64,000 nucleotides of DNA from Planctomycetota bacterium. Its GTDB lineage: Bacteria; Planctomycetota; UBA1135; GCA-002686595. The notes under the pieces were generated by a model. The model was not told the origin of the DNA, did no database searches, and saw only the letters and a list, made by a program, of their open reading frames with translations. The translations under genes and the position numbers were made by a program. Each line of letters starts with the position of its first letter. Positions within the stretch are counted from its first letter, which is position 1. This document shows, piece after piece, positions 1 through 64,000 of this stretch. The stretch is from positions 20,537-84,536 of the forward strand of contig JBBQNP010000002.1 of NCBI GenBank assembly GCA_038330085.1, read 5' to 3'.

Positions 1-2740
1 ACTTCCCGTACCGCTCGTCGGCCAGCACGTCGTCGATGCGCAGGGATCCCTTGCCCTCGTACGTCGGCGCGAAGAGCGGCGTGGCGCGTGGCATGCCGAT
101 CTTCTCGAACGCTGAACGATCGGCCCCCGACAGCGTGTAGAGCAGGAACGAGTCGCCATCCTTGTCCGTCACGTTTTGGAAGTACGCGCCGAACTCCGCG
201 CCAGAGAGCGCCGTCGTCGAATCGGTGACTGACTGCACGAGCATCTGCAGGTCGAGGTCGGCGGCAATGGATTTGCCCGTCTCGTTGAGCAGGTTCAGCA
301 GCCGCGTTTCCTCCGACAAGGCCTCGCGTGCACGCTTGACCTCGTCCACGTCGGTGTTCGTTCCGAACCAGCGCACGATCCTGCCGTCGGAGTCGCGGAT
401 CGGCCGTATGCGCGTGAGGAACCAACGGAACTTCCCATCGATCCCCCGCAGCGGGAACTCCATCTCGAAGGGGACGCCCTCGCGCAAAGACTTGGTCCAC
501 TCTTCGATCACCCGCGGCAACACCTCGGGATCGTGCACCGACTTCCAGCCCCAGCCCTGCATCTCCTCGAGCGTGGTGCCGGTGTACTCGTACCACCCGA
601 GGTTGTACCACTGGATGTTGCCTTGGGCGTCCGCGACCCACGCGAGCTGCGGAATGGAGTCGGCGAGCGCGCGGAACTCTTCTTCGCTGCGCCGCAGCTC
701 GGCCTCCGCGCGCTTGCGATCCGTGATGTCGCGCGCGACCTTCGATGCGCCGACGATCTTGCCGGTGGAGTCCCGGATGGGCGACACCGTCAACGAGACG
801 TCGATGCGGCGACCTTCCTTCGTGACGCGCACGGTCTCGTAGTGATCGACGCGCTCGCCCCGTCGCTGGCGCGCGAGGATCCCGTCTTCTTCGACGTGGA
901 GCTCCGGCGGAATGAGGCGCTTCACCGACGTGCCGATCATCTCGTCCGGGCCGTATCCGAAGATGCGCTGGGCCCCGGAGTTCCACGTGCGCACGGTGCC
1001 GTCCAGGTCCTTGCTGATGATCGCGTCGTCGGATGACTCGACGACCGCGGCCATGCGCTGCTGCAGGAGCTCGAGCCGCTTGCGCTCGGTGACTTCCTGA
1101 ACGACGCCGATCATGCCGACCGCCGTCCCGTCAGCGGCGTAGATGCCGCAGCCCCTGGCCGCGATCCACGTCGCGTCACCAGCATCACGAGCCTTGGGAT
1201 CCACGCGGTACTCGACATCGTAGTCGGAGCGGTCGCGCAACGACTGCTCGACGGCAGCTTGAGTGCGATCCCGGTCGTCGGGATGCAGGCGATCTCTCAA
1301 CTCCGCCCACGTCGTCGGCGAACCCGGTACCAAGCCGAAGCACTCTGCAGCGCGCGGGCCCAACGTCACCACGTCCGTTGCGGCAACCCAAGACCAGTCC
1401 CCGAGTCGGCCCGCCGAAAGCGCGAGCTCGAGACGTTTCGCGCTCTCGCGCTCGCGCTCCTCCGAACGCTTACGCTGGGAGATGTCCTCGATGACGGCGA
1501 TGAAGCGCTCGGACTGGCCGAGTGCCGAGCGGATCATCGACACCGTCGTCAGGCTCCAGACGAGCGTGCCGTCCTTGTGCAAGTAGCGGTTTTCGAGCGT
1601 GAAATCAGTGATCTCCCCCCGCATCAGCCGCTCTACGTGCGCCCGCGTGACGGCCCTGTCGTCCTCGTAGGTGACGTCGAAGAACACGCGCGCACACAAC
1701 TCCGGCGCAGACCAGCCCAGGATCCGTTCCAGCCGACGATTGACCTGCGTGAAGCGACCGTCGAGGTTCGCGAGCGCCATCCCCACCGCAGCTTGTTCGA
1801 ACGTCGCGCGGACGCGCTGTTCGCTGTCCCGCAACGCTGCTTGCGCTCGCTCGTGCGTCGAGACGTCGATGAAGTAGCCGACGACGCCTTGCCTTCCATC
1901 GGGCAGCGTCAACCGGTGGATCTCCCAGTCGTAGTGTTCCTCGACGCCGGTGTCTCGTCGACGCGCACTGAAGCCGGTGGTCCTGGAGGACTCGCCGCTC
2001 TCCAGCGTGCGCCGGAACCGCGCGACGATCTCGTCCGCGACGGGCGCGGGCCACAGGTGCGACATGACATCGGACAAATCTCGGCCGATCACGGGCTCGA
2101 CGTGCGCGAGCATCGGCTGCGCGCTCGGGTTCGCTTGCCTCAAGCGCATGTTCGAATCGACGAGCAGGATGCAGACGGGCGAGTAGTGGATGATCGCCGA
2201 GAACTGCGCGTGGCTCGAGCGCAGCGCGGCCTCGTGGAACTTGCGCTCGGTGACGTCGCGGAAGCTCCAAACGCGGCCGACGATCTCGTCGTCGACGACC
2301 TGCACCGTCGAAGAACGCTCGATCACACGACCGTCGGTGAGATCGATCTGGTCGAAGCTGTCGAGCGCGGAACCCTCGATCTCGGCCAGCCGCGCGAGAA
2401 AGCGCGGCGCGTCATCGGTGAGGTGTGCGCGCGTCTCCCACAGCGGTGTTCGGTCCAGCGCAGAGAGCTTCTCGTGACTGACGCCCCATATCTGCAGGAG
2501 CTTGTCGTTGTGGTCGACGAACTCTCCGTTCGGACCCGTGACCAAGATGGCGTCTGTCGTCGATTCGAGCGTTGCGCGCAACGTGGACACCGATCGTGCG
2601 AGCTCCTTCGCGCGGGCCTCGAGCGCTTCCTTGGCCTGGACGAGTTCCTCCTCCGCGCGCTGCCGCGCCTGCAGGATGCTCGTGACGTTCTGCAGCGCCG
2701 TGGAACGCAGGCGTTCCTCTTCGTCCGTCGGCCCCTTCAT
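1..2740 (-). CDS. Multi-PAS / GAF sensory protein, N-terminal ~913 aa (probable sensor kinase; C-terminus lies beyond the left window edge)
   Basis: Absent from the ORF track because it is open at the window edge. My own minus-strand translation from ATG 2740-2738 reads MKGPTDEEERLRSTALQNVTSILQARQRAEEELVQAKEALEARAKELARS... It stays open down to nt 2 (...AFEKIGMPRATPLFAPTYEGKGSLRIDDVLADERYGK). Several PAS-like blocks each close with a (D/E)(V/I)T(E/D)RK linker (FRDVTERKFHEAAL, IEDISQRKRSEE, VQEVTERKRLE, ARDITDRKRAEAEL), followed by a GAF-like start. The plus-strand ORFs here (e.g. 1259..3001) are Arg-rich shadows. Confidence 0.8.
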   Translation of the reverse strand, partial: MKGPTDEEERLRSTALQNVTSILQARQRAEEELVQAKEALEARAKELARSVSTLRATLESTTDAILVTGPNGEFVDHNDKLLQIWGVSHEKLSALDRTPLWETRAHLTDDAPRFLARLAEIEGSALDSFDQIDLTDGRVIERSSTVQVVDDEIVGRVWSFRDVTERKFHEAALRSSHAQFSAIIHYSPVCILLVDSNMRLRQANPSAQPMLAHVEPVIGRDLSDVMSHLWPAPVADEIVARFRRTLESGESSRTTGFSARRRDTGVEEHYDWEIHRLTLPDGRQGVVGYFIDVSTHERAQAALRDSEQRVRATFEQAAVGMALANLDGRFTQVNRRLERILGWSAPELCARVFFDVTYEDDRAVTRAHVERLMRGEITDFTLENRYLHKDGTLVWSLTTVSMIRSALGQSERFIAVIEDISQRKRSEERERESAKRLELALSAGRLGDWSWVAATDVVTLGPRAAECFGLVPGSPTTWAELRDRLHPDDRDRTQAAVEQSLRDRSDYDVEYRVDPKARDAGDATWIAARGCGIYAADGTAVGMIGVVQEVTERKRLELLQQRMAAVVESSDDAIISKDLDGTVRTWNSGAQRIFGYGPDEMIGTSVKRLIPPELHVEEDGILARQRRGERVDHYETVRVTKEGRRIDVSLTVSPIRDSTGKIVGASKVARDITDRKRAEAELRRSEEEFRALADSIPQLAWVADAQGNIQWYNLGWYEYTGTTLEEMQGWGWKSVHDPEVLPRVIEEWTKSLREGVPFEMEFPLRGIDGKFRWFLTRIRPIRDSDGRIVRWFGTNTDVDEVKRAREALSEETRLLNLLNETGKSIAADLDLQMLVQSVTDSTTALSGAEFGAYFQNVTDKDGDSFLLYTLSGADRSAFEKIGMPRATPLFAPTYEGKGSLRIDDVLADERYGK

Positions 2741-3819
2741 CAGCCAGTTCCGAGCGAGTTGGACGCTCCGAGCGATTCCGAAGCCAGTCGCGTGCCTTCG
2801 ACGCGCGCGCGGATCTTCTGGAAGGCCTTGTCGCGCGTCGTCGACGTGTCGTCGCAGAACGGCGAGAACCCGCAGTCGTCTGTCGTGCCCAAGCGGTCGA
2901 GCGGGATGTACTCCGCGGCTTCGATCACGCGCTCGCGGATCTCTTCGGGCGACTCGACGCGCGGATCGATCGGGGCCACGACGCCGACGAAGACGTGCTG
3001 ATCGGGCTTGCGGTGCTCGCGGATGATTTCGAGCACGCGCGTGCGGTCTCTCTCACCGGCGAGCGCGACGTAGAAGTTGCCGGCCTTGAGCTCGAACAGG
3101 CTCGGCAGGAGGTCCGCGTAGTCGACGTCGGCGCTGTGCGTCGAATCCATGTCGCCGCCGGGACAGGTGTGCACGCCGATCGACATGCGTTCCGCCGCGG
3201 TGAAGCTCGCGAGCCCGAGGTTGTTCAGGTCGATGAAGCTGTGCAGCAGGTTGCCGGTCGGGTCGATCTTGACCGCCAGACGCGCTTCCGTGAAGTCGAT
3301 CTGCACCTTGCAAGCACCCTTCGCGAGGCATGCACGCACTTCGGAGACGTGCTCGCTCAACAGGTCCTCGATGAACTGCTCGCGCGAGTAATCAGGAATC
3401 GGCTCGGCGGGATACATGAGGCTCAGCGCTGAGGGCGAGATCACAGCTTGCTTGATGGGACGGTGCGCGTAACGCCTCGCGACGTCGAGGTGAGCGTCGG
3501 CGCGGTTGCGATACCGGAACGGACCTGCGGTGAGACGCGGCATTCGGCGCACGTGGCCGGCCGTGAACGGGATCTGGAAACCGTCCGGTGCCGTGTTCGC
3601 GAGACCGTGGACGGCGTACGTCCAGAAGTTGTGGTACTTCCACTGCTCGCCGTCGGTGATCACCGGCGAGCCGGTCGCTTCGAAGCGTTCGATCGTGTCA
3701 CGGACAGCCGCTTCGTAGAGTGCGTCGAGCTTGGGATCGTTGCCGTCGGTGGCCGCTGCGGCGCGGATCAACTCGACCGGGCGCGGGATGCTCCCAATCG
3801 GTTCGGTGGGAATCGCCAT
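2740..3819 (-). CDS. Cobalamin-independent methionine synthase (MetE C-terminal / UROD-like) family protein
   Basis: ORF 2740..3888(-). The likely start is the internal MAIPTEPIGSIPRP (ATG at 3819). Family hallmarks are the GVHTCPGG (His/Cys metal-ligand region) and TTDDCGFSPF (second Cys ligand) motifs. Its stop overlaps the ATG of the downstream PAS gene (TGATG, 2738-2742). Confidence 0.8.
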   Translation of the reverse strand: MAIPTEPIGSIPRPVELIRAAAATDGNDPKLDALYEAAVRDTIERFEATGSPVITDGEQWKYHNFWTYAVHGLANTAPDGFQIPFTAGHVRRMPRLTAGPFRYRNRADAHLDVARRYAHRPIKQAVISPSALSLMYPAEPIPDYSREQFIEDLLSEHVSEVRACLAKGACKVQIDFTEARLAVKIDPTGNLLHSFIDLNNLGLASFTAAERMSIGVHTCPGGDMDSTHSADVDYADLLPSLFELKAGNFYVALAGERDRTRVLEIIREHRKPDQHVFVGVVAPIDPRVESPEEIRERVIEAAEYIPLDRLGTTDDCGFSPFCDDTSTTRDKAFQKIRARVEGTRLASESLGASNSLGTG

Positions 3820-4014
3820 GGCATCCAGGATAGCGTGCGCAGTCCGTGCCGCCGACGAAGTTGGGCCCCCGCCGCCGCCTTGGGGCACGCGGATCGTGGC
3901 TCATGCGTCCGCCCGTTACGCTCAGGGTGAATGCGGCCGGTCGGGGATGCGCCCCAGCCGCCCTTGCACCTCGAAAAGACCGCGCGAAGTCGTGCTCGAC
4001 CTGGAGTCGTCGCC

Positions 4015-4926
4015 ATGCCCATCCGTCCCATCCAACGCATCTCCCAGTCGCAACCCACGCTCGAAGGCGCCGGTGTGCGGCTTCGCCGCGCGTTCGGCTT
4101 CGGCACGACGAACGAGTTCGATCCGTTCCTCCTGCTCGACGACTTCCGCAACGAACGGCCGGAGGACTACGAAGCGGGCTTTCCGTGGCACCCGCACCGC
4201 GGCATGGAGACGATCACGTACGTGCTCGCCGGGAGCGTCGAGCACATGGACAGCCTGGGCAACCGCGGTGCGATGGGACCGGGCGACGTGCAGTTGATGA
4301 CTGCCGGCAGCGGCATCTTGCACCAGGAGATGCCGAAGGGCGACGCGCGCGGTCGCATGCACGGCTTCCAGCTGTGGGCCAACTTGCCGAGCAAGCACAA
4401 GATGACGGAGCCGCGCTATCAGGACATTCCGGCGCGCGACATTCCGGAGGTGACGGAAGACGACGGCACGCGCGCGCGCGTCATCTGCGGCGAGTTTTGG
4501 GGCGCGAAGGGGCCGGTCGAGGGCGTCGCCGCGAACCCGCGCTATCTCGACGTGTCCGTTCCGCCGCGCGTGAAGCGCACGCTGCCGATCGAAACGACGC
4601 GTCATGCGTTCGCGTACGTGTTCGAAGGCAGCGGGACGTTTCGGGATGCGTCCGAGCCTTCTGCCTTGAAGGGCTCCGTGAAGACGGAGCGTGCGGGCGA
4701 TCACGGACGGATGGACGATGCGACGAACCGCTCGCTGGTGCTGTTCGGCAACGGCGACGAGATCGTCGTGCAGGCAGGTGATGAAGGGATGCGGTTCTTG
4801 TTGGTGTCGGGCGAGCCGATCGCGGAACCGGTCGCGTGGCAGGGTCCGATCGTGATGAACACGCAGGAGGAGTTGGCGCGCGCGTTCGCGGAGTTGCAGT
4901 CGGGCACGTTCATTCGACAGCGCTGA
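4015..4926 (+). CDS. Pirin family protein (bicupin)
   Basis: ORF 3931..4926(+), with the start taken at MPIRPIQRISQ (ATG 4015). It has the pirin N-terminal cupin motif GFPWHPHRGMETITYVL and a typical length of about 300 aa. Confidence 0.85.
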   Translation: MPIRPIQRISQSQPTLEGAGVRLRRAFGFGTTNEFDPFLLLDDFRNERPEDYEAGFPWHPHRGMETITYVLAGSVEHMDSLGNRGAMGPGDVQLMTAGSGILHQEMPKGDARGRMHGFQLWANLPSKHKMTEPRYQDIPARDIPEVTEDDGTRARVICGEFWGAKGPVEGVAANPRYLDVSVPPRVKRTLPIETTRHAFAYVFEGSGTFRDASEPSALKGSVKTERAGDHGRMDDATNRSLVLFGNGDEIVVQAGDEGMRFLLVSGEPIAEPVAWQGPIVMNTQEELARAFAELQSGTFIRQR

Positions 4927-4961
4927 CCGTCGTCGAAAAGCGGAGCATTCCGACGACCGTC
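4926..4961. terminator. Possible bidirectional hairpin between convergent pirin and amidohydrolase genes
   Basis: Arms GTCGTCG / CGACGAC (7 bp) with a ~15-nt loop span the 33-nt gap between the two stop codons. There is no U-tract. Confidence 0.25.
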
Positions 4962-5769
4962 AGGCCGGCAATTCGATCTTGAACAGCTTCGCGGCGGTGC
5001 GCCAGCCGATGCTCTCGCGCTGCTCGGGCGTCAGCTCCAGGCTTTCGAAGAACTTCACGTACGGTCCCATGCGCACGAGCGGCCAGTCGCTGCCGAACAT
5101 GAGCTGACGACCGGGATCGCCCATGTACATGATCATGTCCTTCACGCGCTGCACCATGTAACGCTCGAACTCGTAGGTGAAATCGCCGAGCGTCAGCCCC
5201 GACATGTCCGCGTACACGTTATCGTTCTTGTAGAGCACCTCGGCCGTGTCCTGGAACCACGGACTTCCCAGGTGGCAGATCACGAACCTCACGTCGGGAT
5301 AATCGACCGCCAGATCGTCGACCAGCAGCGGATGCGCGTGACGCACCTTGGCGGTCTTGCTGTAGGTGTCGCCCGCGTGGACCATCACGGGAACGCCGTG
5401 CTTTGCCGCGATGCGCATCACCGTCTCGAGCGACGGATCGTTGATCGCGTAGTTCTCGTAGCCCGGATAGAGCTTGATCCCCTTCACGCGGCCGGCGGCG
5501 ATGCGCTGCTCCATCGTGAACAGATCCGTGCGCTTCTCGCCGCGCCAGCACAAACCCTCGACCACCGTCGTGCGCGGATCCTGGTGCAGGATGTCGAGCA
5601 CTTCCTCGATGCTCGGCCGATCGACGTCTACTTTGTAGGACGTGATGACGACGGCGTGGTCGATGCCGTGCTGCGCCATCTTGTCGAAGAGCTCCTGGAC
5701 GTTCTCCTTCGTCGGACGCCGCTCGCTCTCGTGGTAGTTGTTGAGGTGGACGTGGCAGTCGATCAACAT
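4960..5769 (-). CDS. Metal-dependent amidohydrolase (TIM-barrel, amidohydrolase-2-like)
   Basis: ORF 4960..5769(-). It has the N-terminal MLIDCHVHL (HxH metal motif), an internal HAGD and ICHLG, and a C-terminal FGSDWP (Asp ligand). Confidence 0.8.
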   Translation of the reverse strand: MLIDCHVHLNNYHESERRPTKENVQELFDKMAQHGIDHAVVITSYKVDVDRPSIEEVLDILHQDPRTTVVEGLCWRGEKRTDLFTMEQRIAAGRVKGIKLYPGYENYAINDPSLETVMRIAAKHGVPVMVHAGDTYSKTAKVRHAHPLLVDDLAVDYPDVRFVICHLGSPWFQDTAEVLYKNDNVYADMSGLTLGDFTYEFERYMVQRVKDMIMYMGDPGRQLMFGSDWPLVRMGPYVKFFESLELTPEQRESIGWRTAAKLFKIELPA

Positions 5770-5911
5770 CGGGCGTTTTCCATTCGTCGAAGCGCTGTGA
5801 ACGGCGCACGAGGATTCTGCGATCTGGCCCTGCTCGGCTGCAAGCAGGGCCAGAGTTCATTTCGAGGAGCGAACCGTAGGTGAAGCTCGCGCTTCGACAT
5901 ATCCTGGCTGG

Positions 5912-7543
5912 GTGGCGAACGAACAAGACAGGCGGAATGAAGACATCGTGCGCGGGCCCGAAGCGCGCATCGTCGAGGGGGTCGCCGGCATTCGGCTCGA
6001 GGACTTCGAGAACAAGATCCGCGTGCGTCCGCTCACGATCGACGACTTCGACGCTCTGATCGAGATGCAGACGGCCAGCTTTCCCGGCATGCAGACGTGG
6101 CACCGGGAACAGATCGAGAGCCAGATGCGCGTATTCCCTGCCGGGCAACTGTGCATCGAATACCGCGGCGAAATCGTCGCTTCGGCGAGCAGCCTGATCG
6201 TCGACTTCGACGAGTACTCCGACTGGCACAACTGGCGCGAGATCTCGTCGGGCGGAACGATCGCCAACCACGATCCCGAGGGCGACACGCTCTACGGCAT
6301 CGAGATCATGGTGCATCCGGAATTCCGGGGCTTGAAGCTCGCGCGCCGCCTCTACGAAGCGCGCAAGAACCTCGCGCGTCGCTTCAACCTGGCACGCATC
6401 ATCATCGGCGGCCGCATCCCGGGATACGGCAAGAACGCAGAGGAAATGAGCGCGCGCGACTACGTCGAGAAGGTGATGAAGCGCGGCATGTACGACCCCG
6501 TCTTGACGACGCAGCTCGCCAACGGCTTCGTGCTCAAGCGCCTGATCCCCGACTACATGCCGACCGATCTCGAATCGCGCGGCTATGCAACGTTCCTCGA
6601 GTGGACGAACTTCGACTACGTCCCCGATCCCAAGCGCACGTTGCAGGCCGTCGCGCTCGTGCGCATCTGCGCCGTGCAGTACCAGATGCGCCTGATCCAC
6701 AGCTTCGAGGAGTTCGCGACGCAGTGCGAGTACTTCGTCGACACCGCGTCGGAGAAGCGCTCGGACTTCGTCGTGTTTCCCGAACTCCTCACGACACAGC
6801 TCCTCTCCTTCATCAAGGCGTCAGCCCCCAGCGAATCGGTTCGTCGTCTCGACGAGATCACGCCGCGCTACCTCGAGCTCTTCTCACGCCTCTCCATCAA
6901 GCACAACGTCAACATCATCGGCGGTTCGCAGTTCAGCGTGGAGAACGGTGAGCTGCACAACGTGTCGTACCTCTTCCGCCGCGACGGCACGATCGGCAAG
7001 CAGTACAAGCTCCACGTCACGCCCAGCGAGCGTCGTTGGTGGGGCGTGCAACCCGGGAACACGCTCGAAGTGTTCGACACGGACCGCGGCAAGATCGCGA
7101 TCCTCATCTGCTACGACATCGAGTTTCCCGAGATCGCGCGCATCGCGGTGGGCAAGGGCGCGCAGATCCTGTTCGTGCCGTTCAACACCGAGGATCGCGA
7201 GGGCTACCTGCGCGTGCGCTACTGCGCACAGGCACGCTGCGTCGAGAACCACGTGTACGTCGCGATCTCCGGTTGCGTCGGGAACCTGCCCTTCGTCGAC
7301 AACGCCGACGTGCACTACGGTCAGTCGGGCATCTTCACGCCGTCCGACGTCTCGTTCGCGCGCGACGGCATCGCGGCGGAGTGCACGCCGAACATCGAGA
7401 CGCTCGTGATCCACGACGTCGACGTCGAGCTCCTGCGTCGCCGCAAGATGCGCGGGACCGTGCAGAACTGGGAGGACCGTCGCACGGACCTCTACCGCGT
7501 GAACTACAACGAAGGTCCTGGAACGCCCGAGCGCCAGGTCTGA
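5912..7543 (+). CDS. Bifunctional GNAT N-acetyltransferase / carbon-nitrogen hydrolase (nitrilase superfamily) fusion protein
   Basis: ORF 5912..7543(+), GTG start. The N-terminal half is GNAT-like ([23 protein letters not shown]). The C-terminal half carries the nitrilase E-K-C triad context (VVFPELL ... YKLHVTP ... [11 protein letters not shown]). Confidence 0.85.
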
Positions 7544-7546
7544 TCG

Positions 7547-8491
7547 TCAACGATCCGCGTCACCGTCGACCGGGTCGCGGCGACCGCCGGACTGCAGCGC
7601 GCTCAACAGCTCCGGAGCGAGGTGCAGGTCGAGCTGCGGGAACGCGAACGAGATCTCGGCCTGCTTGAACGCGCTCCAGATCGCCTCGTTGAGCTGTGAG
7701 ATGAGCTGGCGCGAGCGCCACGGGTCCTCGATCCAGATCGAGACCTCGAAGTTGACCGAGCTCGCTCCGAAATCGGTCATCAGCACGCGCGGGTCCTTCG
7801 AGGCCTCCCTGGCCGCGAAGTTACGCGCTGTGGTCTCGAGCACCTTGCGCACGTGTGCCATGTCGGACGAATAGGCGACGCCGACGACGGTGCGCACCCT
7901 GTAGAGCGAATCGCGCAGCGTGTAGTTCTTCACCGTCGACGTGACGAGCAGCGAGTTCGGGATGATCACGTCCTCGTCGTCGCGCGTGCGCGCGATCGTC
8001 GCGCGAATGCCCATCTTCACGACGCGCACCACGCGACCTTCGACCTCGAGCACGTCCTCGGGCGTGATCGAGCGTTCGACCATCAGGATGACGCCCGACA
8101 CGAAGTTCTCGGACAGGTTCTGCAGCGCGAAGCCGATCACGACCGCGAACACAGCTCCCGCGGCGAACAGCGAAGTCAGCGTCAGGCCGACCAGGTTCAG
8201 CCCCACGAAGAGGCCGACGATCATGATCAGGTAGTGGACGAGGCGTTTGATGACCGCCTGTCCGCCGTGATCGGTGACGGAGCGCCGCTGGAAAGCCCGC
8301 GTGAGGGCGCTCTGCACGATCTTCGAAACCACCCACGCCGCGATGACGACCGCGACGATCACGATCACGTCGCCGACGGTCACCTTGTGGAAGATCTGCG
8401 CGTACCAGAACTTCTCCCACCAGCCTTCGGCTACACGAGCCGCGGCGGCTGCGTCGGAAGCCAGCGGTCCCTGAGTCGTGTCCTGCATCAC
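7547..8491 (-). CDS. Small-conductance mechanosensitive channel (MscS family)
   Basis: ORF 7547..8491(-). It has three N-terminal TM segments, then an MscS core (FAVVIGFALQNLSENFVSGVILMVERSITPEDVLEVEGRVVRVVKMGIRATIARTRDDEDVIIPNS). Confidence 0.85.
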   Translation of the reverse strand: MMQDTTQGPLASDAAAAARVAEGWWEKFWYAQIFHKVTVGDVIVIVAVVIAAWVVSKIVQSALTRAFQRRSVTDHGGQAVIKRLVHYLIMIVGLFVGLNLVGLTLTSLFAAGAVFAVVIGFALQNLSENFVSGVILMVERSITPEDVLEVEGRVVRVVKMGIRATIARTRDDEDVIIPNSLLVTSTVKNYTLRDSLYRVRTVVGVAYSSDMAHVRKVLETTARNFAAREASKDPRVLMTDFGASSVNFEVSIWIEDPWRSRQLISQLNEAIWSAFKQAEISFAFPQLDLHLAPELLSALQSGGRRDPVDGDADR

Positions 8492-8596
8492 TGCGCGGGA
8501 TTGTCACACACGCGCCTCGTACCGCGAAGCAATGAACGAAGAGCGGGCCCGCATACCGGCGATGAAGCTCGGCATCCGGGCCCGCTGCACACTCAG

Positions 8597-8620
8597 GTTC
8601 GCAGCTGAGGTCCTGCGAAC
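8597..8620 (-). terminator. Hairpin downstream of the secreted-protein gene
   Basis: GTTCGCAG-ctgaggtc-CTGCGAAC is a perfect 8-bp stem with an 8-nt loop, 13 nt beyond the stop at 8633. There is no clear U-tract. Confidence 0.35.
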
Positions 8621-8632
8621 GTGAGGTCCTGG

Positions 8633-10291
8633 TCAGTGCGGCGCCGGCAGGATCTCGAACAGGGTGTTGTCACCGTGCTGTTGCGTGTAGAAGACGCGCC
8701 AACCTCCGGTGAACGGCGTCGGGATCTGGGCGCCCAGGATCCCGCGGCGGCGCGCATCGCCGTCGGAGATGTGAATGCCCGTGATCTCGTTGTCACCGTC
8801 GTTCTGGAAGCCGTTGCCGCTGATGCCGCCGAGCCCCGAGTCGATCGCGGCCGTGGCGTCGCGACCCTGAGCGAGCAAACGGACGGGCGCGGGCGTCAAG
8901 ACGTTGCCGTAGTCGGAGGTCGTGTCGTAGACGAACGCCGAGTCGAGCGCGTTGTGTTGCCCGTGCAGCGAATCACCGCGGTCCTCGACGGCGACCAATT
9001 GCGTCGCGCTCCAGAACGCGAGGTTGTCGAACCCGGTGTGGTCGATGTCGCTGCGGTAGAAGATCGACAGCGTGCCATCCGCCACAGGGGAGCCGACCGT
9101 CTTCGTCCACACGAAGAGTCCGCCGAAACCGCCGTAGGCCGCGCCCGCTTCCGTGCTGGCGTTCGTGTCGCCGGTCTCGGTGAAGTAGAACTCGCCGAAG
9201 AGGCTTCCCGGGCGGAATGCGCCGTTCTCCGGACGCTTGAACGGCGTCGCATTCGCCAGCTTCGCGGCCGCATTGGCGACGAACGGCAGCGTGCCGTCGA
9301 TGTGCGTGTCGTGCACGGTCACCCAATGCGTCGCGAACGTCAGGCCGTACGTGTGGAGGTCGAGCACGTCCTGCGAGAGGATGTCGGCGTCCGCCTGCCC
9401 GGCATGGAACACGATCGGCTGACCCGGATGCGCGATCGAGATCACCTGCAGTGCCTGCAGCTTCCCGCCGCTCGTCAGGTGGGTGACGTCGTCCGGAATG
9501 TAGCGGTAGATGAAGCTGTTCGGCTGCTTCGCGTGGCTGTTCACCGCGCCCGCAGGCCCACCGATGTCCTCGACGATGTAGAGGTTGCCGTCCGAGTCGT
9601 TTTGAATGCCTTCGTACCCGCCGCGACCGAGGTAGCCGGAGATGTCCTGCACGACGGGCGGATAGGAAAAGCTCGCCTGCCACACGCCGCCGGAGGTGCC
9701 GTTTTCCGCAGTGAAAAGCAGCTGGCGGCAGAAAGGATCGAACGTCGAACCGTCGAACACGGGCAGCTTGTTGCCGAAAGTGTCCTGCGTCGCGAAGAGC
9801 GTGATGCGGTGCGCGGCGTCGGCGTCCAGGTTGACGCGCGTGATGTAGCCGGCCTTGTTGCCGCTCATCGGATCGGTGTATCCGTTCTCGTGACCCTGGA
9901 AGACGAAGTGCGTGCCGTAGTCGTAGACCGCGTCCGGACCGGTCTGGCCGGGGAGGATGAGATACGTGTTCTTGTCGGGCTCCGTCTTCGTCGCCTCGAT
10001 GACCGAGCCGGGCATCTGCACCGCGCCGGGAGCGGGAGTCTGCGGCCCGTTGCCGTCGTATCCGTAGAAGGGAATGTCGACCGTCGGGTTCTCGAGCGGG
10101 GACGAGCCCCTCACGATCGCGTACTCGATCAACTCAGGCGAGAGCACGTTGGGCACGGCGTTCCCGGTTGTCTTGGGGTTCGCGTGCGCGACTCCGGCAA
10201 ACGTGTTGCCGCTCGCCTGTGCGGCCTGGGGGATTGCCAACGCCGCGGTCGTCACGGCGACGCCGAAGCAGAGTTTCCTGCCTGAGATCAT
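8633..10291 (-). CDS. Secreted protein of unknown function (possibly beta-propeller, PhoX/DUF839-like)
   Basis: ORF 8633..10459(-). The start is taken at MISGRKLCFGVAVTTAALAIPQAAQA (ATG 10291), which gives a signal peptide and an AAGGA Shine-Dalgarno 8 nt upstream. Repeated GxxG/DG-rich strands are present (GGYEGIQNDSDGNLYIVEDIGG). Confidence 0.7.
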   Translation of the reverse strand: MISGRKLCFGVAVTTAALAIPQAAQASGNTFAGVAHANPKTTGNAVPNVLSPELIEYAIVRGSSPLENPTVDIPFYGYDGNGPQTPAPGAVQMPGSVIEATKTEPDKNTYLILPGQTGPDAVYDYGTHFVFQGHENGYTDPMSGNKAGYITRVNLDADAAHRITLFATQDTFGNKLPVFDGSTFDPFCRQLLFTAENGTSGGVWQASFSYPPVVQDISGYLGRGGYEGIQNDSDGNLYIVEDIGGPAGAVNSHAKQPNSFIYRYIPDDVTHLTSGGKLQALQVISIAHPGQPIVFHAGQADADILSQDVLDLHTYGLTFATHWVTVHDTHIDGTLPFVANAAAKLANATPFKRPENGAFRPGSLFGEFYFTETGDTNASTEAGAAYGGFGGLFVWTKTVGSPVADGTLSIFYRSDIDHTGFDNLAFWSATQLVAVEDRGDSLHGQHNALDSAFVYDTTSDYGNVLTPAPVRLLAQGRDATAAIDSGLGGISGNGFQNDGDNEITGIHISDGDARRRGILGAQIPTPFTGGWRVFYTQQHGDNTLFEILPAPH

Positions 10292-10495
10292 GTTGTCGTT
10301 TCCTTGGATACGAGGGGAGTCTGGACGGTCATCGATGCGCGACCGCACGAAGTGCACCGGTCGATCGACTGCGCGCGCAACGTAGGCGCGGCGCATTGCC
10401 GTCGCGTGAACTTGCACGCAAGCGTCGGTGTAGATTTGCACGCGCGCTCTTTGCCCCATCCTTTCGCCGGGTTCATCCGCGGGTGCTACGTGCGC

Positions 10496-10570
10496 GCGTG
10501 AATGGGTGACGCTTGGTTGCGGGCGTGAATTTCGGGCGTGAAGTTCGTGAGCGATTCCAGCGGGTGAATT
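10496..10570 (+). repeat. Cluster of direct GCGTGAA / GGGTGAA repeats in a 685-nt intergenic region
   Basis: The copies are GCGTGAAT at 10496, GGGCGTGAAT at 10521, GGGCGTGAAG at 10534, and CGGGTGAATT at 10561. A further GCGTGAA lies at 10404. Confidence 0.4.
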
Positions 10571-10938
10571 GAGAGCGCGAACGTGGCGTGCGAACTTGGC
10601 GCGACACCCGTGAGGAAGTCCACGCGCGAGGTCATGGCGCAGAGTGAGTACGTGAGCTCGATGGCCAAGTCGCGGCGAGTGCGGACTCGGATCCCGAATC
10701 GAAGCGAGGTGCGATCGGGAGTGCGCTCGCCATTCTGGAACCAGAGGGTGGTGCAGCCTCGGTCGGAACTCCGTGAGGGTCGCGCCCGGCCGTGTCCGAC
10801 CCCGGCTATCGGTACGGCCGTCGACAGGGCCTGGCTCGGCCGCCCACCTTGGAATGCCACGTCGAAAGACCAGCCCCTCCCGGATCTCGCTGCGGGCCTA
10901 CCCCTCCATGCTGTTCAGAAAGCCCGCTCAAATTTCAG

Positions 10939-10954
10939 TTGACTGATCGGTCAA
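10939..10954. promoter_or_regulatory. Candidate TetR operator (imperfect palindrome TTGAC-N6-GTCAA)
   Basis: TTGACtgatcgGTCAA lies 24 nt upstream of the TetR ATG (10978). A TGACTGA repeat occurs again at 10968. Confidence 0.35.
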
Positions 10955-10977
10955 GTCGAGTACTCTCTGACTGAACC

Positions 10978-11586
10978 ATGGGCCGCACCTCCGACACGCG
11001 CGAAAAGCTCCTCGCCGCTTCGATCGAGCTCATCTCGGCCCAGAGCTACGGCTCGGTCAGCGTCGACGACATCTGCGAGAAGGCCGGCGTCAAGAAGGGC
11101 AGCTTCTACCACTTCTTCCCCTCGAAGGAGGACCTCGCGGTCGACGCCTACGAGGCGTACTGGCAGGCCGAAGTCCAGCCCTGGTACGAGCAGACCTTCC
11201 GCCCCGACGTGGCTCCCCGCGACCGCATCGCTGCTTGGTGCGACGACAACTACCGCGAGCAAAAAGCGACGTTCGAGGCCAAAGGACATGTACCTGGCTG
11301 TCCTTTCTGCTCCATCGCCGCCGAGATGGGCACCCAGAGCGAACGCCTCCGGCTGAAGAGCGAGGAGATCCTCGGGCGCAGCTTGTTCCACATCGAGCGT
11401 ACCTTGCGCGACGGTCAACGCGACGGGTCGATGCCCGGCGTGACCGACCCCGCAGCACAGGCGCGGGCGATCGTGACCTTCGGCTTCGGCGCGATGCTGC
11501 AGGCCAAAGTGCGCAACGATCCGGAGGTCCTGCGCGACCTCAAACAACAGGTCCTCTCCCTTCTCGGAGCGACCGTTCCGGTCTGA
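10978..11586 (+). CDS. TetR/AcrR family transcriptional regulator
   Basis: ORF 10978..11586(+). It has the N-terminal TetR HTH (REKLLAASIELISAQSYGSVSVDDICEKAGVKKGSFYHFFPSKEDL) and lies directly upstream of an RND efflux operon. Confidence 0.9.
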   Translation: MGRTSDTREKLLAASIELISAQSYGSVSVDDICEKAGVKKGSFYHFFPSKEDLAVDAYEAYWQAEVQPWYEQTFRPDVAPRDRIAAWCDDNYREQKATFEAKGHVPGCPFCSIAAEMGTQSERLRLKSEEILGRSLFHIERTLRDGQRDGSMPGVTDPAAQARAIVTFGFGAMLQAKVRNDPEVLRDLKQQVLSLLGATVPV

Positions 11587-11673
11587 CTGACCCTGCCACC
11601 TGAGGCCTGCGGTCTGCAAACACTTCGTTAGACGACCAGTCCACTATTCATCGAACCTTCGCACCATCTTGCC

Positions 11674-12855
11674 ATGAAGCTCATCCCCGTTTCGATCGCC
11701 GTTGTCCTCCTCGGTCTGGCCGCATTGCCCTTCGTCTTCGCCGCCTGCAGCGAAGCGACGGCTCAGCCCGATTCCGCGGCGTCCGCGCCGCCTGCCCCGA
11801 CCGTCACCGTCGCGCCCGTCATCGAGCGTGAGATCTCGGAGTACTCCGAGTTCACCGGCCGCATCGAGGCGATCGACGACGTCGAAGTGCGCGCGCGCGT
11901 GAGCGGCCACCTCGAGGCCGTGCACTTCGAGTCCGGACAGCTCGTCAAGAAGGGCGACGTGCTCTTCACGATCGATCCGCGCTGGCACAAGGCTGCGCTC
12001 GCCGCGACCGACGCAGCGGTCGCGCAGGCGCGTGTGCGCCTCGACAACGCGGCGCGCGAGTCGAAGCGTGCGACGGAACTGCGCGAGAGCCAGGCGATCT
12101 CGGGCGAGGAAGCCGATACGCGCCTGTCTCGGCTGGCCGAGGCGAAGGCCGGTGTGCTCGCGGCGGAAGCAGCGCGCGACACGAGTGCTCTCGACCTCGA
12201 GTTCACCACCGTGCGCGCGCCGGTCGACGGCCGCGTCGGTCGTGCGCTCGTGACGCCCGGCAACTTCGTCAGCGGCGTGCCGGCGGCGAACACGGTGCTC
12301 ACGACGATCGTGTCCGTGGATCCGGTGTTCGTGTACGCCGACGTCGACGAGGGCTCGCTGCTCGTTCTCGACCGTCTGATGCGCGAGCGCGCGCTGCCCC
12401 TCGACGAGCAAGGTCGCGTGCGCGTCGAGGTCGGTCTGTCCGACGAAGATGGCTATCCGCACGCCGGCGTGATCGAGTCGCTCGGCAACCGCCTCGACGA
12501 GGGCACGGGCACGATCCTCCTGCGCGCGATCGTGCCCAATGCGGACAGGACGCTCGTCCCGGGATTGTTCGCGCGCTTGCGCGTGCCGAGCACTTCGGTG
12601 CGCAAGACGCCGCTCGTTCCGGAGCAGGCGATCGGCACGGACCAGTCGCAGAAGTTCGTGCTCGTGCTCGGAGACGACCAGACGGTGCAGTACCGCGCCG
12701 TGAAGCTCGGTCCCGCGCTCGAAGGCCAGCGCATGGTGCGCGAGGGCCTCCACGCCGGCGAGGAGATCGTCGTGAACGGTCTGCAGCGCGTTCGTCCGGG
12801 CGTGAAGGTCACGGCCGAGCGCGAGCCGACCAAGACGGCCTCAGCGGAGCACTGA
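11674..12855 (+). CDS. RND efflux periplasmic adaptor (membrane fusion protein, AcrA/MexA-like lipoprotein)
   Basis: ORF 11674..12855(+). It has a lipobox (LPFVFAAC) and a biotinyl-lipoyl/HlyD_D23-type core (GRIEAIDDVEVRARVSGHLEAVHFESGQLVKKGDVLFTIDPR; TTVRAPVDGRVGRALVTPGNFV). Confidence 0.9.
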   Translation: MKLIPVSIAVVLLGLAALPFVFAACSEATAQPDSAASAPPAPTVTVAPVIEREISEYSEFTGRIEAIDDVEVRARVSGHLEAVHFESGQLVKKGDVLFTIDPRWHKAALAATDAAVAQARVRLDNAARESKRATELRESQAISGEEADTRLSRLAEAKAGVLAAEAARDTSALDLEFTTVRAPVDGRVGRALVTPGNFVSGVPAANTVLTTIVSVDPVFVYADVDEGSLLVLDRLMRERALPLDEQGRVRVEVGLSDEDGYPHAGVIESLGNRLDEGTGTILLRAIVPNADRTLVPGLFARLRVPSTSVRKTPLVPEQAIGTDQSQKFVLVLGDDQTVQYRAVKLGPALEGQRMVREGLHAGEEIVVNGLQRVRPGVKVTAEREPTKTASAEH

Positions 12856-12873
12856 GCGCACGTCACCCAGAGT

Positions 12874-12959
12874 CGGCGTCGCAGACCCAAGTAGCCGAGG
12901 GTCCGGCGTCACAGACCCACGTAGCCGAGGGTCCACCGTCGCGGACCGACGCGCCGACC
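12874..12959. repeat. 30-nt tandem repeat (2 near-identical copies plus a degenerate third) between the adaptor and pump genes
   Basis: CGGCGTCGCAGACCCAAGTAGCCGAGGGTC (12874-12903) is followed by CGGCGTCACAGACCCACGTAGCCGAGGGTC (12904-12933), then a partial copy CACCGTCGCGGACCGACGCGCCGACC. Confidence 0.8.
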
Positions 12960-13072
12960 TCACAACTCTCATCCAGCCTCGCGAGCCCACACCGCTCGCC
13001 GTGCGCTGCTGATTTCGCATCTCGAGTACTCACAGCAAATTCCACACACCTGATTCCACATCCAGTCCCGTC

Positions 13073-16000
13073 ATGAACTTCTCGCACTTCTTCATCAAGC
13101 GTCCCGTCTTCGCCGGCGTGTTGAGCTTCGTCATCCTGCTGATCGGGGTGCTCGCGATGCGCGGCCTGCCGATCAGCGAATACCCCGAGGTCGTTCCGCC
13201 GACGGTGATCGTGCGCGCGATCTACCCCGGCGCCAACCCGAAGACGATCTCGGAGACGGTCGCGGCGCCGCTCGAGCAGGTCATCAACGGCGTCGAGCAC
13301 TCGCTTTACATGACGTCGCAGGCGACGAGCGACGGCGTGATGACGCTGACGATCACGTTCGCGCTCGGCACGAACCCCGACGACGCGCAGGTGCAGGTGC
13401 AGAACCGCGTGTCGCAGGCTCTGCCCAAGCTGCCCGAAGAAGTGAGACGCCTCGGCGTGACGACCCTCAAGTCGTCGCCCGACCTGACGATGGTCGTGCA
13501 CTTGTTCTCACCCGACAACCGCTACGACGACGTGTACGTGCGCAACTACGCGTCGCTGCAGGTGAAGGACGTGCTCGCGCGCCTGCCCGGTGTCGGCGAC
13601 GTGCAGTTGTTCGGCAGCGGCGACTACGCGATGCGCGTGTGGCTGGACCCGGACAAGATCGCGGCGCGCGGGCTGACGGCGAGCGACGTCGTCGCGGCGA
13701 TCCGCGAGCAGAACGTGCAGGTCGCGGCCGGCGGGATCGGCCAGCCGCCGCTCGCGTCACCGGGTGAGATGCAACTGCAGATCAACACCAAGGGCCGGCT
13801 CATCGACGAAGAAGAGTTCGGCAACATCGTCGTCAAGCGCGGCACCAAGGGCGAAGAGGTGCTCTTGAAGAGCGTCGCGCGCGTCGAGCTCGGCGCCAGC
13901 GAGTACGCGCTGCGCTCCCTCCTCAACAACAAGAGGGCGGTCGCGATCCCGATCTTCCAGTCGCCCGGTAGCAACGCGATCGCCGTGTCGGACGCCGTGC
14001 GCGCGTCGATGGCGGAGCTCAAGCACAACTTTCCGCAGGGCCTCGACTACGCGATCGTCTACGACCCGACGGTGTTCGTGCGCGACTCGATCAAGGCCGT
14101 CGTCGAGACGCTGATCGAGGCGATTCTCCTGGTCGTCATCGTCGTCGTGCTCTTCCTACAGACGTGGCGCGCGAGCATCATCCCGCTCGCGGCGGTGCCC
14201 GTTTCGCTCGTCGGCACGTTCGCGGTGATGAGCGCGCTCGGGTTCGGCATCAACGCGCTGTCCTTGTTCGGCCTCGTGCTCGCGATCGGAATCGTCGTCG
14301 ACGACGCGATCGTGGTCGTCGAGAACGTCGAGCGCAACATCGCGCTGGGTCTGTCACCGATAGCGGCGACGCGACAGGCGATGAAGGAAGTGACCGGCCC
14401 AATCGTCGCGACCGCACTCGTGCTCGGTGCCGTGTTCATCCCGACCGCGTTCATCAGCGGACTGACCGGCCAGTTCTACAAGCAGTTCGCCATCACGATC
14501 GCGATCTCGACTGCGATCAGTGCGTTCAACTCGCTGACGTTGTCGCCGGCACTCAGCGCGCTCCTCTTGAAGCCGCACGGTGCCCAAGAAAAGGGAACGA
14601 AGGATTGGCTCTCGCGCGTCATGGACAAGGGCTTGGGCTGGCTCTTCCGCCCGTTCAACTGGGCCTTCGCGCGCCTCGGCCACCTGTACGGTCGCGGCGT
14701 CAGCGGCGTCATCCGCAAGGCGGCGTTCGCGCTCGTCGTGTACGTCGGCCTCGTGTTCCTCGCCGGTTGGAGCTTCAACCACGTCCCGACCGGTTTCGTG
14801 CCGACGCAGGACAAGCAGTACCTCGTCGCGTTCGCGCAATTGCCCGACGGTGCGTCGCTCGATCGCACCGAGGCCGTGATCCGGCGCATGTCGCAGATCG
14901 CGCTCGACCACGAGGGCGTGGAATCCGCCATCGCGTTCCCGGGCTTGAGCATCAACGGCTTCACCGCCAGCCCGAACTCGGGGATCGTGTTCGTCTCGCT
15001 CAAGCCGTTCGAAGAGCGCGAGAAGCCCGAGCTCTCGGGGTTCGCGCTCGCGGGCGATCTCAACGCCAAGTTCGCATCCATCCAGGATTCGATCGTCGCG
15101 ATCTTCCCGCCGCCGCCGGTGCAAGGGCTCGGAACGATCGGCGGGTTCAAGCTGTACGTCGAGGACCGCGGCGATCAGGGTTACGACGCGCTCTACAACG
15201 CGACGTGGCAGACGATCGGCAAGGCCGCGCAATCGCCGCAGCTCGCCGGGTTGTTCTCGACGTTCCAGGTCAACGTGCCGCAGCTCCAGGCCGACGTCGA
15301 TCGCCCGAAAGCGCAGGCACAGGGCATTCCGCTCGGCAACGTGTTCGACACGATGCAGATCTACCTGGGCTCGTTGTACGTGAACGACTTCAACCGCTTC
15401 GGCCGCACGTACCAGGTCGTCGCGCAAGCCGACGAGAAGTTCCGCGACGACGCGCGCGACATCACGAAGCTGCGCACGCGCAACGACAAGGGACAGATGG
15501 TGCCGCTGAGCTCGATCGTGCACGTGCGCGAAAGCCACGGACCCGATCGCGTGATGCGCTACAACGGTTACCCCGCCGCCGAGATCAACGGCGCGCCGGC
15601 GCCGGGCACCAGCTCGGGCGAGGCCGAGCAGAAGATGGCCGCAGTCGCGGCCGAGTCGCTGCCGAAGTCCATGAAGTTCGAGTGGACCGATCTGACGTAC
15701 CAGAAGATCCTCGCAGGCAACTCGGCGGTGTTCGTGTTCCCGCTCTGCATCTTGCTCGTCTTCCTCGTGCTCGCAGCGCAGTACGAGAGCTTCCGCATGC
15801 CGCTTGCGGTCATCCTGATCGTGCCGTTGTCGCTGCTCGCCGCCATGGCGGGCGTGATGATCAAGGGCGGCGACAACAACGTCTTCACGCAGATCGGCCT
15901 GATCGTCTTGATCGGTCTGGCGGCGAAGAACGCGATCCTCATCGTCGAGTTCGCCAAGGTGAAGCAGGACGAGGGCCTCGATCCGGCTCACGCCGCCGTC

Positions 16001-17785
16001 GAAGCCGCGAAGCTGCGCCTGCGTCCGATCCTCATGACGAGCATCGCGTTCATCGCGGGCGTTTCGCCGCTGGTGACGAGCCACGGCGCTGGATCCGAGA
16101 TGCGTCAGGCGATGGGCGTCGCCGTCTTCGCAGGCATGATCGGCGTGACGGTGTTCGGCTTGCTGCTGACGCCGGTGTTCTACACGGTGCTGATGCGCCT
16201 CGGACATGCACGCAAGCGCACTTCGCACGACACGAGCGCCGACCACGGGGTCCCGGAGCTCGCGACGAACGTCGCGCATGGCGGAATGGAACAGGACGTT
16301 CCGGCCCGGGCCGGCGTTGCTGGTCACGGTGCCCTCGCTCACGGCGTGCTCGTGATCTTCGCGGGCGCGTTGCTCTTCGCAAGCTGCACCGTCGTCGGTC
16401 CCGACTACGTGCGTCCCGACGTCGCGGTTCCCGCTGCGTTCCGCGACGTGCCGCAGACAGGTGGAGCGGGGCTCGCTTGGCAACTCGGAAACCCCGGTGA
16501 CGAGATGCCGCGCGGCGAATGGTGGCACCTGTTCCGCGACGACGCGCTCGATGCGCTCGAAGCGCGCGCGGATGCAGGCAACCAGGATCTGAAGGGTGCG
16601 CTCGCGCGCATCCGCGATGCGCGCGCGTTCGTGCGTGCGACGAACGCAGATCGTTTGCCGTCCGTGTCCCTCGATCCGACGTTCGACCGCACGCACTACT
16701 CCCCCAACGCCGGCCTGGCGTTCCCGGTCGACACGGTGAACAACTACCGCGTGCCTCTCAACGCGACGTGGGAGCTCGACCTGTGGGGCCGCGTGCAACG
16801 CGAGGTCGAGTCGGCGGAGCAGAGTGCCGAGGCGCAGATCGCTGCGTTCGAATCGCTGCGGCTGATGCTGCACGCCGACGTCGCTTCGAGCTTCTTCACT
16901 CTGCGCTCGCTCGATGCGGAGCGCAGCACCCTCGATCGCACGGTCGCCCTGCGTCAACGCGAGCTCGAGCTCTTGCGCGCGCGCCTGCGTGCCGGCGACA
17001 CGACGGACCTCGACGTCGCGCGCGCAGAGTCGCAGCTCGCGAGCGCACAAGCCCAGCTCGCCGGCGTGACGCGCGCACGGAGCGAAGTGCAATCGAGCCT
17101 GGCCGTGCTGATCGGGGAACCCGCGAGCTCGTTCGAGATCGCGCCGCTCTCCGCGAACAAGATCGAGGTGCCGACCGTCCCCTCCGGATTGCCCGGCGAC
17201 CTGCTCGAGCGTCGACCCGACGTCGCGCAGGCGGAGCGCGAGCTCGCCTCCCTCAACGCGCGCATCGGCGTGGCCGAAGCTGCGTTCTTCCCGACCGTGA
17301 GCTTGACCGGTTTCGCCGGCGTCGAGAGCCAGGACTTCGACGGCCTGTTCAACGCCTCGAGCAACATCTGGAGCATCGGTCCGAGCGTTTCGTTGCCGAT
17401 CTTCCGCGGCGGTCGCAACCAAGCCAACCTGAACCGTTCGAAAGCACAGTACGAATCAGGCGTGGCCAACTATCGCCAGAGCGTCCTCGTCGCCTTCAAG
17501 GAAGTGCAGGACGCGTTGACCGCCACGCGCCTGCTCGCCGACCAGAGCGCCGCGCTCGAACGCACGCGCGAAGCGTCGCATCGCGCGGCGGAGCTCGCGC
17601 AAAAGCGTTTCGATGCCGGGTACGTCGGCTACATCGACGTGATCGACAGCCAGCGCACCGAGCTCGTCGCCGAGCGCGAGGCCGCGCAGGTGACGGGCTT
17701 GCGCTTCGCGAACGCCGTGCAGTTGATCAAAGCGCTCGGCGGCGGCTGGAATCGCAGCGTCCCCGCTCCCGAATTGAACGAGTGA
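13073..17785 (+). CDS. RND efflux permease (AcrB/MexB-like, aa 1 to ~1040) continuing in frame into an outer-membrane-factor lipoprotein module (NodT/OprM-like, aa 1072-1570)
   Basis: This is a single 1570-aa ORF in the track. The N-terminal part is typical HAE1 RND (MNFSHFFIKRPVFAGVLSFVILLIGVLAMRGLPISEYPEV...) and ends ...LLLTPVFYTVLMRLGHARKR. After a ~30-aa linker comes MEQDVPARAGVAGHGALAHGVLVIFAGALLFASC TVVGPDYVRPD, which is a signal peptide, a lipobox and the canonical OMF start. Confidence 0.85.
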   Translation: MNFSHFFIKRPVFAGVLSFVILLIGVLAMRGLPISEYPEVVPPTVIVRAIYPGANPKTISETVAAPLEQVINGVEHSLYMTSQATSDGVMTLTITFALGTNPDDAQVQVQNRVSQALPKLPEEVRRLGVTTLKSSPDLTMVVHLFSPDNRYDDVYVRNYASLQVKDVLARLPGVGDVQLFGSGDYAMRVWLDPDKIAARGLTASDVVAAIREQNVQVAAGGIGQPPLASPGEMQLQINTKGRLIDEEEFGNIVVKRGTKGEEVLLKSVARVELGASEYALRSLLNNKRAVAIPIFQSPGSNAIAVSDAVRASMAELKHNFPQGLDYAIVYDPTVFVRDSIKAVVETLIEAILLVVIVVVLFLQTWRASIIPLAAVPVSLVGTFAVMSALGFGINALSLFGLVLAIGIVVDDAIVVVENVERNIALGLSPIAATRQAMKEVTGPIVATALVLGAVFIPTAFISGLTGQFYKQFAITIAISTAISAFNSLTLSPALSALLLKPHGAQEKGTKDWLSRVMDKGLGWLFRPFNWAFARLGHLYGRGVSGVIRKAAFALVVYVGLVFLAGWSFNHVPTGFVPTQDKQYLVAFAQLPDGASLDRTEAVIRRMSQIALDHEGVESAIAFPGLSINGFTASPNSGIVFVSLKPFEEREKPELSGFALAGDLNAKFASIQDSIVAIFPPPPVQGLGTIGGFKLYVEDRGDQGYDALYNATWQTIGKAAQSPQLAGLFSTFQVNVPQLQADVDRPKAQAQGIPLGNVFDTMQIYLGSLYVNDFNRFGRTYQVVAQADEKFRDDARDITKLRTRNDKGQMVPLSSIVHVRESHGPDRVMRYNGYPAAEINGAPAPGTSSGEAEQKMAAVAAESLPKSMKFEWTDLTYQKILAGNSAVFVFPLCILLVFLVLAAQYESFRMPLAVILIVPLSLLAAMAGVMIKGGDNNVFTQIGLIVLIGLAAKNAILIVEFAKVKQDEGLDPAHAAVEAAKLRLRPILMTSIAFIAGVSPLVTSHGAGSEMRQAMGVAVFAGMIGVTVFGLLLTPVFYTVLMRLGHARKRTSHDTSADHGVPELATNVAHGGMEQDVPARAGVAGHGALAHGVLVIFAGALLFASCTVVGPDYVRPDVAVPAAFRDVPQTGGAGLAWQLGNPGDEMPRGEWWHLFRDDALDALEARADAGNQDLKGALARIRDARAFVRATNADRLPSVSLDPTFDRTHYSPNAGLAFPVDTVNNYRVPLNATWELDLWGRVQREVESAEQSAEAQIAAFESLRLMLHADVASSFFTLRSLDAERSTLDRTVALRQRELELLRARLRAGDTTDLDVARAESQLASAQAQLAGVTRARSEVQSSLAVLIGEPASSFEIAPLSANKIEVPTVPSGLPGDLLERRPDVAQAERELASLNARIGVAEAAFFPTVSLTGFAGVESQDFDGLFNASSNIWSIGPSVSLPIFRGGRNQANLNRSKAQYESGVANYRQSVLVAFKEVQDALTATRLLADQSAALERTREASHRAAELAQKRFDAGYVGYIDVIDSQRTELVAEREAAQVTGLRFANAVQLIKALGGGWNRSVPAPELNE
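16286..17785 (+). other. OMF (NodT-family outer membrane lipoprotein) module with its own in-frame ATG, signal peptide and lipobox Cys (codon 16385-16387)
   Basis: ATG 16286 is in frame with 13073 (offset 3213 nt). The 499-aa module has OMF hallmarks (GPDYVRPD, WWxxFxD, LPSVSL, two long coiled-coil halves, a final LIKALGGGW). Whether it is translated separately is unknown. Confidence 0.6.
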
Positions 17786-18079
17786 GTCCGACGGTCGCGT
17801 CATGCACAACTCCACCGAGCCGGGCTTGAAGTTCGTGGTTCGGCTGCGCCTTCGAACGATGCTCTCACCCTTCTCGCAGCCGTCGCGTCCGTCGTTTGCC
17901 TGGACAATGCAGGCACGCCCACGCGCCCGCAGGGACCCCCCTTCCGCAGGCCCGGAAGGCACCTTTCGAGGGCGGGAGACTCCTATATATACGGCCCAAA
18001 TCGAGGGTCGGGCGTTAGCTTGCGGCCTGTCCCGCGCCTTCGGCTCCGACCGTTTCGCCACCCTGCCAGGAATACGCAC

Positions 18080-19189
18080 ATGAGCACGCCGACCCCGACG
18101 AAGACCATCGACAGCCTCGCCACGTACCACGCACTCGGCAAGAGCGGTCTGCGCGTCTCGCCCTTGTGCCTCGGCACGATGACGTTCGGCACGGAGTGGG
18201 GTTGGGGCAGCGCCGAGTCGACCGCGCGCGCGATCTTCGACCGTTACCTCGCTGCCGGCGGGAACTTCGTCGACACAGCGGACGGCTACACGAACGGCAC
18301 GTCCGAGAAGCTCATCGGCAAGTTCATGAAGTCGGCGGGGAACCGCGACTCGATCGTCCTCGCGACGAAGTTCACGTTCAGCACGCGGCCCGGTGATCCG
18401 AACGGGGGCGGCAACGGTCGCAAGCACATGATGAGCGCGGTCGACGCGTCGCTCGAGCGCCTCCAAACTGATTACATCGACCTGTACTGGATGCACAACT
18501 GGGATGTCGTCACGCCGGTCGAGGAAGTGATGCGCGGGCTCGACGACCTGGTGCGCTCGGGCAAGGTGCGCTACATCGGTCTCTCCGACGTGCCTGCTTG
18601 GTATCTCGCGCGCGCGCAGACGATCGCCGAGTGGCGCGGGTACGAGCGCATTGCCGCGCTGCAGCTCGAGTATTCGCTCGTCGAGCGCAACATCGAGCGC
18701 GAGCATGTACCCGCGGCGCTCGAGCTCGGCATGGGGATCACGCCCTGGAGTCCGCTCGCAAGCGGCTTGTTGTCCGGCAAGTACACCTCGATGAAGGACG
18801 TGAAGAACGTCGAAGGCCGACTCGGTGCGATCTCTTCCTCGGGCAACCCGGGGTTCGAGAAGCTCTTGACCGAGAAGAACTTCGAGATCGCCGCGGAGCT
18901 CGTGAAGGTCGCCCGAGAGATCGAGCGTTCGCCCGCGCAGGTCGCGCTCAACTGGATCACGAAGCGTCCCGGTGTCAGCTCGACGATCATCGGCGCGTCG
19001 AAGATGTCGCAGCTCGAAGACAACCTCTCTGCGCTCGAATTCGACATCCCGCCCGCGCTGTCGAAGCGCCTCGAGGAAGTCAGCCGTCCGCCGACGCACT
19101 TCCCCTACCACTTCCACGAGAGCGCGATCCAGGCGATGGTCACCGGCGGCACGCGCACGACGCGCGAGCCGTCCTGGTTCCGCGGCTGA
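18080..19189 (+). CDS. Aldo/keto reductase
   Basis: ORF 18020..19189(+), with the start taken at MSTPTPTKTID (ATG 18080). AKR motifs are present (LGKSGLRVSPLCLGTMTFG, FVDTADGYTNGTSEKLIG, DLYWMH, VRYIGLSD). Confidence 0.9.
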   Translation: MSTPTPTKTIDSLATYHALGKSGLRVSPLCLGTMTFGTEWGWGSAESTARAIFDRYLAAGGNFVDTADGYTNGTSEKLIGKFMKSAGNRDSIVLATKFTFSTRPGDPNGGGNGRKHMMSAVDASLERLQTDYIDLYWMHNWDVVTPVEEVMRGLDDLVRSGKVRYIGLSDVPAWYLARAQTIAEWRGYERIAALQLEYSLVERNIEREHVPAALELGMGITPWSPLASGLLSGKYTSMKDVKNVEGRLGAISSSGNPGFEKLLTEKNFEIAAELVKVAREIERSPAQVALNWITKRPGVSSTIIGASKMSQLEDNLSALEFDIPPALSKRLEEVSRPPTHFPYHFHESAIQAMVTGGTRTTREPSWFRG

Positions 19190-19194
19190 AGTTC

Positions 19195-19220
19195 GGCGCG
19201 GAGTGAATTCACTCCGCGCC
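19195..19220. terminator. Perfect 26-nt palindrome between the convergent AKR and ArsR genes (bidirectional terminator candidate)
   Basis: GGCGCGGAGTGAATTCACTCCGCGCC equals its own reverse complement. It starts 6 nt after the AKR stop. Confidence 0.5.
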
Positions 19221-19236
19221 GCGTTCACACTCCGCG

Positions 19237-19288
19237 CCCACTTTCGGCGCCCACTTTCGGCGCTTACTTTCGGCGCTTACTTTTCGAC
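19237..19288. repeat. 13-nt tandem repeat x4
   Basis: The four units are CCCACTTTCGGCG, CCCACTTTCGGCG, CTTACTTTCGGCG and CTTACTTTTCGAC. The last unit overlaps the ArsR stop codon (TAA at 19277-19279, minus strand). Confidence 0.8.
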
Positions 19289-19621
19289 GGACTTCTTCAG
19301 CCGTCCGAGCGCGTCGTCCCACAGACGTGAGATGCGATCCAAGTACGCGCGAGCATCCTCGAGCCGCTTCTCCTCCAAGCTCCAAATCCTCTCTCGCCCA
19401 CGCCGCTCGTCGCGCACGAGACCAGCCCTTGCGAGCACGTCCAGGTGCTTCGTGATGGCCTGACGCGACGAGGGCGATTTCGCGCTCAAGTGCGTGATCG
19501 ACTGTGGACCACCCGATCCCAACCTTGTGATCAGCCTGATCCGCGTCTCGTCACCCAACGCGGCGAACAGCGGCGCCGCGTCACGAACCTGTGCGACCGC
19601 AAGTGCGCTAGCCGGAGACAT
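19277..19621 (-). CDS. ArsR/SmtB family transcriptional regulator
   Basis: ORF 19277..19621(-). It has a wHTH core (LFAALGDETRIRLITRLGSGGPQSITHLSAKSPSSRQAITKHLDVLARAGLV). It overlaps the upstream SRPBCC gene by 14 nt. Confidence 0.85.
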   Translation of the reverse strand: MSPASALAVAQVRDAAPLFAALGDETRIRLITRLGSGGPQSITHLSAKSPSSRQAITKHLDVLARAGLVRDERRGRERIWSLEEKRLEDARAYLDRISRLWDDALGRLKKSVEK

Positions 19622-20066
19622 GTTTCTTGATGTTCCCGAGCTGACCGCTCCACCCGCCCGAGTTCATCCGGAACGCCTCATCCCGACGATTCGGCGGCAA
19701 CCGGTCGAATCCCGACTCCACCACCCTCACCAGCGTGCCCCCGCCTTCTTCCACCAGCGTGAACTCCACCAACGTCATCTCCTCCTTCGAGTAGTCCGCC
19801 TTCCGGTCGACCGCGTACGGATGCCATCGATACGCAAACTCCGTCTCCGGCTTTACCCGCTCGACCACCACTTCGAGCTTCACGCCCTCGTAACTCTTGA
19901 TCGTGAGGCTGCCGATCACCTTCTTGCCCACCACGAACTCTCCGTCTATCACGACGCCGAACCATTCTCCAAACGCCTTGGCGTTCGTGAGCGCGCGCCA
20001 AACCTTCGATCGGGGCGCCTGGATCTGGATCTGTTTCTCGATGCGGTCAGTGCTTGTCTTCGTCAT
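19608..20066 (-). CDS. SRPBCC superfamily protein (Aha1/activator-of-Hsp90-ATPase-like domain)
   Basis: ORF 19608..20105(-), with the start taken at MTKTSTDRIEKQIQIQAPRSKVWRALT (ATG 20066). This is the typical ArsR-associated SRPBCC partner. Confidence 0.75.
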   Translation of the reverse strand: MTKTSTDRIEKQIQIQAPRSKVWRALTNAKAFGEWFGVVIDGEFVVGKKVIGSLTIKSYEGVKLEVVVERVKPETEFAYRWHPYAVDRKADYSKEEMTLVEFTLVEEGGGTLVRVVESGFDRLPPNRRDEAFRMNSGGWSGQLGNIKKHVSG

Positions 20067-20101
20067 CCGCTTACTCCATCTCACCTTGGCAGCGACCATT
20101 C

Positions 20102-20157
20102 GCAACCATATGGTTGCATATTACCCAGCCCGCCACAACAGGCAACCCCCCGGTTGC
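20102..20157. promoter_or_regulatory. Two operator-like palindromes sharing half-site GCAACC (candidate ArsR sites)
   Basis: GCAACCATATGGTTGC (20102-20117) is a perfect 16-mer. GCAACCccccGGTTGC lies at 20142-20157. They sit 36-90 nt upstream of the SRPBCC-ArsR operon start. Confidence 0.5.
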
Positions 20158-20464
20158 ACATTCCCCTCGACCTCGCCGATCTCATCGAGGCCACGCACCA
20201 CGCCGCTACCTCATGTCCAATCCGGCCCATGTCCACTCGGGCCCACGTCCAATCCGAAACGATCCAGCCAGAGCCCGCAACCTCACACCGAGCAGCGGGG
20301 TTGTCGGGAAACGCGCGGTGCCAGGCACCCGTCGCGGGAGTACCCGCGGCGGGTTCCAGGCACCACGCGTTCCGCGGGCCGCCGGTGCGTGAACGGCACT
20401 GAGGCCAGGCTGGTCGTTCCCACGCCGCGCGAAAGAGACGGAGCGAGAGATTCCGCATCGGGCG

Positions 20465-20490
20465 CATCCATTCCGAGCTCTGCGTCGAAT
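20465..20490 (+). promoter_or_regulatory. ECF-type promoter candidate GCATCC-N16-CGAAT upstream of the SDR-DUF2867 gene
   Basis: CATCC lies at 20465-20469, followed by a 16-nt spacer and CGAAT at 20486-20490. The same bipartite motif recurs at 22563-22588(-), 22691-22716(+) and 26431-26456(+), and more weakly at 23818-23843(+). Confidence 0.55.
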
Positions 20491-20603
20491 TCCCATTCGG
20501 AGCGCGATTTCGATCGCTGCGTGCGGTCGAACCCTGAGCCGGCCCATTCGCGTCCAACCGCGGGCCCACTGCAGACTATGTGCGCGGCCACGAACGACCG
20601 ACC

Positions 20604-22109
20604 ATGGAATCGTCCCTTCCCCTCCCGTCCGAGCACCGCACGATCCTTTTGACGGGATCGACCGGGTACATCGGCGGAAAGTTGAGGCGCGCGTTCGAAG
20701 AACGCTGCCTCGCGCTGCGCTGCATGGCGCGGCGTCCGGAGTGTCTGGTCGGGCAGGTCGGGCCGCGCACCGAGGTGGTGCGTGGGGACGTGCTCGATCC
20801 CGACTCTTTGTCGACCTCGCTGCAGGGAGTGGACGTCGCTTACTACCTGATCCACTCGATGGGTTCCGACGGCGATTTCGTCGAGAACGATCGCCGCGGC
20901 GCGCGCAACTTCGCACAAGCGGCTCGACGTTGCGGCGTGCGACGCATCGTGTACCTCGGCGGCCTCGGCGATCCTGACGCTGATCTGTCCCCGCATCTGC
21001 GCAGCCGTCACGAAGTGGGCGAGATGCTGCGCTCGACGGGCGTGCCCGTCCTCGAGCTGCGCGCATCGATCGTCCTCGGATCCGGGAGCCTTTCCTTCGA
21101 GTTGATCCGCAGCTTGGTCGAGCGGCTCGCCGTCATGATCACGCCGCGTTGGGTCGACGTCCTGGCGCAGCCGATCGGGATCGACGACCTCGTGGAGTAT
21201 CTGATCGAGTCGCTCGACGTGAACATCGATGGGAGCCGCGTCGTGGAAATCGGCGGACCCGACGTCGTTTCCTACGGCAGCTTGATGCGCGAGTACGCGA
21301 ACCAACGCGGCCTCCGTCGCTACATGATCCGCGTTCCCGTGCTCACGCCGCGGCTGTCGAGCTTGTGGTTGGGTTTGGTGACGCCGCTGTACGCGCGCGT
21401 CGGGCGCAAGCTGATCGAGAGCATCCGACATCCGTCGGTGATCCGCGATCCCTCCGCCATGACGCTGTTCAAGGTACGACCGCGTTCGGTGAGCGCCGCC
21501 ATCGCGAGCGCCCTGCGGGAAGACGAGACGGAACCCACGCGTTGGAGCGACGCGCTCTCTTCGGGGGGTGAGCCCAGGAGTTGGGCCGGCGTCCGCTTCG
21601 GCAACCGCCTGGTCGATTCGCGCACGGTCGTCGTCCCTGTGTCCCCCTCCCGCGCGTTCGACCCGATCCGGCGGATCGGCGGACGCAGCGGGTGGTACGG
21701 GCTCACCTGGCTCTGGTCGGTGCGCGGCTTCCTCGACCTCCTGGTCGGAGGCGTCGGTGTGCGTCGCGGCCGAGCTCATCCCGAACGTGTGCGCGTCGGC
21801 GATGCGCTCGACTTCTGGCGTGTCGAGGAGTTCGAACCCGATCGGCGCATGAAGTTGTTCGCGGAGATGAAGGTGCCTGGACGCGCCTGGCTCGAGTTCG
21901 AGGTCGAGGGCAACGCCGAGAGTTCGACGATTCGGCAGACCGCGATCTTCGACCCGGTGGGGTTGAGCGGTCTTCTCTACTGGTACGGGATCTACCCTCT
22001 GCACGCGCTGGTGTTCGCACGCATGCTGAAGGGCATTGCGAAACGCGCCGTTCGCGACGGTGATCCGGTTCAGCGCCCCATCAACGCTTCGAGCCGTAGC
22101 GTGCGGTGA
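20604..22109 (+). CDS. NAD(P)-binding SDR/NmrA-like oxidoreductase fused to a DUF2867-like C-terminal domain
   Basis: ORF 20580..22109(+), with the start probably at MESSLPLP (20604). It has a Rossmann motif (ILLTGSTGYIGGKL). The C-terminal half (DFWRVEEFEPDRRMKLFAEMKVPGRAWLEFEV) is typical of DUF2867. Confidence 0.8.
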   Translation: MESSLPLPSEHRTILLTGSTGYIGGKLRRAFEERCLALRCMARRPECLVGQVGPRTEVVRGDVLDPDSLSTSLQGVDVAYYLIHSMGSDGDFVENDRRGARNFAQAARRCGVRRIVYLGGLGDPDADLSPHLRSRHEVGEMLRSTGVPVLELRASIVLGSGSLSFELIRSLVERLAVMITPRWVDVLAQPIGIDDLVEYLIESLDVNIDGSRVVEIGGPDVVSYGSLMREYANQRGLRRYMIRVPVLTPRLSSLWLGLVTPLYARVGRKLIESIRHPSVIRDPSAMTLFKVRPRSVSAAIASALREDETEPTRWSDALSSGGEPRSWAGVRFGNRLVDSRTVVVPVSPSRAFDPIRRIGGRSGWYGLTWLWSVRGFLDLLVGGVGVRRGRAHPERVRVGDALDFWRVEEFEPDRRMKLFAEMKVPGRAWLEFEVEGNAESSTIRQTAIFDPVGLSGLLYWYGIYPLHALVFARMLKGIAKRAVRDGDPVQRPINASSRSVR

Positions 22110-22516
22110 TCGAAGATGCGCTTGACATCCGGTCGAACGAGGAACCGGTTGACGAGCGCGCCGCCCAGCACCGAGTAGCGCACGTTGTCGCTGACGCGCG
22201 TGCGATCGCCCAAGTCCTCGAAGCGGTGTTCGTGCACCCAGCGTCGATACGGCCCGCTCAACTGCTCGTCGACGAAGCGGTGTGGCGGATCCCATTCGCG
22301 GATGAGGCTGCGCCAGCGCAACGGCAAGCCGCGCACGCGCAGGCGATATTCGATCAGCGTGCCCTCACCGATCGTCGGCGTCGAGCTCGACACGATGTGG
22401 AAGTGGAGCCAGGGCGGCGTGATCGCTTCCAGGTTGTGAGGGTCCGAAAAGAAGCGGAACACCTCCTCGCGCTTGCGCGGGACAACTTGTTCGCGCTCGA
22501 TCGAGAACTCTTTCAT
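22070..22516 (-). CDS. SRPBCC superfamily protein (polyketide cyclase/dehydrase-like)
   Basis: ORF 22070..22669(-), with the start taken at MKEFSIEREQVVPRKREEVFRFFSDPHNLEAITPPWL (ATG 22516). It converges on and overlaps the SDR gene by 40 nt. Confidence 0.75.
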   Translation of the reverse strand: MKEFSIEREQVVPRKREEVFRFFSDPHNLEAITPPWLHFHIVSSSTPTIGEGTLIEYRLRVRGLPLRWRSLIREWDPPHRFVDEQLSGPYRRWVHEHRFEDLGDRTRVSDNVRYSVLGGALVNRFLVRPDVKRIFDHRTLRLEALMGR

Positions 22517-22562
22517 CGTCGTCAGGGCGTGCCGGCAGCGATGCCTGGCGACGCGGTGAGCT

Positions 22563-22588
22563 GTTCGATCGGGAAACGAATTTGGATG
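22563..22588 (-). promoter_or_regulatory. ECF-type promoter candidate (minus strand GCATCC-N16-CGAAC) upstream of the SRPBCC gene
   Basis: The plus strand reads GTTCG(22563-67)-N16-GGATG(22584-88). The -10 element lies 46 nt upstream of ATG 22516. Confidence 0.55.
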
Positions 22589-22690
22589 CAGGCGTGTCGG
22601 AGTTTTTCCACCTGCGTCCAAGAACGAGATGGGATGCGCGCCATCCGTCATTCGCAGGTTGACCGACAACCACTTTGGTTACGCCGGCTG

Positions 22691-22716
22691 CATCCATTCC
22701 GTCTTCCGCTGCGAAC
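22691..22716 (+). promoter_or_regulatory. ECF-type promoter candidate GCATCC-N16-CGAAC upstream of the fasciclin gene
   Basis: CATCC lies at 22691-95, followed by a 16-nt spacer and CGAAC at 22712-16, 57 nt upstream of ATG 22774. The extended -35 GCATCCATTCCG is identical to the one at 20464. Confidence 0.55.
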
Positions 22717-22773
22717 ACATGTGCACGCCGCATTCAAATCTGGATCGGACACATCATCTCCAAGGAAGCTGAC

Positions 22774-23736
22774 ATGCATCTCACAGCACTCTTCAACCGC
22801 AAATTGGTCAACTGCAATCTGGTCTTCTGCACCCTGGCGCTGGCTTCGGCCTGCGCCGGGACTGGGCAAGACGCGAAGGCCTCGGCCAAGGCCATGCCGA
22901 CGGCCGTCGCGTCCGACACCAAGGACATCGTCGACACCGCGGTCGCCGCGGGCTCGTTCAAGACGCTTGCCGCCGCGCTGAAGGCCGCGGACCTGGTCGA
23001 CACGCTGAAGGGCAAGGGCCCGTTCACCGTCTTCGCTCCCACCGACGCAGCGTTCGCCGCGTTGCCCAAGGGCACGCTCGAAACCCTGCTCGAGCCGAAG
23101 AACAAGGCCACGCTGCAAGCGATCCTCACCTACCACGTCGTGTCGGGAAACATCGCCGCCTCTGACGTCGTCAAGATGAGCCAGGCGGTGACCGTCAACG
23201 GTCAACGCATCGACATCAGCGTCTCGGACGATCTCGTCCACGTCGACAAAGCCAAGGTCACGCAGACCGACATCCGCTGCTCGAACGGCATCATCCACGT
23301 GATCGACGCCGTGATGCTCCCGAGCACGAACGACATCGTCGCCACCGCCATGCAGGCCGGTCAGTTCAAGACGCTGGCCGCAGCACTACAAGCAGCCGGT
23401 CTCGTCGAGGCGCTGAAGGGCAAGGGCCCGTTCACGGTCTTCGCGCCGACGGACGAAGCGTTCGCGCGGCTGCCGGCCGCCACGCTCGCGGATCTCATGA
23501 AGCCCGAGAACAAGGATCGCCTCACCGCCATTCTAGAGTACCACGTCGTCTCCGGCCGCGTCTTCTCCGACGCCGCTGCCGCGGGCGCCACGGTCGAGAC
23601 CCTGCAGGGTGGCAAGCTGACGACTCGCAGCGAAAAGGGTGAGGTGTTCGTGAACGGGGCCCGCGTCGTGAAAGCGGACATCGACGCGTCGAACGGGGTC
23701 ATCCACGTGATCGATTCGGTCCTGTTGCCGAAGTAA
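22774..23736 (+). CDS. Secreted lipoprotein with two fasciclin (FAS1) domains (Mpt70/Mpt83-like)
   Basis: ORF 22675..23736(+), with the start taken at MHLTALFN (ATG 22774), preceded by an AAGGAAG RBS. It has a lipobox (LALASAC). The FAS1 block occurs twice (FKTLAAAL...[15 protein letters not shown]...L...YHVV.G ... NG.IHVID.V.LP). Confidence 0.9.
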
Positions 23737-23817
23737 GCGCCGGCGGATGGAGAGTTCAGAGATGCGCTGGCGCACCCGCGCACCTCTGGCTCTTCATGCG
23801 CGCAGACGGCCGGGAAG

Positions 23818-23843
23818 CAGTCCGCGTTCGATGCTGAGCGAAC
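23818..23843 (+). promoter_or_regulatory. Weaker variant of the same ECF-type motif upstream of the sigma gene (autoregulation candidate)
   Basis: The sequence is CAGTCC...CGAAC (CGAAC at 23839-43). The -35 matches only 3/5 with an N15/N16 ambiguity. It lies 50 nt upstream of ATG 23894. Confidence 0.3.
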
Positions 23844-23893
23844 TAGAGACTGCTTCCCTGTCCCTCCGCGCTACACTGCGCGCTCGACATCGC

Positions 23894-24460
23894 ATGAGCG
23901 ACGTCCAGCCGAACACAGACTCACTCCTGCCGCGCGTGGCGCGTGGAGACGCAGAAGCTGTGCAGGCCTGCATCGCGCGCTACGGCTCGCTCGTGTGGTC
24001 GCTGGCCCGCCGCATGTCGCGCGACGTTGCCGGGCTCGAAGACCTCGTGCAGGAGATCTTCATCGACATCTGGAAGAGCGCCGATCGCTTCGATCCGAGC
24101 CAGTCTTCCGAGACTTCTTTCATCGCGACGATCGCACGACGCCGCGTCATCGACCAGCATCGACGCACCGCGCGCGCGCAAAAGCTCGAGACCATCGACG
24201 AGAGCAGCGCCGTCGCCGAGGAGCCGGGCTTTGCGCAAGTGGACCTCGGTGACGAAGCGCGGCGCGCGAACGCAGCGCTCGACCAACTCAGACCCGAACA
24301 ACGGCGCGTGATCTTGATGTCAGTGGTCGACGGCTTGACCCATGCGGAGATCGTCACGGCAACCGGATTTCCTCTGGGCACGGTGAAGAGTCACATCCGT
24401 CGCGGTCTCGAGGAGACGGTGCGACTTCTGCGCCCCACGGCCGGAGGAGAGCAGCCGTGA
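23894..24460 (+). CDS. sigK: ECF (group IV) RNA polymerase sigma factor, SigK-like by partner and context
   Basis: ORF 23747..24460(+), with the start taken at MSDVQPNTD (ATG 23894). It has sigma-70 region 2 (DLVQEIFIDIWKSADRFD) and region 4 (RRVILMSVVDGLTHAEIVTATGFPLGTVKSHIRRG). Its stop overlaps the GTG of an RskA-type anti-sigma gene. The symbol is assigned by context only. Confidence 0.7.
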   Translation: MSDVQPNTDSLLPRVARGDAEAVQACIARYGSLVWSLARRMSRDVAGLEDLVQEIFIDIWKSADRFDPSQSSETSFIATIARRRVIDQHRRTARAQKLETIDESSAVAEEPGFAQVDLGDEARRANAALDQLRPEQRRVILMSVVDGLTHAEIVTATGFPLGTVKSHIRRGLEETVRLLRPTAGGEQP

Positions 24461-25248
24461 GCACGCGGATCATCGAATGGGACGAGCGCACGTTCGACTT
24501 GGCGCTCGAGGAGCTGACCACTGGGCTCGGGCACGAGGAACGTGACGAGCTCGTCGAGAGCGTGGATGCGGACGAGCTGCGATTGCTCGAGCAATGCGTC
24601 GTGGCGCTCGACCTCGCGGGGCTGCAACGGCTCGACGAACCGCCGGCCGAGTTGATGCTGCGGATCGAGCGCGATGCGCGCGCTCACTTCGCGCTTGCGC
24701 GCCACGCCGACCGGACGGTTCCGATTGCACCGCGTCGTGCGAAGTCGGTCATCAAGGTCAGAACAGCCATCCTGACGGGAACAAGCCTGCTGGCTGCGGC
24801 GCTCCTTCTCGCGTTCCTGTGGCTTCGCGGTGCAACGGATCGGACGAAGGAGCCCGCGGACCGCCGCGACATCCTGCTGGCCGACGCGCGAGACGTCGTG
24901 CGCGCGCCTTGGGTTGCGACCGCGGATCCGTTTGCGGGGGGAGTTCGCGGCGACGTCGTGTGGAGCGGAACACGTCAAGAGGGCTACTTGAGCTTCGCGG
25001 GCCTACCGCGCAACGACCCGCGCGCGAACCAGTACCAGCTGTGGATCTTCGACAAGTCGCGCGCCGAATGGGACGCCAAGCCCGTCGACGGCGGAGTGTT
25101 CGACGTGGGACCCGGTGGAAACGTCGTCGTGCCGATCGACGCCAAGCTCGAGATCCGTCAGCCGGCGCTCTTCGCCGTGACGCTCGAAGCTCCCGGTGGG
25201 GTCGTGGTCTCGAAGCGCGAGCACTTGCTGGCGACCGCCACGCCTTGA
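24457..25248 (+). CDS. rskA: Anti-sigma-K factor RskA-like membrane protein
   Basis: ORF 24457..25248(+), GTG start overlapping the sigma stop (GTGA). It has one TM segment (ILTGTSLLAAALLLAFLWL). The extracytoplasmic RskA signature is present (GYLSFAGLPRNDPRANQYQLWIFD ... FAVTLEAPGGVVVS). Confidence 0.75.
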   Translation: MSTRIIEWDERTFDLALEELTTGLGHEERDELVESVDADELRLLEQCVVALDLAGLQRLDEPPAELMLRIERDARAHFALARHADRTVPIAPRRAKSVIKVRTAILTGTSLLAAALLLAFLWLRGATDRTKEPADRRDILLADARDVVRAPWVATADPFAGGVRGDVVWSGTRQEGYLSFAGLPRNDPRANQYQLWIFDKSRAEWDAKPVDGGVFDVGPGGNVVVPIDAKLEIRQPALFAVTLEAPGGVVVSKREHLLATATP

Positions 25249-25303
25249 CGCCGGGTCGCGGTCTCGCCGGCTTCGTCAGAGCGCACGAAGTCAGGAGCGA
25301 ATG

Positions 25304-26350
25304 TCACGCGCCGACCAGCCGGCGACCGGTCTCGACGGCTTCACCAGCCGAAGCGGCATGGCCGTCCGCGCCGACGCGCTGCCACAGTCCGCTTCCATGC
25401 GCGAACGCCGAACCGCCTACGAGCACGCGCTGTCCGGGCCGCTCGGCACGCAAGGCCTCGATCGTGCGCGCAACCGTCGCACGCTGCTCGTCGAGCGTCG
25501 CGCTCAGCGCCACGAGGTCGGCATCGAACCGCGCGACGAACCCGACCAGGTCCGCGATCGGCACGTCCGCTCCGAGGCAGATCGACCGCCAGCCGTCCAG
25601 TTCGAAGAACGCAGCCACGACCAGGGCACCGAAATCGTGCGCATCGCGCGCGACGGAAGCGACGACGACCGTGCGCCCGTTCGACGGCGCGAGCGGAGCT
25701 TGAGCGACGACGCGCGCCATGATCTTGCGCGTGACGATCGATCCGAAGTGCTCCTCGCCTACGCCGATCTCGCCCTGGTGCCAGCGCCGTCCGAGCTCGC
25801 GTTGCGCCGGCACGAGCACGTGCGTTAGCGCGTCGCGCACCGACAAGCGGCCAGGTCCGATCGCGTCGAGCACGAGTGCGACCGCGCGACGCTCGTCCCC
25901 CGCGATGAGCGCTTCCACGTATGCGTGCGCCAGCCCACCGTGCGGACTGTTTCCCGAAAGCTCGCTGCGCGGCGGCTGGGCTGGGCGGGTCAGCTCCTGC
26001 GCTGCGCGCTCGAAGTACGCGGGCATCGGGGACCACGCCGCTTTCGGGAGAGACTCTTCGAGCACATCGCGCAGATGAGAGAGCTCCGCCTGCAGCATGG
26101 TCGCGGGCATCGCACGCGCGGCGAACGCGTCGCGCGACCACACGACATGCGCGGCGAACAGCTCAGGCGCTTCGTCCTCCAGCGCGGCAGCGAGGCTCTC
26201 GATCTGCCGACGAACGTGCGCGCGCCACGCTTCGAACGCGCCCGATGCGCCGACCTGTGGATCGGATTCCATCCATCGGCTGGTCGCCAAGCCGGCGAAG
26301 CCGTCGGCGCTCGCGCGCAAGAGGGTCGGTGTGAATGCGCTCTGGCCCAT
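25304..26350 (-). CDS. Stand-alone cobalamin (B12)-binding protein, CarH/AerR-like light-sensor module without a DNA-binding domain
   Basis: This is the C-terminal 348 aa of ORF 25304..27208(-), with the start taken at MGQSAFTPTLL (ATG 26350). The part of the ORF upstream of this is antisense to DUF1295. It has a B12-binding_2 helical bundle with Wx9EH (W190...E200-H201, nt 25748-25783). It also has a Rossmann B12 domain with DxHxxG (D236-A-H-D-F-G241, nt 25628-25645). The ~135-aa N-terminal domain is unrecognised. Confidence 0.75.
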   Translation of the reverse strand: MGQSAFTPTLLRASADGFAGLATSRWMESDPQVGASGAFEAWRAHVRRQIESLAAALEDEAPELFAAHVVWSRDAFAARAMPATMLQAELSHLRDVLEESLPKAAWSPMPAYFERAAQELTRPAQPPRSELSGNSPHGGLAHAYVEALIAGDERRAVALVLDAIGPGRLSVRDALTHVLVPAQRELGRRWHQGEIGVGEEHFGSIVTRKIMARVVAQAPLAPSNGRTVVVASVARDAHDFGALVVAAFFELDGWRSICLGADVPIADLVGFVARFDADLVALSATLDEQRATVARTIEALRAERPGQRVLVGGSAFAHGSGLWQRVGADGHAASAGEAVETGRRLVGA

Positions 26351-26416
26351 GGTGTTGCAGGCTTCACCGTGCCCTAAGCCCGTGCGGGCGTCAACGGCGG
26401 GCGGCCGCGAAGCTTT

Positions 26417-27286
26417 TTGACGGACGGGCGCATCCAGGTCGGAGCTTCGCGCGAATGCCAGCGCGTGACCACCTCCGATGCTCTGCTGCCGCTCTTCGGG
26501 CTGTGCGTCCTCGCCCTCGTGATGCTGGCCGGGTGGGCCCGGCAACGGGCGACGCGCAATGCCGGGATCGTCGATGTCCTCTGGGCTGCCGGGCTCGGCG
26601 GGCTGGCGTTGCTGTACGCCGCGCTCGCTTCGGGTTGGTTGCCGAGGCGCGTGCTCGTGGCGGTGCTGGTGGGCGCGTGGTCGTTGCGCCTGACGCTGCA
26701 CCTCGCAGCACGTGTGCGGCGCGAGCGCGAGGACGGTCGGTACGCCGAGATGCGCGCGCGCCTCGGACAGCGTTTCGATCGCACCATGCTGTGGTTCTTC
26801 CAGGCCCAAGCTCTGCTGGCGGTGCTGTTGTCGTTGGCGTTCCTGGTTCCGTGCGCGGCGAACAACACGGGCTTCACCGCGCTCGACGTGCTCGCCGTTG
26901 TTGTTTGGATCGTCGCACTCGTCGGCGAGAGCATCGCCGACCGCCAGCTGCGCGATTGGCGCGCCGATCCGTCGCACGCGGGCCGCACTTGCCGCGCTGG
27001 ACTGTGGCGGTATTCGCGCCACCCCAACTACTTCTTCGAGTGGCTGCACTGGGTCGCGTACGCGTTCCTCGCGACCGGGCTCTCGTACGGCTGGGTCGTT
27101 TGGCTCGCACCGGCAGCGATGTTGTTCCTGATCGTGCGCGTCACGGGCATTCCTCCGACCGAGGCGCAAGCGATCCGAAGCCGCGGCGACGACTACCGCG
27201 CGTACCAAGCGACGACGAGCGCGTTCTTCCCGGCGCCGCCGAAAGTCCAGTCGGTTCGATCAACCCACGTGAAGCAGGCCCCATGA
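26417..27286 (+). CDS. DUF1295 family membrane protein (steroid-5-alpha-reductase / ICMT-like fold)
   Basis: ORF 26417..27286(+), TTG start. The true start may be GTG 26465 (see the promoter entry). It is multi-TM and has the C-terminal signature GLWRYSRHPNYFFEWLHWVAYA. Its stop overlaps the next ATG (ATGA at 27283-86). Confidence 0.8.
   Translation: MTDGRIQVGASRECQRVTTSDALLPLFGLCVLALVMLAGWARQRATRNAGIVDVLWAAGLGGLALLYAALASGWLPRRVLVAVLVGAWSLRLTLHLAARVRREREDGRYAEMRARLGQRFDRTMLWFFQAQALLAVLLSLAFLVPCAANNTGFTALDVLAVVVWIVALVGESIADRQLRDWRADPSHAGRTCRAGLWRYSRHPNYFFEWLHWVAYAFLATGLSYGWVVWLAPAAMLFLIVRVTGIPPTEAQAIRSRGDDYRAYQATTSAFFPAPPKVQSVRSTHVKQAP
26431..26456 (+). promoter_or_regulatory. ECF-type promoter candidate GCATCC-N16-CGAAT upstream of / inside the 5' end of the DUF1295 ORF
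   Basis: CATCC lies at 26431-35, followed by a 16-nt spacer and CGAAT at 26452-56. This places the -10 downstream of the TTG (26417) that opens the longest ORF and 9 nt upstream of an in-frame GTG (26465). Confidence 0.5.
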
Positions 27287-28353
27287 AGCTCGCGAACCGT
27301 CTCGTCGACCAAGGCTTCGTCCCCGAAGTGCTGCTGCGCAGCGGCATTCGCAGCTTGTTGCGCAGGAGGTTGCGCGACGAGAGTGCGCGCTTCGGTCACG
27401 ACACCGAAAGCGTGATGCGCACGTGGGTGGAGCACATGCGCCAAAGCCCGATCGCGTTGGTGCCGGAGCTCGCCAACGAGCAGCACTACGAGGTGCCGGC
27501 GGAGTTCTTCCGGCTCGTGCTCGGCCGGCGCCTCAAGTACAGCAGCGCGTACTTCGCGAGCAGCACCGACACGCTCGATCAGGCCGAAGAAACCATGTTG
27601 GCGCTGACGGCCGAGCGCGCGGGCCTCGAAGACGGTCAGGACGTGCTCGAGCTGGGTTGCGGATGGGGCTCGCTCACGCTGTGGCTGGCCGAGCGACATC
27701 CGAAGAGCCGCATCGTCGCCGTCTCCAACTCGGCTACACAGCGCGAGCACATTCTGGAGCGGGCGAGCGAACGCAGCCTTCGCAACGTCACGGTCCTCAC
27801 CGCCGACATGAACGATCTCAAGATCGACGGGCAGTTCGATCGCGTCGTGTCGGTCGAGATGTTCGAGCACATGCGCAACTGGGAGCGGCTCCTGGGACGC
27901 GTCGCCAGATGGCTGCGGCATGACGGTCGGCTCTTCCTGCATGTTTTCGCGCACCAACGCTTCGCGTACGCATTCGAGGAACGCGACGACTCGGACTGGA
28001 TGAGCCGGCACTTCTTCAGCGGCGGGATGATGCCCTGCCATGGAATGGTCGAGCGCCTGGATGTGCCGTTCGAGAGCGTCGCGAGCTGGATCGTTCCTGG
28101 AACTCATTACGCGCGCACCGCGGAGGCCTGGTTGCAAAACCTCGAAGCGCGGCGCGCGGCGGTGCTCGAGCTCTTCGAACGCACGTACGGAAGCGATCGA
28201 GCCGAGCTCTGGTACCAGCGTTGGCGCGTGTTCTTCCTGGCGTGTGCCGAGCTCTTCGGCTTTCGGGGCGGTTCGGAGTGGATCGTCTCGCACGCACTGT
28301 TGCGTCCGCTGTCGTCCCAGATCCTGCTCGACTCGCAGAAGCGCGCGCGATGA
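27283..28353 (+). CDS. Cyclopropane-fatty-acyl-phospholipid synthase family SAM-dependent methyltransferase (copy 1, short form)
   Basis: This lies within ORF 26335..28353(+), with the start taken at MKLANRLVDQG (ATG 27283). It has the CFA/mycolic-acid methyltransferase motifs (HYEVPAEFFRLVLGRRLKYSSAYF; VLELGCGWGSLTLWLA; SVEMFEHM). Confidence 0.85.
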   Translation: MKLANRLVDQGFVPEVLLRSGIRSLLRRRLRDESARFGHDTESVMRTWVEHMRQSPIALVPELANEQHYEVPAEFFRLVLGRRLKYSSAYFASSTDTLDQAEETMLALTAERAGLEDGQDVLELGCGWGSLTLWLAERHPKSRIVAVSNSATQREHILERASERSLRNVTVLTADMNDLKIDGQFDRVVSVEMFEHMRNWERLLGRVARWLRHDGRLFLHVFAHQRFAYAFEERDDSDWMSRHFFSGGMMPCHGMVERLDVPFESVASWIVPGTHYARTAEAWLQNLEARRAAVLELFERTYGSDRAELWYQRWRVFFLACAELFGFRGGSEWIVSHALLRPLSSQILLDSQKRAR

Positions 28354-29603
28354 AGATCGCCGTCGTCGGGACCGGTGTCGCTGGGCTGGTCGCAGCGCAC
28401 AGGCTGCATGGCGAGCACGACGTCACCGTGTACGAGGCGGGAGATCGGATCGGCGGTCACGTCAACACCGTGGACGTCGCGACCGACACGGGCACCGTGG
28501 CGATCGACACCGGCTTCATCGTCTTCAACCGCAAGACCTACCCGCGCTTCTGTGCACTGCTCGAGGAACTCGGCGTCGCTTCTCAGCCAAGCGAGATGAG
28601 CTTCTCCGTTTCCTGCGAGAAAAACGGCCTCGAATACAACGGAACGTCGTTCGACGGACTCCTGGCGCAGCGCACGAACGCACTGCGACCGGCATTTTGG
28701 CGCATGGTCCGCGACATCCTGCGCTTCTACCGCGAAGCACCCGCGCTGCTGGCCGTCGATGACGACGACCTGACTCTCGGCACGTTCCTGGAGAGCCGAC
28801 GCTACTCGCGCGAGTTCATCGAGCATCACCTGGTGCCGATGGCCGCGGCGGTTTGGTCGTCGGATCCCCGCGACGTGCGCGCGATGCCGGTGCGCTTCCT
28901 GGTGCAGTTCTTCCACAACCACGGCTTCCTGCAGGTCGACGATCGTCCGCAGTGGCTGGTCGTGCGCGGCGGTTCGCGCCAATACGTCGACGCACTGGTC
29001 GCTCCGTTTCGGGATCGGATCCGGCTACGCACTCCGGTCGTGCGCGTCGAGCGCAGCTTCGACAGCGTGCGACTTTGGACGAAGTCCGGAGGCGACGAGA
29101 CGTACGACCGCGTCGTCCTGGCGACGCACGCTGACGAGAGCCTGCGCATGCTGTCCGACGCGACGCGGCTCGAGCGCGAAGTGCTGGGCTCGTTCGGATG
29201 GCAGCGCAACGAGGTCGTGTTGCACACCGACACAGCGCTCATGCCGCGCAAGCGCCGCGCCTGGGCGAGTTGGAACTACCACTTGGTGGATCCGCCTTCG
29301 AGCCTGCCCACGGTGACGTACTGGATGAACAACCTGCAGGGCCTCACCGCGGATCAGCAGTACCTGGTCACGTTGAACCGCACGGCGGCCATCCGTCCCG
29401 ACAAAGTGTTGAGAAGCTTCGTCTACCACCACCCGGTCTTCTCGAGCGCGACCCTGCGCGCCCAACGTCTGCACGCTGACATCGACGGCGCAGGCGGCGT
29501 CCACTTCTGTGGCGCGTACTGGGGCAACGGCTTTCACGAGGACGGTGTCGCCAGCGCGCATGCTGTCCTCGCGCACGTCGAACGAACGGTGCTGGCGAGA
29601 TGA
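28350..29603 (+). CDS. FAD/NAD(P)-binding oxidoreductase (amine-oxidase / phytoene-desaturase-like)
   Basis: This lies within ORF 28221..29603(+), with the start taken at MKIAVVGTGVAGLVAAHRL (ATG 28350, ATGA overlap). It has a dinucleotide-binding GxGxxG followed by YEAGDRIGGH. Confidence 0.85.
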   Translation: MKIAVVGTGVAGLVAAHRLHGEHDVTVYEAGDRIGGHVNTVDVATDTGTVAIDTGFIVFNRKTYPRFCALLEELGVASQPSEMSFSVSCEKNGLEYNGTSFDGLLAQRTNALRPAFWRMVRDILRFYREAPALLAVDDDDLTLGTFLESRRYSREFIEHHLVPMAAAVWSSDPRDVRAMPVRFLVQFFHNHGFLQVDDRPQWLVVRGGSRQYVDALVAPFRDRIRLRTPVVRVERSFDSVRLWTKSGGDETYDRVVLATHADESLRMLSDATRLEREVLGSFGWQRNEVVLHTDTALMPRKRRAWASWNYHLVDPPSSLPTVTYWMNNLQGLTADQQYLVTLNRTAAIRPDKVLRSFVYHHPVFSSATLRAQRLHADIDGAGGVHFCGAYWGNGFHEDGVASAHAVLAHVERTVLAR

Positions 29604-29659
29604 AGAGCGAGATGAAGAGTGCGCTGAAGAGTGCGATGAAAAGTGCGATGAGGAGCGCG
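29600..29659 (+). repeat. 12-nt tandem repeat x5 at the 5' end of the DUF1365 gene
   Basis: The units are ATGAAGAGCGAG, ATGAAGAGTGCG, CTGAAGAGTGCG, ATGAAAAGTGCG and ATGAGGAGCGCG. Four of the five units begin with an in-frame ATG. Confidence 0.8.
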
Positions 29660-30421
29660 ATCTACGAGGGCACCGTCTACCACGACCGCCGCGAGCCGCG
29701 GCCGCATGCGTTCGAGCACCGGCTGTTCATGATGTACATCGACCTCGACGAGCTGCCCGAGCTCTTCCAAGGTCGCTGGCTGTGGTCCGCGAGCCGAAAG
29801 GCGCTCGCGTGGTTTCGGCGAGACGACTACCTGGATCCGCAAACCGCCGATTTGCGCGAGGCCGTGCGCGCGCGCGTGCAGGACGAGCTCGGACGCAGGC
29901 CGGCGGGCGCAGTGCGCGTGCTCACCCACCTGCGGACGTTCGGCTACGTCTTCAATCCGGTCACGTTCTACTACTGCTTCGACGCGCGCGACGAGCTCGA
30001 CGCCATCGTCGCCGAGATCACCAACACGCCGTGGGGCGAGCGTCATGCCTACGTTCTCGACGCGCGCGGCGAGCAGGGAACGGCCGAGATCACCTGGCGC
30101 TTTCCGAAGGCGTTTCACGTCTCGCCCTTTCACGCGATGGACGTCGAGTACGAGTGGCGCTTCAGCGCGCCCGGCGCAGAGCTCGGGGTGCACATGACGA
30201 ACCTCGCTGCCGGCCGGCCGATGTTCCACGCCGGCTTCGCCGCGCATCGACGTGCGATCACGCGTGCGGGCCTGGCGTGGGTGCTCGTGCGTCATCCACT
30301 GCACACGTTGCGCTTGCACGCGGCCATCTACTGGCAGGCTGCGCGCCTTTTGCTGAAGCGCGTGCCCACGCACGCGCATCCACAGCATTCCGTCGTTCCA
30401 ACAGGGAGCCGGGCATCATGA
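29600..30421 (+). CDS. DUF1365 family protein
   Basis: ORF 29600..30421(+), ATGA overlap with the preceding gene. The core is SAIYEGTVYHDRREPRPHAFEHRLFMMYIDLDEL ... FGYVFNPVTFYYC. It has an unusual N-terminal (M/L)(K/R)S(A/E) x5 repeat. Confidence 0.85.
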   Translation: MKSEMKSALKSAMKSAMRSAIYEGTVYHDRREPRPHAFEHRLFMMYIDLDELPELFQGRWLWSASRKALAWFRRDDYLDPQTADLREAVRARVQDELGRRPAGAVRVLTHLRTFGYVFNPVTFYYCFDARDELDAIVAEITNTPWGERHAYVLDARGEQGTAEITWRFPKAFHVSPFHAMDVEYEWRFSAPGAELGVHMTNLAAGRPMFHAGFAAHRRAITRAGLAWVLVRHPLHTLRLHAAIYWQAARLLLKRVPTHAHPQHSVVPTGSRAS

Positions 30422-31704
30422 GCGACGAAGGTTTGATCGCCGGACTGACTGGTGCGCGTGCAGTGGTTGCCCGGGGCGAGCGCGTCGCACGTCCTTCCAT
30501 CGCGGCGCGGCTCGTGTTTTCACGGCTCGCTCGATTGTCGTCGGGTTCACTGATCGTGCACGAGGGCGGACGAAGGCACGTGTTCGGGAGCCCGGATCCC
30601 AGCCTTCCGCCGGCGATCGTGCACGTTCACGACGCGCGCTTCTGGTCCGCGGTCGCGAAGCGCGGCACCGTCGGCGCGGGAGAGGCGTTCGCGCAGGGCT
30701 GGTGGTCTAGCGAGGACATCGTCGCGCTCGTGCGTCTCTTCGTTCGCAATCGGGATTCGATGACGGCCCTCGAGGGCGGGCTCGCGCGGCTCTCGCGTCC
30801 CGTGCTCGATTTGTTCCATGCGCTCCGCCGCAACACGCGCAAGGGCAGCCGCGCCAACATCTCGGCGCACTACGACCTCTCGAACGAGTTCTTCGCGCTG
30901 TTCCTGGACGACACGATGACCTATTCGTGCGGCCTCTTCGAACGGCCGGAGTCGAGCTTGCGTGAAGCGTCTCTGGCCAAGATCGACCGCATCTGCGCTC
31001 ACCTGCAGCTCTCATCCGCCGACCACCTGCTCGAAATCGGCACCGGTTGGGGTGCGCTTGCGATCCACGCCGCGCGCGAATACGGCTGTCGCGTGACGAC
31101 GACGACGATCTCGCGGCGGCAACACGATGTGGCCGCGCAGCGCATTCGCGAGGCCGGCCTCGAGGGGCGCGTGACGCTCTTGTTCGAGGACTACCGCAAC
31201 CTCGAAGGCACCTACGACAAGCTCGTCTCCGTCGAGATGATCGAGGCAATCGGCCATCAGTACTTCGACGAGTTCTTTCGGCGCTGCTCGGCGTTGTTGC
31301 GCCCCGAAGGGCGGATGTGCCTGCAGTCGATCACGATCGCGGATCAGCACTATGCGTCCGCGCTGCGCTCGGTCGACTTCATCCAGCGCCACATCTTCCC
31401 GGGCGCGTGCATCCCTTCGGTGACGGCGTTGTGCTCGTCGATGACGGCTTCGAGCGACCTGAGGCTCGTGCACATGGATGACATCGGCCCGCACTACGCG
31501 CGCACCCTCTCCGAATGGCGGCAGAACCTGCTCGCTCATCGCGACGAAGCGCGTGCCCTGGGGTTCGGCGACGAGTTGCTGAGGCTGTGGGACTTCTACT
31601 TCGGCTACTGCCAAGGGGGGTTGGAGGAAAGGCAGCTCAGCACGGTGCAGATGGTGCTCGAGCGTCCGCTGGCACGGCCCGCATTGTTTCCTTCCGCGAA
31701 TTGA
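30418..31704 (+). CDS. Cyclopropane-fatty-acyl-phospholipid synthase family methyltransferase (copy 2, long form)
   Basis: This lies within ORF 29509..31704(+), with the start taken at MSDEGLIAGLTG (ATG 30418, ATGA overlap). Motifs present are ISAHYDLSNEFFALFLDDTMTYSCGLF, LLEIGTGWGALAIHAA, SVEMIEAIGHQY and FYFGYCQGGLEERQL. Confidence 0.9.
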   Translation: MSDEGLIAGLTGARAVVARGERVARPSIAARLVFSRLARLSSGSLIVHEGGRRHVFGSPDPSLPPAIVHVHDARFWSAVAKRGTVGAGEAFAQGWWSSEDIVALVRLFVRNRDSMTALEGGLARLSRPVLDLFHALRRNTRKGSRANISAHYDLSNEFFALFLDDTMTYSCGLFERPESSLREASLAKIDRICAHLQLSSADHLLEIGTGWGALAIHAAREYGCRVTTTTISRRQHDVAAQRIREAGLEGRVTLLFEDYRNLEGTYDKLVSVEMIEAIGHQYFDEFFRRCSALLRPEGRMCLQSITIADQHYASALRSVDFIQRHIFPGACIPSVTALCSSMTASSDLRLVHMDDIGPHYARTLSEWRQNLLAHRDEARALGFGDELLRLWDFYFGYCQGGLEERQLSTVQMVLERPLARPALFPSAN

Positions 31705-31819
31705 ACGCTCGAAACACGCGAGAACGATGGTGTCGTGTCGTCAGGATCCGCGCTCGCACGCGCGCGATGATCGAACTGATTCGTACTGAGTGGACGACCG
31801 TGCCGTGACCGCCGCGACG

Positions 31820-32353
31820 ATGAAGAAGTTCGCGAACTTCGCCCTGTACCAAGGCGCCTGGTTCGTCGCCGTCTCGTGTGCCGCGCGAGGCGACGTGTGG
31901 ACGGGGCCGGCAGCGATGCTGGTCGTGGTGATCGTGCACCTGGCGCTCGTGCCCGATCGCATGCGCGAGCTGCGCTTTCTGTTTGTCGTCGGCCTTTTCG
32001 GAACGATCGCGGACAGCGCGCTCGCCGCACTCGGCGTCCTCGCGTATCCGAGTTCGCACGCGAGCTGGACGAGCATCGTCGCGCCACCGTGGATCATCGC
32101 GCTGTGGATCGGGTTCGCGACGTTGCCGCGCTTCTCGCTCGCTTGGCTCGCACACAGGCCCGCGCTCGCCGCGCTGCTCGGCGCCGTGGGTGGCCCGCTG
32201 TCCTATGCCGCGGGTATCCGCCTGGGCGCCGTCGCGGTCGGCTCGCAACCCGTGCTGACGTGGCTTGCGCTGTCGGCGGAGTACGCGCTCGCCACACCTT
32301 TCCTGCTGTGGCTCGCGCCGCGGGCGGACACACGCGAAAAGGCCGCTGTTTAG
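31820..32353 (+). CDS. DUF2878 family membrane protein
   Basis: ORF 31790..32353(+), with the start probably at MKKFANFALYQGAWFVAV (31820). It has 4-5 TM segments. This family commonly ends CFA-synthase/DUF1365 clusters. Confidence 0.7.
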   Translation: MKKFANFALYQGAWFVAVSCAARGDVWTGPAAMLVVVIVHLALVPDRMRELRFLFVVGLFGTIADSALAALGVLAYPSSHASWTSIVAPPWIIALWIGFATLPRFSLAWLAHRPALAALLGAVGGPLSYAAGIRLGAVAVGSQPVLTWLALSAEYALATPFLLWLAPRADTREKAAV

Positions 32354-32442
32354 GCAATTCTTAGGAAGTCGACAGCGACCATTTAGGGTGCCCTGAAGCG
32401 GTCCGTGCCCGATGTTGAGCGTCTCCGAAAGAGACGGCTCAC

Positions 32443-33126
32443 ATGACACGCATCGACCTCTACACGACTGCCCACAAAGGGCTCCGCTCACTCCTCTTCG
32501 AGTCCGCCCAGACCGTCGCGCGCTGCGGAGGCTTGCGCCGCGACGAGATCCGGGCATCGGCCGCGATCGTGCGTCGGACGATCGACGTGCTGCGAGCCCA
32601 CGCAGGGCGTTGTGACGATCATCTGTTGCCCCCCATCGCGCGGCTCTCGCCCGTTCTCGCGGCCGAAATCGAGACGCGCTTCGACCGTTGCGCAGGCTTC
32701 GAGCAGGAGATCGCACGCACGCTCGATCGTCTGGAGGCCTCGACAAGCGGTGAGCGCGCATCGCTCGTGCAGCGGTTGCACAGGGAGATGGGCCGGCTCC
32801 TCCGGGAGCACCTCCGGCGCATGGAGCTCGAAGAGCAGCACGCGAACCGCATCTTGTGGGCGCATCTCGACGATGGAGAGCTGGCTGCGCTCGAGCGACA
32901 GATGTTCCGCGCCATGTCCCGCGCGGATGCCGTCGAGTGGTTCGCCATCCTCTTTGCCGCCGCGAGCCTGGACGAGATGGCCGCGCTGTTGGGACGACTG
33001 CAAGCGTACATCCCCCTCGAGTTGACGTCCGCGCTCTGCGCAGCGGCGAGCGTGCGCTGCGACGAGTCGCGCTCGAACGCGAACACGGCTCGCACGAGCG
33101 GTGATGCTGAGGAGCGCGTGGCGTGA
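32443..33126 (+). CDS. Hemerythrin-like (HHE cation-binding) domain protein
   Basis: ORF 32443..33126(+). It is an alpha-helical protein with spaced His/Glu pairs (TAHKGLRSLLFE, HAGRCDDHLL, REHLRRMELEEQHANRILWAHLD). The assignment is by pattern only. Confidence 0.45.
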   Translation: MTRIDLYTTAHKGLRSLLFESAQTVARCGGLRRDEIRASAAIVRRTIDVLRAHAGRCDDHLLPPIARLSPVLAAEIETRFDRCAGFEQEIARTLDRLEASTSGERASLVQRLHREMGRLLREHLRRMELEEQHANRILWAHLDDGELAALERQMFRAMSRADAVEWFAILFAAASLDEMAALLGRLQAYIPLELTSALCAAASVRCDESRSNANTARTSGDAEERVA

Positions 33127-34442
33127 CGATCTTCACGAGTGCGATCGCCGCCCGATGGTTGGGGTGGGCGCGCAACCACGTCCTCCATCACGCCGTTGCG
33201 CTGGGCATCGCGCTCACCGCCACGGCGTGGGTGCCGCTCGGTGAAGCGGACCCCTTGTCCGATACGATCCCCGCGCGCCTCGCGGACACGGGTCTGTACG
33301 CCGACTTCGCGGCGCGCACGCTTGCACCCGGCGTGCTCCCGTTCGAGCCGCAGTACCCGCTGTGGACGGACGGCGCGACGAAGCGCCGCTGGATTCGACT
33401 GCCGCCGGGCGCTTCGATCGACGCGACGAACCCCGACGTGTGGTCGTTCCCGCGCGGAACACGCTTGTGGAAGGAGTTCTCGTTCGGACACCGCATCGAG
33501 ACGCGCCTGATGCTGCGCGGCGGCGACGGGACGTGGCGCTTCGCGACGTACGCTTGGAGCGCGGACGAGAGCGACGCCGTGCTCGCGCCTGAGCGCGGCG
33601 TCAACGCAGCGTGCGAGTCGCAGCCGGGCAAGCCGTTCGACATTCCCGCGCGCACCGACTGCAACGCGTGTCACCTCGCGGGACCGAACGTCGTGCTCGG
33701 CTTCAGCGCGCTGCAGCTCTCGAGCGACCGTGACCCGCTCGCTCCCCACGCGCAAGTACCCGCAGCCGGAGCGGTCGACCTGTCCGACCTCGTGCGGCGC
33801 AACCTCGTGAAGAACCTGCCGCGCGCGCTGGTCGGGACACCGCCGCGCATCGCGGCAGCGTCGCCGATCGAGCGCGCTGCTCTCGGTTACCTGCACGGCA
33901 ACTGCGGCATGTGTCATACCGACTCGGGGCAGCTCGCGAGCCTGGACCTCGATCTGTGGACGTCGTTCGCTGGGATGTCCATCGAGCCTCAGACCCCCGA
34001 CACCAACGCGCGCCGAACGACGAACGGCCATGCGAGCCGCTTCGTTTGTGACACGAGCACCCATGCGCTGCGCAGCGCCTCTGCGCTGCGCGTGTCGCCC
34101 GGTGATCCCGATGCGAGCGTGCTCTTGCGACGGATGGCTTCGCGTCAGCCGCTCTCGCAGATGCCGCCGCTCGGCACGCACGTCGCCGACGCGGAAGCGC
34201 TCGAGCTCGTGACGCAGTGGATTCGATCGCAGTCCGGCGCCGTGCGCGTCACGGATCGTACGACGCAGGCCGATGCCGGAGCGCGGTCCGCAGGTGATCC
34301 GTGGGTGCCTGAATCACGCCGTGAGTACTCCCGCGGCGGGTACGTGGCACCGACGGATGTCACCGACACCAACTCACTCGACGTCTGCCAGACATCGAGC
34401 TCTTCCCAAGCACCCTTGATTTCCAAGACTCCGAAAGACTGA
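33123..34442 (+). CDS. Exported protein with two heme c binding motifs (putative diheme c-type cytochrome)
   Basis: ORF 33123..34442(+), GTG start overlapping the previous stop (GTGA). It has an N-terminal TM/signal segment, then CNACH and CGMCH (CXXCH x2). The conserved-looking N-terminal block is LADTGLYADF...FEPQYPLWTDGATKRRWIRLPPG. Confidence 0.7.
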   Translation: MTIFTSAIAARWLGWARNHVLHHAVALGIALTATAWVPLGEADPLSDTIPARLADTGLYADFAARTLAPGVLPFEPQYPLWTDGATKRRWIRLPPGASIDATNPDVWSFPRGTRLWKEFSFGHRIETRLMLRGGDGTWRFATYAWSADESDAVLAPERGVNAACESQPGKPFDIPARTDCNACHLAGPNVVLGFSALQLSSDRDPLAPHAQVPAAGAVDLSDLVRRNLVKNLPRALVGTPPRIAAASPIERAALGYLHGNCGMCHTDSGQLASLDLDLWTSFAGMSIEPQTPDTNARRTTNGHASRFVCDTSTHALRSASALRVSPGDPDASVLLRRMASRQPLSQMPPLGTHVADAEALELVTQWIRSQSGAVRVTDRTTQADAGARSAGDPWVPESRREYSRGGYVAPTDVTDTNSLDVCQTSSSSQAPLISKTPKD

Positions 34443-34457
34443 GAGAGAACCACTTCC

Positions 34458-35054
34458 ATGAAGCTCTTCGTTCCGCTGATGCTTTTGTCCTGCACCGCCG
34501 GCCTCGCTGCCTTCGTGATGGCCGCGAGCTCGCCGTTCCCGCCCTCCAACCCCTCGCCCGACACGCACGAATCCGCCGCGCAAGACCCCGTCGCGCACGG
34601 CAAGTACCTCGTGACGGCCATGGGTTGTGCCGACTGCCACACGCCGCTGAAGCTCGGCGCGCACGGCCCCGAGCCCGACATGTCGCGCTGGCTCTCGGGT
34701 CATCCCGACACCCTCGCGATGCCGCCCGCGCCCGCGATTCCTCCCGGACCGTGGGGCTTCGTCGGCGCCGCGACGATGACCGCGTGGTCGGGGCCGTGGG
34801 GCACGAGCTTCACCACGAACCTGACGCCCGATCCCGAAACCGGCCTGGGCAAGTGGACGTTCGAGCAGTTCCGCGACGCCGTGCGCTCCGGCCGCCACGA
34901 GGGTCGCGGCCGTCCCATCCTGCCGCCGATGCCCTGGATGAACGTCGCCGCGCTGACCGATGCCGACCTGCACGACGTGTTCGGCTACCTGCGCTCGATC
35001 CCCGCGATCGTGAACCACGTGCCGCAGCCGATTCCGCCGGCCGAAACGCGCTGA
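34458..35054 (+). CDS. Monoheme c-type cytochrome
   Basis: ORF 34458..35054(+). It has a signal peptide (MKLFVPLMLLSCTAGLAAFVMA), a heme motif (GCADCH), and a distal PPMPW (Met ligand region). Confidence 0.75.
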   Translation: MKLFVPLMLLSCTAGLAAFVMAASSPFPPSNPSPDTHESAAQDPVAHGKYLVTAMGCADCHTPLKLGAHGPEPDMSRWLSGHPDTLAMPPAPAIPPGPWGFVGAATMTAWSGPWGTSFTTNLTPDPETGLGKWTFEQFRDAVRSGRHEGRGRPILPPMPWMNVAALTDADLHDVFGYLRSIPAIVNHVPQPIPPAETR

Positions 35055-35203
35055 CCGAGCGGTGTCCTGCACCGTCCTGCACCGTAGTGCGGCAGTCCGC
35101 GCGACGGTGCCCGGCGCAGCCCGGCCGATGCTCGAAATCGTGATCGATCCAGGTCCAAAGCTCGATCGAGTCATCGCCCGCGCGCGGCTAGAATCCGCGC
35201 GCC

Positions 35204-35692
35204 TTGCTCACCTCGATCCCTTCCGAGCTCGTCGCATTCCTCGAGTCCGGCATCTCGATCCTCGTCGGATCGCGGGATGCGCACCTGCGTCCCGAGTTCG
35301 CGCGCGGCATCGGCGCGCGCATTCATCCCGGCGGAGGCGAGTTGACCGTGTGGATCCCGTCGACGACCGCGGAGCGCACGCTCGCCAACGTGCGCGACAA
35401 CGGCCGCCTGGCCGTGTGCTTCGCCGCGATCGATCACCGCTCGTTCCAGTTCAAAGGCCGCACGATCGAAGTGCGCGACGCGCACCCTGACGAGCGCGCG
35501 TCGTTGGAGCGTTACCGCGCCGCGATCGCGCAACACTGGGGTCAGGTCGGGATGCCGCCGCGGCTGACGCACCGCATGATCGTGTGGCCCGCTCAGGCGC
35601 TGACGTTGCAGATCGAATCCGTGTTCCAACAGACGCCCGGCCCAGGAGCCGGCGCGGCGTTGGGCCGGCCGCGGCGCGGGAAGAAGTCATGA
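35204..35692 (+). CDS. Pyridoxamine-5'-phosphate-oxidase-like (FMN-binding split-barrel) family protein
   Basis: ORF 35204..35692(+), TTG start. It shows a split-barrel pattern (ISILVGSRDAHLRPEFARGIGARI ... NVRDNGRLAVCFA ... FQFKGRT). Its stop overlaps the next ATG (ATGA at 35689-92). Confidence 0.55.
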   Translation: MLTSIPSELVAFLESGISILVGSRDAHLRPEFARGIGARIHPGGGELTVWIPSTTAERTLANVRDNGRLAVCFAAIDHRSFQFKGRTIEVRDAHPDERASLERYRAAIAQHWGQVGMPPRLTHRMIVWPAQALTLQIESVFQQTPGPGAGAALGRPRRGKKS

Positions 35693-37083
35693 AGCGCCTG
35701 TCCGAGCTGGGCCAGTGTTTCCAGGGCGTGATCCCCTCGGTGATCGCGACGTGCAGCGCCGACGGCGAGCCGAACATCACGTACTTGTCGCAGGTGTATT
35801 ACGTGGACGAGCGGCATGTCGCGCTGTCGTGCCAGTTCTTCAACAAGACGCGCCGCAACGTCGACGAGAACCCGCACGCGACGGTCGTGATGCACGACCC
35901 GGTCGACTTCGCCGCGTGGAGGCTGCAACTTCGGCTCGTGCGCGTCGAAACTTCGGGCGCGCTGTTCGACTCGATGTCGGCGCGGATCGACGTGATCGCG
36001 TCGCACACGGGGATGGCGGGCGTGTTCAGGCTGATCTCCGCCGACGTGTACGAAGTGCTCGCGTACGACGAGGTCCAGGGCTTCCTCGCGCCGCCCGATT
36101 CTGTGCTTTACGCACAAGCGCCGCCGACCCCGCCGGGTCCGATGACGGAGTTGCGCGGGTTGCAGAGCGTGAGCCAGCGGATTGCGGGAGCCACCGACCT
36201 CGACGACTTGATCAGTGGTGCGTTGGAAGCACTCGGCGAGTGTCTCGGGTTTGCGCACTCGATGGTGCTCTTGTCCGACGAATGCACGGGCAAGCTCGTG
36301 ACGATCGCGACCCGTGGCTACGGCACGATGGGCTTCGGCGCCGAAGTGTCGCCGGGCCAGGGCGTGATCGGGATGGCCGCGGACAAGCGTCGCATGATGA
36401 GGATCTCGGGCGTGCGCGCCGAGATGCGCTACGGCCGCGCGATCCGCAAGCGCGTGCACGAGATCGGCGAGCACGATGTGTTGGGCCCGGAGATCCCGTT
36501 GCCCGGTCTGGCCGACGCGCAGGTGCAGATGGCGCTCCCGCTGATGGTGGGACAGCGGTTGGTCGGCGTGCTCGCGGTGGAGAGCGAGGATCCCCTCTTT
36601 TTCGACGATTGGGACGAAGCCTATTTGCAGATCGTGGCGAACCAGATCGCGCTCGGCGTCGATCGGATGCAGACGATCGACGAGGAGTCGGAGGAAGCTG
36701 CACGGGCTGCAGCGCGTCCCACAAAAGGTGGCGCGTCCCCCGCGCGCCATGCGCGTACGCGCAAATTCGTCTACTACAAGAACGACGATTGCGTGTTCGT
36801 CGACGGCGAGTACCTGATCCGCAACGTGCCGGGCAAGATCCTGTGGAAGATGCTGCGACAGCGCGTCGACCACGGTCAGGGCGAGTTCACCAATCGCGAG
36901 CTGCGGCTCGATCCGACGCTCGGTCTGCCGGCGATCAAGGACAACCTGGAGAGCCGCCTGATCCTCTTGCGCAAACGGCTCGCCGAGAAGTGTCCCGACG
37001 TGCGCATCGTGCCGATCAAGCGCGGCCGGTTCGCGCTGGAGTTCGACAGCGCGATCGAGCTGACCGAGCGGGAACAGGCCTAG
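35689..37083 (+). CDS. Three-domain one-component regulator candidate: PNPOx-like barrel + GAF + OmpR/PhoB-type winged-helix-like C-terminus
   Basis: This lies within ORF 35584..37083(+), with the start taken at MKRLSELGQCF (ATG 35689). The N-terminus resembles a PNPOx barrel (VIATCSADGEPNITYLSQVYYVDERHVALSCQFFNKTRRNV). The middle is GAF-like (LGFAHSMVLLSDE...QGVIGMAA...LVGVLAVES). The C-terminal 100 aa is trans_reg_C-like (GEYLIRNVPGKILWKML...ESRLILLRKRLAEKCPDVRIVPIKRGRFAL). Confidence 0.65.
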   Translation: MKRLSELGQCFQGVIPSVIATCSADGEPNITYLSQVYYVDERHVALSCQFFNKTRRNVDENPHATVVMHDPVDFAAWRLQLRLVRVETSGALFDSMSARIDVIASHTGMAGVFRLISADVYEVLAYDEVQGFLAPPDSVLYAQAPPTPPGPMTELRGLQSVSQRIAGATDLDDLISGALEALGECLGFAHSMVLLSDECTGKLVTIATRGYGTMGFGAEVSPGQGVIGMAADKRRMMRISGVRAEMRYGRAIRKRVHEIGEHDVLGPEIPLPGLADAQVQMALPLMVGQRLVGVLAVESEDPLFFDDWDEAYLQIVANQIALGVDRMQTIDEESEEAARAAARPTKGGASPARHARTRKFVYYKNDDCVFVDGEYLIRNVPGKILWKMLRQRVDHGQGEFTNRELRLDPTLGLPAIKDNLESRLILLRKRLAEKCPDVRIVPIKRGRFALEFDSAIELTEREQA

Positions 37084-37126
37084 CCCGCAGCCCGCGATCT
37101 TGCGGGAAAGGGCCACCGAGGATGGA

Positions 37127-37945
37127 TCACATCCTGCGATACCGCGACGAGGCGATCTTGAACAGGCCGAACGCGGCGAACCCTAGCGCCATCGCGGAGA
37201 GGAGAAACCTCCCGAACGGCTGCGCGAGGATCGCGTACACAGCGCCGTTCAGCCCCGACGTTTGCTCCTTGTCGAACGAGAGTGCCGCGTACGCGACCAT
37301 GCCTCCAACCAAACACAGGACCACGCCCTTGACTACGAATCCGACCTGACCCAGGCGCTCCAATCCGACGCGCGCACCTTCCGACATCGAGGACGTGTCG
37401 AGCTTCTCACGAAAGGCCATGGTCAGGCCCATTTTCGTACCGGCGACGCCGATGGCCATGGTGATCAGGCCCGCGCACACGACGATCGGCGTGCCGCCCG
37501 GCCAAGCCAACACACCGGAGATGGCCTGCTGCTTGGACTGCGATCCCTTGGATCCGAGGCCGAGCGAGACCGCGGTCGCAGTGGCTCCAAGCGCGCCATG
37601 GAAGAGCGCCTTGCCCGCACTGCGAAGGCGCAGGCTGAGCCTCTCGACGCCGTCGCGGTCGCGATGACCGAAGATCGCTTCGCTCGCCTGCCACAGCGCG
37701 AGGGCGCCGAATCCGATCGCCGCGATCCACAGGAGAACTCTCCCGAGCGGCTGATCCCTCAAGGTGCGCAGCGCCCCCATCAAGTCGACGCTCTCGTCCG
37801 GGGATCCGCCCCACGCGATCTGGAACGCCAGGATTCCGATGACGATGTGGACCACGCCGTAGGCGATCCAACCGACGCGCGCGAGGAACTCGAGCGCGGC
37901 ATTGTCCCCGAAGTTCCGAGCTCTCGCGCCCTCTGCGTTGGACAT
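37127..37945 (-). CDS. DUF1206 family membrane protein
   Basis: This is the C-terminal 272 aa of ORF 37127..38419(-), with the start taken at MSNAEGARARNF (ATG 37945). It has three repeats of the DUF1206 pattern (LARVGWIAYGVVHIVIGILAF; LERLGQVGFVVKGVVLCLVGG). Confidence 0.65.
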   Translation of the reverse strand: MSNAEGARARNFGDNAALEFLARVGWIAYGVVHIVIGILAFQIAWGGSPDESVDLMGALRTLRDQPLGRVLLWIAAIGFGALALWQASEAIFGHRDRDGVERLSLRLRSAGKALFHGALGATATAVSLGLGSKGSQSKQQAISGVLAWPGGTPIVVCAGLITMAIGVAGTKMGLTMAFREKLDTSSMSEGARVGLERLGQVGFVVKGVVLCLVGGMVAYAALSFDKEQTSGLNGAVYAILAQPFGRFLLSAMALGFAAFGLFKIASSRYRRM

Positions 37946-38185
37946 TGCGGTGCTCTCGGACAGGGCTGGGTCGTGGAGGCGCAGCGCCGTTGGTTCGACC
38001 AGGCACGCCTTGCGGGAGTGCGAAAATCCGATCGATCGGATGCTTCGACAGCGGCTCGCGCTGCAGGATATCAAGAGGTCGGCGCGCGACGGAGGACGCA
38101 GCGATACAGGCTGCCGATCTTGCGACAACACCCGGCGATCTGACGGTATGTTTCGCGCCCAGCCGGCACGTCCAGCCCCTTCACG

Positions 38186-39880
38186 ATGTCCTATCTCCCC
38201 GGCGCAGATCCGATGCTCACGCTGGCCGTCGTCATCGCCGCCGGCGTGGCTTCGAGCTGGCTGGCGAAGTCGGTGCGTCTCCCGGGAATCACCGGTCAGA
38301 TCCTGATCGGCGTGCTGATCGGGCCGGTCTTGAGGATCTTCGATCCAGAAGCCGTGCACGGGCTGCAGCCGCTGACGCAGTTCGCGCTCAGCTTGATGGC
38401 GGTCACCGTCGGCACGCACCTGAACATCAAGCGTTTGCGGAACGCGTTCCGTCGCTTGGCGCTGTTGTTCCTGTTCGAGGCCACGATCACCCCGATCATC
38501 GTTTTCCTGGGACTGTCGTTGATCCCGAGCATGGAGTGGAGCGCGTCGGCGTTGCTTGCGGCGATGGCGGTGTCGACCGCACCGGCAACGATCGTGGCAC
38601 TCGTCAAGGAAACGCGTTCGCGCGGCGTGTTCGTGAAGACCCTCGTCGCGGCCGTCGCGTTGAACAACGTGGCGTGCATCCTGCTCTTCGAGCTGGCGCG
38701 CGCGCTCGGAGATGCCGGTTACGACCCCTCGGGCAAGACGAGCCTGATGTCAGCGCTCCTGGCACCCGCGCACCAGATGGGCGTCGCCGCGTTGATCGGC
38801 GGGCTCGCAGCGGTCGCGATGTACTTGATGCAGCGTTTCGTCGTGCGGCCGGCGACGGTCAGCACGGCAGGCGTGCTGGCCATCTTGCTGACGTCGGGGC
38901 TGTCGCACTACCTGCACGTCTCGCCGCTCTTGTCGTGTTTGTTCCTCGGCGTCGTGCAGACGAACATGACTGCGGAGCGCGAGAAGCTCGTCGACAAGCT
39001 CTTCGCGAACTTCCAGCCGGCGATCCTGGCGATCTTCTTCACGCTGGCGGGCATGGAGCTCGACCTCGGGCTGGCGCAGACCGCCGGCGTGGTCGGCGTC
39101 GTGTTCTTCGTCACGCGCGTGGCCGGGAAGCTGCTCTCCGCGCGCATCGCGACGCACCTCGGCGGCGCCACCGACAAGGTGCGCAAGTACTTGGGGCCGG
39201 CGCTCCTGCCGCAAGCGGGTTTGGCGATCGGGCTCGTGCTGATCCTGCAGGACGATCCTGCGCTCGCGGACCGTCAGGAGATGACGCACCTGATGCTTGC
39301 GGTGGTGCTGACGGTGGTCACGCTGAACGAGATCATCGGTCCGATCCTCACGAAGATGGCGCTGGTCCGCTCGGGAGAAGCCGGCGGGGATCGGCGCCGG
39401 CTGCTCGATTTCATCCAGGAGCAGAACATCAGCACGGACTTCACGGCTGAGACGATGAGCGAAGCGATCGAGAAGTCGATCGATCACATGATTCAATCGC
39501 ACCACATCAAGGTCGATCGCGACACGTTGCTGGCCAGCGTGCTCGAGCGCGAGTCGCAGGCATCGACCTGTGTCGGCGGCGGGCTGGCAGTGCCGCACGC
39601 GATCCTGCCTGCGGGTCACCCGATGGTCGGCGTGATGGGCCTGTCGAAATCCGGTTTGGCGTTCGAGACGCCCGACGATCGTCCCGTGCATTGCGTGGTG
39701 TTGTTGGCGAGCTCGATGGACGAGAGCATGCGCCACCTGCAGATCCTGGCGACGCTGGCGCGCACGATCGGAACGGATCCGACGATGCAGGATCGGCTCT
39801 TCAACGCGTCGAGCCCAGCGCACGCAGCGGAGATCCTGCACGGCGAGGAGTCGGAGGACTTCAACGTGTTCTTGGAGTGA
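38186..39880 (+). CDS. Cation:proton antiporter (CPA/Na+-H+ exchanger family) fused to a C-terminal PTS EIIA(Ntr)-type domain
   Basis: ORF 38186..39880(+). It has about 12 TM segments (GITGQILIGVLIGP...), then an EIIA_2-like module (RESQASTCVGGGLAVPHAILPAGHPMVGVMGLSKSGLAF ... HCVVLLAS) with a phosphorylatable His context (AVPHA). Confidence 0.8.
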   Translation: MSYLPGADPMLTLAVVIAAGVASSWLAKSVRLPGITGQILIGVLIGPVLRIFDPEAVHGLQPLTQFALSLMAVTVGTHLNIKRLRNAFRRLALLFLFEATITPIIVFLGLSLIPSMEWSASALLAAMAVSTAPATIVALVKETRSRGVFVKTLVAAVALNNVACILLFELARALGDAGYDPSGKTSLMSALLAPAHQMGVAALIGGLAAVAMYLMQRFVVRPATVSTAGVLAILLTSGLSHYLHVSPLLSCLFLGVVQTNMTAEREKLVDKLFANFQPAILAIFFTLAGMELDLGLAQTAGVVGVVFFVTRVAGKLLSARIATHLGGATDKVRKYLGPALLPQAGLAIGLVLILQDDPALADRQEMTHLMLAVVLTVVTLNEIIGPILTKMALVRSGEAGGDRRRLLDFIQEQNISTDFTAETMSEAIEKSIDHMIQSHHIKVDRDTLLASVLERESQASTCVGGGLAVPHAILPAGHPMVGVMGLSKSGLAFETPDDRPVHCVVLLASSMDESMRHLQILATLARTIGTDPTMQDRLFNASSPAHAAEILHGEESEDFNVFLE

Positions 39881-39956
39881 ACGACACCGCGGTCCCTGGC
39901 GCCGTCGCACACGCAGACGCGCTGCGATCCGAGCTCGGTGTCCTGCGCGAACGTAG

Positions 39957-41423
39957 TCAGCGCGCCTTCGGACGTGGGGCGGCGGGTGCCTTGCTCTGAT
40001 CCTCACCCAAGAGGTTCTCACCCTCCTTGAGCAGGTCGGACTGCTGCGCTTGTTCCTCGATGACGGCGGACTCGCTGGACAGTCCGCCTTCCGCCTTCGT
40101 GGAGGCCTCGGCGTGCTCACCGACCGGCACCGCCGGAGCAGCTCGTCCCGCAGCTCGTCCAGCGGCGGCAGCAGTCGGTGCATCCGCCGGCTTTCCTTGG
40201 AGCATGTTGACCGGGACGCCCTGCGGGAAGATGACCTCGCGGGCATCATCGGGCATCGAGATCCCCGCTTGTTGGTAGGCGCGCTTCACGAGTCGGATGA
40301 CCGACGAGCGCACCTTCAGCCAACTGTGCTCGCGTCCGTTCAGCCAGAAGTAGACGCGCAGTACGACGGTCGAGCTGCCCAAGCTCTCCACGAGCACTGC
40401 AGGCTCCGGGTCCTTCAGCACGGCCGGGTGATCTTGCATGACCTTGCGCGCAGTCTCTTGCGCCAGGCTGATCGCGTCGTCGTAGCCGATGCCGACCGTG
40501 AAGCTGTCGCGACGGTTCGCGTTCGTGGTGAAGTTGCTGAGGCTGCTCTTGTAGACGGTGGAGTTGGGGATCTGGGTCAGGTTGCCGTCGAGCGTCATCA
40601 GGATCGTCGTGCGGACGTTGAGCTGTTGCACGTATCCGGTCACGCCCGCGATCTCGACCAGGTCTCCGGTCTCGAACGGCCGCTGCATGCTGAGGAAGAT
40701 GCTGGAGAGGAAGTTCTCGGTGATGTCGCGGAATGCGATGCCGAGGATCAGGCCGAGCAAGCCCGTGCCGCCGACCAGCGTCAGCGCCAACTGCGTCAGG
40801 CCGGCCGCCCGGAGAACGAGGTAGACGCCGCACAGGAAGACGAGTCCGCCGATGCTCAGCGCGATCACGTTCTGCAGGAGCTTCGCGCGCACGCGCTTGC
40901 GCACGAGCTTCTGGGTCAGGCGTTTCGCCCCCATCGCTGCCACGATCGACAGGGCCAGGACGATCAGCGCGAAGACGATCAGTGGGAGGTTGCGCAGGAA
41001 GTCGCGCCACAGTGCGGACAGGCTGTTCTGCGCCTGGGTGAAGTCCAACACCGACGGCACCGGGACCTCCATGCGGTTGACGACGGCGACGACGTCCTGC
41101 GTGTTGCGCGCGAGGTCGCCGGCCCACTTCTTCAGCTCGGCCGACTCGACATTGCCGGTGAGGAAGACGACGCCCTCGTCGACTTTGACGTGCGGCGCGG
41201 TGAACCAGCCCGTCGCCTCGAGCACCCTCTGCAGCCGATCGCGTATCTCCACGTCGTGGGCGAGCGGGTTGACGACGACCTTGTCGGCCGCTTGGGAGAG
41301 TTCCGGTGTGGCTGGCGCGGATGTCGGGGCCGTCTCACCGGGATGCTGCGCCGGCTGTTGCGCGACGAGCGTCGCAGTCAGCGCGATGCAGAGGCAGCCG
41401 GACAACACGACGCGTCGGTACAT
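39957..41423 (-). CDS. Mechanosensitive channel (MscS family) with an N-terminal periplasmic BON domain
   Basis: ORF 39957..41564(-), with the start probably at MYRRVVLSGCLCIALTATLVA (41423). A BON-like segment (EIRDRLQRVLEATGWFTAPHVKVDEGVVFLTGNVESAELKKWAGDLARNTQDVVAVVN) is followed by TM segments and an MscS core (LGLILGIAFRDITENFLSSIFLSMQRPFETGDLVEI). Confidence 0.8.
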   Translation of the reverse strand: MYRRVVLSGCLCIALTATLVAQQPAQHPGETAPTSAPATPELSQAADKVVVNPLAHDVEIRDRLQRVLEATGWFTAPHVKVDEGVVFLTGNVESAELKKWAGDLARNTQDVVAVVNRMEVPVPSVLDFTQAQNSLSALWRDFLRNLPLIVFALIVLALSIVAAMGAKRLTQKLVRKRVRAKLLQNVIALSIGGLVFLCGVYLVLRAAGLTQLALTLVGGTGLLGLILGIAFRDITENFLSSIFLSMQRPFETGDLVEIAGVTGYVQQLNVRTTILMTLDGNLTQIPNSTVYKSSLSNFTTNANRRDSFTVGIGYDDAISLAQETARKVMQDHPAVLKDPEPAVLVESLGSSTVVLRVYFWLNGREHSWLKVRSSVIRLVKRAYQQAGISMPDDAREVIFPQGVPVNMLQGKPADAPTAAAAGRAAGRAAPAVPVGEHAEASTKAEGGLSSESAVIEEQAQQSDLLKEGENLLGEDQSKAPAAPRPKAR

Positions 41424-41810
41424 CTCGCCGAAGCGTCGGCGCCGGCGATCCACGCCGAGTCGATCATTGCGCGTCTGCAGGTCGACGCGAGTGGGCGGCA
41501 CGAGGTCGCTCGCGTGGGGATCGGGTGGCAGGGTCTGACTGTTCACCATTCGCTGACTGTCCATGTTCGGGCCCTGCCGGGCGAGAAGCGCGCGCTCGAG
41601 CTGCGGACGCTCCTAGCTCGTGGTCGGGAGCACCGCGCACCCCGTCGGCCGGCACTCCTGGGATACGCGTTACGCCAGCTCCACCTGCCAGCGTTTCCCG
41701 TTCAGGGATCGGAGCAACAGGACCCTGTGTTCGTCCAGTACTGGCCACGGTTCCCGCATGGAGACCGGGAGCCCATCCCCGCGAAAAGGGCGTCCAATGG
41801 CACCTATTCA

Positions 41811-41880
41811 CCGCATCTGATGCGGCAAAAGAAGTGGATCTTGCGGCGAATAAGGCCGATAATCACCGCACGTCATGCGG
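41811..41880 (+). promoter_or_regulatory. Conserved leader of Fic paralog 1: two CCGCA-N5-TGCGG hairpins 55 nt apart, the second covering the start codon
   Basis: CCGCAtctgaTGCGG lies at 41811-25. CCGCAcgtcaTGCGG lies at 41866-80 and contains ATG 41875. A third TGCGG sits in CTTGCGGCGAAT (41840-51). The same architecture occurs at 55639-55708. Confidence 0.45.
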
Positions 41881-42987
41881 CAAAAAGGTACCTACATCCA
41901 CGAGAAGCCCGGCTGGCCCGTCTTCGCCTGGGAGGACGAGAAACTCGTCCGATTGCTCGCCGCAGTGCGGCATCAGCAAGGTCGCCTGCTCGGCAAGATG
42001 GAATCGCTGGGCTTCGAAGTGCGGTCGGAAGCCAGCCTCGTCGCGCTCACCCGAGACGTGGTGACCTCGTCCGCGATCGAGGGCGAGGAGTTGAACGCGG
42101 ATGAAGTGCGCTCCTCGATCGCGCGCAGGCTGGGCCTCGACGTCGGTGGTCTGCCGAAGGCCGGACGTGATGTCGAAGGCGTCGTCGAGATGATGCTCGA
42201 CGCGACACAACGCTTCGAAGCGCCGCTCACGAAGCAGCGGCTCTTCGATTGGCATTCCGCACTGTTCCCCACCGGGCGCAGCGGGTTGATGCGCATCAGG
42301 ATCGGTGCATGGCGCACCGCGGATTCCGGTCCGATGCAGGTGGTGTCCGGCCCGATGGGCCGCGAGAGGGTGCACTTCGAAGCACCCGTTGCGGAACGAA
42401 TACCTGCGGAGATGAAGCGGTTCATCGACGCGTTCAACGCCAAGGCGACCGTCGACCCGGTGCTCGCTGCGGCGATCGCGCACCTGTGGTTCGTCACGAT
42501 CCATCCGTTCGAGGACGGCAACGGTCGGATCGCGCGCGCGATCGCCGACATGGCGCTCGCGCGGGCCGACGGCACGCAGGAGCGCTTCTACAGCATGTCA
42601 TCTCAACTCGAGGCGGAGCGGAAGGACTACTACAGCGAGCTCGAGACGGTGCAGCGCGGAGGGTTGAACATCACAGGTTGGCTCGTGTGGTTTCTGGGAT
42701 GTCTGGGACGCGCCATCGATGGGGCAGACGGAATGCTCTCCGCAGTGCTTCACAAGGCAAAGGTCTGGCAGCACGTCAGCCAGACATCGATCAACGATCG
42801 CCAGCGTCTCGTCATCGAGCGCATGCTGAACGGCTTCCAAGGCTTCCTGTCGACGTCGAAGTACGCGAAGCTCGCCAAGTGCTCGACCGACACGGCGCTG
42901 CGCGACATACGCGAGCTCGTGGAGCACGGCATCCTGATGCAGAACGCGAGCGGCGGGCGCAGCACGAGCTATCGGCTGGTGGACTGA
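41875..42987 (+). CDS. Fic family protein (DUF4172/Fic_N + Fido + C-terminal wHTH), paralog 1
   Basis: ORF 41875..42987(+). It has the Fic motif HPFEDGNGRIARAI, and the N-terminal MRQKGTYIHEKPGWPVFAW is typical of DUF4172. Confidence 0.9.
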   Translation: MRQKGTYIHEKPGWPVFAWEDEKLVRLLAAVRHQQGRLLGKMESLGFEVRSEASLVALTRDVVTSSAIEGEELNADEVRSSIARRLGLDVGGLPKAGRDVEGVVEMMLDATQRFEAPLTKQRLFDWHSALFPTGRSGLMRIRIGAWRTADSGPMQVVSGPMGRERVHFEAPVAERIPAEMKRFIDAFNAKATVDPVLAAAIAHLWFVTIHPFEDGNGRIARAIADMALARADGTQERFYSMSSQLEAERKDYYSELETVQRGGLNITGWLVWFLGCLGRAIDGADGMLSAVLHKAKVWQHVSQTSINDRQRLVIERMLNGFQGFLSTSKYAKLAKCSTDTALRDIRELVEHGILMQNASGGRSTSYRLVD

Positions 42988-43034
42988 CAGGGTCCGGATC
43001 GCTGACTGCGGAGGCTGGCCTCCCCTGCGTAGTC

Positions 43035-44984
43035 TCACCGACTCGACGATTCGTCCTTCGCGCTCGCCCCGTTGGGACGCTCGCCTTCGAGGTGCGTCAG
43101 GAGCTCGACCATCCGTTCGAGCAGCGCGGCATCGGAGGGCTGGCCGAAGTTGCGCAGCGCGACCTCCTTGACGAACAGGTGCACGAGGTAGCGCAAGCGG
43201 CGCGCTTCCGAGTTCTCGACGAGCCGGTAGTCGCGGTGCGCGCCGTTGAACTGCCAACTGCCCGCGACGAGGCGCGAGCGCCAGGTCTCACCCGGCGCGC
43301 TGACCGCTTCGGGTTCGGGGATCCCGGACACGCGCTCTTGCGCGGCGAGTTCGGCCAGGACTTCGATCTCGACGTACGCCTCGACCACGGTTCCATCTTG
43401 TCGCGCGCGCACGACGATGCGTCCGCTGCCGGGCTCATCCGACGCCGCGAAGCGCGCTTCGTTCGACGAGGCGACCAGCGTTCCCGTGCCGTCGAGACGC
43501 CAATCCCAATTGATTGCGCCCTCCGGCGTGCGTCCGTCTTCGTCGAGCGCGCGTGCGCGCAACGTACGCACGGCACCGGGAGCCACGCGCAGCTTCGACG
43601 GCGTCACGCGCACTCGGTGCAGCGGACCAGGTGGGAACAGCGCGGGCTCGGATGCGGCGTAGGTTTCCGATTCGGACCTCGCCTCGGTGACAGGGCGGGG
43701 TTCGGCGGTCTCGCCGGTTTCCAACTCAGCGCCGCGCGAGAGCGAGTTCGCGAACTCACCGTCCGCTTCGTTCCCTGCGGCTGTTCCACGCGCTCCCGGA
43801 ACGCCGACATCGGCGCGTTCGCCGTTGCGCGTCGCATCGGCGCCGCGCCCGCGCACGTCGAACAAGTCGTACTCCGGCAGCGAGCTCGCGACCCGCCGGA
43901 ACGCGCGACGAATTTCGCGCGCCATGTTCTTGTTCTTCTGCTCGGAGCGAACGCGCTCGTCGTCGTGGATCAGCGCCATCAGCTCCATCTCGAGCGGAGC
44001 GAGCGCCGTGAGGAACGCGAGCGCTGCCTCATCGCGCTGGAAACCGCGTCGCGTTCCAGGCGCGACCTCGAGCTCGGGAAAGTCGATCACGCCCTCGATG
44101 CGGCCCGATGCCCACGGACCGAGGCGGCCGTCCTCGTCGAAGGCCTGAATCATGTCGTCGAGCACGGTGGTTCCCCCGCACGCGAGCTGCACGTGCCCGT
44201 GCCGCTCTTCCTCGGACGAGATGAGATAGAGCTCGAGCCGCGCTTCCTCCCGACCAGGCACGGGCAGCTCCGAAAGCTGCGCGAGGTGTCGCCCGAGAAA
44301 GCGCATCGGTCGCACGACGAAGTGCTTGTGCGCGCGCCCGCGAGAGACGCGGTCGTGGATGTGCAGCTCGACGTCGCGTCCGAGAAGTTGTCCGCGCAAT
44401 TCGCTCGCGAGGTACGCCTGCAGACGACCCGGTCGGATCTGTCGCGCAGCACCCTCGTGCACGAAGCGGATCACGACTTCGGTGGACGTCGGCGTTTCAC
44501 CGATGGAGCGCGCGCGCAGTCGTTCGATGATCGCGTCGGACTTTTCCTCCTCGAGGCGCAAGACCCAACCTTCTTCGCTGCCGACGCGCGTGCGGATCTC
44601 CATGTTGCGGCCGACGGACCAGAAGCCGAGCAGACCGATGCCGTACTTGCCGAGCGCCATGAGCTCGCGCCGCTGCGAAGGTGTGAGGTCGCGCTTGTGC
44701 GAGTGACCGATGGTGGTCGCGATGCGGCGCAGCGCTTCCTCGCGCGGCAGGTCGGGAAACACTCCCGCTCCGTCGTCGAGGACCTTCAACACGCGCGCGC
44801 CCTTGTCGTTGAGCCACGTGATCTCGATGCGCCGCGCACCCGCGTCGAGCGAGTTCTGGACGAGCTCGCAGACCGCCTTGCGCGGATCGTTCTGACTGCG
44901 CGCGAGCAGTCGGATGAGATCGAAGGAGTCGGCGGGCTTGAGCTTGACGCGACTCGGTTTGTGGGGGGACGGTCGGGCAGTCAT
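43035..44984 (-). CDS. GHKL-superfamily ATPase (MutL/MORC/Hsp90-like HATPase_c_3) with a C-terminal Ig-like (Big_2-like) segment
   Basis: ORF 43035..44984(-). It has an N-box (AVCELVQNSLDAGARRIEI), a G1 box (KVLDDGAGV) and a G2 box (LGKYGIGLLGFWSVG). Residues ~470-550 (VRVTPSKLRVAPGAVRTLRARALDEDGR...VVEAYVEIEV) resemble a bacterial Ig-like domain. Confidence 0.75.
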   Translation of the reverse strand: MTARPSPHKPSRVKLKPADSFDLIRLLARSQNDPRKAVCELVQNSLDAGARRIEITWLNDKGARVLKVLDDGAGVFPDLPREEALRRIATTIGHSHKRDLTPSQRRELMALGKYGIGLLGFWSVGRNMEIRTRVGSEEGWVLRLEEEKSDAIIERLRARSIGETPTSTEVVIRFVHEGAARQIRPGRLQAYLASELRGQLLGRDVELHIHDRVSRGRAHKHFVVRPMRFLGRHLAQLSELPVPGREEARLELYLISSEEERHGHVQLACGGTTVLDDMIQAFDEDGRLGPWASGRIEGVIDFPELEVAPGTRRGFQRDEAALAFLTALAPLEMELMALIHDDERVRSEQKNKNMAREIRRAFRRVASSLPEYDLFDVRGRGADATRNGERADVGVPGARGTAAGNEADGEFANSLSRGAELETGETAEPRPVTEARSESETYAASEPALFPPGPLHRVRVTPSKLRVAPGAVRTLRARALDEDGRTPEGAINWDWRLDGTGTLVASSNEARFAASDEPGSGRIVVRARQDGTVVEAYVEIEVLAELAAQERVSGIPEPEAVSAPGETWRSRLVAGSWQFNGAHRDYRLVENSEARRLRYLVHLFVKEVALRNFGQPSDAALLERMVELLTHLEGERPNGASAKDESSSR

Positions 44985-45062
44985 CAGGCGGGAGAGGATA
45001 GCTTGGGGACAGTCTTTCGGGGCCCATCACGCCAGTGCCGCTAGATGAGTGGGGTGCGTCCG

Positions 45063-45674
45063 TCAGTTGGATCCCTCGCCGCGTGCAGCGCTGCACTGCA
45101 CCGCGCAGAACCCCTGCAGGAAATCGAACGCCGAATCGCCCTCGTTCGGGAAGCCGACGTGCGGGTCCACGCGCCGCAGTTCCGGCCCGAGCTCGCGCAG
45201 GATCCGCGCCACCTCGACACGCCGGACTCGCTCGGTCGCGTCTGCGATCTCCTCGGTGAGGTCAATGGTCGCGAGCAGGATGCGGCACAAAGCGCGCTGA
45301 CTCGTGCGGATCCGCGGCAACGGCCCGAACAGGTTCTCGAGCTCGGAACGACGATTCAGCGAATACCTGCGGGAGTTCCCCACCGTCGTCGCGTGGATCA
45401 TGCCCGCGATCGTCAGGCCCTCGAGCGCTTCGGCCACGCCACGCTTCGTGAAGCGCACCTCGCTTGCCAGATCACGGACATCGAAGGCGCGATCCTGTTC
45501 CTCGAGCAGTAGCACTCTGAAGATCTCGCTGCGTGCCGTGGTTCCGAGCAGACCTCTGCCTCGCAAGGCGACGGTCGAACCAAAGGCTCGTTCGGGCAAC
45601 CGCGACTTGCCTGACGCAACCCAGTCGAATGCCTCGCTCGCATCTGGCCAGCGCTGCTTCGTTGCGCGTTGCAA
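45063..45674 (-). CDS. Hypothetical protein with a probable winged-helix DNA-binding segment
   Basis: ORF 45063..45674(-), TTG start. The wHTH-like stretch is EIFRVLLLEEQDRAFDVRDLASEVRFTKRGVAEALEGLTIAGMIHATTVGNSRRYSL. It is in the same frame as ORF 45693..45959, separated from it only by a TGA and 6 codons. Confidence 0.5.
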   Translation of the reverse strand: MQRATKQRWPDASEAFDWVASGKSRLPERAFGSTVALRGRGLLGTTARSEIFRVLLLEEQDRAFDVRDLASEVRFTKRGVAEALEGLTIAGMIHATTVGNSRRYSLNRRSELENLFGPLPRIRTSQRALCRILLATIDLTEEIADATERVRRVEVARILRELGPELRRVDPHVGFPNEGDSAFDFLQGFCAVQCSAARGEGSN

Positions 45675-45692
45675 CGTAGCCGCGTATCTCCC

Positions 45693-45959
45693 TCACGACA
45701 GGTTGGACGAACTGTCGCGGACGACATGCGCCAAGCGCGAACGCGAGATCCACGCAGCGTTCGCGACACACCAGTCGATGGACTCGTCATGCAGGCGAGG
45801 ATCGGCATCACCGAGGCAGCCGGTCAGCACAATGAGCGCCTCGATGTCCACGCAAGCCGCGAAGGTCTCGGCGTTCCATCCGCTCACGCCGAGTGCGGAC
45901 CATGCGCTCCAGGCGTAGTCGACGAGGAGATCCTTCTCGAAGGTCCTAGAGCTCGCCAT
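45693..45959 (-). CDS. Small hypothetical protein (88 aa), or the N-terminal part of an interrupted 298-aa gene
   Basis: ORF 45693..45959(-). No family is recognised. Its TGA stop at 45693-95 is in frame with the next ORF. Confidence 0.35.
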   Translation of the reverse strand: MASSRTFEKDLLVDYAWSAWSALGVSGWNAETFAACVDIEALIVLTGCLGDADPRLHDESIDWCVANAAWISRSRLAHVVRDSSSNLS

Positions 45960-46297
45960 CCGCCACCTTCACGCCGAATAAGTTCAGGGCGTTGCTCAAC
46001 GACCCGCGGAATCCATCGGAGGGATCCTGGGTGCGGCACCACTTCGCAGCCGTGAGCAACTCCGATCGTGTGGGACTCAGTGCCTGCAGGTCAACGACGT
46101 GCTTGCTGCGCGGACCATGGTCTGCCGCGGCGTAGAGCTTGAAATGAATTTGATCCAAGCGGCTCGCCAAGTGAATCGTGAGCGTGTTGTAGTGACGCAC
46201 GAGGCAGCGCTGCACGAACCCCGCTGGAAGTCCGAACTCGAACAACGCCGAGGGTTGCGAGGGCCTCTTCGAGGGTGTCCGGATCCAGGGGTTGCAT
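45946..46297 (-). pseudogene. Possible frameshifted remnant of a small nucleotidyltransferase-like (MNT/DUF6036-like) gene
   Basis: ATG 46297 opens MQPLDPDTLEEALATLG, then the frame degenerates into Arg-rich text. From TTG 46245 a different frame reads protein-like (FEFGLPAGFVQRCLVRHYNTLTIHLASRLDQIHFKLYAAADHGPRSKHVVDLQAL...). The family assignment is weak. Confidence 0.3.
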
Positions 46298-46316
46298 CGC
46301 AGATTAATTTCTCGAC

Positions 46317-46337
46317 TCGATCATATTATCTGATCGA
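46317..46337. promoter_or_regulatory. AT-rich palindrome TCGATCA-N7-TGATCGA (promoter/operator candidate for the minus-strand GHKL operon)
   Basis: It lies within the unusually AT-rich stretch 46299-46340. The minus strand reads TCGATCAGATAATATGATCGAGTCGAGAAATTAATCTGCG-ATG, with a TAATAT (-10-like) about 25 nt upstream of ATG 46297. Confidence 0.4.
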
Positions 46338-46377
46338 CCGTGCTTCTCGCGACGTCCCGCTCCCGGCATCGACAGCC

Positions 46378-49300
46378 TCAATCGCCGGCCCCATGCCCGG
46401 GCACCTTCTCGTACAGCATCCAGTACACGAGCGGGATCACGAACAGAGTGAACACCGTCGACGCGATCAAACCGAAGATCAGCGCCCACGCGAGCCCGGA
46501 GAAGATCGGATCGATCGTGATCGGGATCGCCGACAGCATCGCGGCGGCCACGACGAGCAGGATCGGACGCAGGCGCACGGCTCCCGCCTCGAGCACCGCG
46601 TCCATGAACGGCCGTCCGCGCCGCAGCAAGTGGTGGATGAAGTCGACGAGGATGATCGACTGGCGCGTGACGATCCCCGACAGCGCGATCATCCCGATCA
46701 TCGCGGTCGCGGTGAAGAACACCGGGTCGGCGTACCCTCCGACGGTACGGCCCGTGACGAGCCCGAGCACCCAGAACCCGGGCATGATGCCGACCATCGT
46801 CAGCGGGATGGAGAGCATCACGATGATCGGGATCACGAACGACCCGGTCTGCGCGACCAGCAGCACGTAGATCATGATCAGCGCAGCGCCGAACGCGAGA
46901 CCGAGGTCGCGGAACACGTCGAGCGTGATCTTCCACTCGCCTTCGCCGGACCACACGACGTGCGAGCCGTCGATCGTGTTCCACGGGATGCCGCCGCCGC
47001 GGAACAGATGCGAACGTCCGGCGAGCGCGCGCGGCTTCGAACCATCGAGCCAGCCGCCGGCGGTGCGCGTTGCCCTGCTCGTCGGCGCCGCACCGGCGTC
47101 GGCCTGGTCGGCCATCACGTCGACGACCACGTCGGCCGGAGGACGGCCGGCTGTTTCGGCGAATACGTAGACCACGCGCACGAGGTTCTTGTGGTAGATC
47201 GCCTGCTCGGCGTCGCGCTCTTCCCAACGCCCCAGCTCGGCGAGCGGCACGAGGTTGCTTGCCGCATCGGACCGTCCTCGCACTTGCACGCGCCCGAGAT
47301 CTGCGGCGCTGGAACGGTCGGCGCGCGGCAAGCGAGCGACGATCGCGAGCGGCTGCCGTTCGCCGGGCGCGTGCACGATCCCGATCTCGGCTCCCGACAG
47401 CGCAGCCTGCACGGTCTCGGCGATCTCGGCGACGCTGACTCCGTTCAACGCGGCCTTCTCCTGGTCGGGCCGGAACACGAGCTCGCGATGAACGGCTTCG
47501 ACGGTGTCGTCGGGCTCGACGACGCCCGGCTCGGCGGCGAGACGGCGCCGGACCAGCTCGGCCGCGTCGCAGATCCGCGCGTAGTCGAGATCGTCGCGAC
47601 CGTAGACCTCCGCCGCGATCGTGTCGATCACCGGCGGACCGGGCGGCAGCTCGACGATCTTCAGCCGCGCGCCCGCCTTCGACGCGATCGAGGCGAGCTC
47701 GTCGCGCTCGCGCAGGCCGAGCGTGTGGCTCGCGTCCCGGCGCGATTTCTTGCCGACCAGGTTGACGCGGATCTCGGCCTGGTAGGGCATCGTGCGCAAG
47801 TAGTAGTGGCGCACGAGCCCGTTGAAATCGATCGGCGACGGGCTGCCGACGTACGACGTGAAGTCGGTCACCTCGGGAATGCGTGCGACCGCCGCTTCCA
47901 GCTCGCGCGCGACCGCGTCGGTGCGCTCCAGCGTCGTCCCCTCGTCCGCATTGACGAGCAGGAGGAGCTCCGCCTTGTTGTCGAACGGCAGCATCTTGAG
48001 CGGGACCTGCCGGAACGCGGCCAGCAACGCCGCCGCGCACGTCAGCAGGAACACGACGCCGAGGAACGTCCACGCGCGCGTGCGCGACTCGAGCAGTGGT
48101 CGCAGGAGAGTGCGCAACACGCGGTACTGGACGCTGGCGCGGGCAGTGACGAACTCCTCCTGGTCTCCGATGCCCGGCGCGGAGCCGTGACCGCCCCCCG
48201 CTGCCCACGGACGCCGCTTCAACAGATGGAAGGCGAGCCACGGCGTGATCGTGAACGCGACGACCATCGACATGACCATCGTCACCGGCACGTTGAGCGC
48301 CATCGGCCGCATGTACGGCCCCATCATCCCGGTGATGAAGAACAGCGGCAGGAAGCTGGCGATGACAGCGAAGGTGGCCGCGATGAGCGGCGGCCGGATC
48401 TCGCTGACCGCTTCGAGGGTGATCGCGCGTGTCGCCTTGCGCCGCAACCCGAAGTGGCGCGCGATGTTCTCGACGTCGACGATCGGATCGTCGACGAGCA
48501 GACCCAGCGACAGGATCAGCGCGAACAGCGTGACGCGGTTGATCGTGTAGCCCGCGAGCATGTTCACCGCGAGCGTGAGACCGAACACCACGGGGACCGC
48601 CACCGCGACCACGAGTGCTTCGCGCCATCCCAATCCGATCGTCAGCAAGGCGACGACGATCAGGATGGCGACCCACAGACCCTCGATGAGGTCGGACACC
48701 TTCTCGTCGGCGGTCAGCCCGCTGTTGCGAGTGACGACGAGATCGATCCCGTCCGGCACCATCTCGCCGCGCAGTCGTTCCGCTTCGCGCAGCACCGCCT
48801 CGGCGACGTGGACCGCGTTGGTGCCCTTCTTCTTCGCGACGGAGATCGTGACGGCCGGCATGCTCGCCGCGGGATCGGTCGCCGCGCCGTGCGCCGTAGC
48901 CGGTGCGGTCCCTCCGATCACGGATCCGGCCGCGTGCGCGTGCATTTCGAAGCCGCGTCCCGGTCCCCATCCGTGCCGCACGTACGTCGAGCGCTCCGCG
49001 GGACCGTCCTCGATGCGCGCGACCTCGCGCAGGTACACCGGGGTCCCTTGTGCGACGCCGACGACGAGGTTCCCGAGATCCGCCGCGTCGCGCACGACCG
49101 TTCCCGTGCGCACGCTGATCGCCTCGTCCTCGCGCTCGATCGTTCCCGACGGGAGCACCATGTCCGCCGCCTGCACCGCGCGCTGCACGTCGAGCAGCGC
49201 GAGCCCGCGCCCGGCGATCGTCTCGCGATCCACGTACACCGAGAGCTTCCGCGGCGACCCGCCGGTGATCGTCACACGCGACGTGTCCGCGACCGTGGCC

Positions 49301-49878
49301 AGGCGCGCAGCCGCTTCTTCAGCGACGCGACGCAGCGTGTACTCGTCCGCGTCCGCCGCCGTCTCGTTGCGACCGCACAAGGTGAGCGTGACCATCGGCA
49401 CGTCGTCGATCTCGACCGGCTTCATCACCCAGCTCGCCACGCTCGGCGGTACGAGCTCCTTGTTCTCCTCGAGCTTCTTGAAGAGGCGCACGAGCGACCG
49501 CTCGCGGTCCTCCCCGACGAAGAAGCGCACGGTGACGACGGCCGAGTCCGTGCGCGACGTCGAGTAGACGTACTCGACGCCGTCGACCTGGTAGAGGACG
49601 CGCTCGAGCGGCGTGGTGACGAGGCGCTCGACCTCCTGGGCCGAGAGCCCCGGCGCACTCACGTAGAGGTCGGCCAGTGGCACGACGATCTGCGGGTCCT
49701 CTTCGCGCGGCGTCACGAGCAGCGCCCCCGCGCCGACCGCGACCGAGATCACGAGCAGGATCAGCGAGAGGTTCGAGTGCAGGAACGTCCGGACGATCCC
49801 GTTGATCCAGCCGCCGCTCGCAGGTTCATGTCCCTCTGCACCAGCGTCCGCATCCGGGTCCAAGGGCGGCGCAGTCAC
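46378..49878 (-). CDS. RND efflux transporter permease (AcrB/AcrD/AcrF superfamily)
   Basis: ORF 46378..49878(-), GTG start, 1166 aa, with 12-TM RND topology (NLSLILLVISVAVGAGALLVTPREEDPQIVVP...; LLVDDPIVDVENIARH). Confidence 0.9.
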   Translation of the reverse strand: MTAPPLDPDADAGAEGHEPASGGWINGIVRTFLHSNLSLILLVISVAVGAGALLVTPREEDPQIVVPLADLYVSAPGLSAQEVERLVTTPLERVLYQVDGVEYVYSTSRTDSAVVTVRFFVGEDRERSLVRLFKKLEENKELVPPSVASWVMKPVEIDDVPMVTLTLCGRNETAADADEYTLRRVAEEAAARLATVADTSRVTITGGSPRKLSVYVDRETIAGRGLALLDVQRAVQAADMVLPSGTIEREDEAISVRTGTVVRDAADLGNLVVGVAQGTPVYLREVARIEDGPAERSTYVRHGWGPGRGFEMHAHAAGSVIGGTAPATAHGAATDPAASMPAVTISVAKKKGTNAVHVAEAVLREAERLRGEMVPDGIDLVVTRNSGLTADEKVSDLIEGLWVAILIVVALLTIGLGWREALVVAVAVPVVFGLTLAVNMLAGYTINRVTLFALILSLGLLVDDPIVDVENIARHFGLRRKATRAITLEAVSEIRPPLIAATFAVIASFLPLFFITGMMGPYMRPMALNVPVTMVMSMVVAFTITPWLAFHLLKRRPWAAGGGHGSAPGIGDQEEFVTARASVQYRVLRTLLRPLLESRTRAWTFLGVVFLLTCAAALLAAFRQVPLKMLPFDNKAELLLLVNADEGTTLERTDAVARELEAAVARIPEVTDFTSYVGSPSPIDFNGLVRHYYLRTMPYQAEIRVNLVGKKSRRDASHTLGLRERDELASIASKAGARLKIVELPPGPPVIDTIAAEVYGRDDLDYARICDAAELVRRRLAAEPGVVEPDDTVEAVHRELVFRPDQEKAALNGVSVAEIAETVQAALSGAEIGIVHAPGERQPLAIVARLPRADRSSAADLGRVQVRGRSDAASNLVPLAELGRWEERDAEQAIYHKNLVRVVYVFAETAGRPPADVVVDVMADQADAGAAPTSRATRTAGGWLDGSKPRALAGRSHLFRGGGIPWNTIDGSHVVWSGEGEWKITLDVFRDLGLAFGAALIMIYVLLVAQTGSFVIPIIVMLSIPLTMVGIMPGFWVLGLVTGRTVGGYADPVFFTATAMIGMIALSGIVTRQSIILVDFIHHLLRRGRPFMDAVLEAGAVRLRPILLVVAAAMLSAIPITIDPIFSGLAWALIFGLIASTVFTLFVIPLVYWMLYEKVPGHGAGD

Positions 49879-49881
49879 GGA

Positions 49882-50991
49882 TCAGTGCCTTCCTGGCGAA
49901 GCCGGAGCATCGACGACGATTTTCTCGCCGGCGACGAGTCCGGACAGTACTTCGACCTGTCCGTCGAGCGTGCGTCCGAGTCGCACGGCCCGCCGCTCGC
50001 GCCGACCCTCGACGGCGACGTCGACGCATTCGAGCTGACCGATCGTGTGGATCGCGTCGTGCGGGATCAGGAGCACGCTCTCTTCGCCGATCGGGATCGA
50101 CAAGCGTCCGAACATCCCCGTGTACACGCCCTCGGGACACGGGCCGGTGACTTTGACCTGGAACGTGCGGCTGGCGGATTCCGCTTCGGGGACGATCTCG
50201 CTCACGGTGCCGGAGCAGGTGTGGTCGAGCGCGTCGACCTTGACCGACACGGCTCCGCCGACGTGGAGGAAGCGCGAGAGCGACTCGCGCACGCTCGCGA
50301 CCATCTGCATCTGCTTGGCGTCGAGCAGCGTGACCACGATCTGTCCCGGAGTGACGGTGTCGCCCGCGTTCACGCGCTTGTCGATGACGGTGCCGTCGAT
50401 CGGACTCTTGATCGTGGCGTAGCTCATGATGCTCTCGGCTTCGGTCAACGCCTGCTGGGCGCGCGCGAGGCCGGCTTCGGCGCCTGTGGTCGCATTCACG
50501 GCGCGGTCTTTCTCGATCGCTGCGACGGCTTCCTTCTCGAAACCGGCGCGCAAGCGCGACTCTTCCGCGCGCGCCTGGGTCAGTACGGCCTGGGCTTGCT
50601 CGATCGCCGACTGCGCCTGCGCGCGGCGCGCCTCGAGGTCCGCTTTCTCGAGCTCCACGAGGACTTCGCCGCGCGTGACGAGTTGACCGGCGATGACGTT
50701 CACCTGCATGACGCGCGCGAGGAGGCGCGACGCGAGCTCGATGCGGTGCACGGGTTGGATCGTGCCGACCGCAGTCTCTTCGAGCGGCAGCGTGCGAACG
50801 TCGACCGCGACGACGCGCCCCGATCCGATCGGTCGTGTTGCAGGTGCCGCAGTCGAGTCGTGCGCGACCTTGGGCTGGAACACGCCGACGAGCCACAGCA
50901 TGAGCACGACGACTCCGACTGCGAACGCCGCGAGCACCGTCGTGACGATCAGCCAGCGAGGGAGGCGCCTGCGCCCGAGCTTCGACGTCAC
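49882..50991 (-). CDS. RND efflux periplasmic adaptor (HlyD/MFP family)
   Basis: ORF 49882..50991(-). It has an N-terminal TM anchor, a coiled coil, and the lipoyl motif YATIKSPIDGTVIDKRVNAGDTVTPGQ. It ends 3 nt before the pump start. Confidence 0.9.
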   Translation of the reverse strand: MTSKLGRRRLPRWLIVTTVLAAFAVGVVVLMLWLVGVFQPKVAHDSTAAPATRPIGSGRVVAVDVRTLPLEETAVGTIQPVHRIELASRLLARVMQVNVIAGQLVTRGEVLVELEKADLEARRAQAQSAIEQAQAVLTQARAEESRLRAGFEKEAVAAIEKDRAVNATTGAEAGLARAQQALTEAESIMSYATIKSPIDGTVIDKRVNAGDTVTPGQIVVTLLDAKQMQMVASVRESLSRFLHVGGAVSVKVDALDHTCSGTVSEIVPEAESASRTFQVKVTGPCPEGVYTGMFGRLSIPIGEESVLLIPHDAIHTIGQLECVDVAVEGRRERRAVRLGRTLDGQVEVLSGLVAGEKIVVDAPASPGRH

Positions 50992-51280
50992 GGAAGATGT
51001 CTCCGATCGTCGATCCTACGTGCTCTCTTCGAGGTGGTCATGGCGGGAGACAGTGACGATTCGCCGAAGCAGGCGGGGTGAACGCAGCGGCTCATGCGCC
51101 CCGACGAGAGAGTGTCGCAGAAGTCCCCCCGTGATCGAGTACGCACTTCGGCCGAGCGGCTTGCTCCGATGGGCGTATGGCCTGCTCGAGCGGCGAGCGC
51201 CTATCTTCGTGTGTCGAGTCGTCGCGAGCGGAGCGCCGCCCACGCAGAGTGTCCCGAGAGAGGTTCGAAAGAAGATTCCC

Positions 51281-51676
51281 ATGCACGGTTTCGTCGACAA
51301 CATCGAAGAGCTGACGAAGAGCAACTCCGACTTCCGCCGCGTCCTCTACACGGGCAAGCACCTGCAGCTCGTGCTGATGACGATTGCGCCGGGCGGCGAG
51401 ATCGGCGAGGAAGTCCACGAGGACCGCGACCAGTTCTTCCGCGTCGAGAAGGGCAAGGGCGAGGCCTGGATCGACGGCAAGGTGAAGAAGATCGAGAGCG
51501 ATTTCGCGATCGTCGTCCCCGCCGGTGCGCGGCACAACATCAAGAACACGGGCGACAAGCCGCTGAAGCTCTACACGCTGTACGGTCCGCCGGAACACAA
51601 AGAGGGCACCGTGCGCACGACGCGCGCGATGGCCATGGCGTCGGAGGAGCATTTCGACGGCAAGACGACGGAGTGA
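51281..51676 (+). CDS. Cupin domain protein
   Basis: This lies within ORF 50693..51676(+), with the start taken at MHGFVDNIEELTKSN (ATG 51281). The cupin core is LVLMTIAPGGEIGEEVHEDRDQFFRVEKGKGEAWIDG...VVPAGARHNIKNTG. Confidence 0.8.
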   Translation: MHGFVDNIEELTKSNSDFRRVLYTGKHLQLVLMTIAPGGEIGEEVHEDRDQFFRVEKGKGEAWIDGKVKKIESDFAIVVPAGARHNIKNTGDKPLKLYTLYGPPEHKEGTVRTTRAMAMASEEHFDGKTTE

Positions 51677-51811
51677 GTGGCTTGCGTTGAACTCGGTCGG
51701 CCGCGCTGACCGAGGACTGCGAGCATCAGCGCGCGTGCTTCCTCCCCGATCGAGTCCGGTCCAAGCGCCGACGAAGGCGATCGGACCGGACCAGCGATTG
51801 CATCTTGGGAG

Positions 51812-52741
51812 TCACGCGCCCACGGTCTGAGCCGCGAACAACCCCGCGAGCGCGGCGCCGACGCGCTCCCGCTGCGGTTCGGTCGTGACCTCGAGGAACA
51901 GTTCCTGGAATCGCGGGTGGGTGACGCCGCTCAAGATGAAGCTCCAGCGCTTCGCCGCGAGCACGGCTGCGCGGATCTCACCGGTCTGCGCTGCGTCGAA
52001 CGACCGCCCAACGAGTCGCGACAGGTTCGCGATGTCGTGCTCGACCTGCTGCTTCAACAGTCCGTCGACGGCCGCGACGAGCTCGATCAGATCGTCGATG
52101 GCCTGGTCGCGTTCATCCGCGTCCGCCGCCGCGAACGCGCGCAGGGTCTCGAGGTGGTCGAGCTTGGCGTGCTGGGATTCCTCGAGCCAGTGGGCCCGGA
52201 AGATGTCCTTGGTGAACGGATCGAGGCCCGCGTCGTCCTTGAAGGCGTCGACGTAGTGGAGCTGCGTCATCCACTCGATGGCGGCGGTCAAGAGGAGCAC
52301 CGCCGCGTTGCTCTTGGAGAGGACGAAGCGCGCCGTCCCCGTCTCGTCGCCGATGAGCGAGAGCTTGAACCCCATCTGCCCGTCGACGCGATCGCGGATG
52401 GCGCGGAAGAGGTTCATGTGCTTGACCTCTTCCGCCGCGAAGTTCGTCAACGCGTCGAAGGCGACGCGCTGTTCGAGTTGGAAGTCGCGCGCGAGGGCGC
52501 TCACCTTGGGCGCGATGAACTCTTCGACGTAGCCGAAGAGGTGCGCGTAGGCCGCGAGCTCGACGTGGGTGAGCACGCGCTTCTCGTCGTGGTCGAGGCA
52601 GGTGATGGCGCTCGCACCGGAGAGCGAAGGCGGCAACCAACGACGCGCGGGATCGAAGCGCTTGGTGCCGAGGACGTCGTCGATCCTCCAATTGATGCGG
52701 TAGGAGGTCTCGAGGCAGTTGCCGTAGGAGTAGGTGTTCAT
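51812..52741 (-). CDS. Ferritin-like diiron oxygenase (AurF/p-aminobenzoate N-oxygenase-like family)
   Basis: ORF 51812..52831(-), with the start taken at MNTYSYGNC (52741). It has two EExxH motifs (AAEEVKHMNLF and WLEESQHAKLD). Confidence 0.65.
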   Translation of the reverse strand: MNTYSYGNCLETSYRINWRIDDVLGTKRFDPARRWLPPSLSGASAITCLDHDEKRVLTHVELAAYAHLFGYVEEFIAPKVSALARDFQLEQRVAFDALTNFAAEEVKHMNLFRAIRDRVDGQMGFKLSLIGDETGTARFVLSKSNAAVLLLTAAIEWMTQLHYVDAFKDDAGLDPFTKDIFRAHWLEESQHAKLDHLETLRAFAAADADERDQAIDDLIELVAAVDGLLKQQVEHDIANLSRLVGRSFDAAQTGEIRAAVLAAKRWSFILSGVTHPRFQELFLEVTTEPQRERVGAALAGLFAAQTVGA

Positions 52742-52908
52742 GTCGGGCAGGTGTGGGTTGGGGCCGCCGAGGGCAGCCGTTTCAGAACGATGGGTGCGAA
52801 ACAAGATCGCCGACACCGGGCCGGCCCGCAAGGGATTGCAGAACGATAAGTGGTGAATTGCCGGTGCTTGCCCTAACCTGTTGCGAGAGGCAAGGATAGG
52901 CCTCCAGC

Positions 52909-53493
52909 ATGGCTCGCCCGAAGACCTACACGCGCCCCGAGGTTCTGCGCCGCGCCGCGGACCTGTTCGCCCGCAAGGGGTACGAGGGCGCGCACCTCGC
53001 CGAGCTGGTCGAGGTGACCGGGCTCAATCGGTTCAGCCTCTACAAGGAGTTCGGCGGCAAGGAGGGTTTGTTCCAGTCCGCGTTGGAGGCGTACCTCGAG
53101 ACGCTCGCCGCGATGGACGCGATCCTGACGCGCGATCCGCCCGGGATGGCGAACCTGCGCGAGTTCTATCGCGCGCAGCTCGCGCACGAGTTCCCGAACG
53201 GGTGTCTCGCGATCAACACGATCCGCGAGAAGCAGGTCGTGCCGCCGCAGGCGTTCGCGATGATCGAGAAGTTCGCGGCGTCGGCGGAGGAGGGATTCCG
53301 GCGCAACCTGGCGGCGGGCGTGAAGAGCGGTGACCTGGCGAAGGGAACGGATGTCGATGCGTTGGCGAAGTTCCTGGTCGCGTTCAACATGGGGATGATC
53401 AGCTACGGCATCGTCGCGCAGGACGACTCGGATCGCGTCCGCATCGTGGGCGTGATCGAGCGGATGCTCGGGCTGAGCGCGGTCCGGAAGTAG
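52909..53493 (+). CDS. TetR family transcriptional regulator
   Basis: ORF 52909..53493(+). It has the HTH RPEVLRRAADLFARKGYEGAHLAELVEVTGLNRFSLYKEFGGKEGLF and is divergent from the diiron oxygenase gene. Confidence 0.9.
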   Translation: MARPKTYTRPEVLRRAADLFARKGYEGAHLAELVEVTGLNRFSLYKEFGGKEGLFQSALEAYLETLAAMDAILTRDPPGMANLREFYRAQLAHEFPNGCLAINTIREKQVVPPQAFAMIEKFAASAEEGFRRNLAAGVKSGDLAKGTDVDALAKFLVAFNMGMISYGIVAQDDSDRVRIVGVIERMLGLSAVRK

Positions 53494-53737
53494 ATCCCGC
53501 AGAGCAGGATGCGGAACTGCGCCCGCTCGTCCTGCACCGATCGTACTTCCGCGATCCGGCGAGCTCTTGCACGAACGCGATGTTCAGCGCGCCGTCGCCG
53601 TGCGCATTCGTCTAGGCGCTTCAGCGCAACACGCCACGAACTGCTATCCCAGGCGAGTCTCCGTCGCGCGAGTCGATGCAAGTCGAGTTCTGCACGACGA
53701 CCCCGAGCCGCCGCTCTCCGCGGACGGGCAACGTCGC

Positions 53738-55453
53738 TCACTCCTCGAAGCGCAAGGGCAAGTACTCGGGAAACCACATCGCTTCGCGCACGCGCTCCTC
53801 GAGTCCCCCGCCCGGACCCTCGAGCAGATCGGCGCGCGACTGGCCCTCACTCACGGCACGCCGGATCACCGCGCACGCGATCGCATGGGACACGTCGCGG
53901 ATGCGCGAGAGCGGAGGAAACACCGAGCCCGCCGCGAGATCCTCCTCCGTCACCGCCGCGGCCACCGTGCGCGCCGCATCGAGGAACATCGCGTCGCTGA
54001 TCCTCCGCACGCGACCGACCCACGCGCCCAAGCCGACGCCGGGGAAGATGAACGTGTTGTTGCACTGACCGATCCGGTGCACACGTCCGCCGTGCTCGAC
54101 CGGCGCGAAGGGGCTCCCGGTCGCGACGATCGCGCGGCCTTCGCTCCAGCGCAACGCCTCCGCCGGCGTGCACTCGCACTTCGACGTCGGGTTCGAGAGC
54201 GGCAGGATCAACGGTCGCGCAACGTGTCGCGCCATCGCGCGCACGACGCCTTCGTCGAAGAGTCCGCGCGTCGTCGACGTCCCCACCAGGATCGTGGGCC
54301 GCAGGTTGTCGACGATCTCTTCGAGCGTCATGTGCGCCCGGTCGCGCACCTTCCATCCGGCGCTCTCGTCCGGCGCGCGCGCGAAGTCGACCTTGAACCC
54401 CTCGAGCCCCGCGCGGCCGCGCACGACGAGCCCGCCGCGGTCGATCATCGACACGGCAGCGTGCGCTTCGGCCGGCGTCGCGCCCTCGTCGACGAGGCCG
54501 GCGACGAAGAGTTGCGCGATGCCCTGCGACGATGCCCCCGCGCCGGCGAGCAAGAGTCGCTGATCGCGCAGGCTTCCGCCGGTGATGCGCAAGCTCCCCA
54601 ACATTCCGGCCAGCGCGACGGCCGCCGTGCCCTGGATGTCGTCGTTGAAGGACGGAAGTCGGTCGCGGAAACGCTCGAGCTGCGTGATCGCGTTCTCCTT
54701 GAGGAAGTCCTCCCACTGCAGCAGTGCGCCCGGACAAACCGTGCACACCGCCTCGACGAACTCGTCGACGAACGCCTGGTACTCGGCGCCGCGCACGAGA
54801 CGCCGGCGCAATCCGAGGTAGAGCGGATCGGCGAGACGTTCCTCGTTCTCGGTGCCCGCGTCGAGCATCACAGGCAGTGTCGTCGTGGGCGGAATCCCGG
54901 CGCACAGCGTGTACAGGCACAGCTTGCCGATCGGAATTCCCATTCCGCCGGCGCCTTGGTCGCCCAGCCCCAGGATGCGCTCGCCGTCGGTGACGACGAT
55001 CACGGAGGGATCGTTCACCCCGCTGTTCCGCAGCACGTCGGCGATGTGACCGCGCTGATCGAAGCCGATGTAGAGTCCGCGCGGGCGGCGATAGAGGTGC
55101 GAGAAGCGCTCGCACGCTTCGCCGACCGTCGGCGTGTACACGATCGGCATCATCTCGTCGATGTGCGCGAGCAGCAGACGGAAGAAGAGGACTTCGTTGC
55201 GGTCTTGCAGCGCGATCAGGTTGACGTGCTTGGCGATCGGCGTCGGGGCGGCGAGGAAGTTCTCGTACGTGCGCTCGAGCTGCTGGTCGAGCGTCGAGAT
55301 GGCGGGCGGGAGCACGCCGTGGAGACCGAGCTTGTCGCGCGTGAACGCCGTGCCCTTGTTGGTCCGTGGTTCGTGGATCAGCGCGTGACCCTTCGAGCGC
55401 ACGGCGATGTAGCGAGTGTCGTCGGTGGGGTCGATGCGCAGGGTCCAGTCCAT
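53738..55453 (-). CDS. maeA: NAD-dependent malic enzyme
   Basis: ORF 53738..55453(-), 571 aa. It is collinear with E. coli MaeA as I remember it (MPIVYTPTVGEACERFSHLYRRPRGLYI; VVTDGERILGLGDQGAGGMGIPIGKL; FNDDIQGTAAV; LPLSNPTS; QCNNTFIFPGVGLG). Confidence 0.9.
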   Translation of the reverse strand: MDWTLRIDPTDDTRYIAVRSKGHALIHEPRTNKGTAFTRDKLGLHGVLPPAISTLDQQLERTYENFLAAPTPIAKHVNLIALQDRNEVLFFRLLLAHIDEMMPIVYTPTVGEACERFSHLYRRPRGLYIGFDQRGHIADVLRNSGVNDPSVIVVTDGERILGLGDQGAGGMGIPIGKLCLYTLCAGIPPTTTLPVMLDAGTENEERLADPLYLGLRRRLVRGAEYQAFVDEFVEAVCTVCPGALLQWEDFLKENAITQLERFRDRLPSFNDDIQGTAAVALAGMLGSLRITGGSLRDQRLLLAGAGASSQGIAQLFVAGLVDEGATPAEAHAAVSMIDRGGLVVRGRAGLEGFKVDFARAPDESAGWKVRDRAHMTLEEIVDNLRPTILVGTSTTRGLFDEGVVRAMARHVARPLILPLSNPTSKCECTPAEALRWSEGRAIVATGSPFAPVEHGGRVHRIGQCNNTFIFPGVGLGAWVGRVRRISDAMFLDAARTVAAAVTEEDLAAGSVFPPLSRIRDVSHAIACAVIRRAVSEGQSRADLLEGPGGGLEERVREAMWFPEYLPLRFEE

Positions 55454-55638
55454 AGGGGGGCGCGCGGGTGGGCTCGGGGTGGGCGGCTCGACGCGCGCGA
55501 TCGCGGCAGTGTCGCTGATCGGATCGAAGCGATCGAGGATCGGCGGCTGAGGAGGACGTCCGGAAAAAGGACCGCCGGTGCATGGAGCGGGCTTTCCACG
55601 TTTCCTGGTGGTGGTCGTCGGGTGGGCAAGTCTATTCG

Positions 55639-55708
55639 CCGCACGTTCTGCGGCTAATAGGCTTGCGCTTGCGGCGAATCCGGTCGATGATCACCGCAAG
55701 TCATGCGG
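55639..55708 (+). promoter_or_regulatory. Conserved leader of Fic paralog 2 (same two-hairpin architecture as 41811-41880)
   Basis: CCGCAcgttcTGCGG lies at 55639-53. CCGCAagtcaTGCGG lies at 55694-708 and contains ATG 55703. CTTGCGGCGAAT lies at 55668-79. The loops differ while the arms and the 55-nt spacing are conserved. Confidence 0.45.
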
Positions 55709-56821
55709 CAAAAAGGTACCTACATCCATGAGCGGGCCGCGTGGCCCGAATTCATCTGGAGGTCCGAGCTGCTCGCCGGACAGCTCGCGTCCGTGCGCCA
55801 TGAGCAGGGCCGGCTTCTGGGCAAGATGGAAACGCTGGGCTTCGACTTGCGGTCCGAAGCCAGCCTCGTCGCGCTCACCCGCGAGGTCGTGACCTCGTCC
55901 GCCATCGAAGGCGAAGAGCTGAACGCCGACGAAGTCCGCTCGTCGATCGCGCGCAGGTTGGGGCTCGACACGGCCGGTCTGCCGAAAGCAGGTCGCGACG
56001 TCGAAGGCGTCGTCGAGATGATGCTCGATGCGACGCAGGGTTTCGAAGCACCGCTCACCAAGCGGCGGCTCCTCGACTGGCACATGTCGTTGTTCCCGAC
56101 AGGGCAAAGCGGGTTGGCCCGCATCCGGGTCGGCGCCTGGCGAACGAAGAGCTCGGGACCGATGCAGGTGGTGTCCGGTCCATTGGGGCGCGAGAGGGTG
56201 CACTTCGAAGCGCCGAAGGCCGAACGCCTTGAAGCCGAGATGAAGCGGTTCATCGCCTGGTTCAACGCCAAGTCGTCGATCGACCCCGTGCTCAAAGCTG
56301 GGATCGCGCACTTGTGGTTCGTGACGATCCATCCGTTCGAGGATGGCAACGGCCGGATCGCGCGTGCGATCGCCGACATGACGCTCGCACGCGCGGACGG
56401 CATCAAGGATCGCTTCTACAGCATGTCGTCGCAGATCGAGAAGGAGCGGAAGGACTATTACCGAGAGCTCGAGACTGCGCAGCGCGGAGACGTCGACATC
56501 ACCGGCTGGCTGACGTGGTTCCCGGGATGTCTCGGCCGCGCGATCCAGGCGACGGACGAGATGCTCGCCGCGGTCAACTACAAGGGCCGCATCTGGCAAC
56601 ACATCAGCCGCATTCCGATCAACGAGCGCCAGCGTGCTGTGATCGAGCGCATGCTGAATGGGTTCCAAGGGTTCTTGTCCACCTCGAAGTACGCCAAGCT
56701 CGCCAAGTGCTCGACGGATACTGCGCTGCGGGACATTCGCGAGTTGGTGGAGCACGGCATCCTGATCCGGAACGGAGCAGGTGGCCGGAGCACGAGCTAT
56801 CGCTTGGCGGAGTTGGAGTAG
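55703..56821 (+). CDS. Fic family protein (DUF4172/Fic_N + Fido + wHTH), paralog 2
   Basis: ORF 55703..56821(+). It has HPFEDGNGRIARAI. By eye, roughly four of five residues are identical to the 41875 copy. Confidence 0.9.
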   Translation: MRQKGTYIHERAAWPEFIWRSELLAGQLASVRHEQGRLLGKMETLGFDLRSEASLVALTREVVTSSAIEGEELNADEVRSSIARRLGLDTAGLPKAGRDVEGVVEMMLDATQGFEAPLTKRRLLDWHMSLFPTGQSGLARIRVGAWRTKSSGPMQVVSGPLGRERVHFEAPKAERLEAEMKRFIAWFNAKSSIDPVLKAGIAHLWFVTIHPFEDGNGRIARAIADMTLARADGIKDRFYSMSSQIEKERKDYYRELETAQRGDVDITGWLTWFPGCLGRAIQATDEMLAAVNYKGRIWQHISRIPINERQRAVIERMLNGFQGFLSTSKYAKLAKCSTDTALRDIRELVEHGILIRNGAGGRSTSYRLAELE

Positions 56822-57053
56822 CGACGCGTGAAGTCCGTGGCTTCGAGCGCCGGTACGGCGAACGGCGAATCAGCCCGGTACACGTGGGGCACGCCCGATC
56901 GCGACAGGAACGGCTGCATCTACGTGGATCCTTCAAGAGCGTCGAAGGATCGTGGATGCTCGCCTTCGAGCGCTGTGCCCCAGCCTGTGTTGTGAACCCA
57001 AGAGCTGTGCGGTCGGGCCGGGGTCGTGTTCAGCGCGCGATATCCTGCGCACC

Positions 57054-59345
57054 ATGGCCCGCCCCGATCCCGTCGCGAGTGCCCTGATCCAGACCGCGTT
57101 CGAGTTGCACCGCCGCAAGCTGTGGCTCGAGGTCCCGAGCGATTCGCCGTTCATGGTGCGCGTCCCGGGCGAAGAGCATCCACTCGTCGCGACGATCATG
57201 GGCCACGCGGGCGACGACTACGGGCTCTTGTTCACGAGCGGCGAGCGCGCGCTGCAGGACATGATGAAGATGGCATCGGGCGGCATCAACAATCCCGAAG
57301 CGGCGCATGCGCTGGCGTTGTCGAGCTGCTCGATGATTCCGCTGTCTAAAATCGTCGCGAACATGCGCAGCGTGCTGACCGCGGCCGGATTCCAGGGTCG
57401 ACGCGAAAGCATCGCTCCGTTCTTCGTCTTCAAAGAGTCGCACGGAGATCCGCGCGCGCCGCGCAAGTCCGAGCAGAGGTTGATGACCGCTTGCATGCGC
57501 GCGGTGATCGCTGCGCACGAAGCGGGTGAGCTGCGTGTGGATGCGCCCGATCCGAAGCGCAAACGGATCCTCGAGATCACCGTCGAGGGCGAAGGCGACG
57601 CGCGGCGCACGACCACGCGCACGGCGAAGTGGCCCAAGCTGTCGGCGGAAGAGGAAGCCATGTGGCCCGCCCTGGATCGCTACGCTGAAATCGGTCCCAC
57701 GCCCAAGGACGCCGAGTGGCTCGTCGGCCTGGTGACGGCGCCAAGCGTGCATGCCCCGAACGGTTCCGCGTTGGCGCTGAGCTTCGTAGCGCAGCGCGAA
57801 CCGCGTGAGATGTTGTCGGCGGAGCCGGTCAAAGCCGGCGATTTCAGCACGGTTGCCGAGCAGTTGGAGATCGCGCTCGACTACGGTCACCCGAAGTTGA
57901 TCGTGTTCACGAACCCAAAGATGCACGCCGCGCTGGCACCGAACCTGATCGCGCAGGGCATCCACATCGATCTCGATCCCGAGCATCCCGACATGGTGGG
58001 GCTGCTCGAGTTGATGGGAACCGAGCTCGCCGAGAACGCTTCCCATGCGGCGTGGCTCGCACCCGACGCGGCGATGCCTTCGACGTTGGAGGAGTGGAAG
58101 CAAGCGGATTTCGCGATGACCATGCGTCTCTCCGAAGAATCGCTGGCAGCCGGTGGTCTGTCGAAGCGCGCGATCGAACGCTACTTCGGCTCCATGGATC
58201 TCGCGGACGAGGTCATGGAAGAGCTCGACGATCTGCAGCCACTCCCGTGTGTGCTCGAATGGATGTACGTCGACTACCGCGCGAAATCGAAGTCGGCGAC
58301 GTTCCTCGAGAAGCGCCTTAAGAAGCGCTCGACGACGCCGGTGGAGCGCGCGTTGATCGAAGCGCGGATCGATGCGCGCCTGTCGATTTACCGCGTGGTC
58401 TCGACGCAACCAGGCGAGTGCCTGGAGGTCGAGGACGTGTTCGACGGCGCGCGTTTCACGGTGCACGACGCAGCGTTGTCGGGCTGCGACGTGGACGGCA
58501 CGTTCCTGCCGGCGCGGATCCAGCGCCTGGGCAAGTGGAACTTCTCGCTGCTCGCTGGTCCGCCGATTCCGCCGATTGCGATCCAGTACGCGCTGATGTT
58601 GTTCGAGGAGTTGGGCGTGGAGTTGTCGGCGGCGGGCTTGCAGCGTTCGTCGCACGTGATGGGCGCGCTGTGGGAGCTGGCGCTCCCGCGTTCGCGCCCG
58701 GATATCGAGATCACGAACTCGGACGGCGACGAGTTGGTGTTGACCACCGCGACGTTCCAAGTCGCCGACGCGAGTGCGCTCGTGCGCGCGCTCGGAAAGC
58801 GCAAGGACATGAAGTACGAAGAGAACGAGGGTGCCTGGGTGTGGTGGCGGAAGGGTGGCCCGATGGGTGGTCCGGCAGGTGGCGACGAGCACACGGTGGT
58901 CGGTCGCATGGAGATGATGGACGATCGGTTGGTGTTGGAGGTCGATTCAGCCGAGCGCTTGGAGCACGCGCGGATCTGGTTGGAGGCGTTGCCCGGCGTG
59001 CGTTTCGAGCGCGCGACGCAGCGTGACTGGAAGGACGAGGAATCTCCGCTGGATGACGAGCTTCCGGTGCGCCAAGAGCCGTTGTCACCCGAAGCGCAGC
59101 GGGATGCTGACGAGTGGCTTCGCAAGCAAGCGTTCGAGTGGCTCGACCAACCGGTGCCGGCGTTGCGCAATCGAACCCCGCGTCAAGCGTGCAAGACGAA
59201 AGACGGTCGGCGTGCGGTGGCGATCTTGATTCGCACGATGCCGGACGTCGGCGGCTCGGGAGGTACGTGGGTGCCGCCGCGGGAGGAGTTGTTGAAGGAG
59301 TTGGGTCTCGGCAACAGCCGCACTGGGTCGGCGAGCGCGGAGTGA
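57054..59345 (+). CDS. Large hypothetical protein (763 aa)
   Basis: ORF 56952..59345(+), with the start taken at MARPDPVASALIQ (ATG 57054). No catalytic motif is recognised. The C-terminal WLDQPVPALRNRTPRQACKTKDGRRAVAILIRTM resembles the short helical domain seen in MbcA/ParS/Xre-type (DUF2384-like) antitoxins. That is a weak, pattern-only call. Confidence 0.6.
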   Translation: MARPDPVASALIQTAFELHRRKLWLEVPSDSPFMVRVPGEEHPLVATIMGHAGDDYGLLFTSGERALQDMMKMASGGINNPEAAHALALSSCSMIPLSKIVANMRSVLTAAGFQGRRESIAPFFVFKESHGDPRAPRKSEQRLMTACMRAVIAAHEAGELRVDAPDPKRKRILEITVEGEGDARRTTTRTAKWPKLSAEEEAMWPALDRYAEIGPTPKDAEWLVGLVTAPSVHAPNGSALALSFVAQREPREMLSAEPVKAGDFSTVAEQLEIALDYGHPKLIVFTNPKMHAALAPNLIAQGIHIDLDPEHPDMVGLLELMGTELAENASHAAWLAPDAAMPSTLEEWKQADFAMTMRLSEESLAAGGLSKRAIERYFGSMDLADEVMEELDDLQPLPCVLEWMYVDYRAKSKSATFLEKRLKKRSTTPVERALIEARIDARLSIYRVVSTQPGECLEVEDVFDGARFTVHDAALSGCDVDGTFLPARIQRLGKWNFSLLAGPPIPPIAIQYALMLFEELGVELSAAGLQRSSHVMGALWELALPRSRPDIEITNSDGDELVLTTATFQVADASALVRALGKRKDMKYEENEGAWVWWRKGGPMGGPAGGDEHTVVGRMEMMDDRLVLEVDSAERLEHARIWLEALPGVRFERATQRDWKDEESPLDDELPVRQEPLSPEAQRDADEWLRKQAFEWLDQPVPALRNRTPRQACKTKDGRRAVAILIRTMPDVGGSGGTWVPPREELLKELGLGNSRTGSASAE

Positions 59346-59469
59346 AACTGGGTTCAATCAGCTCGAGGCGAATGTGCCGGCGGGAGGGGGGGTGAGTTCA
59401 GGATGACCCCGCCGCTCCCCCCATTCCTGCTTGGGGAGGGACCAGATCCGATCCAATGCGGTGGTGAAC

Positions 59470-59499
59470 TTGACGAAATGTGCCGATACAGGGCATATT
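59470..59499 (+). promoter_or_regulatory. Sigma-70-like promoter candidate overlapped by a 23-bp inverted repeat (candidate AbiEi operator)
   Basis: TTGACG lies at 59470-75, followed by an 18-nt spacer and CATATT at 59494-99. The inverted repeat AATGTGCC-N7-GGCATATT spans 59477-59499, with 7/8 arm complementarity. ATG 59515 follows with no obvious SD. Confidence 0.4.
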
Positions 59500-59514
59500 G
59501 TCCCCCATACCAGC

Positions 59515-60324
59515 ATGAAACGTCAAGTCACTACCGAGGCCTTCTTCGCCAGACATCCGGTCTTTTCCCTGGAGGAAGCGGCGCTGGAATTGGCTCCGCC
59601 CGGGGGAAAATCCGGCACCGTCGAGCGGCTGAAGCACCACCTTGCGAGCGGACGATTGGTGCTGCTCGCGCGCGAGCTGTACGCGGTCGTTCCGCCGGGG
59701 ATGGATCCGCGGAAAGCGCGCCCCGATCCGTTCCTTGCAGCGGTGGCGGCACGCTCGGACGCGATCTTCTCGCACCACAGTGCGTTGGAACTATTGGGGG
59801 CAGCGCACTCGGTGTGGCGCGAGTGCACCGCGTACAGTCGACGCAGGCGGCGTCCGCTCGTGCTCACGAACGCGAACGTCCATTTTCTGGAGGCACCCGT
59901 GGCGATGGCATTGTCGGACGGACGATCGCTCGGAACGCGCAAGGTCGAGAGATCGGGACGGATCCTCGAGACCACCGGTCCCGAGCGCACGCTCGTGGAA
60001 GGCTTCCGCAAACCGCGCCTCGTCGGCGGGCTTGAGGAGTTGCTCGTCTCCGCGAGCGGGTTCGCGACGCTGGACCTCGACCTCCTCGAACAGGTGCTCG
60101 AGCGGTATGGCGTTGCCAACCTGTGGTCTTCAACGGGTTGGTTCCTCGAGCGGATGCGTGCGACGTTCCACGCGTCGGACGCGCTGCTCGAACGGTTCGA
60201 ACTTCACGTCCCGTCTTCGCCGCAGTACTTGGAGCGCGGCCGCCGCGGAGGTCGGTTGGCGCGACGCTGGAATCTGATCGTGCCGACCGAAGTCGATCGG
60301 CTGGGTGAGCCCGATGAGCGTTAG
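59515..60324 (+). CDS. AbiEi-family type IV toxin-antitoxin antitoxin / transcriptional regulator
   Basis: ORF 59431..60324(+), with the start taken at MKRQVTTEAFFARHPVFSLEEAA (ATG 59515). It has an N-terminal wHTH (LKHHLASGRLVLLARELYAVVP) and overlaps the AbiEii gene by 11 nt. Confidence 0.75.
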   Translation: MKRQVTTEAFFARHPVFSLEEAALELAPPGGKSGTVERLKHHLASGRLVLLARELYAVVPPGMDPRKARPDPFLAAVAARSDAIFSHHSALELLGAAHSVWRECTAYSRRRRRPLVLTNANVHFLEAPVAMALSDGRSLGTRKVERSGRILETTGPERTLVEGFRKPRLVGGLEELLVSASGFATLDLDLLEQVLERYGVANLWSSTGWFLERMRATFHASDALLERFELHVPSSPQYLERGRRGGRLARRWNLIVPTEVDRLGEPDER

Positions 60325-61297
60325 TCGGGAATTCCTCGAGCGCGGTGCAGCGGACACGGGCTTTCCCGCAGCCGGCCTCGAGAAGGTGGTGCGCCTGGGC
60401 GAACTTGCCGGAAACGTGGGCCGGCATCCTGTGTTGGGCGAGAAGCTCGTGTTGAAGGGCGGGACTGCGCTCAACCTGGGGTTCGGTCCTCCCGGACGCC
60501 TGTCGGTCGACTTGGATTTCAATTACGTCGGCGCCGTCGAGCGCGAGCTGATGTTGGTCGAGCGGCCGCAGATCGAGCGGGCAGTGACGGAGCTTGCTCG
60601 CCGGAGCGGGTATCGGGTGCAGCAGTCCGCGAACGCATTCGGCGGGCGCAAGCTCTTCCTCCACTACCGCTCCGTCCTCGGGCCCGAGGAGCGGATCGAG
60701 GTGGATCTCAACTTCCTGCTCCGCTTGCCGTTGGCCGAGCCTGAGATGCGTGAGCTGTGGCAACCGGGCGATCTGGATCGGCCGCGTTTGCGGTTCGTCG
60801 CGGTCGAGGAGCTCCTGATCGGCAAGCTCTGCGCGCTCCTCGATCGCTGCGCTGCACGAGATGCATGGGACGTGGCCAACCTCGCAGCGGAAGTGGCCGC
60901 GGTCGTGGAGGGACCTGAGTTCCGCGGCCGGTTCCTGATCCTGGCGGCAACGCTCGATCATGCGCCGGATTCGTATCGGGAGTCGAGGCTTGTCGAACGC
61001 GTCACTCAGCAACGGGTGGACGAGCAGCTCATGCCGATGCTGGTGACGGGTGTTGCGCCGCGTGCGACCGATCTCGTCACTCTGGCATGGAAGCGAGTCG
61101 CGCCACTCCTCGTCCTCTCTGATATGGAGCGTGGTTTCATCGAGGGTCTGGACGCAGGCGAGTTGCGCACCGAGCTCCTGTTTCCTGTGAATCCCGACGA
61201 GGCGGAGCGATTGGCACGACATCCGGCCCTCTTGTGGAAGGCGAAACACGCGCTCGAGCAGCACCGCCGTCTCGGAGAGAGCGGAGCCAAGGGCTGA
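60314..61297 (+). CDS. AbiEii/AbiGii-family nucleotidyltransferase toxin
   Basis: ORF 60305..61297(+), with the start at ATG 60314 or GTG 60305. It has the NTase signature LVLKGGTALNLGF...RLSVDLDFNY and a typical ~330 aa length. Confidence 0.8.
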   Translation: MSVSREFLERGAADTGFPAAGLEKVVRLGELAGNVGRHPVLGEKLVLKGGTALNLGFGPPGRLSVDLDFNYVGAVERELMLVERPQIERAVTELARRSGYRVQQSANAFGGRKLFLHYRSVLGPEERIEVDLNFLLRLPLAEPEMRELWQPGDLDRPRLRFVAVEELLIGKLCALLDRCAARDAWDVANLAAEVAAVVEGPEFRGRFLILAATLDHAPDSYRESRLVERVTQQRVDEQLMPMLVTGVAPRATDLVTLAWKRVAPLLVLSDMERGFIEGLDAGELRTELLFPVNPDEAERLARHPALLWKAKHALEQHRRLGESGAKG

Positions 61298-61357
61298 GCG
61301 GTCGAACGGGGGTCTCGAGCTGCGTGCTCTTCGTCTTGCCGCGTCGGACGCGCTGAT

Positions 61358-61696
61358 TCATTCGACGACGTTCGCACGCGGACTACCGCCTGCTTCGCGA
61401 GCGAGGCGCTGCATTTCCTTGCCGGCTGCTTTCTTGGCCGCTTGTGCGCGGGCGCGATCCTCGATCGACGTCACGACTTGCGGCCGTTCGCGGCGGAAGC
61501 GTTTGAAGTAGAGGTCCTCGATGAACTGTGGGAGCGGCGCCTTCCACGGTTCTTGACGGTGGTTGGCAAGGCTGCCGAACTTCTTCGGGTTCAGGCCGAG
61601 TTCGCGTGCCATCTGGATGTGCGCGTGGGAGAGATGGAAGCGCTTACGGGCGTCGATCCAGATCTGGAGGTCGGGCGAGATCTTCTTCTTGGCCAT
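61358..61696 (-). CDS. Small basic hypothetical protein (112 aa)
   Basis: ORF 61358..61777(-), with the start taken at MAKKKISPDLQIWIDARKRFHLSHAHIQMARELGLNPKKF (ATG 61696), 4 nt after the stop of the upstream gene. A degenerate copy of its 5' end occurs at 62757. Confidence 0.55.
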   Translation of the reverse strand: MAKKKISPDLQIWIDARKRFHLSHAHIQMARELGLNPKKFGSLANHRQEPWKAPLPQFIEDLYFKRFRRERPQVVTSIEDRARAQAAKKAAGKEMQRLAREAGGSPRANVVE

Positions 61697-61700
61697 GATG

Positions 61701-62291
61701 TCATCCTGAGGGGTCGGTGCCGGTCGTCGCAGGACTGGATCGGCTCGCGACGTCGGGGCCGGACTCGTTGTGTCCATCCACTTCGAGAAGCGCTCGGGCC
61801 AAGTCGAGCTCGTCGCTCAGGGCGTACTTGGCGCAATCGTCCTCGAAGACGATCAGCTCGACGCCGTCCTCGACCAGGCGTCGATCGACTTCGAGGACCA
61901 GGCGACAGAGCGAGCGCAGGCAAACGAACATCGCTTCGTCGCGTTGCCCACGGAGCGATGTGAAGATGATCTCGAAGAGGTGCGACGTCGCCGCCAACCA
62001 CGCCGCGGTCTGCCAAGGTTGGCGCTGACCGTGCGCGTTCCGCAGCACGTACTTGCCGCTGAATTCGCCCGCGTAGGTAGCGGCTGCATGCGCCTGAACA
62101 CGCTCGGCGATGGAAGGCGGAAGTTGGCCGGCCGGCAGGCGGTGGTTCAGGTGTTCGACGCCGGCGAGGAGCGTCTCGAGCTCCGCGTCGGGCAGGTGTT
62201 CGAGCATGCGCTCGAGGACGAGGCGTAGTTGGAGGTCCGAGAAACGCCGAAAGCGGGCACGCAGGTGTTCGCGATCCAACACGAGGGTCAT
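61701..62291 (-). CDS. Hypothetical protein (196 aa)
   Basis: ORF 61701..62525(-), with the start taken at MTLVLDREHLRARFRRFSDLQLRLVLERML (ATG 62291). The composition is helical and protein-like, with no recognised family. Confidence 0.5.
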   Translation of the reverse strand: MTLVLDREHLRARFRRFSDLQLRLVLERMLEHLPDAELETLLAGVEHLNHRLPAGQLPPSIAERVQAHAAATYAGEFSGKYVLRNAHGQRQPWQTAAWLAATSHLFEIIFTSLRGQRDEAMFVCLRSLCRLVLEVDRRLVEDGVELIVFEDDCAKYALSDELDLARALLEVDGHNESGPDVASRSSPATTGTDPSG

Positions 62292-62574
62292 GAACGGCGA
62301 TGGTGGCGTGGACTTGGTCTGGTGGCAACGTTTGGATGCGCGCGACTCGCCCGCACGCGCATGAATCACTAGGTATCTAGTCATGCGTGCGCGCAGTAGC
62401 CAGTCGACCCGGCGTGAGGACTTCTTGGGCGGGTCCGTGGCGGCCTGCATCCAACCTCCAATGAAGTCGCGGGAAACGACGCGCTCGATCAGCTCAGAAC
62501 TTCGTCGCACCGTAGCGCGCACCACTCCTGCAAGAACTCGAGTTGTTCCGCGTCGGGAAGCCTGATTCGCGGGT

Positions 62575-62757
62575 CTACTCGATGCAGCTCGGGCAGAAGC
62601 TCACGCACGATGCGCGCTTCTTCCACGAGACGAACCCGGGCAGGGGACTGCGCCTGTTTGGCTGCTGCGGATCGGGGCTGGCTAAGGCCTCATGTGAAGG
62701 CGCTGGTGCCCATTGATCCAAAGCTGGATGTCGGGGGTGATCTTCTTGGCGGCCATG
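62575..62757 (-). pseudogene. Degenerate paralog of the 61696 small gene
   Basis: My own translation from ATG 62757 gives MAAKKITPDIQLWINGHQR..., compared with MAKKKISPDLQIWIDARKR in the intact copy. Similarity then breaks up across frames: PLPGFVSW versus PLPQFIED in frame 0, and a protein-like tail EEARIVRELLPELHRVDPRIRLPDAEQLEFLQEW in another frame. It is not listed in the ORF track. Confidence 0.3.
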
Positions 62758-62760
62758 GAT

Positions 62761-62961
62761 TCAGCGTCTCGCCTGCCAGTGGGCGTAGGCCTCGATCCAC
62801 TCCGCACCCGTAGGTCGCGGCGCTGGCAGTGGCAACTCGAGTAGGAGCAACGGCTGCCGTCGGCCGTTGCGAACGCAGATGGCCAGGATCTGACCGGTGG
62901 AATCGACGTCGATGCGCTTCACGCTTTTCGCGTTGCGCCGCGATCGTCTTGCGCTCGCCAT
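62761..62961 (-). CDS. Small hypothetical ORF (66 aa)
   Basis: ORF 62761..62961(-). It lies between the HIRAN gene and the degenerate small gene, with its stop 1 codon before ATG 62757 in the same frame. The composition is only moderately protein-like. Confidence 0.25.
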   Translation of the reverse strand: MASARRSRRNAKSVKRIDVDSTGQILAICVRNGRRQPLLLLELPLPAPRPTGAEWIEAYAHWQARR

Positions 62962-63071
62962 TCAGGGTTCAGGTGGGAGGAGGCATGGCGGCGCGAAGTG
63001 GTTGCGTACCGCGCGCATCATGGAGGCGGTCGGCGGGCTCATCATATGCGCTGCGCCCATCGCCGGCCTCG

Positions 63072-63863
63072 TCACCCCGCGAGCCGGCGTACGTTCCACT
63101 CGAGCTTCGTCGCATCCGGCGAGATCGGTTGGTAGTCGTCCGTCGAGAACGGCGTGAAGCCCTCGACCGCTTCGACTTCCCATCGGCAGAACATGCGGAG
63201 TTGCGCAGGGAACGGCGCAGGGTTGACCCGCATGACGCTGATGTGCATGCCCGCTCCGAGAGCAAGGAGTTGCGAAACTTCCTCGCTCAAGTAGCGCGGA
63301 ACATGACCGACCAGAGTGTGGTCGTCCGTGCGCAACGCGACCGCATGCGGATCGCGCGGGTTCTGGATGTCGGACATGCAGAAGAGCTGTTCACCGGGTT
63401 GAAGTTCGACGATGCGTGCTTCCGCGTGCCGCATGGTGAGGATGCCGCGAACTGGGAAGATGTAGTTCCACCTGCCGTTCACGGAATCGAACGCAGGCGG
63501 TGAGAAGAGCTCCATGCGATCGGTCGCGCTCTTGCCCGCGCCGCGTCCCAGGATTTCGATCGGGCGCGCCATGCCGACGTCGAGCCCGATCCCACGGACA
63601 TACTCCTGAAAGTCCGGTCGTGACTTGGGCATGAGACGGTTCTGGAAGACCGGGTGGAGCTCGTCGCTGCGGTAGACGCGTTGTGGCTCGAGCGGACCTA
63701 AGAGCCGCGCGAAGCCGTGGGTTCGCGCTTCGATGGCCCCGCGGAGATGGGCGAGTTCGTACTTCGGCGAGTCGGGAAGCTCGACCAGGCGAGCGACGGG
63801 GAAGTACATGCCGGCGTCTCGAGGTTGCCAGGCCATGAAGAGAACGTTGTTGGTGACGAGCAT
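63072..63863 (-). CDS. HIRAN-domain protein with an uncharacterised N-terminal domain
   Basis: ORF 63072..63863(-). The C-terminal half (aa ~135-232) matches the HIRAN pattern (LQPGEQLFCMSDIQNPRDPHAVALRTDDHTLVGHVPRYLSEEVSQLLALGAGMHISVMRVNP). The N-terminal half (YFPVARLVEL...YRSDELHPVFQNRLMPKSRPDFQEYVRGIGL) is not assigned. Confidence 0.6.
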   Translation of the reverse strand: MLVTNNVLFMAWQPRDAGMYFPVARLVELPDSPKYELAHLRGAIEARTHGFARLLGPLEPQRVYRSDELHPVFQNRLMPKSRPDFQEYVRGIGLDVGMARPIEILGRGAGKSATDRMELFSPPAFDSVNGRWNYIFPVRGILTMRHAEARIVELQPGEQLFCMSDIQNPRDPHAVALRTDDHTLVGHVPRYLSEEVSQLLALGAGMHISVMRVNPAPFPAQLRMFCRWEVEAVEGFTPFSTDDYQPISPDATKLEWNVRRLAG

Positions 63864-63931
63864 GTTTCAGCGGCGGAGGTTCAGCAGCCCTTGACGTTGC
63901 ACCCTATGGGATTCGTTCACGATCGCTGGTG

Positions 63932-63945
63932 CGCAATGTATTGCG
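63932..63945. promoter_or_regulatory. Palindrome CGCAAT-gt-ATTGCG upstream of the HIRAN gene
   Basis: It has 6-bp perfect arms and lies 69-82 nt upstream of ATG 63863. Confidence 0.3.
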
Positions 63946-64000
63946 ATGGGTCGTCAGGTCGACGCCTCGATCGAAGTGGCGGCGGAACGCTGAAAGGTGG

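Follow-up and report, generated by a model that had tools for sequence, protein, structure and literature searches.

The sequence analysed here, referred to as the window, is a 64-kb stretch of a planctomycete genome, and motif counts refer to it unless related loci are named. It contains an island built around an extracytoplasmic function (ECF) sigma factor gene (Table 1). Pfam searches confirmed all of the gene identities that had been proposed from the translations: SDR-DUF2867, SRPBCC, fasciclin, ECF sigma, RskA, DUF1295, two CMAS genes, amine oxidase, and DUF1365. Among solved structures, the sigma factor is closest to Mycobacterium tuberculosis SigK (4NQW, 1.5e-18), followed by sigmaE of the Rhodobacter sphaeroides sigmaE-ChrR complex (2Q1Z, 5e-16). 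Its homologues are mostly 187 to 188 aa long, and an upstream extension of the open reading frame has no coding signature. The anti-sigma start overlaps the sigma stop by 4 nt, and the position of rskA directly 3' of the sigma gene is conserved in relatives. The fasciclin protein is probably a lipoprotein, based on an apparent signal peptide and a lipobox-like N terminus (...LASAC) in the translation. The lipid operon has four 4-nt start/stop overlaps between its genes, and the same gene order is found in related loci L002 and L008.

Table 1. Features of the sigma factor island (window coordinates; P1 to P4 are predicted ECF-type promoters)
Feature	Position	Strand	Evidence or remark
P1, GCATCC-N16-CGAAT	20464..20490	+	Exact match; 113 nt 5' of SDR-DUF2867 start
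SDR/NmrA-like NAD(P)-binding domain fused to DUF2867	20604..22109	+	Pfam DUF2867 1.8e-34, NAD_binding_10, NmrA
SRPBCC (polyketide cyclase/dehydrase-like)	22070..22516	-	Pfam Polyketide_cyc2 8e-10
P2, TGCATCC-N16-CGAAC	22563..22589	-	Exact match; 46 nt 5' of SRPBCC start
P3, TGCATCC-N16-CGAAC	22690..22716	+	Exact match; 57 nt 5' of fasciclin start
Secreted protein with two FAS1 (fasciclin) domains	22774..23736	+	Pfam Fasciclin 8.5e-84, two stretches
Perfect 11-bp inverted repeat GGGAAGCAGTC / GACTGCTTCCC, inner GTTCG/CGAAC stem	23812..23858		Encloses 23818-23843
ECF sigma factor, SigK-like, 188 aa	23894..24460	+	Pfam Sigma70_r2 and r4_2
RskA-type single-pass membrane anti-sigma	24457..25248	+	Pfam RskA_C 2.4e-12, residues 112-249
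Photocobilin-type photoreceptor candidate	25304..26350	-	Pfam B12-binding_2 and B12-binding
P4, GCATCC-N16-CGAAT	26430..26456	+	Exact match; ends 8 nt before DUF1295 GTG start
Six-gene lipid-modification operon	26465..32353	+	Pfam
Operon gene 1, DUF1295	26465-27286	+	Pfam
Operon gene 2, CMAS-type methyltransferase	27283-28353	+	Pfam
Operon gene 3, FAD amine-oxidase-like, UfaD-like (desaturase)	28350-29603	+	Pfam
Operon gene 4, DUF1365, UfaO-like	29600-30421	+	Pfam
Operon gene 5, CMAS	30418-31704	+	Pfam
Operon gene 6, DUF2878	31820-32353	+	Pfam

The bipartite motif CATCC-N16-CGAA[CT] has four exact matches on the two strands of the window, at 20465-20490(+), 22563-22588(-), 22691-22716(+), and 26431-26456(+), with none elsewhere in the 64 kb; 0.42 were expected, and four or more occurred in 0 of 100 shuffles. 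A G precedes the motif at every site, so that (T/C)GCATCC-N16-CGAA(C/T) is present in exactly four copies. For GCATCC-N16-CGAAY, 0.15 copies were expected per window, and simulation gave a maximum of 2 and never four or more (0/1,000). A relaxed scan of the window for GCATCC-N15-17-CGAA found no additional site. The four copies all fall within non-coding DNA lacking a coding GC1/GC2/GC3 signature (around P1, the non-coding region spans 20067-20603), and each is on the strand of its downstream gene, 8 to 113 nt from the gene start. P2 and P3 are arranged back-to-back, and sites 1 and 3 have the 12-mer GCATCCATTCCG in common, as had been noted for two -35 regions. Thus, four of the five sites in the original prediction are exactly as described and point at the genes named; the fifth, considered below, is at chance level.

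We compared the island with 80 related loci, fetched via the sigma protein. With 0 to 1 mismatch, the motif lies 5' of fasciclin orthologues in 13 of 15 loci, of DUF1295 orthologues in 5/5, of SRPBCC orthologues in 3/6, and of SDR-DUF2867 orthologues in 1/2. Sites orthologous to P2 match perfectly in L002, L003, and L008, and in L008 a TGCATCC-N16-CGAAG site lies 12 nt upstream of the start of the SDR-DUF2867 orthologue. The motif does not precede internal lipid operon genes in the window or in relatives: in the related loci, the 250-nt regions upstream of these genes, rskA, and the B12-binding gene show the background level of 2 to 4 mismatches, with a single 1-mismatch exception (CFA1 in L026). 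Fasciclins account for 28 of the 65 ORFs downstream of the motif in related loci. T precedes GCATCC in 47 of 56 sites, a purine follows CATCC in 53 of 56, and C never precedes CGAA; these conserved positions were not used in finding sites. The 1.23 Mb of related loci contain 95 CATCC-type matches, roughly fourfold more than the chance rate estimated from the window would give, and in these loci, which were fetched via the sigma protein, copies of the motif lie clustered no more than a few kilobases from the sigma gene in at least four phyla.

The inverted arrangement of P2 and P3, and the abutting of -35 boxes in some relatives as a palindrome, GGATGCATCC, that could resemble a dimer-binding site, would also suit an operator for a DNA-binding regulator or a dispersed repeat. 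We consider this very unlikely, since the element is bipartite with a 16-nt spacer fixed in length but unconserved in sequence, always faces the downstream gene, stands single and non-palindromic at P1 and P4, keeps a conserved 8-nt distance to start codons, and closely resembles the ChIP-seq-defined ECF promoter TGATCC-N16-CGTA (PMC5507510). The evidence supports a conserved, orientation-specific, bipartite ECF-type promoter and, with it, the proposed tie to the adjacent SigK-like sigma and RskA-type anti-sigma. Shared regulation of SDR-DUF2867 and SRPBCC with the fasciclin gene and the DUF1295/CMAS operon, as had been proposed, is plausible, given that orthologues in other genomes bear the same motif. 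Counting against our main reading, only about half of the relatives carry the motif before their SRPBCC and SDR-DUF2867 orthologues.

Which sigma factor would read these promoters? A motif upstream of a sigma factor's own gene is the usual autoregulatory signature linking the two. Because the sigma gene is motif-less in the whole planctomycete clade, this link is missing here and is borrowed from other phyla. In Gemmatimonadota and Actinoplanes, the motif lies directly 5' of the sigma orthologue, tying it to this sigma family, and TGCATCC-N16/17-CGAAY also occurs in actinobacterial loci L056-L060, L068, L071, and L073. Planctomycete genomes are rich in ECF sigma genes (PMC7826278), and a paralogue encoded elsewhere could therefore read the motif, leaving the adjacent sigma a mere neighbor; lipid operons that carry the motif in L082 and L084 have no sigma gene within 8 kb. 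We find this improbable in view of the clustering and enrichment of the motif near the sigma gene, its position 5' of the orthologue in other phyla, and a target set (fasciclin, Rv0449c-type operon) that is SigK's (PMC7509140). The four copies are thus likely to be promoters read by the adjacent SigK-type sigma, which would be held inactive by its co-translated RskA-type anti-sigma.

The original prediction included a fifth, weaker copy upstream of the sigma gene itself, at 23818-23843 (CAGTC...CGAAC), which would make the sigma directly and positively autoregulated. The sequence is present as written, with two mismatches; CGAAC is intact with a C-A-x-x-C remnant 16 nt upstream, and the site lies 52 nt before the sigma ATG, a plausible position. 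Autoregulation is common among ECF sigmas, and the motif precedes the sigma gene in the two groups named above. However, two-mismatch matches occur at a chance-like frequency in the window (171 versus 139 +/- 11 expected; about 1 per 375 nt), so the site has no statistical weight. Planctomycete relatives have nothing better than 2 to 3 mismatches upstream of sigma, save one 1-mismatch site in L011, and beside a shared TAGAG box they carry GCTGG, CCTGA, or GTTGC at the equivalent position, not CGAAC. Both half-sites are arms of inverted repeats inside the perfect 11-bp palindrome, a candidate hairpin or operator in an intergenic region with a fold z of -4.9. Chance-level matching, lack of conservation, and this placement leave 23818-23843 unsupported as an ECF promoter, and a five-unit regulon is accordingly unlikely. 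The promoter just 5' of M. tuberculosis sigK is likewise reported to be SigK independent, autoregulation there occurring via the distal Rv0449c promoter (PMC7509140); the missing sigma-proximal promoter mirrors this arrangement. As the clade lacks a dedicated ECF promoter for sigma-rskA, any positive feedback would have to be read-through from the fasciclin promoter, atop a separate basal promoter. A terminator-like hairpin follows the fasciclin gene in close relatives, and a strong hairpin is present at this position in the window as well, which argues against efficient read-through.

At the lipid operon, the motif ends 2 to 8 nt from the extrapolated DUF1295 start in all five orthologues, and the window shares with L002, L008, and L009 a gap of exactly 8 nt between CGAAY and the start codon. 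This spacing suggests a leaderless mRNA, with transcription predicted to start at the GTG.

Between rskA and the lipid operon lies a gene overlooked in the original prediction, whose product joins a photoglobin-like domain at the N terminus to a CarH-like B12-binding module at the C terminus and lacks an output domain. The gene has no ECF motif, and because it sits mid-stretch, the claim that the whole 20.4-32.4 kb is one regulon fails; the further claim that promoters reveal the full regulon membership is unsupported, the scan having covered the 64-kb window. Twenty-five homologues all keep the CarH-type Wx9EH motif and the His ligand, and a profile of the family matches the two domains, cobalamin-binding and bilin-binding globin alike, of photocobilins SasPcob (8J2W) and AbDPcob (8J2Y) (1e-44 and 1.3e-8). 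The AF2 model has a pLDDT of 92.9, with a TM score of 0.8 between its cobalamin-binding domain and CarH/8JBS. The protein is a candidate photoreceptor of the photocobilin type. Photocobilins that stand alone and have their B12 domain at the C terminus have been described as a group and are proposed to work through protein-protein contacts (PMC10979010, PMC8717448). Here, the globin precedes the B12 domain, whereas solved examples have the reverse order, and the partners are an ECF sigma/anti-sigma pair and a Ufa-like lipid operon rather than the reported two-component, STAS/SpoIIE, or GGDEF contexts. Synteny of the gene holds in all 10 close relatives for which enough sequence is available, a hint that light may be the input signal of the regulon.

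The literature bears out both parallels drawn in the original prediction. SigK-RskA (M. tuberculosis Rv0445c/Rv0444c, ECF18/ECF19 clade) likewise pairs a sigma with an RskA_C anti-sigma encoded immediately 3', drives the hallmark fasciclin genes mpt70/mpt83, and sits beside an amine-oxidase/DUF1365/CMAS/DUF1295-type operon (Rv0446c-Rv0449c) with a sigma-dependent Rv0449c promoter (PMC7509140, PMC9861118). Apart from its host phylum, the planctomycete system differs in that the fasciclin gene is directly 5' of sigma instead of at a separate locus, and the lipid operon, predicted to be leaderless, is downstream and separately transcribed, so that read-through autoregulation from it is not expected. 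SDR-DUF2867 and SRPBCC are additional predicted targets, and the locus also harbors the photocobilin-type gene. With one Cys in all, the sigma is without the pair of redox cysteines that characterizes SigK-type factors and that 94% of ECF18 and 56% of ECF19 members conserve (PMC7509140); this too counts against our main reading. The R. sphaeroides sigmaE-ChrR singlet-oxygen system (and Pseudomonas syringae PSPTO_1043/1042) controls orthologues of the same lipid genes in the furan-fatty-acid pathway: RSP1091/UfaD (amine-oxidase-like), RSP1090/UfaO (DUF1365), a CMAS homologue, and an SDR (PMC7380195, PMC5507510). Activation of sigmaE itself requires RSP1091 and the CMAS homologue RSP2144 (PMC3546557). 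The sigmaE-ChrR promoter, TGATCC-N16-CGTA, strongly resembles TGCATCC-N16-CGAA (PMC5507510). In the planctomycete island, an RskA-type anti-sigma takes the place of ChrR, the -10 reads CGAA where sigmaE has CGTA, and a fasciclin gene is among the predicted targets.

We propose that an activating signal would release the sigma from its membrane anti-sigma, after which region 4 would bind the -35 TGCATCC(R) and region 2 the -10 CGAA(Y) 16 nt downstream, switching on SDR-DUF2867, SRPBCC, the secreted fasciclin protein, and the lipid operon. By analogy with Rhodobacter, the products of that operon are probably methylated or furan fatty acids, which would protect against photo-oxidative damage. The island most probably represents an ordinary SigK/RskA-type stress regulon in which four genes or operons share a conserved promoter. 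Judged by sequence, its sigma/anti-sigma pair is a planctomycete member of an already known ECF type, and its predicted targets parallel those of both the mycobacterial SigK and the Rhodobacter sigmaE/ChrR furan-fatty-acid regulons.

We assigned the genes of the island by Pfam, which agreed with the gene identities in the original prediction. The sigma gene encodes a 188-aa group-4 factor with regions 2 and 4 only (Sigma70_r2, 2e-19; Sigma70_r4_2, 2e-14), and nearly all of its homologues come from Planctomycetota MAGs. A PDB search with this protein placed Mycobacterium tuberculosis SigK at the top (4NQW, 1.5e-18), followed by Rhodobacter sphaeroides RpoE, the partner of ChrR (5e-16). The anti-sigma gene overlaps the sigma stop by 4 nt, and rskA directly downstream of sigma is also conserved in relatives; its product has one hydrophobic segment before an RskA_C domain (2.4e-12). 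Searching RskA against solved structures in the PDB gave no informative match and no match to ChrR. RskA-type anti-sigmas are characteristic of the ECF214/18/19 clade (PMC7826278), and the sigma factor is predicted to fall within this clade, with ECF18, ECF19, and ECF214 all candidate groups.

Genes of the island and exact copies of the promoter motif in the window
Feature	Position	Strand	Assigned by	Gap to start codon (nt)
AHSA1/SRPBCC	19608-20066	-	Pfam	
P1, motif before SDR-DUF2867	20465-20490	+	Exact search	113
SDR/NmrA + DUF2867	20604-22109	+	Pfam	
SRPBCC	22070-22516	-	Pfam	
P2, motif before SRPBCC	22563-22588	-	Exact search	46
P3, motif before fasciclin	22691-22716	+	Exact search	57
Two-FAS1 fasciclin	22774-23736	+	Pfam	
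ECF sigma	23894-24460	+	Pfam	
RskA_C anti-sigma	24457-25248	+	Pfam	
Photocobilin-type photoreceptor candidate, 348 aa	25304-26350	-		
P4, motif before DUF1295/CMAS operon	26431-26456	+	Exact search	8
DUF1295	26465-27286	+	Pfam	
CMAS-type methyltransferase (CFA1)	27283-28353	+	Pfam	
Amine oxidase (AO)	28350-29603	+	Pfam	
DUF1365	29600-30421	+	Pfam	
CMAS (CFA2)	30418-31704	+	Pfam	
DUF2878	31820-32353	+	Pfam	

The SigK regulon includes the fasciclin-type antigens Mpt70/Mpt83 along with the sigK locus itself (PMC7509140, PMC4105308, PMC9861118), and the fasciclin target is matched here by P3, which lies before the two-FAS1 gene. With a SigK-type sigma, an RskA_C partner, and the expected target classes, the island represents a known and widespread ECF type in a planctomycete. 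In M. tuberculosis SigK, the conserved cysteine pair C133/C183 forms a redox switch; 94% of ECF18 and 56% of ECF19 sigmas have such a pair (PMC7509140), making it typical, not obligatory. We sought the pair in the window sigma and did not find it, as the protein has Cys26 only and an Ala aligned with C133. Redox sensing via the sigma factor itself is therefore unlikely here. Among the loci fetched for comparison (L numbers), the rskA homologue of L008 (10549-10794) stops after approximately 80 residues, leaving the cytoplasmic anti-sigma part and no membrane or RskA_C part, and abuts the photoreceptor gene, which is convergent with it. The truncation may be genuine, giving a soluble anti-sigma, or may stem from an assembly or frameshift error.

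An exact search of the 64-kb window for CATCC-N16-CGAA[CT] returned four matches only (P1 to P4), where 0.42 were expected, and four were reached in 0 of 100 dinucleotide-preserving shuffles. A G precedes CATCC at every one of the four, so that the sites read (T/C)GCATCC-N16-CGAA(C/T). First-order Markov simulation of GCATCC-N16-CGAAY averaged 0.15 sites per window and never exceeded 2, so that none of 1000 runs reached four. The stretch said to be common to sites 1 and 3 was recovered as claimed (GCATCCATTCCG). Loosening the search to GCATCC-N15-17-CGAA yielded no additional site in the window, and the extra matches to relaxed patterns (spacer 15-17, any base after CGAA, one mismatch) were confined to coding regions or the wrong strand and occurred at chance frequency; they include 30376-30402, inside DUF1365, and 32904-32930, antisense in a hemerythrin gene.

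Real genes have GC1/GC2/GC3 of approximately 0.65/0.45/0.83. The spacer at 20067-20603 and the apparent sigma "extension" at 23747-23893 have a flat GC-position pattern instead, indicating that both are non-coding, and all four exact sites are therefore intergenic and aimed at the next gene. The first of these spacers, 537 nt between the AHSA1-like and SDR-DUF2867 genes, carries three tandem 16-nt repeats (CATGTCCAATCCGGCC, CATGTCCACTCGGGCC, CACGTCCAATCCG) at 20212-20256, approximately 210 nt 5' of P1, which may be a regulator-binding array. A scan of 19.5-33.5 kb for sigma-70 promoters and intrinsic terminators gave nothing above shuffle expectation. Rfam gave no match in the whole window, and thus no riboswitch, such as a cobalamin riboswitch.

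We compared the window with 80 loci encoding relatives of the sigma factor (34-74% identity) from Planctomycetota, Gemmatimonadota, Latescibacterota, Pseudomonadota, Acidobacteriota, and Actinobacteria. Orthologues of the window genes were located by tblastn, and each was scored by its best match to GCATCC-N15-17-CGAAY within 250 nt around the start. A motif with 0-1 mismatch was found upstream of 13/15 fasciclin orthologues (the "mismatch" being mostly CGAAG or CGAAA), 5/5 DUF1295, 3/6 SRPBCC, and 1/2 SDR-DUF2867 orthologues. Orthologues of CFA1, AO, DUF1365, CFA2, DUF2878, rskA, and the photoreceptor gene gave 2-4 mismatches, which is background, with CFA1 in L026 the lone exception. Positions outside the search pattern were also conserved in the 56 non-window sites: T precedes GCATCC in 47 and a purine follows CATCC in 53, while C before CGAA occurs in none. 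Extended by these positions, the consensus becomes TGCATCC(R)-N15-(D)CGAA(Y). The 65 motif-downstream ORFs counted in the fetched loci comprised 28 fasciclins, 12 sigma genes, 4 DUF1295 and 3-4 SRPBCC genes, 2 alpha/beta hydrolases, 2 copies of a conserved lipoprotein, a DUF1731 epimerase, a DUF4345 protein, and a PQQ-propeller protein. This footprinting is strong phylogenetic support for reading the motif as a predicted promoter tied to this sigma family.

The motif extends beyond the planctomycetes, as loci of Gemmatimonadota, Microbacterium, and Actinoplanes carry TGCATCC-N16/17-CGAAY before the sigma gene, a fasciclin gene, or both. The comparison with the M. tuberculosis SigK promoter draws on the fetched actinobacterial loci and on secondary papers. 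Divergent targets often have back-to-back promoters with abutting or overlapping -35 boxes, for example GGATGCATCC (instances at L009 1778-1829, L011 7341-7398, L036 748-804, and L047 9862-9918). This compact bidirectional architecture appears in looser form at P2/P3 of the window.

A gene with a hemerythrin domain and another with a PSCyt1-like planctomycete cytochrome c motif follow the lipid operon on the same strand (32443-34442). They showed neither the motif nor synteny in any relative and were thus left out of the island; they may or may not be co-transcribed with the lipid operon. The claim of a SigK-type ECF regulon was borne out in substance, by SigK as top match, by RskA_C, and by the motif conserved before orthologues. 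It was overstated in treating the whole stretch as one regulon whose full membership could be read from the promoters, and in counting five units, as the promoter assigned to the sigma gene itself was rejected.

That fifth site (CAGTC-N16-CGAAC, 23818-23843) had been proposed as a weaker copy of the motif. We examined it by mismatch statistics, by aligning the fasciclin-sigma spacer with those of six relatives, by seeking the best site in front of 66 sigma orthologues, and by an analysis of folding and repeats. It is a two-mismatch match, one of 171 in the window compared with 139 +/- 11 expected, and so lacks statistical support. Close planctomycete relatives have no good motif before sigma, with best sites at 2-4 mismatches and one 1-mismatch exception (L011). 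Where sigma is fed by an exact motif in planctomycetes, that motif stands before a gene further upstream in a probable operon, namely a DUF4345 gene (L011), a PQQ-propeller gene (L006), or a single-domain fasciclin gene (Pirellulales-type loci). In Gemmatimonadota and Actinoplanes, the motif is found directly 5' of the sigma gene, in many cases arranged back-to-back with the promoter of the fasciclin gene.

The fasciclin-sigma spacer shows little conservation. A TAGAG(T/A) box (23845-23850 in the window, also in L001, L002, and L003) occurs in 4/7 otherwise unalignable spacers, and a CGATG block lies 5' of it in the window, L001, and L002. Where the fifth site has CGAAC, just 5' of this box, relatives have GCTGG, CCTGA, and GTTGC. 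The window spacer (23747-23858) folds at -84.5 kcal/mol (z = -4.9 relative to shuffles), with a long hairpin directly after the fasciclin stop; relatives have a terminator-like hairpin and T-rich tail right 3' of that stop. A perfect 11-bp inverted repeat (23812-23822/23848-23858, inner GTTCG/CGAAC stem) encloses the whole of the fifth site, whose two "half-sites" are arms of palindromes. The repeat may act as an operator, as an attenuator, or in stabilising an mRNA end. Of the five proposed copies, the four exact ones stand, and we reject the fifth as an ECF promoter. Sigma-rskA is probably served by a separate basal promoter; the TAGAG(T/A) box may be the -10 of one that works independently of sigma. 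Feedback onto sigma-rskA, if any, would need partial read-through from P3. The M. tuberculosis system is similar, in that the promoter just before sigK "is not SigK regulated" and autoregulation occurs via the Rv0449c promoter (PMC7509140).

The lipid genes downstream of P4 (Amino_oxidase, 1.5e-30; DUF1365, 1e-81; CMAS, 6e-82 and 1.5e-43) resemble R. sphaeroides RSP1091-1090-1089 in kind and order, with a UfaD-like AO, a UfaO-like DUF1365 protein, and a CMAS (PMC7380195). RSP1091 (UfaD) and RSP1090 (UfaO) are members of the singlet-oxygen regulon of sigmaE/ChrR and act with the methylase UfaM in making furan fatty acids (PMC7380195); activation of sigmaE itself needs RSP1091 and the CMAS homologue RSP2144 (PMC3546557). 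By gene content, the window operon would be a Ufa-like cluster that may produce methylated or furan fatty acids. The two systems differ in partner, as ChrR combines a zinc anti-sigma domain with a cupin whereas the window partner has RskA_C only. The ChIP-seq-derived consensus of the sigmaE-type sigma, TGATCC-N16-CGTA (PMC5507510), is very close to, yet distinct from, TGCATCC-N16-CGAA of the window. Variants in two fetched loci bridge the two: TGAATCC-N16-CGAA in both L081, a gammaproteobacterial MAG where it reads TGAATCC-N16-CGAAC (variant sites 3301-3328(-), 5906-5933(+), 9086-9114(+)), and L084, and TGCATCC-N16-CGTA upstream of the amine-oxidase gene in L084 (variant sites 4134-4160(+), 11900-11926(-)).

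Exactly 8 nt separate CGAAY from the DUF1295 start in the window (26456-26467, GTG at 26465), L002 (12539-12550), L008 (11948-11959), and L009 (1778-1766), and the motif ends 2-8 nt before the extrapolated start in 5/5 orthologues, including L003 and L004. Conservation of the DUF1295 protein starts at that codon, and several further planctomycete targets have gaps of 8-11 nt between motif and start. Since an ECF -10 ending at approximately -9 puts +1 on the start codon, we infer that the lipid operon mRNA would be leaderless.

The gene between rskA and the lipid operon had been left uninterpreted in the original prediction. Its product carries W190-x9-E200-H201 and the lower ligand His238, a CarH signature invariant or nearly so in 25 homologues. 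The family profile matched SasPcob (8J2W) over the cobalamin module (1e-44) and a C-terminal bilin-binding globin domain (1.3e-8, profile positions 10-103), and matched both domains of 8J2Y (globin, 1.9e-6), with a weak allophycocyanin match; two homologues carry the phycobilisome-protein family PF00502. The AF2 model (pLDDT 92.9) has an all-helical N-domain and a CarH-like C-module, and its cobalamin-binding domain aligned to 8JBS and CarH with a target-normalised TM of 0.8. Foldseek with the full model recovered the B12 module and not the globin domain, because the domain order is permuted relative to 8J2W; the globin assignment rests on the profile search. Signature, profile, and model together suggest a standalone photoglobin-B12 ("photocobilin"-type) receptor candidate with a C-terminal B12 module, an architecture that has been described while its function has not (PMC10979010, PMC8717448). 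Standalone photocobilins have been proposed to act by protein-protein contacts (PMC10979010).

The photoreceptor gene has no ECF motif in the window, and it adjoins rskA in every one of the 10 close planctomycete loci long enough to show it. The linkage is also seen outside the phylum (L081, L082, L084). In the gammaproteobacterial MAG, the gene lies on the same strand 36 nt after rskA, at a locus that also has DUF1295, fasciclin, and sigma genes and a divergent AO-DUF1365-CMAS operon; in two further lineages, it lies beside motif-bearing AO-DUF1365-CMAS operons. The L084 copy is preceded by TGAATCC-N16-CGAAA, 8 nt before the ATG. A more distant spirochaete homologue is found in a GGDEF/histidine-kinase context instead.

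The signal that induces SigK-RskA in mycobacteria is still described as obscure. Singlet oxygen elicits the response of the sigmaE regulon. In M. kansasii, the mpt70/mpt83 homologues are light-induced (PMC9861118). Taken with the photoreceptor gene, these observations make light or photo-oxidative stress the most likely input, with the link to the sigma switch only inferred. Tentatively, the photoreceptor might be a light sensor feeding the SigK/RskA-type switch or its Ufa-like enzymes, and the ancestral role of the regulon might be a light or photo-oxidative response; we regard this as possible and somewhat doubtful.

For a SigK-type ECF sigma of the Planctomycetota, where hardly any promoters or regulons have been defined, the island provides a minimal regulon and a clean promoter motif validated by comparison. 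It shows that the fasciclin and Ufa-like lipid operon targets of mycobacterial SigK and Rhodobacter sigmaE form an ancient set spanning several phyla, and it leads us to predict that a planctomycete uses leaderless transcription. Beyond the regulon itself, the leaderless promoter architecture is of interest, and the conserved photocobilin-type gene even more so. This gene makes the input to SigK/RskA a concrete hypothesis, light, and offers a biological role for standalone photocobilins.

Follow-up and report, generated by a model that had tools for sequence, protein, structure and literature searches.

A putative photocobilin-like B12 photoreceptor is a conserved member of a SigK/RskA-type ECF sigma and lipid gene cluster

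The window, that is, the whole stretch of DNA analysed here, comprises 64,000 nucleotides of a Planctomycetota genome. Within it, an open reading frame of 348 codons plus stop, here called Pcob, lies between the gene of an RskA-type membrane anti-sigma factor and a six-gene lipid operon (Table 1). It is convergent with the former, the two stop codons being 55 bp apart, and divergent from the latter, which starts with DUF1295. The G+C content is uniform across the region.

The neighbouring regulators have the features of a SigK/RskA pair: an ECF sigma factor with regions 2 and 4, an overlapping gene with an RskA_C domain, and a fasciclin (MPT70/83-like) target behind a promoter motif. The best NCBIfam matches of the sigma factor are PRK13919 and the SigK model PRK09646, both under cut-off (114 bits versus 226 for SigK). 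The anti-sigma gene starts 4 nt before the end of the sigma gene and encodes one hydrophobic segment (aa 105–123) followed by the RskA_C domain, which would probably be located outside the cell. No HxxxCxxC zinc (ZAS) motif or ChrR-type cupin is visible in its cytoplasmic part, either in the translation or by Pfam.

The motif GCATCC-N16-CGAA has exactly four matches in the window, starting at 20464, 22690 and 26430 on the forward strand and spanning 22564–22589 on the reverse strand. Related loci keep it upstream of DUF1295, fasciclin (13 loci), SRPBCC and SDR genes, and by position and conservation only it can be provisionally assigned to the SigK/RskA-like sigma. The lipid operon unites the Ufa gene set (Amino_oxidase, DUF1365 and two CMAS domains by Pfam, with 4-nt overlaps), its product being predicted from the genes. 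Homology to the RpoE/ChrR-controlled furan-fatty-acid operon of R. sphaeroides and the functions of the Ufa genes rest on published work (PMC7380195). The content of the regulon as a whole matches the singlet-oxygen regulon of that system, which includes UfaD/UfaO, CFA synthase, fasciclin and SDR. The genes annotated between 17.8 and 39.9 kb include neither PpsR/CrtJ nor photosynthesis genes.

Table 1 Features of the receptor locus, in positions of the window
Feature	Position	Strand	Basis
ECF motif (20464-20489) and NAD(P)-binding/DUF2867 gene (20580-22109)	20464..22109	+	motif and domain search
SRPBCC/polyketide-cyclase-like gene (ATG ~22516) with ECF motif (22564-22589)	22070..22589	-	motif and domain search
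ECF motif (22690-22715) and fasciclin gene (22774-23736), head of sigma/anti-sigma operon	22690..23736	+	Pfam Fasciclin 8.5e-84
ECF sigma factor, SigK/SigE-like; alternative ATG 23894 possible	23747..24460	+	Pfam Sigma70_r2, r4_2, ECF
RskA-type membrane anti-sigma	24457..25248	+	Pfam RskA_C E=2.4e-12
Pcob, stand-alone photocobilin-like B12 photoreceptor (putative)	25304..26350	-	ORF, translation, Pfam
B12-binding, Rossmann-type, aa 227-338, with His238, G260xxxP264	25337..25672	-	Pfam E=6.1e-19
DAHDFG (DxHxxG), aa 236-241, with lower-axial His238	25628-25645	-	motif search
B12-binding_2, four-helix bundle, aa 141-213, with GxxW, W190-H191, E200-H201	25712..25930	-	Pfam E=3.6e-14
WHQGEIGVGEEH (Wx9EH), aa 190-201	25748-25783	-	motif search
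Photoglobin (phycobiliprotein-like globin) domain, aa 1-135	25946..26350	-	profile search, AF2 fold match
W42-R-A-H45 pocket	26216..26227	-	HMM alignments to 8j2w, 8j2y, 8ddy_B
Candidate housekeeping-type promoter TTGACG-N17-CACGGT, ends 15 nt before ATG	26366..26394	-	conservation
ECF-type motif of DUF1295/lipid operon	26430..26455	+	exact match GCATCC-N16-CGAA
Lipid operon	26465..32353	+	Pfam, gene starts, 4-nt overlaps
Gene 1, DUF1295	26465-27286	+
Gene 2, CFA-synthase family	27283-28353	+
Gene 3, UfaD-like FAD amine-oxidase fold	28350-29603	+
Gene 4, UfaO-like DUF1365	29600-30421	+
Gene 5, CFA-synthase family	30418-31704	+
Gene 6, DUF2878	31790-32353	+

What kind of protein is encoded between these two transcription units? 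An initial sequence-only reading had described a CarH-like B12 photoreceptor module without a DNA-binding domain, marked by the Wx9EH and DxHxxG motifs, and both motifs stand exactly at the coordinates it gave. They are not chance occurrences, since both B12 domains score above the curated Pfam cut-offs and the best solved-structure relatives of Pcob are light-responsive cobalamin domains: CtMerR (8jbs, E 1e-24), the photocobilins 8j2w/8j2y (E 1e-19) and CarH (5c8a, E 1e-17). The published signature of light-responsive domains is GxxW / EH / GxxH / GxxxP (SignatureFinder, PMC11796333). Its GxxW…EH part, W131, E141 and H142 in TtCarH, is present as G187-R-R-W190 and E200-H201. In an alignment of 63 homologues G187, W190, E200, H238, G260 and P264 are invariant, H201 is kept in 62 and the W-H191 pair is found in 55. 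The Gly of GxxH is replaced by Arg235 in the window protein and six close relatives, and is present in 48 of the 63. The counterpart of this Gly in CtMerR touches the corrin via its main chain.

The AlphaFold2 model of full-length Pcob (pLDDT 94.9, pTM 0.90) superposes on the B12 modules of CarH, CtMerR and photocobilins with an rmsd of 1.7–3 Å, the lower end being reached with 8j2w/8j2y (1.7–1.8 Å). Neither Pfam nor NCBIfam detects an HTH or MerR domain, and the NCBIfam CarH equivalog reaches 80.9 bits where 400 are required, its alignment being confined to the B12 part. As judged from sequence and predicted structure, it is thus confirmed that Pcob carries a CarH-type cobalamin-binding module and lacks a DNA-binding domain; presumably, it also binds cobalamin and responds to light. 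The description as CarH-like holds for this module. It does not extend to the whole protein, which is photocobilin-like: membership in CarH was rejected as there is no DNA-binding domain and the N-terminus has a globin fold. Most of the 87 homologues have about 348 residues. Among the longer relatives no fusion with a sigma or anti-sigma domain was found; one of them is a photoglobin-B12-GGDEF protein, and the 180-aa extension of another (P0035) resembles a mis-called start.

The N-terminal 135 residues, which the initial reading could not assign, turned out to be identifiable. A profile built from 39 N-termini of the family matches bilin-binding domains, first those of SasPcob (8j2w, 6.7e-11) and AbPcob (8j2y, 2.6e-8), then allophycocyanins, and 12 of the 39 sequences individually match the Pfam family Phycobilisome. 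A fold search with the full-length model returned matches to the B12 half only, as the two domains are permuted with respect to 8j2w. The domain was therefore modelled and searched separately (pLDDT 93.7), which revealed an allophycocyanin-like fold (TMq 0.75–0.79); smURFP was also matched, and 8j2w/x with 0.67. Profile and model identify the N-terminal domain as a photoglobin, which in photocobilins is the globin domain that binds the bilin. Pcob thus combines a phycocyanin-related globin fold with B12-binding_2 plus B12-binding, and its CarH-like and globin-like domains are predicted to form one compact unit. It is a stand-alone photocobilin-like receptor with a C-terminal B12 module, an architecture that has already been published (PMC8717448, PMC10979010).

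The pocket of this globin domain is altered. W42 and H45 align with the bilin-attachment Cys and the Asp of phycobiliproteins, and with the Thr and Asp270 of SasPcob. Trp occupies the distal position in 52 of the 63 homologues, and the Asp position is taken by H, Q, Y, N, S or F in 53. Among 244 instances of the domain, 170 belong to this W-class and 64 are canonical xxxD photoglobins, which form a separate class. His45 replaces the residue that in SasPcob contacts the biliverdin A–C pyrrole rings and, in photoglobin terms, the helix-3 Asp (D49). Other parts of the pocket are kept: W71, the counterpart of SasPcob Trp296 that packs on the bilin D ring, in 62 of the 63, and the hydrophobic residue of helix 4 (L80) as F76, with F, L or Y in 56. 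In AbPcob, which has a His at the Asp position, biliverdin is bound weakly (PMC10979010). One may ask whether the globin domain, with Cys/Asp exchanged for Trp/His, still binds a bilin, and the alignments suggest that a second chromophore may be absent. As read from these sequences, WxxH in place of the bilin-binding [C/S/T]xxD appears to go beyond the searched literature.

Could Pcob then be a dark protein, reporting B12 status or oxidation rather than light, as a cobalamin, redox or corrinoid carrier of the AerR/PpaA or MtbC1 type? Its relatives are filed in the source annotations as “methanogenic corrinoid protein MtbC1”, there are weaker sequence matches to AerR (7te2, 2.4e-8) and to corrinoid proteins, and both the Gly-to-Arg exchange in GxxH and the loss of the bilin Asp would fit. 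Against this, Wx9EH and W-H, which in CarH hold the adenosyl group and enable the bis-His form of the light state, are conserved, every one of the best matches is a proven photoreceptor, and no Mtb/Mta-type methyltransferase genes are adjacent to the receptor, whose neighbours are photo-oxidative-stress genes. We consider a dark role improbable.

To place the gene in context, 81 loci from at least four phyla were surveyed; they were located with an alignment of 23 sequences, the one of 63 being too diverse. At least one link to the regulon (sigma, lipid genes or upstream motif) is found in 62 of them and none of the three in 19. A sigma gene lies within 2 kb of the receptor in 30 loci, RskA within 1.5 kb in 22, and genes of the lipid operon within 10 kb in 35. 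The linked homologues span Planctomycetota, Gammaproteobacteria, Krumholzibacteriota and Acidobacteriota and are accompanied by the same ECF sigma, RskA or lipid cluster, so the neighbourhood linkage that the initial reading proposed to look for exists across four phyla. The gene order of the window itself is repeated in several Planctomycetota MAGs (L002–L006, L073) at protein identities of 50–70%, and about 20 Planctomycetota loci preserve the convergent pair of receptor and RskA genes, including those in which the lipid operon is found in another place.

The same reading had taken the gene for an inserted orphan. A chance neighbour of this kind, recently placed between two unrelated transcription units, would fit the window alone: the receptor gene points towards one unit and away from the other, and neither unit has a promoter motif in common with it. 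The repeated order, the linkage in 62 loci and the uniform G+C content speak against such a recent chance insertion, which the survey has already refuted and to which we attach next to no probability. The receptor is a conserved member of the cluster. The remark of the initial reading that no B12 module is known to have been described in SigK/RskA loci still stands: literature searches of incomplete coverage, pairing B12 or photoglobins with ECF, RskA, DUF1365 or cyclopropane, yielded no account of such an association. The conserved link of this receptor subfamily to one SigK/RskA-like ECF system goes beyond the literature searched.

Does the receptor feed into the regulon, or is it part of its output? 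In 35 of the 78 loci for which it was counted, an ECF-type motif precedes the receptor gene by at most 200 nt (23–142 nt), where 0.9 would be expected; therefore, the receptor may not only feed into the regulon but also be one of its outputs or a feedback element. In most Chromatiaceae loci the search for a sigma gene within 10 kb was negative. There the receptor follows an NAD(P)-binding gene, in many cases an NAD_binding_10/NmrA-like one immediately upstream, and has its own ECF-type promoter, an arrangement that fits regulon output as well as input. In addition, modulation of an enzyme is the sole demonstrated activity of stand-alone photocobilins. Pcob could thus be an output through which light modulates something else, for example an NAD(P)-binding/SDR protein, a furan-fatty-acid enzyme or an unlinked regulator, with no contact to sigma or anti-sigma.

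Several observations weigh against a pure output role. The initial reading had excluded the receptor from the ECF regulon since GCATCC-N16-CGAA was missing, which is borne out for the window's clade but not for the loci just described. On the receptor strand of the window, no such motif is found within 270 nt upstream, whether with N16 and one mismatch or with N15–17 and two. What precedes the orthologues in L001, L002 and L005 is TTGAC[GT]-N17-CACGGT, with the variant AAGGGT in L004 and L073; we infer that it serves as the receptor promoter, although scans of 25100–26600 for a strict sigma-70 consensus and for terminators gave no match. The ECF motif of the lipid operon stands 35 bp from the candidate -35 element of the receptor gene. 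A housekeeping-type promoter suits a sensor that is needed before induction. Furthermore, no gene stays next to the receptor across rearrangements as constantly as sigma or RskA, and Pcob and sigma share one operon in six loci from three phyla, four of them with only an 8-bp gap or with overlapping genes. On balance, an output without sigma contact seems doubtful to us.

These shared operons come in several forms. The genes are co-directional in the order sigma-RskA-Pcob in one locus (L081) and Pcob-sigma-RskA in another (L059), and in four (L027, L032, L055, L069) Pcob is followed by sigma after 8 bp with no detectable anti-sigma. The order in Chromatiales is SnoaL, Pcob and, after the 8-bp gap, sigma; other neighbours are SnoaL_3, Cupin_8, META and one unknown protein. 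Two candidates for a hidden anti-sigma in these operons were discarded: ORFs of 104–109 aa after sigma, which give low-complexity translations, and an upstream protein of about 320 aa, which has neither RskA similarity nor a membrane segment. A bolder view is that the W-x-x-H photoglobin-B12 protein binds the ECF sigma directly, as a light-gated photoreceptor anti-sigma or anti-anti-sigma. Pcob would then be the only regulator of sigma in the Chromatiales operons and would act jointly with RskA in the clade of the window, and the photoglobin domain, having lost its bilin-binding Asp, might have been re-used as a docking surface. We regard this as unlikely, but if true, ECF sigma factors would be controlled in a new way and stand-alone photocobilins would have a function assigned to them for the first time.

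The reading we prefer, held tentatively and with a little less than even confidence, is that Pcob is a cytoplasmic photocobilin-like receptor of the SigK/RskA-type ECF module, through which light tunes sigma by protein contact. The module would drive a photo-oxidative-stress regulon from G[C/A]ATCC-N16-CGAA promoters, comprising fasciclin, SRPBCC and NAD(P)-binding proteins as well as the furan-fatty-acid-type operon (UfaD-like, UfaO-like/DUF1365 and two CFA-synthase-family methylases). In the dark, Pcob, with its photoglobin domain packed against the CarH-type adenosylcobalamin module, would bind AdoCbl and adopt a single oligomeric state or conformation. The Co–C bond would break under green, blue or UV light, and His191 beside Trp190 might then become the upper axial ligand in the manner of CarH, with a quaternary change. 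Because Pcob has no output domain, this change would be read out by protein-protein contact, in the way stand-alone photocobilins regulate a partner enzyme (PMC10979010). The likeliest partner would be the cytoplasmic sigma/anti-sigma complex, either the N-terminal domain of RskA or sigma itself, so that light could tune sigma release and the lipid defence before or alongside singlet-oxygen damage. That Pcob touches sigma or RskA, which protein would be its partner and in which direction light would act are proposals at this stage. A cytoplasmic light sensor would supply the sensor that is otherwise missing, as this RskA has neither ZAS nor ChrR-type cupin.

The triggering of RskA-type anti-sigma factors is poorly understood. 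Likewise, the discoverers of photocobilins call the function of stand-alone members unclear (PMC10979010). The cross-phylum link names a set of partners for such a protein, sigma or the cytoplasmic domain of RskA, and an output, from G[C/A]ATCC-N16-CGAA promoters to a furan-fatty-acid-type lipid defence. If light does tune sigma via Pcob, non-phototrophic bacteria would couple the sensing of green or blue light directly to a sigma factor and pre-arm their membranes against singlet oxygen, and the system would offer a compact B12-based optogenetic switch for sigma-dependent transcription.

Individual parts of this arrangement are known from other systems. AerR/PpaA are also stand-alone B12-domain proteins that work through a partner regulator, but this partner, CrtJ/PpsR, belongs to photosynthesis gene clusters, they lack a photoglobin domain, and their match to Pcob is much weaker. 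With CarH/LitR from Thermus, Myxococcus and Bacillus, Pcob shares the cobalamin-binding fold and the photochemical residues; lacking the MerR DNA-binding domain, it cannot act as a repressor. In the LitR-LitS system of Streptomyces a B12 photoreceptor likewise ends in an ECF sigma (LitS) response. However, LitR controls the transcription of litS, while control of a sigma by Pcob would need protein contact.

On the side of the regulon, RpoE-ChrR and the UfaD/UfaO/UfaM operon of R. sphaeroides are similar in having an ECF sigma/anti-sigma pair beside UfaD-like, DUF1365 and CFA-synthase genes, with fasciclin and SDR in the regulon, and R. capsulatus has a SigK/RskA-like pair induced by photo-oxidative stress (PMC7380195, PMC7074977). 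In contrast to ChrR with its zinc site and cupin, the anti-sigma of the window is membrane-bound and RskA-type, and both Rhodobacter systems lack a photoreceptor gene, their signal being singlet-oxygen damage. A stand-alone photoreceptor contacting a transcription regulator is exemplified by the short LOV protein and class II LitR of Pseudomonas, whose light-induced cluster includes ufaM, an FAD oxidoreductase and an SDR (PMC9758184); there, however, the chromophore is a flavin and the regulator a MerR-type repressor instead of sigma/anti-sigma.

Closest in architecture are the photoglobins and photocobilins. Photoglobins are non-haem, phycocyanin-related globins that in most cases form a fusion with B12-binding_2 plus B12-binding, on either side of it (Schneider et al. 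2022, PMC8717448). The Pcob subfamily retains their helix-4 hydrophobic residue but lacks D49 and has Trp at the distal Cys/Ser/Thr position, and the contexts reported for them are two-component, one-component and SpoIIE rather than ECF/RskA. The photocobilins SasPcob (8J2W/8J2X) and AbPcob/AbDPcob (8J2Y) combine a CarH-type AdoCbl domain (W-x-EH, E/DxH) with a globin-like bilin-binding domain of five or six helices (Zhang et al. 2024, PMC10979010). Stand-alone forms with partner contact by protein and a subgroup with a C-terminal B12 domain have been described among them, and AbPcob shares the His at the key Asp position. The Pcob subfamily, known from sequence and models, differs from the solved structures in its permuted domain order and in a W-x-x-H instead of T-x-x-D pocket, and while SasPcob is found in a STAS/SpoIIE partner-switching context, Pcob is accompanied by an ECF sigma, RskA and a furan-fatty-acid-type operon.

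The receptor is tied, genomically and in its regulation, to one ECF sigma system that governs a photo-oxidative-stress lipid response; its fold and residues are those of an AdoCbl photoreceptor, and it has no output domain. The Wx9EH and DxHxxG signatures reported by a sequence-only reading lie where that reading had placed them, inside genuine Pfam B12 domains, and Pfam and NCBIfam uphold its statement that a DNA-binding domain is missing. By sequence, the nearest solved structures in the PDB are CtMerR (8jbs, 1e-24), the photocobilins 8j2w/8j2x/8j2y (~1e-19) and Thermus CarH (~1e-17), with AerR, methyltransferase corrinoid proteins and methionine synthase matching much more weakly. On this comparison the top relatives are all proven light-responsive cobalamin domains; cobalamin binding and a light response are predicted for the receptor subfamily, and a B12 or redox role other than photoreception seems distinctly improbable. 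The full-length AlphaFold2 model, built from 63 homologues, reaches pLDDT 94.9 and pTM 0.90, with an rmsd of 1.7-3 A between its B12 half and the corresponding parts of CtMerR, CarH and photocobilins. Conserved on this side among 63 family members are GxxW, W190-H191, E200-H201, H238 and GxxxP; H191 corresponds to the His that takes over as upper ligand when CarH is in its light state. GxxH, which contains the lower-axial His, has kept its signature Gly in 48 of the 63, while Arg replaces it (aa 235, window 25646-25648) in the receptor itself and in six of its near relatives.

Features of the receptor gene and its surroundings in the window
Feature	Position	Strand	Basis
Receptor gene (348 codons + stop)	25304-26350	-	ORF
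B12-binding_2	aa 141-213	-	Pfam E=3.6e-14
B12-binding	aa 227-338	-	Pfam E=6.1e-19
WHQGEIGVGEEH (Wx9EH)	aa 190-201, nt 25748-25783	-	motif location in translation
DAHDFG (DxHxxG)	aa 236-241, nt 25628-25645	-	motif location in translation
Candidate receptor promoter	26366-26394	-	conserved TTGAC[GT]-N17-CACGGT element
Sigma operon: fasciclin gene, ECF sigma, RskA_C anti-sigma	upstream of receptor	+	Pfam
Lipid operon: DUF1295, CFA-synthase family, FAD amine-oxidase fold, DUF1365, CFA-synthase family, DUF2878	divergent from receptor	+	Pfam
Second SRPBCC-superfamily gene (AHSA1/polyketide-cyclase-like)	19608-20120	-	
NAD_binding_10/DUF2867 gene	20580-22109		
Hemerythrin-domain protein	32419-33126	+	
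PSCyt1 Planctomycete cytochrome c protein	33111-34442	+	
Cytochrome c	34443-35054	+	
PNPOx-like + GAF protein	35491-37083	+	

The N-terminus, earlier called unassignable, was identified by profile search and AlphaFold2 fold search. The domain is what Schneider et al. 2022 (PMC8717448) describe as photoglobin, and is the biliverdin-binding domain of photocobilins in Zhang et al. 2024 (PMC10979010); both describe the order photoglobin to B12 module, and Zhang et al. include a photocobilin group with a C-terminal AdoCbl domain. While a single-sequence PDB search gave a weak second match (receptor aa 50-99 to SasPcob residues 269-318), the best hits of a profile of 39 family N-termini are two photocobilin bilin-binding domains, from SasPcob (E=6.7e-11) and AbPcob (2.6e-8), ahead of many allophycocyanin and phycocyanin subunits, and 12 of the 39 individually match Pfam Phycobilisome. 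Modelled alone (pLDDT 93.7), aa 1-135 resemble best the allophycocyanins (TM 0.75-0.79), biliverdin-binding smURFP and SasPcob (TM 0.67). In a whole-library profile search the domain appears in 2601 cluster representatives, of which the best 150 are mostly ~350-aa proteins sharing the receptor's layout. Since this architecture is published and widespread, the protein type is already known: the label 'CarH-like' fits the CarH-type B12 module, whereas the whole protein is photocobilin-like and scores 81 bits with the NCBIfam CarH model against a cut-off of 400. Among longer related proteins, P0088, P0089 and P0091 (717-724 aa) carry 5-7 tandem photoglobin domains each and rank among the top matches of the N-terminal profile; P0088, the one scanned, has no B12 domain in Pfam. 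P0101 (560 aa) reads photoglobin-B12-GGDEF with the photoglobin N-terminal, a permuted counterpart of the characterised diguanylate cyclase AbDPcob.

Can this photoglobin hold a bilin? SasPcob grips biliverdin chiefly via Asp270, with Trp296 stacking against the D ring (PMC10979010; the PDB chain is shifted by 6 relative to the paper). In the alignment these residues correspond to receptor His45 and Trp71, and the phycobiliprotein attachment Cys, a Thr in SasPcob, to Trp42. The distal position is Trp in 52 of 63 family members and the Asp position H/Q/Y/N/S/F in 53, the canonical [C/S/..]xxD being confined to the ten most distant sequences. The 244 photoglobin domains retrieved in the present analysis form two clean classes, W-x-x-(H/Q/N/S/Y...) with 170 members and x-x-x-D with 64. 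Because AbPcob, the sole characterised protein with His at the Asp position, binds biliverdin poorly (PMC10979010), bilin binding by the W-x-x-H subfamily is doubtful.

Relatives at 35-71% identity were collected from 80 fetched loci and one more (81 in total), almost all in metagenome-assembled genomes with ORF-based, approximate gene calls; homologues of the window neighbours were found by tblastn and iterated HMMs. Of the 81 loci, 30 have sigma no more than 2 kb from the receptor, 22 have RskA at up to 1.5 kb and 35 have lipid genes at up to 10 kb. Counting three kinds of link (a nearby sigma gene, nearby lipid genes, an ECF-type motif upstream of the receptor), 62 loci have at least one, the remainder showing mixed contexts (SDR, DUF427, LysR, DUF454, an amine oxidase). 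The window's complete gene order is repeated in L002-L006 and L073, and in ~20 Planctomycetota loci the receptor is convergent with RskA, sigma and fasciclin, with or without the lipid operon opposite. Other arrangements are sigma-RskA-Pcob (Pcob being the receptor gene; Pfam-annotated) in the gammaproteobacterium L081, Pcob-sigma-RskA in the Phycisphaeraceae MAG L059, Pcob-sigma and a short ORF resembling an anti-sigma N-terminus by eye in the Krumholzibacteriota locus L033, and SnoaL-Pcob-sigma with an 8-bp gap in four Chromatiales loci, where no anti-sigma was detectable. In many Chromatiaceae the receptor comes after an NAD(P)-binding gene, with a CFA-synthase/DUF1365/amine-oxidase cluster 0.1-8 kb off. 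In L043, L046, L047, L049, L053, L057 and others (~9000-9900) an NAD_binding_10/NmrA-like gene stands immediately upstream on the receptor's strand, and in many Chromatiaceae GAATCC-N16-CGAA occupies the short gap between the two; the window regulon likewise has an NAD_binding_10/DUF2867 gene. Given these links and recurring orders, the receptor gene is a conserved cluster member and not an insertion: the proposed survey of homologue neighbourhoods bears out the linkage and contradicts the words 'orphan' and 'inserted'.

Two of these loci hold further features. L033 has a second, more distant photoglobin-B12-like ORF (4383-5339, minus strand) ~5 kb from the sigma-linked copy. The contig of the closest relative, L001 (71% identity), differs from the window in context (features at 1-307, 1498-2754 and 4380-6802, an apparent integrase C-terminal fragment at the contig end). 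The genes flanking its receptor encode a 418-aa membrane protein and an 800-aa protein that by eye resembles catalase-peroxidase KatG at its C-terminus, with GCATCC-N16-CGAA just upstream of both (3120-3145, 6777-6802); judging from this resemblance, the regulon may also include a peroxidase.

In the window, the sigma gene shares 4 nt with the anti-sigma gene. The RskA-type anti-sigma contains one membrane segment, aa 105-123, and its translation shows no zinc-binding motif. Overlaps of 4 nt (ATGA) at four lipid-operon junctions (27283/27286, 28350/28353, 29600/29603, 30418/30421) suggest translational coupling of the DUF1295, CFA-synthase, UfaD-like, UfaO-like and CFA-synthase genes (27283-31704). 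The mechanical DUF1295 ORF opens at TTG 26417 and encloses the ECF motif at 26430-26455; the actual start is probably GTG 26465, ~10 nt past the -10 element, and the mRNA would therefore be leaderless or near-leaderless. Directly past this operon, on the same strand, follow the hemerythrin, cytochrome and PNPOx-like genes of the table. The PSCyt1 domain fits a Planctomycete, as do the closest loci, all Planctomycetota MAGs. Just upstream of the cluster, the second SRPBCC gene has no exact ECF motif ahead of it.

The window contains exactly four copies of GCATCC-N16-CGAA, which precede the NAD(P)-binding/DUF2867 gene, an SRPBCC gene, the fasciclin-sigma operon and the lipid operon. The attribution of this motif to the ECF sigma of the cluster rests on position and conservation: of 87 occurrences of GCATCC-N15-17-CGAA across related loci, 49, roughly half, stand at or shortly ahead of the start of recognised cluster genes (fasciclin, sigma, DUF1295, SRPBCC, SDR, amine oxidase, also the receptor). 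No copy stands upstream of the window receptor gene on its strand, as had been noted; the conclusion that the gene is outside the ECF regulon suits the window clade but not the wider family, where G[AC]ATCC-N15-17-CGAA lies 23-142 nt upstream on the same strand in 35 of 78 loci, against 0.9 expected from an overall motif density that is itself already enriched. Conserved in the window clade, 15-25 nt ahead of the start codon, is TTGAC[GT]-N17-CACGGT (two loci have AAGGGT), a putative housekeeping-type promoter; in the window it ends 15 nt ahead of the ATG, and its -35 element is 35 bp from that of the divergent ECF promoter. There are probably two wirings: constitutive expression in the window clade, and dependence on sigma in most Gammaproteobacteria as well as in some Planctomycetota and Acidobacteriota. 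In L015 (16859-16908), L016 (11684-11733) and L020 (17800-17849) two ECF motifs stand back to back on opposite strands, their -35 elements overlapping as a palindrome (GGATGCATCC); these would be compact divergent ECF promoters ahead of DUF1295 and an unassigned gene.

How might a receptor without an output domain address this system? In CarH-type domains, photolysis alters the oligomeric state. The partner would be the sigma/anti-sigma complex, reached by protein contact, a reading to which we give slightly less than an even chance. No immediate neighbour of the receptor is as constant as sigma or RskA, Pcob and sigma share one operon in six loci, four of them without a recognisable anti-sigma, and RskA itself lacks any cytoplasmic sensing feature. 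Yet no fusion of the receptor with sigma or anti-sigma was found among longer relatives, and many genomes have the receptor within the regulon but no sigma gene close to it; the receptor could be a regulon output working on a different partner, which we consider rather unlikely. Contact with a partner is a documented mode of control for stand-alone photocobilins (PMC10979010).

The domain architecture and the idea of stand-alone photocobilins acting through protein contact are already published, and one such protein has been tentatively tied to partner-switching sigma regulation (PMC10979010). Within an incomplete coverage of the literature, neither the W-x-x-H pocket subfamily nor its conserved association with a SigK/RskA-type ECF sigma and a furan-fatty-acid-type operon was found described; both appear to be new. 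They offer an experimental handle on two open questions: the function of stand-alone photocobilins and the trigger of RskA-type anti-sigma factors. A known counterpart of the neighbouring genes is the singlet-oxygen regulon of R. sphaeroides RpoE/ChrR, in which UfaD, UfaO (DUF1365) and the CFA-synthase-family methylase UfaM produce furan fatty acids (PMC7380195), and which also includes fasciclin and SDR genes; the window amine oxidase has the same FAD fold as UfaD. In R. capsulatus a SigK/RskA-like pair takes the role of RpoE/ChrR (PMC7074977), and a stand-alone LOV protein of Pseudomonas brings about light induction of a ufaM cluster through contact with a regulator (PMC9758184).
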